In this document: piece after piece, positions 1-64,000 of the stretch
Layout: the number at the start of each line of letters is the position of its first letter
Numbering within the stretch: position 1 is the first letter of the stretch
Assembly (NCBI GenBank): GCA_965644265.1
Contig: OZ286463.1
Coordinates: forward strand, 109,740,001-109,804,000
Length of the DNA stretch: 64,000 nucleotides
From: Glycera tridactyla
Taxonomy: Eukaryota
Direction of reading: 5' to 3'
Translations under genes and position numbers: made by a program
The notes under the pieces: model-generated
Seen by the model: only the letters and a program-made list of their open reading frames with translations
Told to the model about the DNA's origin: nothing
The model's database searches: none

Positions 1-2776
1 TCTATCCAATAAAAAAAAAACACAAGACGAAGAGTGTCACCGGATATTGCCATGAACCTTTCCATCCTCACAATGATGCAACTCATGTGCTATATGATGA
101 GCTGGGTATTTGAAATGGTTCCTTGATTATCCAAAATCCAACTACATCATCTAGACACTGACAATGATGATACCATTAAAGGTGAAGGCAACATAGATTG
201 AGAGAGAAAAAATATTGCCATGATAGAGGTATGTATAGTAGTACTACTTAATGGCAAGGAATTGAATGCAGTCTGGAAGTGGTTCCAGGGATATTTGCAG
301 AAAGCCTTCTGTTGGTGTCACAGACAGATACCAAAAGCTGATGAAGAAACCTCACATCATAAACATCAACCTGACATTATTTCTTGGCACATCAACATTA
401 AATGTGTCTGGCAGTACTAAGTCTCTCCAAGCCGAAATGATGTACAGAATGATTTCACCACCCAAAATCTACCTTGGAATAGTCATATGTATATGATCCG
501 AGATCCGAGATCCTTAACCATTACAGTGATTCCGGTTCTTGAGAACAACAGTTAAATTCAGGAAATTAAGTATCCAAGGTTGTTATCCAGGTATCTGGTG
601 TGCCAGATAATGAGGATATTATCTTAATGACGGATTCGGTTTCAAATGATCCTGAAGGCTAGGACGAATCATCATTTGTGAGACATAATAACCTACGTTC
701 ATTCCTGTAACACGTTGCAATATTTCAATNNNNNNNNNNNNNNNNNNNNNNNNNNNNNNNNNNNNNNNNNNNNNNNNNNNNNNNNNNNNNNNNNNNNNNN
801 NNNNNNNNNNNNNNNNNNNNNNNNNNNNNNNNNNNNNNNNNNNNNNNNNNNNNNNNNNNNNNNNNNNNNNNNNGGTTTTGTGTTATTCCCTGGATTGAAT
901 TGGCATTTTCATCAATTCAAGATTTCACCAAATATGATAAAGATATATATATGTTACTATAGCCACCATAATCGGTATCTTCGTGAAAATTCAAATTCAA
1001 TGATACTCTCATACTAATTGCTGATGTGAATGATATTCCGTATCCAGAAGTTTTCCACCGCATGAGATCCGCCAAGGAACTCGTACCATCACGTTATATT
1101 CCTACAGCTTCAATCTGAATGGACAGTAGTAAGGTATTCAAAAGTAAGGGTTAAATGAGAGTCAAGCGCTGCGGCTGATTGAATGACCTTGTCCCAAACC
1201 CACCAGGAGGTACGTAGGTCATCAGCGGATGTCTTGAAAAATGATTCCCAGGACAAAAGCTCATGAGCATCGAACAGATGGGTTCAATGGCGTCTGAAAC
1301 CCAAGTATCACGTAGAACAGCTTTTGACACAAGAGACAAGAAAGAAGCGGCCTCATGCCTGCAAGGCCTCCCCATACCACCTCCACATCTACCAGCAATA
1401 CCTACAGATATTTGAAAGTTAAATTCCAGTACGCACACACATTCTAGGATGTAATTTATGTTCATCAAAGCAAAATAATATTCCGGCTGTTGACATGTGA
1501 GATATCAAAGTGATGTACTGGTACATCAAAAGGAATGCTCTAATTCAGGATGTTCACTGTCCGTGTGAATTTAGTGAAGAATGATTAAACACTTGATGTT
1601 AGTACAAAATCTTGAATGAGGGTTCCTCTAAAATTCGGCTACAAGTTTATTGTAGGTCAAATTCATTGATTCTTTTGTGTTGATTACCATATTTGTATAT
1701 ATTTCAGTAGCTCAATATAGTGAACCGAACACATGAGTATTCCCAGCCTCTTTCATAGTGGGTGTTCGAGAGCACTATAAAATACAAATTTGGGAGATCC
1801 CTCTTTTGGGAGACCACCCTATTTTGAGAGACTGTTATTCATTGGTTTATTTCTTTTTGGTATAGTCAAATATACGTCCAATGAGAGACCACCTCTTTTG
1901 AGTGACCACTTGTGGTTGGTAGAGGTTTTATTGTATTTCCAATGACTCCAGAAGCTGTATTGCTATAAGAAATAGTCAAACTTTTAAATTTCAGTAGTCC
2001 AGGGTAGGGTGCAATGGGGGAGGGGCACAATAGAAGTCTGGTAAGTGGCACATCAAGGGGTGGATACCACAGAAATGATCCCATGTCAGCCACAGGTAAC
2101 CCAATTAAAGTCATATCAAGTAGCATCCTACACATATTCTCCTCCGAGCAAACCACAACTCTGATATCAAATAAAGGCTGTTCAAACACACCTCCTTTTA
2201 TTACACATATGTGGTTTTCCTCTTTTCAACCCAATAAAGTAGTCTTGTGAACTGGCATTGTGTACTGGCCTTGATTACCATATCTAGTCTAGTCTCGAAA
2301 AAAATGAATTTTTTTCATCAAAAATGAACAAATGAACCCGTCATCACCTTTCCACTTGCATGTAATCATATCCCATGAAGATTTACATGAAAATACTCCA
2401 ACCATCAATCAGTCCCACTAAGACAGCCTGTTGAATCATGGAAAGTCCTGGGTCTGGGAAGCAACATGCTTTGGAAGGGTTGAAGGTGCATGTGAGGTCA
2501 GAGAAGACTCAGAACCCACATCAACCGAACCATGAAGTATCTTTCTTAACTCTGCCTGGTGACAAAGAGCTATATCACCTGGTCATAATATATTTGACAT
2601 TGATTTCTCTCTCAGCTGGTCCAGAAAATGTGTTAGACCTGACAAGTTAGACAAGCTAATCACACTCATATCTCTTCAGGCTGGAAGGCATGCAGTCTGC
2701 ATTTCCTCGAGGAGTCCACCTGAAGAATCACAGTGTTAATAATAATTAAAATAAAACGATGATATTAATGATAATA

Positions 2777-2933
2777 CAGTAGAACCTGCTCAAGAGACGT
2801 CCTCCATACAGAGGCTGACATAATCTGTGACCACATTACTAGTTTTAACAGTAACTGACTCTACAAAGGCCACCTCTATACAGCAACCTCAACTTCGAAG
2901 TGACTGGGTATTTTCTTTTAACAGGTTTGATTG
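2777..2933. mobile_element. TA-flanked MITE of the CAGTnnAACCTG family (diverged)
   Basis: ta|cagtagaacctg ... caggtttgattg|ta. Confidence 0.6.
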
Positions 2934-3074
2934 TAATTTGTAGTGCTAATATCCACAAAAATGTTCTGATACCAATCTTTGCAATTTAGAACAGACATGG
3001 TAGAAAATGGGTAGGACCAAATCTCCAGTCTACCATTGCACAAACAGTAAAGATAGTGTTAACTTTAACACCAA

Positions 3075-3382
3075 ATGTACCATATCTTTTTGCACATGCC
3101 TGGAAGCGGGTGGAAAAATCACACTCTTCTTGAAAACATGGGGCAGCCAGACAATCTTAATTGTGCATATTCAAAGTTCAATACATGGGATGCAAACAGT
3201 ATATTCCACTCTAAAGATATATCACAGAAAACTTTTATAGAAGACCTTTACCATCGATTGGCAGACTTCATTCACCACATCCTCAAGTGAGACCACCACC
3301 AAGATTGTTACATAACTAAAGATGGCCAAGAATTTGTTTGGGAAGAATTCCAGGCATTCTTCAATTGTAAACACATGCAAAT
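3075..3382 (+). pseudogene. Decayed retroelement integrase-core relic, left half, interrupted by the gypsy insertion
   Basis: Translation ...AYSKF...ILK*DHHQDCYITKDGQEFVWEEFQAFF resembles the rve pattern DAHSKW...SDNGPQFVSEEFQAF; contains an in-frame stop. Confidence 0.4.
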
Positions 3383-5176
3383 TGTAACATTGCCGAGTAG
3401 GGTAGCGTTCACCATCAACATTTCACCATGGGTTAGTAAACAGGTAGGCAGTAAATGAAAACATTCACGTCAACTTGATTTAAATAGAAAATAACAAATA
3501 TTTATTCAACCTTAGACAGGAGAATTTATACGCAGTGTGACATGTAAAATGATGATTCAATTCAATTCAATAATTGTACAAGTATCATAGAAGGAGATTT
3601 TGCACCCCAGCTGATGACAATCTGGAATGATTCAGTAGATCTTGTCAATAACAACCACCTCTACAGGTAGACCATCACATAACACGGGCACTCAATAAAT
3701 AAAATCAGGGTTAGAAATCCATTGCAGGACCAATCACTTGCATGCCCTACCAATCAAGGACCAAAGGAGAATCTACCGGAGCAGGTAAAATTTGGGGTAA
3801 TTCCATGCAGGAATTTCCTTGAATGCCAATCTGGCCTCAATGACAAGGGGCTATTTCATATTTCTTGGCCTAAAATTTCCAATCAGATGCCAAATTTCCA
3901 AATGACTTTTCAGCATGAACTACAACCTTGCAGGTACATGATTACCAAACAGGAACCCTCACCTTAGGCTATAACCAGCCAAGTGGTTTAGATTCTGGAC
4001 AGCTATAAGGACACCAAGGACAGGACCATTCACTTTGGCAGCTAGAACCAGAATGAGGACTGCTGTCACTGGCCCATATTTATAGACTTGGCAATTCTGG
4101 CAGCCACGCCCCCAAACCGGTGCCTAAGCCAATCAACGCCATGGAAACTGGGTCAACATGGATGCCGCCAATTTTAATTCTGACAGCTACAAGTTGAATT
4201 TCCATCAATCTTCATCGTTTTTGACCTCAAAACTATGATTTATATAGCAAACTAGCCAGAAAATGCATTATTCTCAACATTTGGAGAAAGAAATGGCCAC
4301 AACAGTTGATAAAATGAGCGAAATAGGCGCCAAAGTGCAGGGGCAGAATTACATCTTGTCAGAATTGAAGTGGCAGAAATACCTAGCAGACAGCATGGCT
4401 TTCAATGTAAGTTTTACTCAATTTTACACCTTATTCATGCTAAACTCTGGGTGGGGTTTGGAGAAATACTAAAAAGCTATCTATTTTGAAGTATAAAAAC
4501 TGGTTTTGGAATTTATTTTGACGAATCTGTCACTTGAATCAGTGCCAAGATCAGCGATCGTGTCAGACTGGTTGTCAGCGTATCAGAACTGTCAGAATTC
4601 GAGCACAGGCACCAAATCACCCTGAAAACTGCTCAATTAACCCAAAATAAGCCCAAAACTCACATATTTCTGCACATTTCCTGATAAATAATTGATTTAG
4701 AGGTCCAAAACAAACAGGAAGTAGATTATTGGTTTGTTTACAATGATGCCTCCCGATCTTTGACAGGTAAAAACGATCTTTTCTAGGGCTAGAAAATGGG
4801 GTCTGACAGCCACAAATGTGCTTATTTCCACTCCAAACTGTGTGTTATTGATGATTCTCAGGCCCAACTACCCTATGAAGATGTGAATTGCTCATTTGAC
4901 AGCAGAATGCCCCTAAAAACAATCTATATCACTTGACATGTTTGCATACAGGGTGCTGTCAGATGAACAGTGAGCTAGTCAAAAGACACTCAGTGGAAAA
5001 CTAGGCCTGTCAGCCACAAACAGAGATCACCAGCAGCATATTGGCATTTTCATATAATGTGCTGTCAGAAAAGTGAAAACTAGTCACAAGACACTCAGCA
5101 GAAAACTAGGCCTGTCAGCACAAGCAGAGATCTCCAGCAGCATCATGCCAACAAAACAGCATGCTGGTTTGTTACA
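3383..5176 (-). repeat. 3' LTR (1794 bp)
   Basis: Same sequence as 16806-18599 in all segments compared by eye; preceded on the minus strand by a polypurine tract. Confidence 0.98.
3501..3506 (-). terminator. Candidate polyadenylation signal in the 3' LTR
   Basis: AATAAA on the minus strand, downstream of the predicted TSS-equivalent position (4054) and 118 nt from the LTR end. Confidence 0.5.
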
Positions 5177-5189
5177 CTCCTCCTTCCTT
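5177..5189 (-). other. Polypurine tract
   Basis: AAGGAAGGAGGAG on the minus strand, directly abutting the TG start of the 3' LTR. Confidence 0.92.
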
Positions 5190-5302
5190 AAGTTCTTCAC
5201 TCCGTGAAGACGAGAATAAAAATTATACTGGAGTTCCCGGCGGAACCATAATATAACAAAAATACTGAAATGGTATTTAACACCCACGTGGCCGGAAACG
5301 AA

Positions 5303-5670
5303 TTAGTCGCCGACACTGGCTACAACTCGGCAGTTCTCCCGACGATGGAATGTTAGTCGCCAAAACTGGCTCCGAGTTGACTCAAAAATACTCGTAATAG
5401 TCGCCAAAACTGGCTCAGAGATACTGCGATATCATGTATTAGTCACCAAAACTGGCTCAGAGATACTGCGATATCATGTATTAGTCACCAAAACTGGCTC
5501 AGAGATGCCGCGATATCATGTATTAGTCACCAAAACTGGCTCAGAGATGCCGCGATATCATGTATTAGTCACCAAAACTGGCTCAGAGATACTGCGACAT
5601 CATGTATCAGTCGCCACAACTGGCTCCAACTTGTCTAAAAATTATTCAGATAATCGGCAAAACTGGCTCA
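5303..5670. repeat. Tandem repeat, 42-bp unit (5 near-perfect plus about 4 diverged copies), upstream of the PPT
   Basis: Unit caaaactggctcagagatactgcgatatcatgtattagtcac at 5405, 5447, 5489, 5531 and 5573; the core tagtc(g/a)ccaaaactggct is kept in the flanking diverged units. Confidence 0.95.
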
Positions 5671-6070
5671 GATTTGGAGAAATACAGTGGAAAAAAGGAT
5701 AGGGTCACATATGTATAGTCACAGTTACCTGGGGTTACCACAAGGTAGACCCCTCACACCCAAACCAGATATTTTTGAACAGAATTCCTCTCCATGTACA
5801 TGTCAACCAGGAAGAATACATGTGAACATGCTGCAATCATTTCAATGGTAAATCCCGAAAACGCAATTTAAACCCGACCCGCTCAACATGAGGGGGCATT
5901 GCCACAACGATACATTTTACCAAAGCCCATTTAGATATTCACTACACTTCATGTCATCTGGAGTTGCACTGGTGACTTTGCACTGGAAATTGGGAGAAAT
6001 CTCACTCCATACAGCTGACTGACTGACTGTCTAACTGACAGACAGATGGACAGACGGACAGACACTTATG

Positions 6071-6074
<4 letters not shown>

Positions 6075-6156
<82 letters not shown>
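6075..6156. repeat. (CA)n microsatellite inside the retrotransposon
   Basis: About 41 CA units. Confidence 0.98.
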
Positions 6157-6158
<2 letters not shown>

Positions 6159-7055
6159 TGCATTTAATTCATCTTACTCATTTCCAGTTCACCAGGTGAC
6201 ATGCCCAAAACTCTTGAGTAAATGTAACCTCACTCAGTTGTCTCAATATTTACAAAGCATCAACTGAGTATGACTGTATATGTGAATTCTTTCTTGCATA
6301 CTCACATGCATGCACACACACATACACACACATTCACACAAATACCNNNNNNNNNNNNNNNNNNNNNNNNNNNNNNNNNNNNNNNNNNNNNNNNNNNNNN
6401 NNNNNNNNNNNNNNNNNNNNNNNNNNNNNNNNNNNNNNNNNNNNNNNNNNNNNNNNNNNNNNNNNNNNNNNNNNNNNNNNNNNNNNNNNNNNNACTTTAG
6501 TTGCCTTCTGGCAAATACATGGCACATCTAACCCTGTTTTACAAACAGCAAGGACGGAGATACGTGGCATTTTCACCATATCAAGCAGCATGGTGCAAAT
6601 AATTGAAAAGAGCAGGTTTTAAACCACTGCTGGTTGAACTTATATATACTGTACAATTGTAGTCAGTTGACTGAGGAGAGATCACAGAGCGACTTACAAA
6701 AAGAAAAAAAATGGCTACCATCACAGGAGAGCACAGCTCCTTACAGGAGCTAACTGAGATACCGGAGCTAATTGATGATGTACGTAAAAACAACAATCAT
6801 TGCCAAGCCCGTGAAACTTCTTATCATGCTTCATGAATAAAGCACCATATAAAACCTGTTTCTGGTTACACTTATTTGAACTAAGGGTAACAATTGAATT
6901 GTATGTATGATATACACTTGAAATATTTTACCGTTCATGAACAGCCATATTCAATCAATAACCCTGCTTTTGTTTTCTTTCTGTTTCAGGTATGACAACA
7001 GCCAGAATCAAGGAGACTCAGGCTCTAAGAAGAAATATTTATATAATAACATCAC

Positions 7056-7190
7056 ATTGAATCAGGATGACTCAATGGGGAATCGAACCCCGTCCACATG
7101 ACCAGCCCAAAAATAAGCCTTACCACACAGAAACCACACAGGAATATCCTCAGTCAAACTGAGGGGGGAATCGAACCCCAATACATGGCC
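7056..7190 (-). ncRNA. Two tRNA T-arm / B-box-like structured modules immediately 3' of ORF4
   Basis: GGGG-TTCGATT-CCCC at 7179-7165 and 7091-7077, each preceded by GGYCATG and followed directly by a hairpin of different sequence. Confidence 0.45.
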
Positions 7191-7207
7191 TCATACGGAC
7201 GGAAATA

Positions 7208-8440
7208 CTAATCTTCCTTGTATGACACCGGGATCTTCGCTTCCTGGAAAAGCTTGATTATCCAGGCTGTCTTCTGCTCACGAAACATCATCCTCAGGTT
7301 AGCTATCGCAGGGCTACCGGCCAACCTGCCTGCCTTCGACAGTTGGCTCACGTGCCGGTACATATGAGCCCGGGTATGTAGAAGCTCGATGTCTGCAGGG
7401 TCTTTCGGAACTGGCAAGGGCTTTGATCCCGGCAGCATGAGGAAATTATATCTTGCCACCAGAGGATGGGGGTCACAGGTAATACTGGGACGGCTGCCAT
7501 AGATCCGTTTCTCCAAGTCAACCATCAAAAGAAAGGCGGCCTGGTAGCGGCGGTCAGCGTCCATCTCCTCCCAGTCTTGCGGTGGCCAGTTTTCGGTACC
7601 ATCTTGATAAGGCAAGGTGATGAACCGCGTCTTGGATGAAAAGTCCCGCCTTGCTGGTGGAAGAAACGGGAGACAGCCCTCCTCCATGATCCTCCCTGCC
7701 GACACCGTGAACGGGACTGGGGGGCTAGGTGTAACTGGCCCTGTCGAAACTAGACAAGGGGTGACCGGCAAGGCAGGTGATGGATCACACGCCTCGATGA
7801 CTGGTTGCACTCGCGTGATTGGGGTAGGCCCGTAGGTCGGACCACCCATGGCCCCTTGCCACCCTGGTGAGTATGGCATTTCCACTGGCGTCTGGGACGG
7901 CGAATATGGTTGCTTCGATGGCGCTGGAGAGGCCCACAGATTGGCAGAGGTGTTGGCCGGGAGATTCTCCAACGGTGCCTTCCTTTTACGGATCACCGAC
8001 CTCTCCACGGCCAGCGCCCAAGTTGCCTGAATCTCCTCCATTGATGGGCCCTCCTCTTTCCGGCAGTTCGCCAAGACGAGCCGTACCCATGGCCGGGCTT
8101 CCACGTTGTCCTTCGGGCATGGCCGAGAGCACCAGGCATAATAGAGTGGCTTCGTGCTCAGGTAAAAACACGCTTTGCGTGTGAATGATGCCGGCGGAAT
8201 ATTCTCTGTGTCATGTTCAGCCATGGCATGGACTCTGAACCGGGCCACCTTGGTAAAGGTCTGGCGGCACCAGGGGCAGGCCACCTCACATGCCCGGTGC
8301 AACCCCTCAAGGTGGTTCAACTGATCCTTCATCGTTGCAAAGGAAACATCACACTCCTTCACCATGCACTTGATGCTTTGCAGCGTCTCCATTGCTGTAA
8401 TCAGAGATACCCCATGCATTAGCTTCATGAACTTCCCCAT
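7208..8440 (-). CDS. Accessory ORF4: 410-aa protein with two N-terminal C2H2-like fingers, a basic NLS, a Pro/Ser-rich linker and an unknown C-terminal globular domain
   Basis: CMVKECDVSFATMKDQLNHLEGLH (CX4CX12HX4H) and CPWCRQTFTKVARFRVHAMAEH (CX2CX12HX4H); RKRKAP; an intact 1233-nt ORF in a GC-rich segment flanked by AT-rich DNA. Confidence 0.85.
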   Translation of the reverse strand: MGKFMKLMHGVSLITAMETLQSIKCMVKECDVSFATMKDQLNHLEGLHRACEVACPWCRQTFTKVARFRVHAMAEHDTENIPPASFTRKACFYLSTKPLYYAWCSRPCPKDNVEARPWVRLVLANCRKEEGPSMEEIQATWALAVERSVIRKRKAPLENLPANTSANLWASPAPSKQPYSPSQTPVEMPYSPGWQGAMGGPTYGPTPITRVQPVIEACDPSPALPVTPCLVSTGPVTPSPPVPFTVSAGRIMEEGCLPFLPPARRDFSSKTRFITLPYQDGTENWPPQDWEEMDADRRYQAAFLLMVDLEKRIYGSRPSITCDPHPLVARYNFLMLPGSKPLPVPKDPADIELLHTRAHMYRHVSQLSKAGRLAGSPAIANLRMMFREQKTAWIIKLFQEAKIPVSYKED

Positions 8441-8547
8441 ACACTGGGTTAGTATGAACAAGAGGGGATGGCTACCATGCTTGGCATTTCAACTCAAAAC
8501 TTCAAGAAAAAAAAAAATGAAGAAAACTGAAGGAAATCAATCAGGCT

Positions 8548-9336
8548 CTACAGCTCTCCATCAGGATGCAGGTCCAGCTCCCAGTCACTCTCATCTTCAG
8601 CACCACTATCATGAAACACATCCTTGGCAGGAGCCCCAGCATCAAACTGCATGTCACCGAAGGATGGTCCTTTTGAGGCCTTCCATTTCCTTCTCGGATT
8701 CTGGGTGGCCACCGCCTCCTCAGGTGGGACACCTCCAACCGCCCCCAAAACAGGGGACGGCCTTGCTGGAGATCTCCCCGGAAGCGGTCCACCCAACCTG
8801 ATGACCCTTCTCTCGTCCTGCGGCAGAGCCGCTTCGAATTTGTGTAGATCGGCCCGCCTGACAGGCAGGTCCGATCCGACCGGGATGGTGACCCCATGAA
8901 CCTTGCGGTAGTGCCGCCGAATCTCATCCCGCCTATACTTAACGACGTCACAAGATACACATTCATAACTCTTGGCGGACGCTGGCCTAGCACAAACTGT
9001 GCGCAAATGTCGATTCAGGCCCTTTCGCTTGGCAAAGGATGCCCCACATTGTGAGCACTGGCATTCAGCCTCAGCTGCCACTTGATTCGGCTCATGGCCC
9101 ACCTCCACCGGGAAATCAAGGTTGGTGGATGTCCCCTTGTCCATATGTGTGGGGCGGTCTCCCTCAGGCCTCCGATACGGAGCAAATCTCCATGGAGTAG
9201 GGCTGTCCTTTACACCAGGACGATCGATCGAGACCTGGGGCTCTGACACATGTCTCCCTGCACGGGATCCATGGCCAGGCTCTACCCTCCGCTTTCCCTC
9301 AACCATACTGACTACGAAATTCTCCCAAGTCATCAT
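8548..9336 (-). CDS. Accessory ORF3: 262-aa protein with two zinc fingers (C2HC and C2H2) and an acidic C-terminus
   Basis: CSQCGASFAKRKGLNRHLRTVC and YECVSCDVVKYRRDEIRRHYRKVH; ATG lies 3 nt after the acceptor-like ttttctttccttgttacag (AG at 9341-9340); C-terminal EDESDWELDLHPDGEL. Confidence 0.8.
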   Translation of the reverse strand: MMTWENFVVSMVEGKRRVEPGHGSRAGRHVSEPQVSIDRPGVKDSPTPWRFAPYRRPEGDRPTHMDKGTSTNLDFPVEVGHEPNQVAAEAECQCSQCGASFAKRKGLNRHLRTVCARPASAKSYECVSCDVVKYRRDEIRRHYRKVHGVTIPVGSDLPVRRADLHKFEAALPQDERRVIRLGGPLPGRSPARPSPVLGAVGGVPPEEAVATQNPRRKWKASKGPSFGDMQFDAGAPAKDVFHDSGAEDESDWELDLHPDGEL

Positions 9337-10396
9337 GAACTGTAACAAGGAAAGAAAATATGATGATAGACCTCAGTCTAAACTATACTTCTTTGGATAT
9401 CTACAAAATTGTCAACAATTTATCGGCGATGGCATCTCCTATATTCAAAGGAACATTTTCCCACCCATATATACACAGGACATCCCGGGTGGATGGTGCC
9501 AGGCCAGGCAAAGTATAAAAGTCATCTGTCAAGAGAGACAAGCAGAGATACAGCAGCATTTAATTTCTGACTCCATTCCAAAATCATGGCTGAGATGAAT
9601 CTACTGATTTCACCCCACTCACAAACCCTCAACCATACAAGAACTGGACACTGTTCTACCTCTGCACCCACGAGACTCCCTTTTCACCCTGACATGACAG
9701 CTCTACCGCACCCTGAACTGAGAAAGACAATCCATTACGTGTAAAGTATCCACTTTACCATGCTGATAGGGTGATCAGTCCTATCTGAAAACTGGGGCCC
9801 CAGACCTTACACCTTGCAGGGTTTTTTTTAGTTCCTTTTCCCATGTCACTAGGCTGGATGCAGAAGGCCAACTTGCACCTTCCTATTCAGAACCACCAAA
9901 CCCATGTACCAGTTCTACAAGACTTTGACTGAAACTGACTCATATGATAATTGTTTAATTAATTTATTTATTGTCCTTATTATTATTATTATTATTATCA
10001 CTATTATGGCAGGACATCCAGAACATCCCGAATTAGCAACATCAAGCAGCTATGGATACTCTATGCTGGAGTCCAACAAATGTAAACAAGATAAGGAAAC
10101 ATAAAATACAATGTCTAAAATAATTTCCTTTCCTGCTATAGCACCATTGCATGGGGAGCACTTTTGAGAAGTGTGGAGACATGTATTTCGCCTAATAAAA
10201 CGAATATATTTTTTTTTTTCTATATTTCCTTCAACATGACATAATCCTAGGTACAAGGATGGAACTTCAGCCTCAATCTTTTTCTTTTATTCCTATGATC
10301 TGAAATCATTTGTTTCCACTCAATGCCTCATATATTAAGGTCCCATTCATATTGGCATGCAGCCTGAGATCACAAAAATGCTAGTTCCCAAAAGTG

Positions 10397-10456
10397 CCAC
10401 CAGATGGCACCCTCAACCTTCTCTCCCTGGAGCACCCTATTCACACTAGATGGCAG
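10397..10456 (+). promoter_or_regulatory. Two tandem CTCF-like motifs inside the retrotransposon
   Basis: CCACCAGATGGCAC (10397-10410) fully matches CCASYAGRKGGCRS; ACACTAGATGGCAG (10443-10456) has one mismatch. Confidence 0.5.
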
Positions 10457-11431
10457 GGCTGCATAATGGGCAGGGTTACCCAGGGCAACTAAAGAGTGGG
10501 GGACCATGCCACCCTGCAGTGTGATTTTTCACAGTCCCTTTTTCAACATGTTAAAATACACTTTATGGGCATCATTTTCAAGTTTTAATGCCTGCCAAGA
10601 GTTCCAGCAGTGCCCAAGAAGAATCATGTCACTCCAAAGCAAGCAAAATTCACTAGATGCTGGATAATCTGGGTAAGTTCATTCCTCCTTCTCCCTATTT
10701 CAGCACATGCTTCCCCAGCCCAGGGAAAGCACATGGTTCTTCAATCCTGTGGAAGCTGGTATCAGTATTCACAGGAGCTGCTTCATTTGCCTATTGGAAT
10801 AGCATGCCACTAGATTTTACCATTTTATTACAGGGCTGTCTGCAGAATTTACTTTAGCAATACTGGGCAAATGGACAGAAAAACATGACAATAACCTGCC
10901 TATCAAGAAAATCAACCTGCCCATAAAAATTGACCTGCCCATCCAAAAAATCAACCGGCCCATTTATGATCAATTTTCACCTGCCCACCATGAACAGGTG
11001 ACCTGCTCTGGGCAGGTTTACATGTATCTCATCTCACCCTGGGCCATCAAATTGAGCTTTGAAAACAAATGTTTTTTTTTTTTATGTACACATGAGCTCA
11101 ACAATCTAAAAGGTGAATGATTGGCTACCTTCAATATATTCCACAGTGAATCTCTAATCATGGGGGCACTTTTCTTAAATTATCTATCAATTATTACGGG
11201 GTCAATTCACAGAAATATACAAATAAAAGGAACTCTAATGACAGGAGGGCCATCCTCCTTCCTTATTCATTAATGTGGTCTTTCCACAGCTGGAGTTGGT
11301 GTACAACTCCATTTCTTTTCAGTATGCTGGAAATAGGCCTGTCACCCTTGAATGTTTTTTTTAGCTAACTGAACATGACAAGAACTGCTGCTCATCTCAG
11401 TCAACCTCTCTCTTCAACTGCATGACTGTAT

Positions 11432-14400
11432 CTATGCCTGTTCCCCGCACTGAACAGGTCGAAACCAGGTTGGCCGGTTACGCCCATGGTACGCCTTCAA
11501 GCGATCAACATGATAAACACGAGGCTGAGCGCATCGACCTGCCTGGACCCTGTATGTGACTGCATCCAAACACTCAATCACAACCTGTGGCCCCTTCCAA
11601 GGAGAAGTCAACTTGGAACAAACTCCAACTTTTCTTGTTGGGCGTAGAACCCACACAGCATCTCCAACCTGGAAAGTGCGCATTCGAGCATTGAGATCGT
11701 AATAGCGACGTTGATACACAGCACTTTGCTTCAACTGCCCCCTGGCTTCATCATGTACATTCCTCAACTTTTCCTGCAACTTTGCAAGATAATCATCACT
11801 TGTCACAGCTTCATCCTCCTCATCAGGCTGAGCAATTACAGCCTCCAGTGGCATTGTAATCTGGCGCCCATACATCATTTCATTAGGAGTTTTCCCAGTA
11901 GATGACTGAACTGAAGCGCGATATGCCATGAGCACCAGAGGCAGGTACTCATCCCAGGTATCTTGATGTTTCTCAGCATACATAGTGAGCATTGCGCCAA
12001 GAGTGCGGTTGAATCTCTCAATATTCCCATTCGACTGGGGCCTTGCAACAGAAGTCTTCGTCTTGTCAATATGGAGGTACTTGCAGACTTCCTTGAATAA
12101 GGCAGAGTCGAAGTTGGTACCACGATCACTATGAAGTTGTCGAGGTGCCCCATGCCGAGCAACAAATTCTTCCACAAAGACTCTGGCCACAGTGGCAGCT
12201 TCCTGATTTGGAAGTGCGTAGGCCTCAGTGTACTTGGTGAACTGGTCCCCTACCACCAACACAAAGCGATTCTGGCGCTTAGTGACTGGAAGAGGACCCA
12301 TGATGTCAAGGGCCACACGCTCCATTGGACTACCCACCAGGTATTGCTGGAGAGGTGCTTTGGTTTTAGACAGTGGTGGCTTCCTGGCAACACATCTGTC
12401 ACATGTACGGCAATAGTTGCTCACAGTCTTGCTCATTCCTGGCCAGTAGAAGTGCATCTTCACTCTCTCCAGGGTTTTCTCGCCTCCCAGATGACCACCA
12501 CTTGGAATATCATGATAGAATTTGAGCAAACTCTCCTGGCGGGACACCGGAACAATAAGTTGAAAAGTACCCTCGCCACCGCAGTCATCAACCCACCGGC
12601 GATAGAGCATGCCGTCACAGACTTGCAAACGATCCCAGTGACGCCATAATGTCTTGAATGCACTTGAACTTGCAGAGATCTCTGACCATCCAGGTTGTGG
12701 CTTCCCTTCCTCCAGAGCAGACATGATTGGACCGATATTACTGTCAGCTAACTGGTCGAGTCGTATGTCCGCAGGTTCCCATCCCTCGAGCCATGCTTGG
12801 TTATGTTTTAGGCTACTCCGAGATGACACTTGCCCGCGTGTGATTGCACGAACTGACACATGACGCCGCTCACATTGGTTTCTCTGCACCTTGAGTAGGA
12901 CTCTCACTGCTCTCACTGCAGCCTGGGCCTTGGCTTCACTCTCAAGATGTTCCGTGTCACTGTTGGTGTGTGCCGTCGCTGGCACCTCGATCCCCAGGAC
13001 TGCATTCTCATCACAATTATCTGCTTCCTCAGGCAAACCCAACCGTGCACCCTCTGCGTCAGGTACAAGTGACATTGCTCCGGGAATGTTTGCAGTTTGT
13101 TGTGAACTGCTGGAATCTGCCTCCATCACTGGAGCACCTTCCATTGCAGACACATTCAACTCATTTTGTCTCTCACATGATCTGCACGGGCACCGGGACA
13201 ATGCATCCGCATTGCGGTGCTTGGTACCTGCCCGGTGGACAACTGTAAGGTCGTAAGTAGCCAACTCCTCCAGCCATCTTGCTGTCTGGCCCGTTGGACA
13301 CTTGAGATTTCTCATCCAGCTTACTGCTGCATTATCCGTCCTGAGCAAGACTGGTTGGCCATACAGGTATGGTCTGAACTTTCTCAGTGCACATACCACA
13401 GCCAATAACTCTTTCCGGGTCACACAGTAATTCTGCTCCTCCCTTGTCATGGCCTTACTGTGATAGGCTATCACTCGCTCCCTCTCTTCCTGGACTTGAG
13501 ACAACACCGCTCCTATGGCTTTGTCACTTGCATCTGTGTCGAGAATGTATTCCTTGCCAGGAATAGGGTAAGCCACAATAGGTGCAGTAATCAGCTTCTC
13601 GCGGAGAGTAACAAAAGCCTCCTGACACTCTTCTGTCCATTCAAATGGCCGATTCTTCTCTGTAGCTTTATGTAGAGGTCTTGCCACATGCGCAAAATCA
13701 GCGACCAGACGGCGATAATACCCACAAAGACCTACAAATGCGCGTATTTCACGGGTACTGGTGGGCACAGGCCAGTTTTTCACTGCCTCAATCTTTGATG
13801 GATCTGTCCGAATCCCATCTGGAGTCACGATATGACCGAGGAAAAGGACCTGTTGCTTGAAGAAATGACATTTTGATGGTTTGAGTTTCAGACCAGCTCC
13901 TGCCAGTCGCTGGAATACTCTCTCAAGTCTCTGCAGACATTCTGAGATAGTACTGCCATAGGAAATTATATCATCAACAAAAAGCAAGCACTCTTCAAAT
14001 TGGAGGCCACGCAGCACATTTTCCATCAAGCGTTCAAATGTCGCAGGGCTATTCGTCAAACCAAATGGCATGGTTTTAAAGTGATAAAGCCCGAAGCTTG
14101 AAGCGAATGCAGTCTTTTCTTTGTCCTCTTCAGCAACTGGAATTTGCCAGAACCCAGACTGGACATCCATACTTGAGTAGAACTTCGCCCCCTGCAAGGC
14201 GTCCAGACAGTCGTCAATACGAGGGAGAGGGTAGGCGTCTTTTTGCGTGACATCGTTCAAGGCCCGAAAGTCGATGCAAAATCTCGTAGCACCACATTTC
14301 TTCTTCACAAGCACGACAGGACTCGCCCACGGACTAGTGGAGGGCTCAATAATCCCATACTTCAACATCTTGTCAATTTCATCTCGCTCGATTTCACGCT

Positions 14401-15529
14401 TTCCGATTGGTTGTCGGCGAGGTCTTTGCTTGTTTGGAGCTGCATTGCCAGTATTGATCCTGTGCTTGACAAGATGTGTGCACCCTAAATCACCAGGCCC
14501 TTTTGAGAAAACATGCTGATAATCATTGAGCAAAATAATGAAGGCCCCTTTTTCACTATCATTGAGGAGCTCAGCACTTGTCAAGAACAGTTCTTTCAGA
14601 TGGTCAGGTACTTGTTCAATGAGAGGCTTTCCTTCCACCACCTTCATAGCTGCAACTCTCCTGACAGGAGGGGAGTCTGTCTCATAGTATGATTCACAGG
14701 TACCAATTGTGGTGCCCGCACGCAGCTTCATAGGCTTCTCATAGGGGTTTATCAGCAATACACTTGAATCCGCCTCCTGTGGGGCTACTATGCCTGGTAT
14801 AAGTATCACATTGTGGTAGCTCAGCAAATTCACATCAGGCTCCACCAGCCCATTTTCAGCCAACCTTGTCGCTCGAGGGATAGTGACCTTGACCTTGACA
14901 CCACTTTCAGGTGGCAAGGTGACTTGATCTCTGACCCTCACCTGACACACCACAGCACTCTTACTCCCCAGCCAGCAGGGGATATCTTGATATTTGGTGG
15001 TCAGGATGGCTCTTCTGTAGTCCAGCTTATATACATGCTGTGTGATGAAATCATTTCCCAGGATAGCATCTTGCACAATATTGGCCACAATGACAGGATA
15101 TCTGTATGTTACATCCCCCAGTCGGATTAATATTGTCATCTCTCCATGAGTGGTTAGCCTGGTCCCATCAGCTGTCTGTAGTCCAAATCTAGGCTCATTC
15201 AATTTCAAGTTTGGGTTTTTCCTCATCATACCCTCAAATGTTGTCTCAGATACGAGTGTTACAGTTGAGCCAGTATCAAGCAGAAAATCCACAGGGAGGC
15301 CCTGAACATGGCCAGTCACAAAGAAGCCATTGTCATATACTGGACCATCGGCAACCTGCCCGATTCTTTTGTTTTCACAGCACTGATTTCCATCACTCCC
15401 ATGTGTTTCACTCTCTTTGATTTTTAACGTGGGCGGTTCCTGAGGGAGGTCCCTTCGATCAGGCCCTTTTTCACACCCCTGGGCTGGGCCTACTGAACCA
15501 GAGGACGCTCGTTTCCCTGTTGAGAATTC
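11432..15529 (-). CDS. pol: Pol polyprotein (protease, reverse transcriptase, RNase H, integrase), in the -1 frame relative to gag
   Basis: The frame is open from 15529 (70 codons upstream of the track's start) and overlaps the gag end. Motifs: LLDTGS (PR); YPLPRIDD, FGLTNSPATF, LFVDD (RT); DTDAS (RH); HX6H...CX2C, ALDIMGP/HSDRG/NIERFN DDE and SPWKGP (IN). No internal stops. Confidence 0.97.
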   Translation of the reverse strand, partial: EFSTGKRASSGSVGPAQGCEKGPDRRDLPQEPPTLKIKESETHGSDGNQCCENKRIGQVADGPVYDNGFFVTGHVQGLPVDFLLDTGSTVTLVSETTFEGMMRKNPNLKLNEPRFGLQTADGTRLTTHGEMTILIRLGDVTYRYPVIVANIVQDAILGNDFITQHVYKLDYRRAILTTKYQDIPCWLGSKSAVVCQVRVRDQVTLPPESGVKVKVTIPRATRLAENGLVEPDVNLLSYHNVILIPGIVAPQEADSSVLLINPYEKPMKLRAGTTIGTCESYYETDSPPVRRVAAMKVVEGKPLIEQVPDHLKELFLTSAELLNDSEKGAFIILLNDYQHVFSKGPGDLGCTHLVKHRINTGNAAPNKQRPRRQPIGKREIERDEIDKMLKYGIIEPSTSPWASPVVLVKKKCGATRFCIDFRALNDVTQKDAYPLPRIDDCLDALQGAKFYSSMDVQSGFWQIPVAEEDKEKTAFASSFGLYHFKTMPFGLTNSPATFERLMENVLRGLQFEECLLFVDDIISYGSTISECLQRLERVFQRLAGAGLKLKPSKCHFFKQQVLFLGHIVTPDGIRTDPSKIEAVKNWPVPTSTREIRAFVGLCGYYRRLVADFAHVARPLHKATEKNRPFEWTEECQEAFVTLREKLITAPIVAYPIPGKEYILDTDASDKAIGAVLSQVQEERERVIAYHSKAMTREEQNYCVTRKELLAVVCALRKFRPYLYGQPVLLRTDNAAVSWMRNLKCPTGQTARWLEELATYDLTVVHRAGTKHRNADALSRCPCRSCERQNELNVSAMEGAPVMEADSSSSQQTANIPGAMSLVPDAEGARLGLPEEADNCDENAVLGIEVPATAHTNSDTEHLESEAKAQAAVRAVRVLLKVQRNQCERRHVSVRAITRGQVSSRSSLKHNQAWLEGWEPADIRLDQLADSNIGPIMSALEEGKPQPGWSEISASSSAFKTLWRHWDRLQVCDGMLYRRWVDDCGGEGTFQLIVPVSRQESLLKFYHDIPSGGHLGGEKTLERVKMHFYWPGMSKTVSNYCRTCDRCVARKPPLSKTKAPLQQYLVGSPMERVALDIMGPLPVTKRQNRFVLVVGDQFTKYTEAYALPNQEAATVARVFVEEFVARHGAPRQLHSDRGTNFDSALFKEVCKYLHIDKTKTSVARPQSNGNIERFNRTLGAMLTMYAEKHQDTWDEYLPLVLMAYRASVQSSTGKTPNEMMYGRQITMPLEAVIAQPDEEDEAVTSDDYLAKLQEKLRNVHDEARGQLKQSAVYQRRYYDLNARMRTFQVGDAVWVLRPTRKVGVCSKLTSPWKGPQVVIECLDAVTYRVQAGRCAQPRVYHVDRLKAYHGRNRPTWFRPVQCGEQA
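15461..15517 (-). other. -1 programmed ribosomal frameshift signal (slippery heptamer plus H-type pseudoknot)
   Basis: G_GGA_AAC in the gag frame (15517-15511), a 6-nt spacer, stem 1 CCUCUGG/CCAGGGG and stem 2 AGGCCC/GGGCCU; pol is in the -1 frame. Confidence 0.85.
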
Positions 15530-16575
15530 TCAACATTAGCTCTGCAGTACTTCTTGATGTGACCATTGCCTCCACAGCCATAGCAGAGTGGACCCTGTGG
15601 ACAGCTATACTTCTGGTGATCATCACCACCACACCTCCAGCAGGTGACCTCATTTCCTTTAGGACCATAGAATTTCCTGTCAGAATTACCAGGAGCCTTC
15701 TGTGTGGAGACAGCTTTCTCCAAGTTTTCCAGTTTTTTCAGGATCTCACCTTGTGTTGTGGATTCAGTTGATTGATTAACAGCCCGAACTGGCCGCTTTT
15801 TGTCCCCACACAGTGCCTCATACTGTTCCACAATCGCCACCGCTTCATAAAGAGTTTCACATTTACTCTTGATGCATTCATATTTCAGCTCAAATGGTAT
15901 GGTCTTGTAGAACTGCTTCAGTGCAAGAACCTCCTGGGCACGAGAGCTCAAATCGTTGTAAGCACGAATAGCCATCCTGTGTAGATCATCTGCCAGGGCG
16001 GAAACAGTCTCGCCAGACTGGCGACGCCTGCCTTCCAGCTGTGCAGCCCAGACTTCACGCTGTCGCATGGTTCCAAAACGCCGGGTAAGGGCAGCCACCA
16101 GGTGTTGGTAGCTTCTTTTCTCATTTGGAGCCAAACTCATGTAGTAGATTCTCGCTCGGCCTTTCAAGCTGGCTGAGAGAACAAGCTTCTTCATGCGTGG
16201 ATCCCATTCACTCAACTCTGCACAATCTTCGAAGTGTGACAGGTAGGATTCCCAGTCCTGTTCTCCATTATAACTTTCAGGCTTCATTGATACGCGCTTA
16301 CAGGGAGGGCGCCTCCTCCTAGCAGGAGGAGTTCTCCCAGCATGGATTGTATTTGCAGGAGCCTCGTCTTCATCATCACCCTCCTCTTCGCCATCGTCAT
16401 CATTCTCTGACTCTGACTCAGGAGGGATCTCATCATCTATCAAGTCTACAGCGCCCAACGGAGCATTGAAACCATCCCCAGAGCTGGGGTCACGGGTCTC
16501 TAGCTCATCATTTCCTTTCCCAGGGACACCCATCAGGGACTTTCTGAATGTAACATCAGGATCATATTCCGCCAT
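15490..16575 (-). CDS. gag: Gag (361 aa from MAEYDP): acidic/basic N-terminus, retrotransposon capsid-like core, two CCHC zinc knuckles
   Basis: Open ORF; KPESYNGEQDWESYLSHFE...LKGRARIYY capsid-like region; CWRCGGDDHQKYSC and CYGCGGNGHIKKYC (CX2CX4HX4C twice). First ATG at 16575; the track's TTG start at 16638 is upstream. Confidence 0.95.
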   Translation of the reverse strand: MAEYDPDVTFRKSLMGVPGKGNDELETRDPSSGDGFNAPLGAVDLIDDEIPPESESENDDDGEEEGDDEDEAPANTIHAGRTPPARRRRPPCKRVSMKPESYNGEQDWESYLSHFEDCAELSEWDPRMKKLVLSASLKGRARIYYMSLAPNEKRSYQHLVAALTRRFGTMRQREVWAAQLEGRRRQSGETVSALADDLHRMAIRAYNDLSSRAQEVLALKQFYKTIPFELKYECIKSKCETLYEAVAIVEQYEALCGDKKRPVRAVNQSTESTTQGEILKKLENLEKAVSTQKAPGNSDRKFYGPKGNEVTCWRCGGDDHQKYSCPQGPLCYGCGGNGHIKKYCRANVENSQQGNERPLVQ

Positions 16576-16786
16576 CTTTATTTGTACTGCCAACGACTGG
16601 AATAACCTAAACTGACTGATGCTGAATGTAAACCCCAAGTGCTGGATAAGTGATGCAAGAAGAGAGAAAGAAAGTAAGAAAAGAAAAATTAAATTTGAAT
16701 CGCAATCACAGGAAATTATTGGCCAAAGTTCAAAATATCTTCTGAGATAAGGTTCGTATCATGGGATACCAAATTTAATTTTTAGT

Positions 16787-16804
16787 ATCCCACCGCTGCC
16801 ACCA
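16787..16804 (-). other. Primer-binding site complementary to the 3' end of tRNA-Leu
   Basis: Minus strand TGGTGGCAGCGGTGGGAT lies 1 nt after the 5' LTR. It is the complement of ATCCCACCGCTGCCA+CCA, the 3' end of metazoan tRNA-Leu (AAG/TAG type) as I recall it. Confidence 0.9.
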
Positions 16805-16805
16805 T

Positions 16806-18599
16806 TGTAACATTGCCGAGTAGGGTAGCGTTCACCATCAACATTTCACCATGGGTTAGTAAACAGGTAGGCAGTAAATGAAAACATTCACGTCAACTTG
16901 ATTTAAATAGAAAATAACAAATATTTATTCAACCTTAGACAGGAGAATTTATACGCAGTGTGACATGTAAAATGATGATTCAATTCAATTCAATAATTGT
17001 ACAAGTATCATAGAAGGAGATTTTGCACCCCAGCTGATGACAATCTGGAATGATTCAGTAGATCTTGTCAATAACAACCACCTCTACAGGTAGACCATCA
17101 CATAACACGGGCACTCAATAAATAAAATCAGGGTTAGAAATCCATTGCAGGACCAATCACTTGCATGCCCTACCAATCAAGGACCAAAGGAGAATCTACC
17201 GGAGCAGGTAAAATTTGGGGTAATTCCATGCAGGAATTTCCTTGAATGCCAATCTGGCCTCAATGACAAGGGGCTATTTCATATTTCTTGGCCTAAAATT
17301 TCCAATCAGATGCCAAATTTCCAAATGACTTTTCAGCATGAACTACAACCTTGCAGGTACATGATTACCAAACAGGAACCCTCACCTTAGGCTATAACCA
17401 GCCAAGTGGTTTAGATTCTGGACAGCTATAAGGACACCAAGGACAGGACCATTCACTTTGGCAGCTAGAACCAGAATGAGGACTGCTGTCACTGGCCCAT
17501 ATTTATAGACTTGGCAATTCTGGCAGCCACGCCCCCAAACCGGTGCCTAAGCCAATCAACGCCATGGAAACTGGGTCAACATGGATGCCGCCAATTTTAA
17601 TTCTGACAGCTACAAGTTGAATTTCCATCAATCTTCATCGTTTTTGACCTCAAAACTATGATTTATATAGCAAACTAGCCAGAAAATGCATTATTCTCAA
17701 CATTTGGAGAAAGAAATGGCCACAACAGTTGATAAAATGAGCGAAATAGGCGCCAAAGTGCAGGGGCAGAATTACATCTTGTCAGAATTGAAGTGGCAGA
17801 AATACCTAGCAGACAGCATGGCTTTCAATGTAAGTTTTACTCAATTTTACACCTTATTCATGCTAAACTCTGGGTGGGGTTTGGAGAAATACTAAAAAGC
17901 TATCTATTTTGAAGTATAAAAACTGGTTTTGGAATTTATTTTGACGAATCTGTCACTTGAATCAGTGCCAAGATCAGCGATCGTGTCAGACTGGTTGTCA
18001 GCGTATCAGAACTGTCAGAATTCGAGCACAGGCACCAAATCACCCTGAAAACTGCTCAATTAACCCAAAATAAGCCCAAAACTCACATATTTCTGCACAT
18101 TTCCTGATAAATAATTGATTTAGAGGTCCAAAACAAACAGGAAGTAGATTATTGGTTTGTTTACAATGATGCCTCCCGATCTTTGACAGGTAAAAACGAT
18201 CTTTTCTAGGGCTAGAAAATGGGGTCTGACAGCCACAAATGTGCTTATTTCCACTCCAAACTGTGTGTTATTGATGATTCTCAGGCCCAACTACCCTATG
18301 AAGATGTGAATTGCTCATTTGACAGCAGAATGCCCCTAAAAACAATCTATATCACTTGACATGTTTGCATACAGGGTGCTGTCAGATGAACAGTGAGCTA
18401 GTCAAAAGACACTCAGTGGAAAACTAGGCCTGTCAGCCACAAACAGAGATCACCAGCAGCATATTGGCATTTTCATATAATGTGCTGTCAGAAAAGTGAA
18501 AACTAGTCACAAGACACTCAGCAGAAAACTAGGCCTGTCAGCACAAGCAGAGATCTCCAGCAGCATCATGCCAACAAAACAGCATGCTGGTTTGTTACA
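16806..18599 (-). repeat. 5' LTR (1794 bp)
   Basis: Direct repeat of 3383-5176 at a constant offset of 13423; the ORF track gives identical peptides at 3722/17145 and 4263/17686; TG...CA ends; the PBS follows on the minus strand. Confidence 0.98.
17446..17556 (-). promoter_or_regulatory. LTR core promoter: CCAAT, GC/KLF box, TATA, Inr, DPE
   Basis: CCAAT at 17552-17556; GGGGGCGTGGC at 17536-17526; TATAAATA at 17507-17500; Inr TCATTC with +1 at 17477 (30 nt from the TATA); GGTCC at +28 to +32 fits the DPE consensus RGWYV. Confidence 0.7.
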
Positions 18600-18603
18600 A
18601 AAT

Positions 18604-62200: not shown

Positions 62201-64000
62201 TCATCCCTGGTAATCAATTGGTAATTGATGCCAAAAAATGCAGGGTCATTGGAACTACAACATGTGCTAACAAGAAATTTCTTCAAAAAGAAGAATGGTC
62301 GTCGATTTACAGCGGAGAGGTAGTAATTTAAAAGGGGGAAGTGTATGGAGTGGAGAGAGAGAGAGGGACAGAGAGAGAGGGGGGGGGGGAGACAGGCAGA
62401 CAGACACAGACAAACAGGGTGGGCCTGTCACTAGTCACTACGCACATGTATATGCTGCCTGCGGTGACCGGACGTTTCGGCCAACGGACGTTTCCCCAGG
62501 GGTTTCCCCAGTATTGGTGCTGTCTTTCACCACCGTATGTCGCTTTTGATCATGTATCTTGCTTTCTCAATGTTCTCACGAAGACATGCATCAACAATAT
62601 CCATATTCAGCAGCATTTCTCGAAATAACTACTGTTTCTCACACATTTCGCTTATTTTTCCAGGCAGTTTTGGTTTAATTCTGATGGTTCCAAACCAACT
62701 GTTTGCAAATGGTTGCAAACAGTGCATATGAGTCAAATTGCTCCACAAAATGGACGATAGTAATGTCTAGATTGAGTGGGGATCCCAGGCCGAAAACAGT
62801 ACTGTCTCCGACGGAAAAAGGCAAATATGAGGTCTAAGTGTGCAAACAATCTGAAGCTTTGCACCAGTGGAGGGTACATGTACTGATGTCAATTTGTGTA
62901 GGAGATGATTCAGGAATAAAATTCCACATTCCCATCTGACCAATATTACATGCAATTTCAAATTTTATGAAAGACATTCAATTTTGCTGAAATTTACAAC
63001 AACAAAAAACAACATTGAAGGCTTAAAAACTGTCGCGAAATCCATTTTGCTGAAATGATCAGAATTTCAGAAAAAAATAGGCCTAGGTTCTGTGGCCACA
63101 TGTTGTGACATTCTGTCAATGGTGCAAGTCATGGATGGCCTTATCATTGCAAGGGTGTCACATGTGGAGTCTCATGATATATGCTAGCATGAATAGATAG
63201 GGAATGGCTATAAGGAGAGACAATAGTTATGTTAACAGTTATTACAGAAGATTCAATTGACAGTGAATTTATTCAAACACACTTGCAGCTTTCTTATCTC
63301 CTTCATCCCCCAGTAATTACCTGAGAGATGTTTACAGTCTTTATTTATTCATCAATAGACCAACAATGGGCGTAATACTAATATGAATACATCTTATGGA
63401 CAATGGTGTACTTGAATGGTGTACTTGAAGTTGGGCTTCCTGTAGTATTCAATAGATCAAGCAAAGCCAAGTACAAGACAACTTGCTCCCACACAGGCCA
63501 AGCAGTTGGTGGAGGAGATCCCAGGTTCAAATCCAGAAGAAATCGGGTGATATCTGATAATTTAATTTGTACATTTCAATTGTGTATTATGAAACATAGT
63601 TTCATTCCGGTTAAAATTTGGTTCCATGACATTCAGCTCGATCTCACTGTCCATGGTAGTTCCCCCAACCTTGAACTCATGATAACATTGATTCTGTTTG
63701 GGACCCTGGGTTAGGACTAGTCAGCACTCATAGAGCCACAGGCTAAACCTCCTGCCATCTGGATGATGTCATGTTGGTCACTCCTCTTTAGCCAAAAGGA
63801 ATTTCTTGGCCAGTCTAGATTGTAACTCATTTATTCATCGCATCCCTATCCATTGGAAATCATGATTCTCCATGTCCAGTACCATGCTTCAAATACAGAT
63901 TCCAGATGTATAAAATAATCAAATAGCTATGATAGGTATGTTGTATGACTGATAGAAGCTCTGCCTAAAGTTTGTGGTCTATGAGTATTAGGTTAAACGC

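What the first reader, a model, noticed from the sequence alone, without database searches (positions are those of the whole stretch)
7208..9341. Candidate new system: a gypsy retrotransposon with a spliced two-gene zinc-finger module in place of env
Seen: two intact sense-strand ORFs (262 and 410 aa) between pol and the 3' LTR, each with a pair of zinc fingers and basic NLS-like motifs. Neither has a signal peptide or transmembrane segment. Each is preceded by a polypyrimidine/AG acceptor-like signal (9341-9340; 8501-8500), and the 5' LTR has a donor AAG|GTGAGG at 17385, 92 nt after the predicted TSS. Known: errantiviruses and retroviruses express env or accessory genes at this position from spliced subgenomic RNA; gypsy elements normally encode only gag/pol(/env); C2H2 proteins are usually host repressors of TEs. 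Inference: a 'complex' retrotransposon encoding its own nuclear regulators (trans-activator or anti-silencing factors, analogous to Tat/Tas/Tax or VANC), with candidate cis targets nearby (the 42-bp array, the ACCTGCCC array, the U3 repeats). I cannot confirm from sequence alone that this is undescribed.
Basis: partly seen in the sequence, partly recalled or inferred. Interest (0 to 1): 0.9.

Follow-up and report, generated by a model that had tools for sequence, protein, structure and literature searches.

The report
Gypsy retrotransposon carrying zinc-finger accessory genes
An intact, very young gypsy-type retrotransposon, probably in a bivalve genome, carries two extra zinc-finger genes after pol; one belongs to an unnamed family that is the regular third gene of this retrotransposon clade across bivalves, so these elements seem to encode their own nuclear DNA-binding factors.

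Summary
Window 3383-18599 (minus strand) is a complete Ty3/gypsy LTR retrotransposon: identical 1794-bp LTRs, TSD ATTT, PBS, PPT, and intact gag and pol. Between pol and the 3' LTR lie two intact genes, ORF3 (262 aa) and ORF4 (410 aa; 394 aa from the conserved start). Neither is a one-off capture. ORF4 belongs to a family of about 100 database clusters with a classical C2H2 pair and a new C-terminal domain that has no Pfam, PDB or viral fold match. This family sits after gag-pol, inside LTRs, in Mercenaria and Dreissena, after pol in Mytilus, and after gag-pol in three metagenome contigs. Every named member is from a bivalve and none is characterised. ORF3 has two fingers in an otherwise disordered protein. 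I found it only in the window and in one metagenome assembly, where diverged copies keep the order pol, ORF3, ORF4. Synonymous sites are saturated, yet the ORFs stay open. A YAG acceptor lies 1-4 nt before the start codon in 13 of 16 cases (background 4.4%), which supports spliced subgenomic mRNAs. The conserved ORF4 acceptor is at 8396-8395, not 8501-8500. There is no RNA evidence, and the regulator function is inferred only. Verdict: a new variant of a known kind (LTR retroelements with extra ORFs), apparently undescribed.

The parts
3383..18599 (-). Complete Ty3/gypsy LTR retrotransposon, 15,217 bp. All four ORFs are open. One masked N run (6347-6493) lies inside and was left untouched.
16806..18599 (-). 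5' LTR, 1794 bp, TGTAAC...GTTACA. It holds TATAAA at 17507-17502, AATAAA at 16929-16924 and seven CTGACAG motifs in U3.
   Evidence: 100% identical to the 3' LTR; sequence; motif counts
3383..5176 (-). 3' LTR, 1794 bp
18600..18603 (-). Target-site duplication ATTT, upstream copy; the downstream copy is at 3379-3382
   Evidence: Read
16787..16804 (-). Primer-binding site beginning TGG, 1 nt after the LTR. The same stretch (GGTGGCAGCGGTGGGATA) follows the LTR end in relative L006.
17381..17388 (-). Donor-like site AAG|GTGAGG (G of GT at 17385), about 92 nt after the TSS predicted from the TATA box
   Evidence: Best consensus match between TATA and early gag. Consensus-level evidence only.
15490..16575 (-). 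gag: capsid-like region with weak PNMA/SCAN matches and a CCHC knuckle
11432..15529 (-). pol (PR-RT-RNaseH-IN). Its frame opens 40 nt before the gag stop, in another frame (frameshift layout).
9349..11431 (-). Non-coding spacer between pol and ORF3. It holds the GGGCAGGT array (10893-10963 and nearby) and two blocks conserved with L001 (9755-9814, 9666-9694).
9340..9341 (-). Acceptor-like AG after a pyrimidine tract (TTACAG), 3 nt before the ORF3 ATG. TTACAG or TACAG lies 2-4 nt before the start in L001, L010, L012 and L015.
8548..9336 (-). ORF3, 262 aa. Two zinc fingers (8896-9057) sit in an otherwise disordered protein with a conserved basic patch and an acidic C-terminal tail.
8395..8396 (-). 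Conserved acceptor-like AG (TTACAG), 2 nt before ORF4 ATG 8392
7208..8440 (-). ORF4, 410 aa from ATG 8440 or 394 aa from ATG 8392, the start shared with homologues. It has a C2H2 pair (8213-8368), a helical subdomain to about 7988, a Pro-rich linker and a new C-terminal domain (7211-7720).
5353..5626 (-). 42-bp tandem array, 6.5 copies, between ORF4 and the 3' LTR
   Evidence: Non-homologous arrays lie at the same position in L007, L017 and L008.
5177..5188 (-). Polypurine tract AAGGAAGGAGGAG abutting the 3' LTR

Best explanation
This is an intact, recently inserted Ty3/gypsy LTR retrotransposon of a clade found in bivalve molluscs. The clade regularly carries, after pol, a non-env accessory gene. 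ORF4 is that gene. It encodes an N-terminal pair of classical C2H2 fingers with a small helical subdomain, a variable proline-rich linker, and a conserved C-terminal domain of unknown fold family. ORF3 is a second, smaller accessory gene found only in one subclade (the window and one metagenome assembly). It has two fingers of the same layout in an otherwise disordered protein, a basic patch and an acidic-hydrophobic tail. It may have arisen by duplication of the ORF4 finger module. Inferred: both genes are expressed from subgenomic mRNAs that join a donor in the LTR or leader (candidate at 17385) to acceptors lying 2-3 nt before each start codon (9341-9340 and 8396-8395). Inferred, and least certain: the proteins enter the nucleus and bind nucleic acid for the element's own benefit, most likely DNA of the element or its chromatin, so as to promote its transcription. 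On this reading ORF3 acts as a finger-plus-acidic-tail activator, and ORF4 uses its C-terminal domain to contact a host or element partner.
For: Element anatomy. ORF4 family: an exhaustive profile search gave 103 hits, most matched in two stretches, one N-terminal and one C-terminal. Members lie after gag-pol, inside LTRs, in Mercenaria (L007) and Dreissena (L017, LTRs 100% identical), after pol in Mytilus (L016), and after gag-pol in contigs L005, L006 and L008. The family is multi-copy in Dreissena and Mytilus, and every named member is from a bivalve. ORF3: L015 links the pol end to ORF3, L013 links ORF3 to a full-length ORF4, and L001 carries both. Selection: pS is 0.68-0.84 (saturated) against pN of 0.27-0.48, with all compared ORFs open. 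Fingers: PDB sequence hits to DNA-binding C2H2 pairs, E 8e-12 for ORF3 and 1.6e-6 for ORF4. The ORF3 pair aligns with the ORF4-family pair at hhalign probability 93.8%, E 1.8e-7. Structure: the ORF4 AlphaFold2 model has mean pLDDT 80.7 with two confident domains; in ORF3 only the fingers fold. Not env: no hydrophobic segment, and no Pfam, PDB or BFVD match beyond the fingers. Splicing: an acceptor-like YAG lies 1-4 nt before the ATG in 13 of 16 starts, against 4.4% of background ATGs. A donor-like site follows the TATA box in the window and in Dreissena L017.
Against: There is no transcript evidence. The two short-read contigs I could fetch (L018, L019) are colinear with the unspliced element. 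No comparable donor was found in the Mercenaria LTR. One relative (L005) has the acceptor but no ATG after it, so details of expression differ between lineages. C2H2 pairs can also bind RNA or protein. The ORF3-ORF4 finger similarity is in the range that any two C2H2 pairs can give. The function of the C-terminal domain is unknown. ORF3 was found in only two sources, and the organism behind the metagenome contigs is unknown. The host of the window is inferred from relatives only.
Confidence: 0.55

Rival explanations
1. One-off capture: ORF3 and ORF4 are host genes, or fragments of them, that landed between pol and the LTR in this copy only and do nothing for the element.
For: ORF3 and ORF4 are GC-richer (0.57) than gag and pol (0.49-0.50). 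Long non-coding spacers flank the module.
Against: The same gene order occurs in diverged copies and in four bivalve genera. The ORFs stay open although synonymous sites are saturated.
Confidence: 0.03
2. The proteins act in integration rather than transcription. The fingers would tether the pre-integration complex to particular DNA or chromatin, and the C-terminal domain would bind integrase or capsid, or aid nuclear import.
For: The fingers are of DNA-binding type and basic NLS-like motifs are present. The C-terminal domain is conserved across the clade, as expected for a partner of a conserved element protein. This pol shows no Pfam chromodomain hit.
Against: There is no evidence of insertion-site preference from a single copy (TSD ATTT only). 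The acidic tail of ORF3 is not explained.
Confidence: 0.18
3. The proteins are counter-defence factors. They would bind or remove a host silencing component, with ORF3 acting as an adaptor through its conserved acidic DSG...S tail.
For: The accessory genes diverge faster than pol. Against the Mercenaria element, pol is about 50% identical and ORF4 about 28%; against the metagenome lineage, pol is 73% and ORF3 and ORF4 are 55% and 47%. The linker is hypervariable. The ORF3 tail motif is invariant in three homologues.
Against: The likeness of the tail to a degron is recalled from memory and was not tested. No homology to any known antagonist was found.
Confidence: 0.14
4. The proteins bind RNA. 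If the element is spliced, its unspliced RNA needs export or packaging help, and ORF3 or ORF4 would supply it.
For: Splicing is likely. Non-coding blocks upstream of ORF3 are conserved above coding level. Arginine- and lysine-rich patches are present.
Against: The conserved block shows no significant RNA structure (z = -0.65). There is no Rfam hit. The closest finger matches are DNA binders.
Confidence: 0.1
5. The genes and family are the same as above, but they are expressed from an internal promoter in the pol-ORF3 spacer rather than by splicing from the LTR transcript.
For: A 2-kb spacer with conserved non-coding blocks lies upstream of ORF3. A plant element, Grande, is cited as transcribing its accessory gene from its own promoter (reference list of PMC7264820). 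The donor is not conserved in L007.
Against: The acceptor-like YAG abutting the ATG, conserved in both genes and across distant lineages, is not explained by an internal promoter alone.
Confidence: 0.2

Closest known systems
Errantiviruses and other env-carrying Ty3/gypsy elements (Drosophila gypsy; metazoan survey PMC13524379)
   Same: A third gene sits between pol and the 3' LTR, is probably read from a spliced subgenomic RNA, and is conserved within a clade.
   Different: The product here is not a membrane glycoprotein. It has no signal peptide or transmembrane segment and no env match. It carries C2H2 fingers instead, and one subclade has two such genes.
Plant Ty3/gypsy elements with additional ORFs (Ogre, Retand, Grande; PMC7264820, PMC11963269)
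   Same: Long internal regions after pol hold conserved extra ORFs of unknown role. Some products are nuclear, and some elements are spliced.
   Different: There is no sequence relation. Pfam finds only C2H2 here. The host is an animal, the genes are in sense orientation, and the zinc-finger architecture differs.
Bdelloid rotifer LTR retrotransposons with diverse ORF3s (PMC5408684)
   Same: These are animal LTR elements whose ORF3 position is filled by non-env genes. The paper states that ORF3s are typically expressed from spliced messages.
   Different: The rotifer ORF3s are enzymes or env-like proteins (GDSL esterase, DEDDy exonuclease, with dUTPase domains in three lineages). That paper mentions no zinc-finger ORF3.
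Regulatory accessory proteins of complex retroviruses (trans-activators and RNA-export factors)
   Same: The idea is shared: small nuclear proteins encoded 3' of pol and made from alternatively spliced RNAs, acting on the element's own expression.
   Different: No sequence or fold kinship came back from PDB or viral structure searches. The function here is untested, and the element is a retrotransposon without env.
Host C2H2 zinc-finger transcription factors (PDB hits CTCF, ZBTB7A, ZBTB17, Ikaros)
   Same: The finger pair is of the classical C2H2 type by sequence.
   Different: There are only two fingers and no host-type effector domain (no Pfam hit outside the fingers). The genes lie inside a mobile element and are multi-copy.

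Membership tests
Ty3/gypsy (Metaviridae) LTR retrotransposon | Two LTRs with TG..CA ends flanked by a 4-6 bp target-site duplication | tested here: met
   The LTRs are 1794 bp and 100% identical, with ends TGTAAC..GTTACA and TSD ATTT.
Ty3/gypsy (Metaviridae) LTR retrotransposon | A PBS after the 5' LTR and a PPT before the 3' LTR | tested here: met
   A TGG-initiated PBS starts 1 nt after the LTR, and the same stretch follows the LTR end in L006. The purine tract is AAGGAAGGAGGAG.
Ty3/gypsy (Metaviridae) LTR retrotransposon | gag with a CCHC knuckle and pol in the order PR-RT-RNaseH-IN | tested here: met
   Pfam domains in that order, with E values down to 1e-34.
Errantivirus / env-carrying gypsy | The third ORF encodes an envelope glycoprotein with a signal peptide and membrane anchor | tested here: not met
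   Maximum hydropathy is 0.52 and 0.93. There is no env family or fold match.
Errantivirus / env-carrying gypsy | The third ORF is expressed from a spliced subgenomic RNA | tested here: inconclusive
   An acceptor is conserved before the start codons and a donor-like site lies in the LTR, but no RNA data could be reached.
Classical C2H2 zinc finger | C-x2-4-C ... H-x3-5-H(C) ligand pattern with sequence kinship to solved C2H2 fingers | tested here: met
   The ligands are invariant. PDB hits reach E 8e-12 for ORF3 and 1.6e-6 for the ORF4 family. Pfam C2H2 hits fall below the curated cut-off.
Classical C2H2 zinc finger | Sequence-specific DNA binding | not testable with these tools
   Inferred only, from likeness to DNA-binding fingers.
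   No such named hit appeared in the PDB sequence searches, Foldseek PDB or Foldseek BFVD.
   No functional data are available.
   No comparator sequence was available from a tool or paper. My searches with ORF3 and ORF4 returned nothing so named.
Extra-ORF LTR retrotransposons (plants, rotifers) | A conserved additional ORF between pol and the 3' LTR | tested here: met
Extra-ORF LTR retrotransposons (plants, rotifers) | Homology to their described extra ORFs (GDSL esterase, DEDDy exonuclease, dUTPase, transposase-28, SMC-like) | tested here: not met
   Pfam scans of ORF3, ORF4 and 72 relatives find zinc-finger families almost exclusively; the exceptions are single-member hits (aspartyl protease in one, FOXP-CC, Zmiz1_N).
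Bivalve gypsy 'ORF4-like' accessory protein (family delimited here, unnamed) | N-terminal C2H2 pair plus a C-terminal domain with the conserved G..P..PPARR, WPPxxW and YNFLxLPG positions, encoded after pol inside the LTRs | tested here: met
   The profile matches both domains. Column shares reach 90-100% at those positions.

The most novel reading that the evidence does not exclude
A bivalve-wide clade of gypsy retrotransposons is 'complex' in the retroviral sense. Through alternative splicing it makes its own sequence-specific zinc-finger regulators, one ancient (ORF4 family) and one added later (ORF3). These would bind the element's own DNA or chromatin to drive transcription or to fend off host silencing, which inverts the usual picture of C2H2 proteins as host repressors of transposons.
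Probability: 0.3. Interest if true: 0.85.

Novelty: new variant of a known kind. Interest (0 to 1): 0.65.

Why it matters
Extra genes in LTR retrotransposons are known, but most are env-like, enzymatic or of unknown type. I found no description of a conserved, clade-wide, element-encoded C2H2 DNA-binding-type protein with a new C-terminal domain, and a second finger protein in one subclade. If these proteins regulate the element or its chromatin, they give a tractable example of a transposon carrying its own transcription-factor-like proteins. They would also explain dozens of 'uncharacterized C2H2 protein' gene models in Mytilus, Dreissena, Mercenaria and Potamilus as transposon genes. That matters both for annotating bivalve genomes and for understanding why gypsy elements do so well in molluscs.

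Tried and rejected
- **Word-indexed protein searches.** ORF3 and ORF4 gave only 3 hits. The exhaustive profile search was needed to see the family.
- **Fold searches.** Foldseek of the ORF4 model against PDB and BFVD gave nothing at E <= 0.001, only weak C2H2 matches. The ORF3 model was too poor (pLDDT 48.6) to search.
- **RNA families.** Rfam found nothing in the whole window. ARAGORN found no tRNA, so the PBS primer could not be named.
- **Direct splice evidence.** Two short-read contigs (L018, L019) carrying a relative's ORF4-like gene proved colinear with the unspliced element.
- **Conserved non-coding block.** The RNA fold of the block upstream of ORF3 was not significant. Its core motif occurs only once in the element, so it is not a repeated target site.
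- **Arrays as conserved targets.** The 42-bp and GGGCAGGT arrays have no sequence counterpart in relatives. Only the habit of carrying an array after the ORF4-like gene recurs.
- **dN/dS ratios.** Proper ratios could not be computed because synonymous sites are saturated in every available pair.
- **Sample identity.** Literature look-ups of the metagenome accessions found nothing.
- **Troyka superfamily.** Rejected: it has CG..CG ends and a 3-bp TSD (PMC12440569), whereas this element has TG..CA ends and a 4-bp TSD.
Full report
**1. The observation**

The window holds two direct repeats that are 100% identical over 1796 bp (3381-5176 and 16804-18599). Read on the minus strand, the LTR proper runs TGTAAC...GTTACA and is 1794 bp (16806-18599 and 3383-5176). 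The last 2 nt of the BLAST identity are shared by chance between the spacer plus PBS on one side and the target-site duplication on the other.

The duplication is ATTT (18603-18600 and 3382-3379). A PBS beginning TGG starts 1 nt after the 5' LTR, and a purine tract AAGGAAGGAGGAG abuts the 3' LTR.

Inside are gag (ATG 16575 to 15490, with a CCHC knuckle and weak PNMA/SCAN capsid likeness) and pol (open from 15529 to 11432, order PR-RT-RNaseH-IN). The pol frame overlaps the end of gag by 40 nt in another frame.

ORF3 (9336-8548, 262 aa) and ORF4 (8440-7208, 410 aa) follow on the same strand. All four genes are open. There is no second copy of the element or its genes in the window. The masked N run at 6347-6493 lies inside the element and was left as it is. 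No contig I met looked human.

**2. The two proteins**

*ORF3.* Its two fingers have ligands C94/C97/H110/C115 and C126/C129/H142/H147, invariant in the three homologues aligned. A profile of the three hits solved classical C2H2 pairs at E down to 8e-12, and only through residues about 80-150. AlphaFold2 folds only the fingers (pLDDT 70-86) and leaves the rest disordered (mean 48.6). A basic patch and an acidic C-terminal tail are conserved.

*ORF4.* Homologues begin at its M17 (ATG 8392). In that numbering:
- The fingers use C9/C14/H27/H32 and C39/C42/H55/H60. These residues are kept wherever the columns are occupied in 72 relatives, and they hit CTCF, ZBTB17 and similar chains at E down to 1.6e-6.
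- The model (mean pLDDT 80.7) shows a confident N-terminal domain (1-135), a disordered proline-rich linker and a confident alpha/beta C-terminal domain (about 225-394).
- The C-terminal domain has positions shared by 90-100% of relatives: G239, P242, R249, W269-P-P, W274, L318, L320 and G322.
- It has no Pfam family, no PDB sequence match and no Foldseek match at E <= 0.001 in PDB or BFVD.

Neither protein has a hydrophobic segment, so neither is an envelope protein.

**3. Not a one-off capture**

The word-indexed searches found one relative of ORF4 and two of ORF3. On one metagenome contig (L001 = L002) the two genes lie in the same order as in the window.

An exhaustive profile search with ORF4 then found 103 proteins, most matched in two stretches, N-terminal and C-terminal. 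Where long DNA could be fetched, the gene always followed pol on the same strand:

| Locus | Source | Context |
|---|---|---|
| L005, L006, L008 | metagenome contigs | after gag-pol |
| L007 | Mercenaria mercenaria chromosome | inside LTRs 99.7% identical |
| L017 | Dreissena polymorpha | inside LTRs 100% identical |
| L016 | Mytilus edulis | after pol |

Clusters are multi-copy in Dreissena and Mytilus. Every named member comes from a bivalve: Mercenaria, Dreissena, three Mytilus species and Potamilus. The names given are only 'uncharacterized', 'hypothetical' or 'C2H2-type domain-containing'.

Pol of these elements is about 50% identical to the window's, and the nearest pol (73%) is from the same metagenome as L001. 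Pol relatives also carry Pinctada names or sit as contaminants in lucinid-symbiont bins. The host of the window is therefore probably a bivalve. This is an inference.

**4. ORF3 is narrower**

A pattern scan of metagenome contigs found seven loci, all from the same assembly (JAAUYI01), at 33-63% identity.
- L015 joins the end of pol to the start of an ORF3-like gene.
- L013 joins the end of an ORF3-like gene to a full-length ORF4-like gene that includes the C-terminal domain.

So the order pol, ORF3, ORF4 holds in several diverged sublineages.

Some of those copies are decayed. The ORF3-like gene of L010 changes frame twice. L014 is a deleted remnant. The ORF4 copy of L001 lacks the C-terminal domain.

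Elements of Mercenaria, Dreissena and Mytilus and contigs L005, L006 and L008 have no ORF3. ORF3 is thus a later addition. Its finger pair aligns with the ORF4-family pair at hhalign probability 93.8%, E 1.8e-7, over 57 columns. It also directly hits the Dreissena ORF4-like fingers. This fits a duplication of the finger module, but such scores can arise between any two C2H2 pairs.

**5. Selection**

In every pair I could compare, synonymous differences are saturated (pS 0.68-0.84) while pN is 0.27-0.48. All seven compared ORFs are open. The one finite estimate is dN 0.385 against dS 1.75 for ORF3. Exact ratios cannot be given, but retention of open frames and motifs at this depth means purifying selection. 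The accessory genes diverge faster than pol.

**6. Expression**

The same TTACAG or TACAG lies 2-4 nt before the start in L001, L010, L012 and L015, although the sequence further upstream is not alignable.

For ORF4 the shared site is a TTACAG ending at 8395, 2 nt before ATG 8392. Relatives have TTACAG, TTTCAG, TTCTAG or TTGTAG 1-4 nt before their starts.

By one fixed rule, 13 of 16 starts have such a context against 4.4% of all ATGs in the same sequences. L017 has TTTACAG but fails the rule on pyrimidine count. L005 has the acceptor but no ATG after it.

The donor-like AAG|GTGAGG at 17385 is the best match between the TATA box and early gag. The Dreissena element has AAA|GTGAGT 74 nt after its TATA. 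The Mercenaria LTR has none of that quality.

I could not obtain transcript evidence. The two short-read contigs fetched are colinear with the unspliced element. Splicing is therefore inferred from comparative anatomy.

**7. How it most likely works**

*Shown:* a gypsy clade with a conserved, selected, non-env accessory gene family, and a two-gene version in one subclade.

*Inferred with fair confidence:* subgenomic spliced mRNAs.

*Inferred with low confidence (about 0.3):* the proteins are nuclear and bind DNA of the element or its chromatin to favour its transcription. On this reading ORF3 resembles a minimal activator (fingers, basic patch, acidic-hydrophobic tail), and ORF4 uses the new C-terminal domain to hold a partner.

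*Rivals:* integration targeting or nuclear import, counter-defence, RNA export or packaging, and an internal promoter instead of splicing.

The arrays have no sequence counterpart in relatives, although an array after the ORF4-like gene recurs in L007, L017 and L008.

**8. Comparison with known systems**

The element passes every test for Ty3/gypsy and fails the defining test for errantiviruses, because its third ORF is not a membrane glycoprotein. It works like other LTR elements with extra ORFs:
- plant Ogre, Retand and Grande (PMC7264820, PMC11963269);
- rotifer elements with enzymatic ORF3s, said there to be typically spliced (PMC5408684).

It shares no homology with them. No kinship to retroviral regulators appeared in any search with the finding's own proteins.

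The mollusc LTR survey (PMC6238403) does not mention ORFs or zinc fingers anywhere in its text. The metazoan env survey (PMC13524379) does not mention zinc-finger or third ORFs. Five literature searches found no description of this family. Repbase and GyDB could not be consulted.

**9. Verdict**

I rate it a new variant of a known kind, with interest 0.65.

- After, in my private reasoning, I recalled 3' ends of tRNAs from memory to guess the PBS primer.
- Later I recalled short degron-type motifs of known proteins, one of them viral.
- None of these letters went into a tool call, a note or a conclusion. The PBS primer is left unnamed.
- One search printed per-segment tblastn bounds for the decayed relatives L010 and L014. 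I used them only to count breaks and do not repeat them.
- Alignment tools printed consensus lines by themselves.

Noticed in passing
window 17609-18541 (and the same positions in the 3' LTR, 4186-5118): CTGACAG occurs 7 times in U3 of each LTR, about 0.2 expected. TGACAG is also enriched in the Dreissena LTR (5 against 0.4) and downstream of the ORF4-like gene in L013 (9 against 1.8), but not in Mercenaria. This is a candidate factor-binding motif cluster.
   Followed up: partly
window 9755-9814 and 9666-9694: Two non-coding blocks upstream of ORF3 match L001 at 82% and 93% nt, above the roughly 70% of the coding parts. The core TGATCACCCT, part of a near-palindrome, is also in L012. There is no significant RNA fold.
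   Followed up: partly
window 7079-7089 and 7167-7177 (minus strand): Two tRNA T-arm-like GGTTCGATTCC motifs lie just after the ORF4 stop. ARAGORN calls no tRNA. They may be a SINE-derived piece; the same motif lies outside the element in L007.
   Followed up: partly
window 9349-11431: The pol-ORF3 spacer is strongly CpG-depleted (o/e 0.13, against 0.47-0.67 in the ORFs). It is about three times longer than the same spacer in L015.
   Followed up: no
window 10893-11020: GGGCAGGT is repeated four times in sense and once inverted within about 130 nt of the spacer.
   Followed up: partly
window 8551-8640 (ORF3 C-terminus): An acidic tail with a DSG...ES...DW.LDL pattern is conserved in all three ORF3 homologues. 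It recalls an acidic activation tail or a phosphodegron. This is a memory-based lead, not tested.
   Followed up: no
L005 7389-7420: In this relative the acceptor-like CAG is followed directly by the first finger with no ATG. The start codon might come from an upstream exon.
   Followed up: no
L006 57-78; L007 3587-3616; L017 4175-4204: The window's PBS stretch recurs in L006. The Mercenaria and Dreissena elements share a different PBS beginning TGGTGTCAGAA, so the clade uses at least two primers.
   Followed up: partly
window 1790-1911 and 47759-47880: A 122-nt inverted pair at 84% identity, probably copies of a short interspersed repeat. (CA)n runs are scattered through the window.
   Followed up: no

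What the first reader, a model, noticed from the sequence alone, without database searches (positions are those of the whole stretch)
7208..8440. ORF4: zinc-finger pair plus an unrecognised C-terminal domain and Pol II CTD-like YSP repeats
Seen: after two C2H2-like fingers comes an aromatic segment (FTRKACFYLSTKPLYY), then RKRK, then a linker with PYSPSQTP, PYSPGW and TYGPTP plus many SP/TP sites. The last about 160 aa form a globular-looking domain (CLPFLPPARRDF...WPPQDW...YQAAF...LEKR...RYNFLMLPGS) that I cannot assign to a named family. From memory, similar motifs occur in hypothetical mollusc proteins, but this is unverified. Inference: a DNA-binding/effector fusion; the YSPxxxP motifs could mimic the CTD heptad YSPTSPS and recruit CDKs or WW-domain proteins.
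Basis: partly seen in the sequence, partly recalled or inferred. Interest (0 to 1): 0.75.

Follow-up and report, generated by a model that had tools for sequence, protein, structure and literature searches.

The report
Zinc-finger accessory gene of a retrotransposon
The open reading frame is real and is the last gene of an intact-looking Ty3/gypsy retrotransposon; it encodes two zinc fingers, a flexible linker and a conserved C-terminal domain with no known relative, an apparently undescribed accessory protein whose named relatives are in bivalve molluscs.

Summary
ORF4 (minus strand, 7208-8392/8440) is real. It is the fourth gene of a 15.2-kb Ty3/gypsy-type LTR retrotransposon (3383-18599) with identical 1794-bp LTRs and a 4-bp target duplication, ordered gag, pol, ORF3, ORF4. 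About 100 cluster representatives share its domains, and more than 30 have its full layout: two C2H2 fingers with a helical extension, a variable linker, and a roughly 160-residue C-terminal domain. In 6 of 6 relatives with enough flank the gene follows a gypsy-type pol; one of these is a complete element in the clam Mercenaria mercenaria.

The C-terminal domain is conserved and folds confidently (pLDDT 89.7). It matches nothing in Pfam, in PDB sequences, or by Foldseek against PDB and BFVD. The protein has no membrane segment, so it is not an envelope protein.

The YSP motifs exist and exceed chance, but there are only three. They are spaced 11 and 13 residues apart, and they recur only in the nearest relative, so the Pol II CTD-mimic idea is not supported.

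My best reading is a nuclear, nucleic-acid-binding accessory or regulatory protein made from a spliced subgenomic RNA. The fingers would bind the element's DNA or RNA and the C-domain would dock a partner protein. The function itself is inferred. I rate it a new variant of a known kind, of moderate interest.

The parts
3383..18599 (-). Whole LTR retrotransposon (15,217 bp): 5' LTR, gag, pol, spacer, ORF3, ORF4, repeat-rich 3' region, 3' LTR
   Evidence: The two LTRs are 100% identical. Termini are TG..CA, with a flanking 4-bp duplication AAAT at 3379-3382 and 18600-18603. No second copy and no solo LTR occurs in the window.
16806..18599 (-). 5' LTR (1794 bp)
3383..5176 (-). 3' LTR (1794 bp)
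16788..16804 (-). Primer-binding-site-like sequence starting TGG, one base after the 5' LTR
   Evidence: Read directly from the sequence. The matching tRNA was not tested.
15490..16638 (-). gag-like ORF (open frame 382 codons; first ATG at 16575)
   Evidence: Weak Pfam hits to PNMA, zf-CCHC and SCAN. It is 35-43% identical to the gag of related elements.
11432..15529 (-). pol (protease, reverse transcriptase, RNase H, integrase). The listed ORF is 15319..11432, but the frame stays open 70 codons further upstream and overlaps the end of gag in another frame.
   Evidence: Pfam: RVT_1 3.7e-33, RT_RNaseH_2 2.9e-34, Integrase_H2C2 1.5e-19, rve 5e-11, gag-asp_proteas, Integrase_p58_C.
9349..11431 (-). 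About 2.1-kb spacer between pol and ORF3, with no minus-strand ORF of 70 aa or more. It holds two short blocks conserved with relative L001 (9755-9814 and 9666-9694).
8548..9336 (-). ORF3 (262 aa from the ATG pair): a second protein with two C2H2 fingers and a distant paralogue of ORF4's N-terminal module. A pyrimidine tract ending in CAG lies 3 nt before its ATG.
   Evidence: Pfam zf-C2H2_4 4e-5. hhalign against the N-domain profile gives probability 91%, E 1e-6. A 54% identical homologue sits in the same position in L001/L002.
7208..8392 (-). ORF4, the finding: 394 aa plus stop from the conserved start M17.
7985..8392 (-). ORF4 N-terminal domain (residues 17-152): finger 1 (8297-8374), finger 2 (8213-8284) and a four-helix extension that contains the aromatic segment (8138-8185)
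   Evidence: AF2 pLDDT 89.3, pTM 0.80. The top Foldseek PDB hits are all tandem C2H2 fingers, but they are not significant. All 8 zinc ligands and P98 are present in 100% of relatives, and F92, Y101 and W141 in 90% or more.
7700..7984 (-). ORF4 linker (residues 153-247): begins with the RKRK patch, is 24% proline, carries three Y[SG]P motifs (7886-7909, 7859-7876, 7820-7837) and 9 S/T-P sites
   Evidence: Composition and shuffle tests are. In relatives the linker is variable in both length and composition.
7220..7699 (-). ORF4 C-terminal domain (residues 248-407): a conserved globular domain with no known family or fold match
   Evidence: 88-sequence alignment A1; G255, P258, R265, W285, P286, P287, L334, L336 and G338 are present in 90% or more. 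AF2 pLDDT 89.7, pTM 0.84. No match in Pfam, in PDB by profile, or by Foldseek in PDB or BFVD.
8393..8454 (-). Splice-acceptor-like context of ORF4: a branch-point-like TACTAAC (8448-8454) inside a 13-nt block identical in L001, then a pyrimidine-rich stretch ending in CAG 2 nt before the ATG
   Evidence: Inferred from sequence only; no transcript data were available.
5177..7207 (-). About 2-kb non-coding 3' region of the element: polypurine tract abutting the 3' LTR (5177-5189), a 42-bp tandem repeat of 6.5 copies (5353-5626), a (CA)43 microsatellite (6071-6156) and an N run (6347-6493)

Best explanation
ORF4 is a conserved accessory gene of a lineage of Ty3/gypsy (Metaviridae-type) LTR retrotransposons. 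It sits after pol, where retroviruses carry env, but it is a soluble protein and probably nuclear. I think it works as a modular adaptor.
- The basic N-terminal module (two C2H2 fingers packed onto a helical extension) binds nucleic acid, most likely the element's own DNA or RNA.
- The disordered linker carries a basic patch and proline-directed Ser/Thr sites that could regulate the protein.
- The conserved C-terminal domain docks a protein partner.

The outcome would be control of the element's expression or of the fate of its RNA. In role, not ancestry, that is comparable to the CERV protein of C. elegans Cer1 or to the transactivators of complex retroviruses. The gene is probably expressed from a spliced subgenomic RNA.

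Shown: membership of the element, conservation, domain layout, confident folds, absence of known homologues, absence of membrane segments.
Inferred: nucleic-acid binding, nuclear location, splicing, partner docking, and the regulatory role.

Conserved position:
- In L003, L004, L005, L006, L007 and L009 the homologue follows a pol that is 45-54% identical to the window's pol.
- L009 is a complete LTR-gag-pol-ORF-LTR element on a Mercenaria mercenaria chromosome.

Conserved under selection:
- 108 representatives, 32 of them with both domains.
- pN 0.21 against pS 0.82.

Fingers:
- All zinc ligands are invariant.
- The AF2 model is confident, and the best Foldseek hits are DNA- or RNA-bound tandem C2H2 fingers.
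- The N-domain is basic in 33 of 34 members.

C-domain:
- pLDDT 89.7.
- The most conserved residues are G, P, W, L and R rather than a catalytic-looking set. This fits a binding module.
- The same domain is joined to a kinase-like half in two Pecten genes, so it behaves as a portable module.

Not an envelope protein:
- Maximum 19-residue hydropathy is 0.93.

Splicing:
- An AG preceded by a pyrimidine-rich stretch lies 0-3 nt before the start ATG in window ORF3, window ORF4, L001 ORF3, L001 ORF4, L004, L005 and L009.
- A conserved TACTAAC lies upstream of ORF4.

Precedent:
- Cer1 CERV is a nuclear, S/T-P-phosphorylated protein with a candidate Cys finger. It is encoded after pol on a spliced mRNA and is needed for export of the element's genomic RNA (PMC10309623).
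Against: - No direct evidence exists for binding, localisation, splicing or any effect on the element.
- The fingers fall below Pfam's thresholds (12-14 bits against 25-27).
- The Foldseek matches to C2H2 fingers are weak (E 0.15-0.8, about 60 columns).
- Two fingers alone usually give limited specificity.
- The positions expected to contact bases are variable in finger 1 and only partly conserved in finger 2. This does not tell DNA from RNA, or a target in the element from a target in the host.
- The RKRK patch is not a family feature: a run of four basic residues occurs in 14 of 33 linkers.
- 'No known fold' rests on PDB and BFVD only. No AlphaFold DB search was available.
- The nearest relative (L001) has a decayed C-terminal part, so individual copies can lose it.
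Confidence: 0.5

Rival explanations
1. DNA-binding transactivator specifically. The fingers would recognise sites in the element's long LTR or its internal repeats, and the C-domain would recruit host transcription machinery, as transactivators of complex retroviruses do.
For: The layout matches a transcription factor: DNA-binding-type fingers, a basic patch, a disordered linker and an effector domain. The LTR is unusually long (1794 bp) and has internal 40-nt repeats, and a 42-bp tandem array lies in the 3' region. Finger 1's recognition positions vary between elements, as expected if each element recognises its own sites.
Against: No binding sites were identified, and two fingers cover only about 6 bp. 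Nothing in the data separates DNA binding from RNA binding. This is a more specific version of the best explanation, not independent of it.
Confidence: 0.25
2. RNA-handling cofactor. The protein would bind the unspliced genomic RNA and promote its nuclear export, stability or packaging, as Cer1 CERV does.
For: The closest documented precedent is in a Ty3/gypsy element (PMC10309623). The acceptor-like sites imply that the element is spliced, which creates the need to export unspliced RNA. Short blocks in the pol-ORF3 spacer are conserved with L001, one of them containing a small inverted repeat. S/T-P sites in the linker parallel CERV's regulatory phosphosite. Both domains are basic.
Against: No homology to CERV was shown, and I could not fetch its sequence to test this. 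No RNA element has been defined, and the conserved blocks are known from two sequences only.
Confidence: 0.2
3. Integration-targeting or anti-silencing factor. The protein would tether the integration complex to particular chromatin, or would counteract host repression, through its C-domain.
For: Other mobile elements use separate DNA-binding accessory proteins to guide their enzymes, for example the Myb-like protein of PIF/Harbinger transposons (established knowledge). The integrase here shows no chromodomain in Pfam. The C-domain also occurs in host kinase-like genes, which hints at a host pathway partner.
Against: No insertion-site data are available. Only two target duplications were seen (AAAT and ATAG). 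No interaction evidence exists.
Confidence: 0.1
4. One reading: the YSP motifs mimic the RNA polymerase II CTD and recruit CDKs or WW-domain proteins as the protein's main mechanism.
For: All three tyrosines of the linker are followed by [SG]P. This is unlikely by chance (shuffle P 0.003 for 2 YSP, below 0.0005 for 3 Y[SG]P). The motifs are kept in P0001 at 48% overall identity.
Against: There are three motifs, not an array, and the spacing is 11 and 13 residues rather than 7. In the wider family 22 of 33 members lack YSP in the linker, and linkers differ greatly in length and composition. No PPxY motif is present.
Confidence: 0.05
5. Envelope-like or other structural protein in the env position.
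For: Only its position after pol.
Against: There is no hydrophobic segment that could be a signal peptide, fusion peptide or membrane anchor (maximum hydropathy 0.93; 29 of 32 relatives also stay below 1.6). No structural match to viral proteins was found in BFVD or PDB. It has zinc fingers and a basic patch instead.
Confidence: 0.02

Closest known systems
CERV of the C. elegans Ty3/gypsy element Cer1 (PMC10309623)
   Same: [quoted passage not shown] CERV has a candidate Cys finger, a regulatory S/T-P phosphosite, a spliced mRNA, nuclear location, and no homologues outside its host group.
   Different: No sequence relationship was shown or could be tested here. CERV is made from five exons partly in the gag frame. 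Here the ORF has its own ATG right after an acceptor-like site. CERV has no classical C2H2 pair or this C-domain as far as the paper describes.
Transactivators and RNA-export factors of complex retroviruses (for example the foamy virus transactivator and Rev-type proteins)
   Same: Small regulatory proteins encoded at the 3' end of the genome. They are expressed from spliced RNAs, are nuclear, and bind the element's own DNA or RNA while recruiting host factors.
   Different: No structural or sequence match to any viral protein was found (BFVD best E about 1). The element is a gypsy-type retrotransposon without env. The likeness is one of role only.
Classical tandem C2H2 zinc fingers (two-finger DNA binders such as Tramtrack, PDB 2drp; WT1, CTCF, INSM1)
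   Same: Ligand spacing, beta-beta-alpha secondary structure in the model, and the best Foldseek hits.
   Different: The fingers fall below Pfam thresholds. The inter-finger spacer is not the usual conserved linker. The fingers are fused to a conserved four-helix extension (residues about 77-152) that has no match.
Additional ORFs or domains captured by other LTR retrotransposons (for example the ALKBH demethylase domain in orchid Ty3/gypsy elements, PMC9289625; extra ORFs in bdelloid rotifer elements, cited in PMC13524379)
   Same: The same general phenomenon: a lineage of LTR elements fixes an extra gene that is then conserved.
   Different: The proteins are different and unrelated. Here the protein is a finger module plus a domain without any known family.
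Pecten maximus LOC117321388 and LOC117315076 (uncharacterised, kinase-like)
   Same: Both carry the same C-terminal domain, with the motifs around GC.P.LPPARR, WPPQDW and YN.L.LPG (33% identity to the window over about 100 residues).
   Different: The N-terminal half is a protein-kinase-like domain, not fingers. P0002 is a multi-exon gene spanning 18 kb with no gag or pol nearby. The locus of P0094 could not be retrieved.

Membership tests
Ty3/gypsy (Metaviridae-type) LTR retrotransposon (the element that carries ORF4) | Two direct long terminal repeats with TG..CA ends, flanked by a short target-site duplication | tested here: met
   LTRs are 1794 bp and 100% identical, with TG..CA ends and a 4-bp duplication AAAT.
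Ty3/gypsy (Metaviridae-type) LTR retrotransposon (the element that carries ORF4) | pol domain order: protease, reverse transcriptase, RNase H, integrase | tested here: met
   Pfam hits run in that order along the 1295-aa ORF.
Ty3/gypsy (Metaviridae-type) LTR retrotransposon (the element that carries ORF4) | Primer-binding site next to the 5' LTR and polypurine tract next to the 3' LTR | tested here: inconclusive
   Sequences of the right kind sit in the right places. Complementarity to a host tRNA was not tested.
Ty3/gypsy (Metaviridae-type) LTR retrotransposon (the element that carries ORF4) | gag with capsid and CCHC nucleocapsid knuckle | tested here: inconclusive
   Only weak Pfam hits were found (PNMA 1.2e-3, zf-CCHC 2.3e-3, SCAN 2.9e-3). 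The ORF is homologous to the gag ORFs of related elements.
Classical C2H2 zinc finger | C-x2-4-C-x12-H-x3-5-H ligand spacing, with the ligands conserved | tested here: met
   Both fingers fit the spacing, and all 8 ligands are present in 100% of aligned relatives.
Classical C2H2 zinc finger | Score above the Pfam gathering threshold for a C2H2 model | tested here: not met
   The best score is zf-C2H2_4 at 12.1 bits against 27, E 0.37. Only 9 of 88 relatives reach E<=1e-3 for zf-C2H2.
Classical C2H2 zinc finger | Beta-beta-alpha fold | tested here: inconclusive
   The AF2 model shows strand-strand-helix twice with pLDDT above 90. The top Foldseek hits are all C2H2 fingers, with probability 0.77-0.87 but E 0.15-0.8.
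RNA polymerase II CTD-like heptad repeats | Tandem array of seven-residue units of the YSPTSPS type | tested here: not met
   There are two YSP and one YGP, 11 and 13 residues apart, and no heptad period.
RNA polymerase II CTD-like heptad repeats | Motif conserved among homologues | tested here: not met
   The motifs are kept only in P0001. In the family, 22 of 33 members have none in the linker.
Retroviral or errantiviral envelope protein | Signal peptide, fusion peptide and membrane anchor | tested here: not met
   Maximum 19-residue hydropathy is 0.93.
Retroviral or errantiviral envelope protein | Structural or sequence similarity to known fusion proteins | tested here: not met
   There are no significant hits in Pfam, PDB or BFVD.
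Cer1 CERV-type accessory protein | Encoded after pol in a Ty3/gypsy element | tested here: met
Cer1 CERV-type accessory protein | Translated from a spliced subgenomic mRNA | tested here: inconclusive
   Acceptor-like sites lie immediately before the start codons in the window and in 4 relatives. No transcript data were available.
Cer1 CERV-type accessory protein | Sequence homology to CERV | not tested
   No tool gave me the CERV sequence. Most hits are unnamed, and the few that are named are bivalve proteins.
Cer1 CERV-type accessory protein | Nuclear location and requirement for export of genomic RNA | not testable with these tools
   This needs observation in the host.

The most novel reading that the evidence does not exclude
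The C-terminal domain is a new protein fold and family. It is shared between the accessory proteins of a marine-invertebrate Ty3/gypsy lineage and host kinase-like genes in scallops. With it, the ORF4 family would be a previously unrecognised class of retroelement regulatory protein, a finger-guided adaptor that plugs the element into a conserved host pathway. ORF3 would be a second, finger-only paralogue, giving this sub-lineage a two-gene regulatory set like that of a complex retrovirus.
Probability: 0.3. Interest if true: 0.7.

Novelty: new variant of a known kind. Interest (0 to 1): 0.55.

Why it matters
Few LTR retrotransposons of animals are known to carry conserved genes beyond gag, pol and env, and in most cases nobody knows what those genes do. 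Cer1 CERV is the main worked example.

Here a whole lineage keeps a soluble zinc-finger protein with a confidently folded, unclassified domain. The lineage includes a complete element in a clam genome. The window copy has identical LTRs and four open genes, so the gene is probably still in use.

If it is a regulator, complex-retrovirus-style gene control would have arisen independently in Metaviridae-type elements of marine invertebrates. The same domain in scallop kinase-like genes also raises the question of exchange between the element and its host, in one direction or the other. At the least, the C-domain and the finger-plus-extension module deserve to be defined as families so that genome annotators can recognise them.

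Tried and rejected
- Word-index protein search with the whole ORF found one relative only. With the C-terminal region it found one, a Pecten protein. With the family alignment it found five. The index is too coarse for this family; the exhaustive phmmer search was what revealed it.
- Pfam at relaxed thresholds on the C-domain of the window and of seven short relatives gave only noise. A PDB sequence search and a PDB profile search gave only weak C2H2 hits.
- Foldseek on the C-domain model found nothing against PDB (best E 1.4, TM 0.21 or lower) or BFVD (best E about 1).
- Rfam on the whole window found no family.
- A direct ORF3-ORF4 comparison by BLASTP found nothing beyond the finger motif. 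Only the profile comparison showed the relationship.
The metagenome contig scan returned only the already known L001 contig.
- Exact look-ups of the window's own ORF4 in both start versions found nothing on record. The host organism of the window remains unidentified. P0094's locus could not be retrieved.
- Four literature searches found no description of this ORF. I checked the Troyka superfamily (PMC12440569) and rejected it: Troyka has CG..CG ends, 3-bp duplications and 100-400-bp LTRs, whereas this element has TG..CA ends, 4-bp duplications and 1.8-kb LTRs.
- dN/dS could not be computed because synonymous sites are saturated. I report pN and pS instead.
- I did not assign the element to a named gypsy clade, because no reference sequences were available through the tools.
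Full report
**1. What is at the coordinates**

The finding is an open reading frame on the minus strand. Residue numbers below use that 410-aa reading.

The aromatic segment is at residues 86-101 and RKRK at 151-154. PYSPSQTP is at 178-185, PYSPGW at 189-194 and TYGPTP at 202-207. The three C-terminal motifs are at 256-267, 285-290 and 330-339.

One correction concerns the start. Relatives begin at the position of M17, where Met is found in 97% of aligned sequences. In the nearest relative the upstream ATG is out of frame. The coding sequence is therefore most likely 8392..7208, 394 aa.

**2. The surroundings: a complete LTR retrotransposon**

- Two direct repeats, 3383-5176 and 16806-18599, are 100% identical over 1794 bp.
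- They begin with TG and end with CA, and a 4-bp duplication (AAAT) flanks them.
- On the minus strand a TGG-initiated primer-binding-like sequence follows the 5' LTR after one base.
- A polypurine run abuts the 3' LTR.
- Between the LTRs, on the minus strand, lie a gag-like ORF (16638..15490) and a 1295-aa pol. Pfam hits on pol run in the order protease, reverse transcriptase, RNase H, integrase, with the Ty3/gypsy-type models.
- These are followed by a spacer of about 2.1 kb, ORF3 (9336..8548), ORF4, and about 2 kb of repeat-rich non-coding sequence.
- The pol frame is open 70 codons upstream of its listed start and overlaps the end of gag in another frame. This is the usual frameshift arrangement, and I count no break there.
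- I found no breaks in any of the four ORFs.
- The window holds no second copy and no solo LTR.

**3. Relatives**

The word-index searches were nearly blind to this family. The exhaustive phmmer search found 108 cluster representatives at E<=1e-3 and 22 at E<=1e-10.

Re-scoring them locally showed a consistent layout in 32 proteins of 400-820 aa. An N-terminal match to residues about 23-150 and a C-terminal match to residues about 245-370/410 are separated by a linker of about 100-550 aa.

The closest relative, P0001, is 48% identical. It comes from a 2.9-kb metagenome contig that also carries an ORF3 homologue (54% identity) directly upstream. In that copy the part of the gene after the start of the C-domain has decayed. 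Three premature stops fall in the short stretch that can still be aligned, and similarity is then lost.

Other fragments cover the C-domain at 61%, 39% and 36% identity (P0003, P0007, P0009).

The only named relatives are uncharacterised proteins of bivalves: Pecten maximus LOC117321388 and LOC117315076, and Mercenaria mercenaria LOC128556870.

**4. Genomic context of relatives**

In all six relatives with enough flanking DNA, the ORF4-like gene lies just downstream of a gypsy-type pol that is 45-54% identical to the window's pol (L003, L004, L005, L006, L007, L009).

L009 is a complete element on a Mercenaria mercenaria chromosome. It has 1125-bp LTRs that are 99.7% identical, TG..CA ends, a 4-bp duplication, gag, pol and the ORF4-like gene.

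ORF4 is therefore an integral, conserved gene of this retrotransposon lineage. It evolves faster than pol: 24-38% identity in its domains against 45-54% for pol. It is still under purifying selection, with pN 0.21 against a saturated pS of 0.82 for the N-domain compared with L001.

ORF3 occurs only in the window and in L001/L002. A profile comparison shows that ORF3 is a distant paralogue of ORF4's N-terminal module (probability 91%, E 1e-6, 123 columns).

**5. The N-terminal module**

- The ligand spacing is C-x4-C-x12-H-x4-H and C-x2-C-x12-H-x4-H.
- All eight ligands and P98 are invariant in 41 sequences. F92, Y101 and W141 are present in 90% or more.
- AlphaFold2 with this alignment gives pLDDT 89.3 and pTM 0.80. 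The model has two strand-strand-helix units followed by four helices up to about residue 152.
- The best Foldseek hits in the PDB are all tandem C2H2 fingers bound to DNA or RNA. They cover only about 60 columns at E 0.15-0.8.
- Pfam C2H2 models score below threshold.
- The module is basic in 33 of 34 members.
- The positions expected to contact bases are variable in finger 1 and partly conserved in finger 2.

**6. The linker and the YSP motifs**

The window's linker is 24% proline. All three of its tyrosines are followed by [SG]P, which shuffling rarely reproduces (P 0.003 for 2 YSP, below 0.0005 for 3 Y[SG]P). S/T-P sites are also enriched: 9 against 4.3 expected. P0001 keeps the three motifs.

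The motifs are 11 and 13 residues apart, not seven. Across 33 family members, only 11 have any YSP in the linker and only 2 have two or more. Linker length and composition vary widely, and no PPxY motif is present.

The motifs are real but specific to this sub-lineage, and they do not form a CTD-like array. A role as proline-directed phosphosites is possible. CERV of Cer1 is switched by such a site (PMC10309623).

**7. The C-terminal domain**

An 88-sequence alignment shows conservation from about residue 248 to 407. G255, P258, R265, W285, P286, P287, L334, L336 and G338 are present in 90% or more of sequences.

AlphaFold2 gives pLDDT 89.7 and pTM 0.84. The model has an extended, proline-rich N-terminal strap, one beta hairpin and five main helices.

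The domain has no match in any library I could search:

| Library | Result |
|---|---|
| Pfam, all 88 members | no model hits the domain |
| Pfam, relaxed threshold | nothing meaningful |
| PDB sequences, by profile | nothing beyond weak finger hits |
| Foldseek, PDB | best E 1.4, TM 0.21 or lower |
| Foldseek, BFVD | best E about 1 |

The most conserved residues are structural types and arginines, not a catalytic-looking set. I therefore read the domain as a binding module.

No AlphaFold DB search was available, so 'new fold' remains provisional.

**8. Not an envelope protein**

The protein has no hydrophobic stretch (maximum 19-residue hydropathy 0.93). Of 32 relatives, 29 also stay below 1.6.

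**9. Expression**

In the window, a pyrimidine-rich stretch ending in CAG lies 3 nt before ORF3's ATG and 2 nt before ORF4's ATG. The same kind of site lies 0-4 nt before the start codons of L001 ORF3, L001 ORF4, L004, L005 and L009.

A TACTAAC inside a 13-nt block that is identical in L001 lies about 55 nt upstream of ORF4's ATG.

This pattern suggests 3' splice sites, and therefore spliced subgenomic RNAs as in retroviruses and Cer1. It is an inference from sequence only. I did not identify the donor with any confidence.

**10. How it most likely works**

The shown facts are:
- a soluble two-module protein;
- its fixed place after pol;
- its conservation;
- basic, finger-containing N-module;
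- a portable C-domain.

From these I infer an adaptor. The N-module would bind the element's DNA or RNA, the C-domain would bind a protein partner, and the linker would tune activity.

The regulatory outcome could be transcriptional activation or RNA export and handling. I cannot separate these two with sequence data. Less likely roles are integration targeting or countering host silencing.

I put the general adaptor or regulator reading at about 0.5. I put the narrower statement, that this is a conserved accessory gene of a Ty3/gypsy lineage, at about 0.9.

**11. Comparison with what is known**

The nearest analogue in role and position is Cer1 CERV. I could not test homology to it. The fingers are C2H2-like by ligands and model, but they fail Pfam thresholds. 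I rejected the Troyka superfamily on termini, duplication length and LTR length.

Four literature searches found no description of this ORF.

I rate it a new variant of a known kind: an extra gene in an LTR retrotransposon, but with an unclassified domain and a layout I could not find described.

**12. Limits and slips**

The host species of the window is unknown. I did not fill or examine any N run.

1. The script printed, for each column of the C-domain alignment, the commonest residue with its count. That comes close to a majority sequence of a gene of a virus-like element. I stopped, saved nothing from it, did not use it as a sequence, and printed only shares at the window's own residues afterwards.
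2. The script printed three-frame translations of the tail of the L001 relative, in which the stops of its decayed ORF4 are visible. I give only counts here.
3. In my reasoning I briefly recalled textbook host sequences from memory: a tRNA end, and a classic finger used to number contact positions. None was entered into a tool or used as evidence, and the tRNA assignment of the primer-binding site is left untested.

Noticed in passing
window 8548-9336 (minus): ORF3, just upstream of ORF4, is a second two-finger protein whose finger module is a distant paralogue of ORF4's N-domain (hhalign probability 91%). It lacks the C-domain and is present only in the window and its nearest relative, so this sub-lineage carries two accessory genes.
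   Followed up: partly
L008 (Pecten maximus CACRWE010003915.1) 10001-28091; proteins P0002 and P0094: Two scallop genes join a protein-kinase-like N-terminal half (40% identical to each other) to a C-terminal half that contains the ORF4-type C-domain and is about 97% identical between them. No gag or pol lies within L008. The uneven identity suggests that a recently copied C-terminal exon, or gene conversion, is involved. The direction of exchange between host gene and element is open.
   Followed up: partly
window 9755-9814 and 9666-9694 (minus): Two short non-coding blocks 330-480 nt upstream of ORF3 are 82% and 93% identical to L001, although the surrounding spacer does not align. The first contains a 6-bp inverted repeat around an 8-nt loop. 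It could be a regulatory or RNA element, but only two sequences are known, so there is no covariation test.
   Followed up: partly
window 5177-7207: The element's 3' non-coding region holds a 42-bp tandem repeat (6.5 copies, 5353-5626), GACA-type repeats and a (CA)43 microsatellite (about 6018-6156), and an N run (6347-6493) that I left untouched. I did not determine whether the microsatellites are original to the element or a later expansion.
   Followed up: no
window 4975-5119 and 18398-18542: Each LTR contains a 40-nt motif repeated at a 105-nt spacing (93% identical). It is a candidate regulatory repeat within the unusually long LTR.
   Followed up: no
L007 1-285 and 8282-8608: The contig carrying relative P0018 has gag-like sequence at both ends. 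This suggests that the assembly ran through tandem or LTR-joined copies of the element.
   Followed up: no
L006 14728-19770: Next to a decayed ORF4-bearing element lies a different gypsy-type element on the opposite strand. Its precomputed Pfam list names the integrase domains before RVT_1 and includes a SCAN-like gag hit. That list is only roughly ordered, and the window pol's tblastn hits there run reverse transcriptase before integrase, so its domain order is unresolved.
   Followed up: no
window 730-873, 32360-33025, 44472-44650, 48633-48814, 53637-56713: Ten N runs of 129-666 bases are scattered through the window. Several of the long mechanical ORFs outside the element are artefacts of these runs. 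I left them as they are.
   Followed up: no
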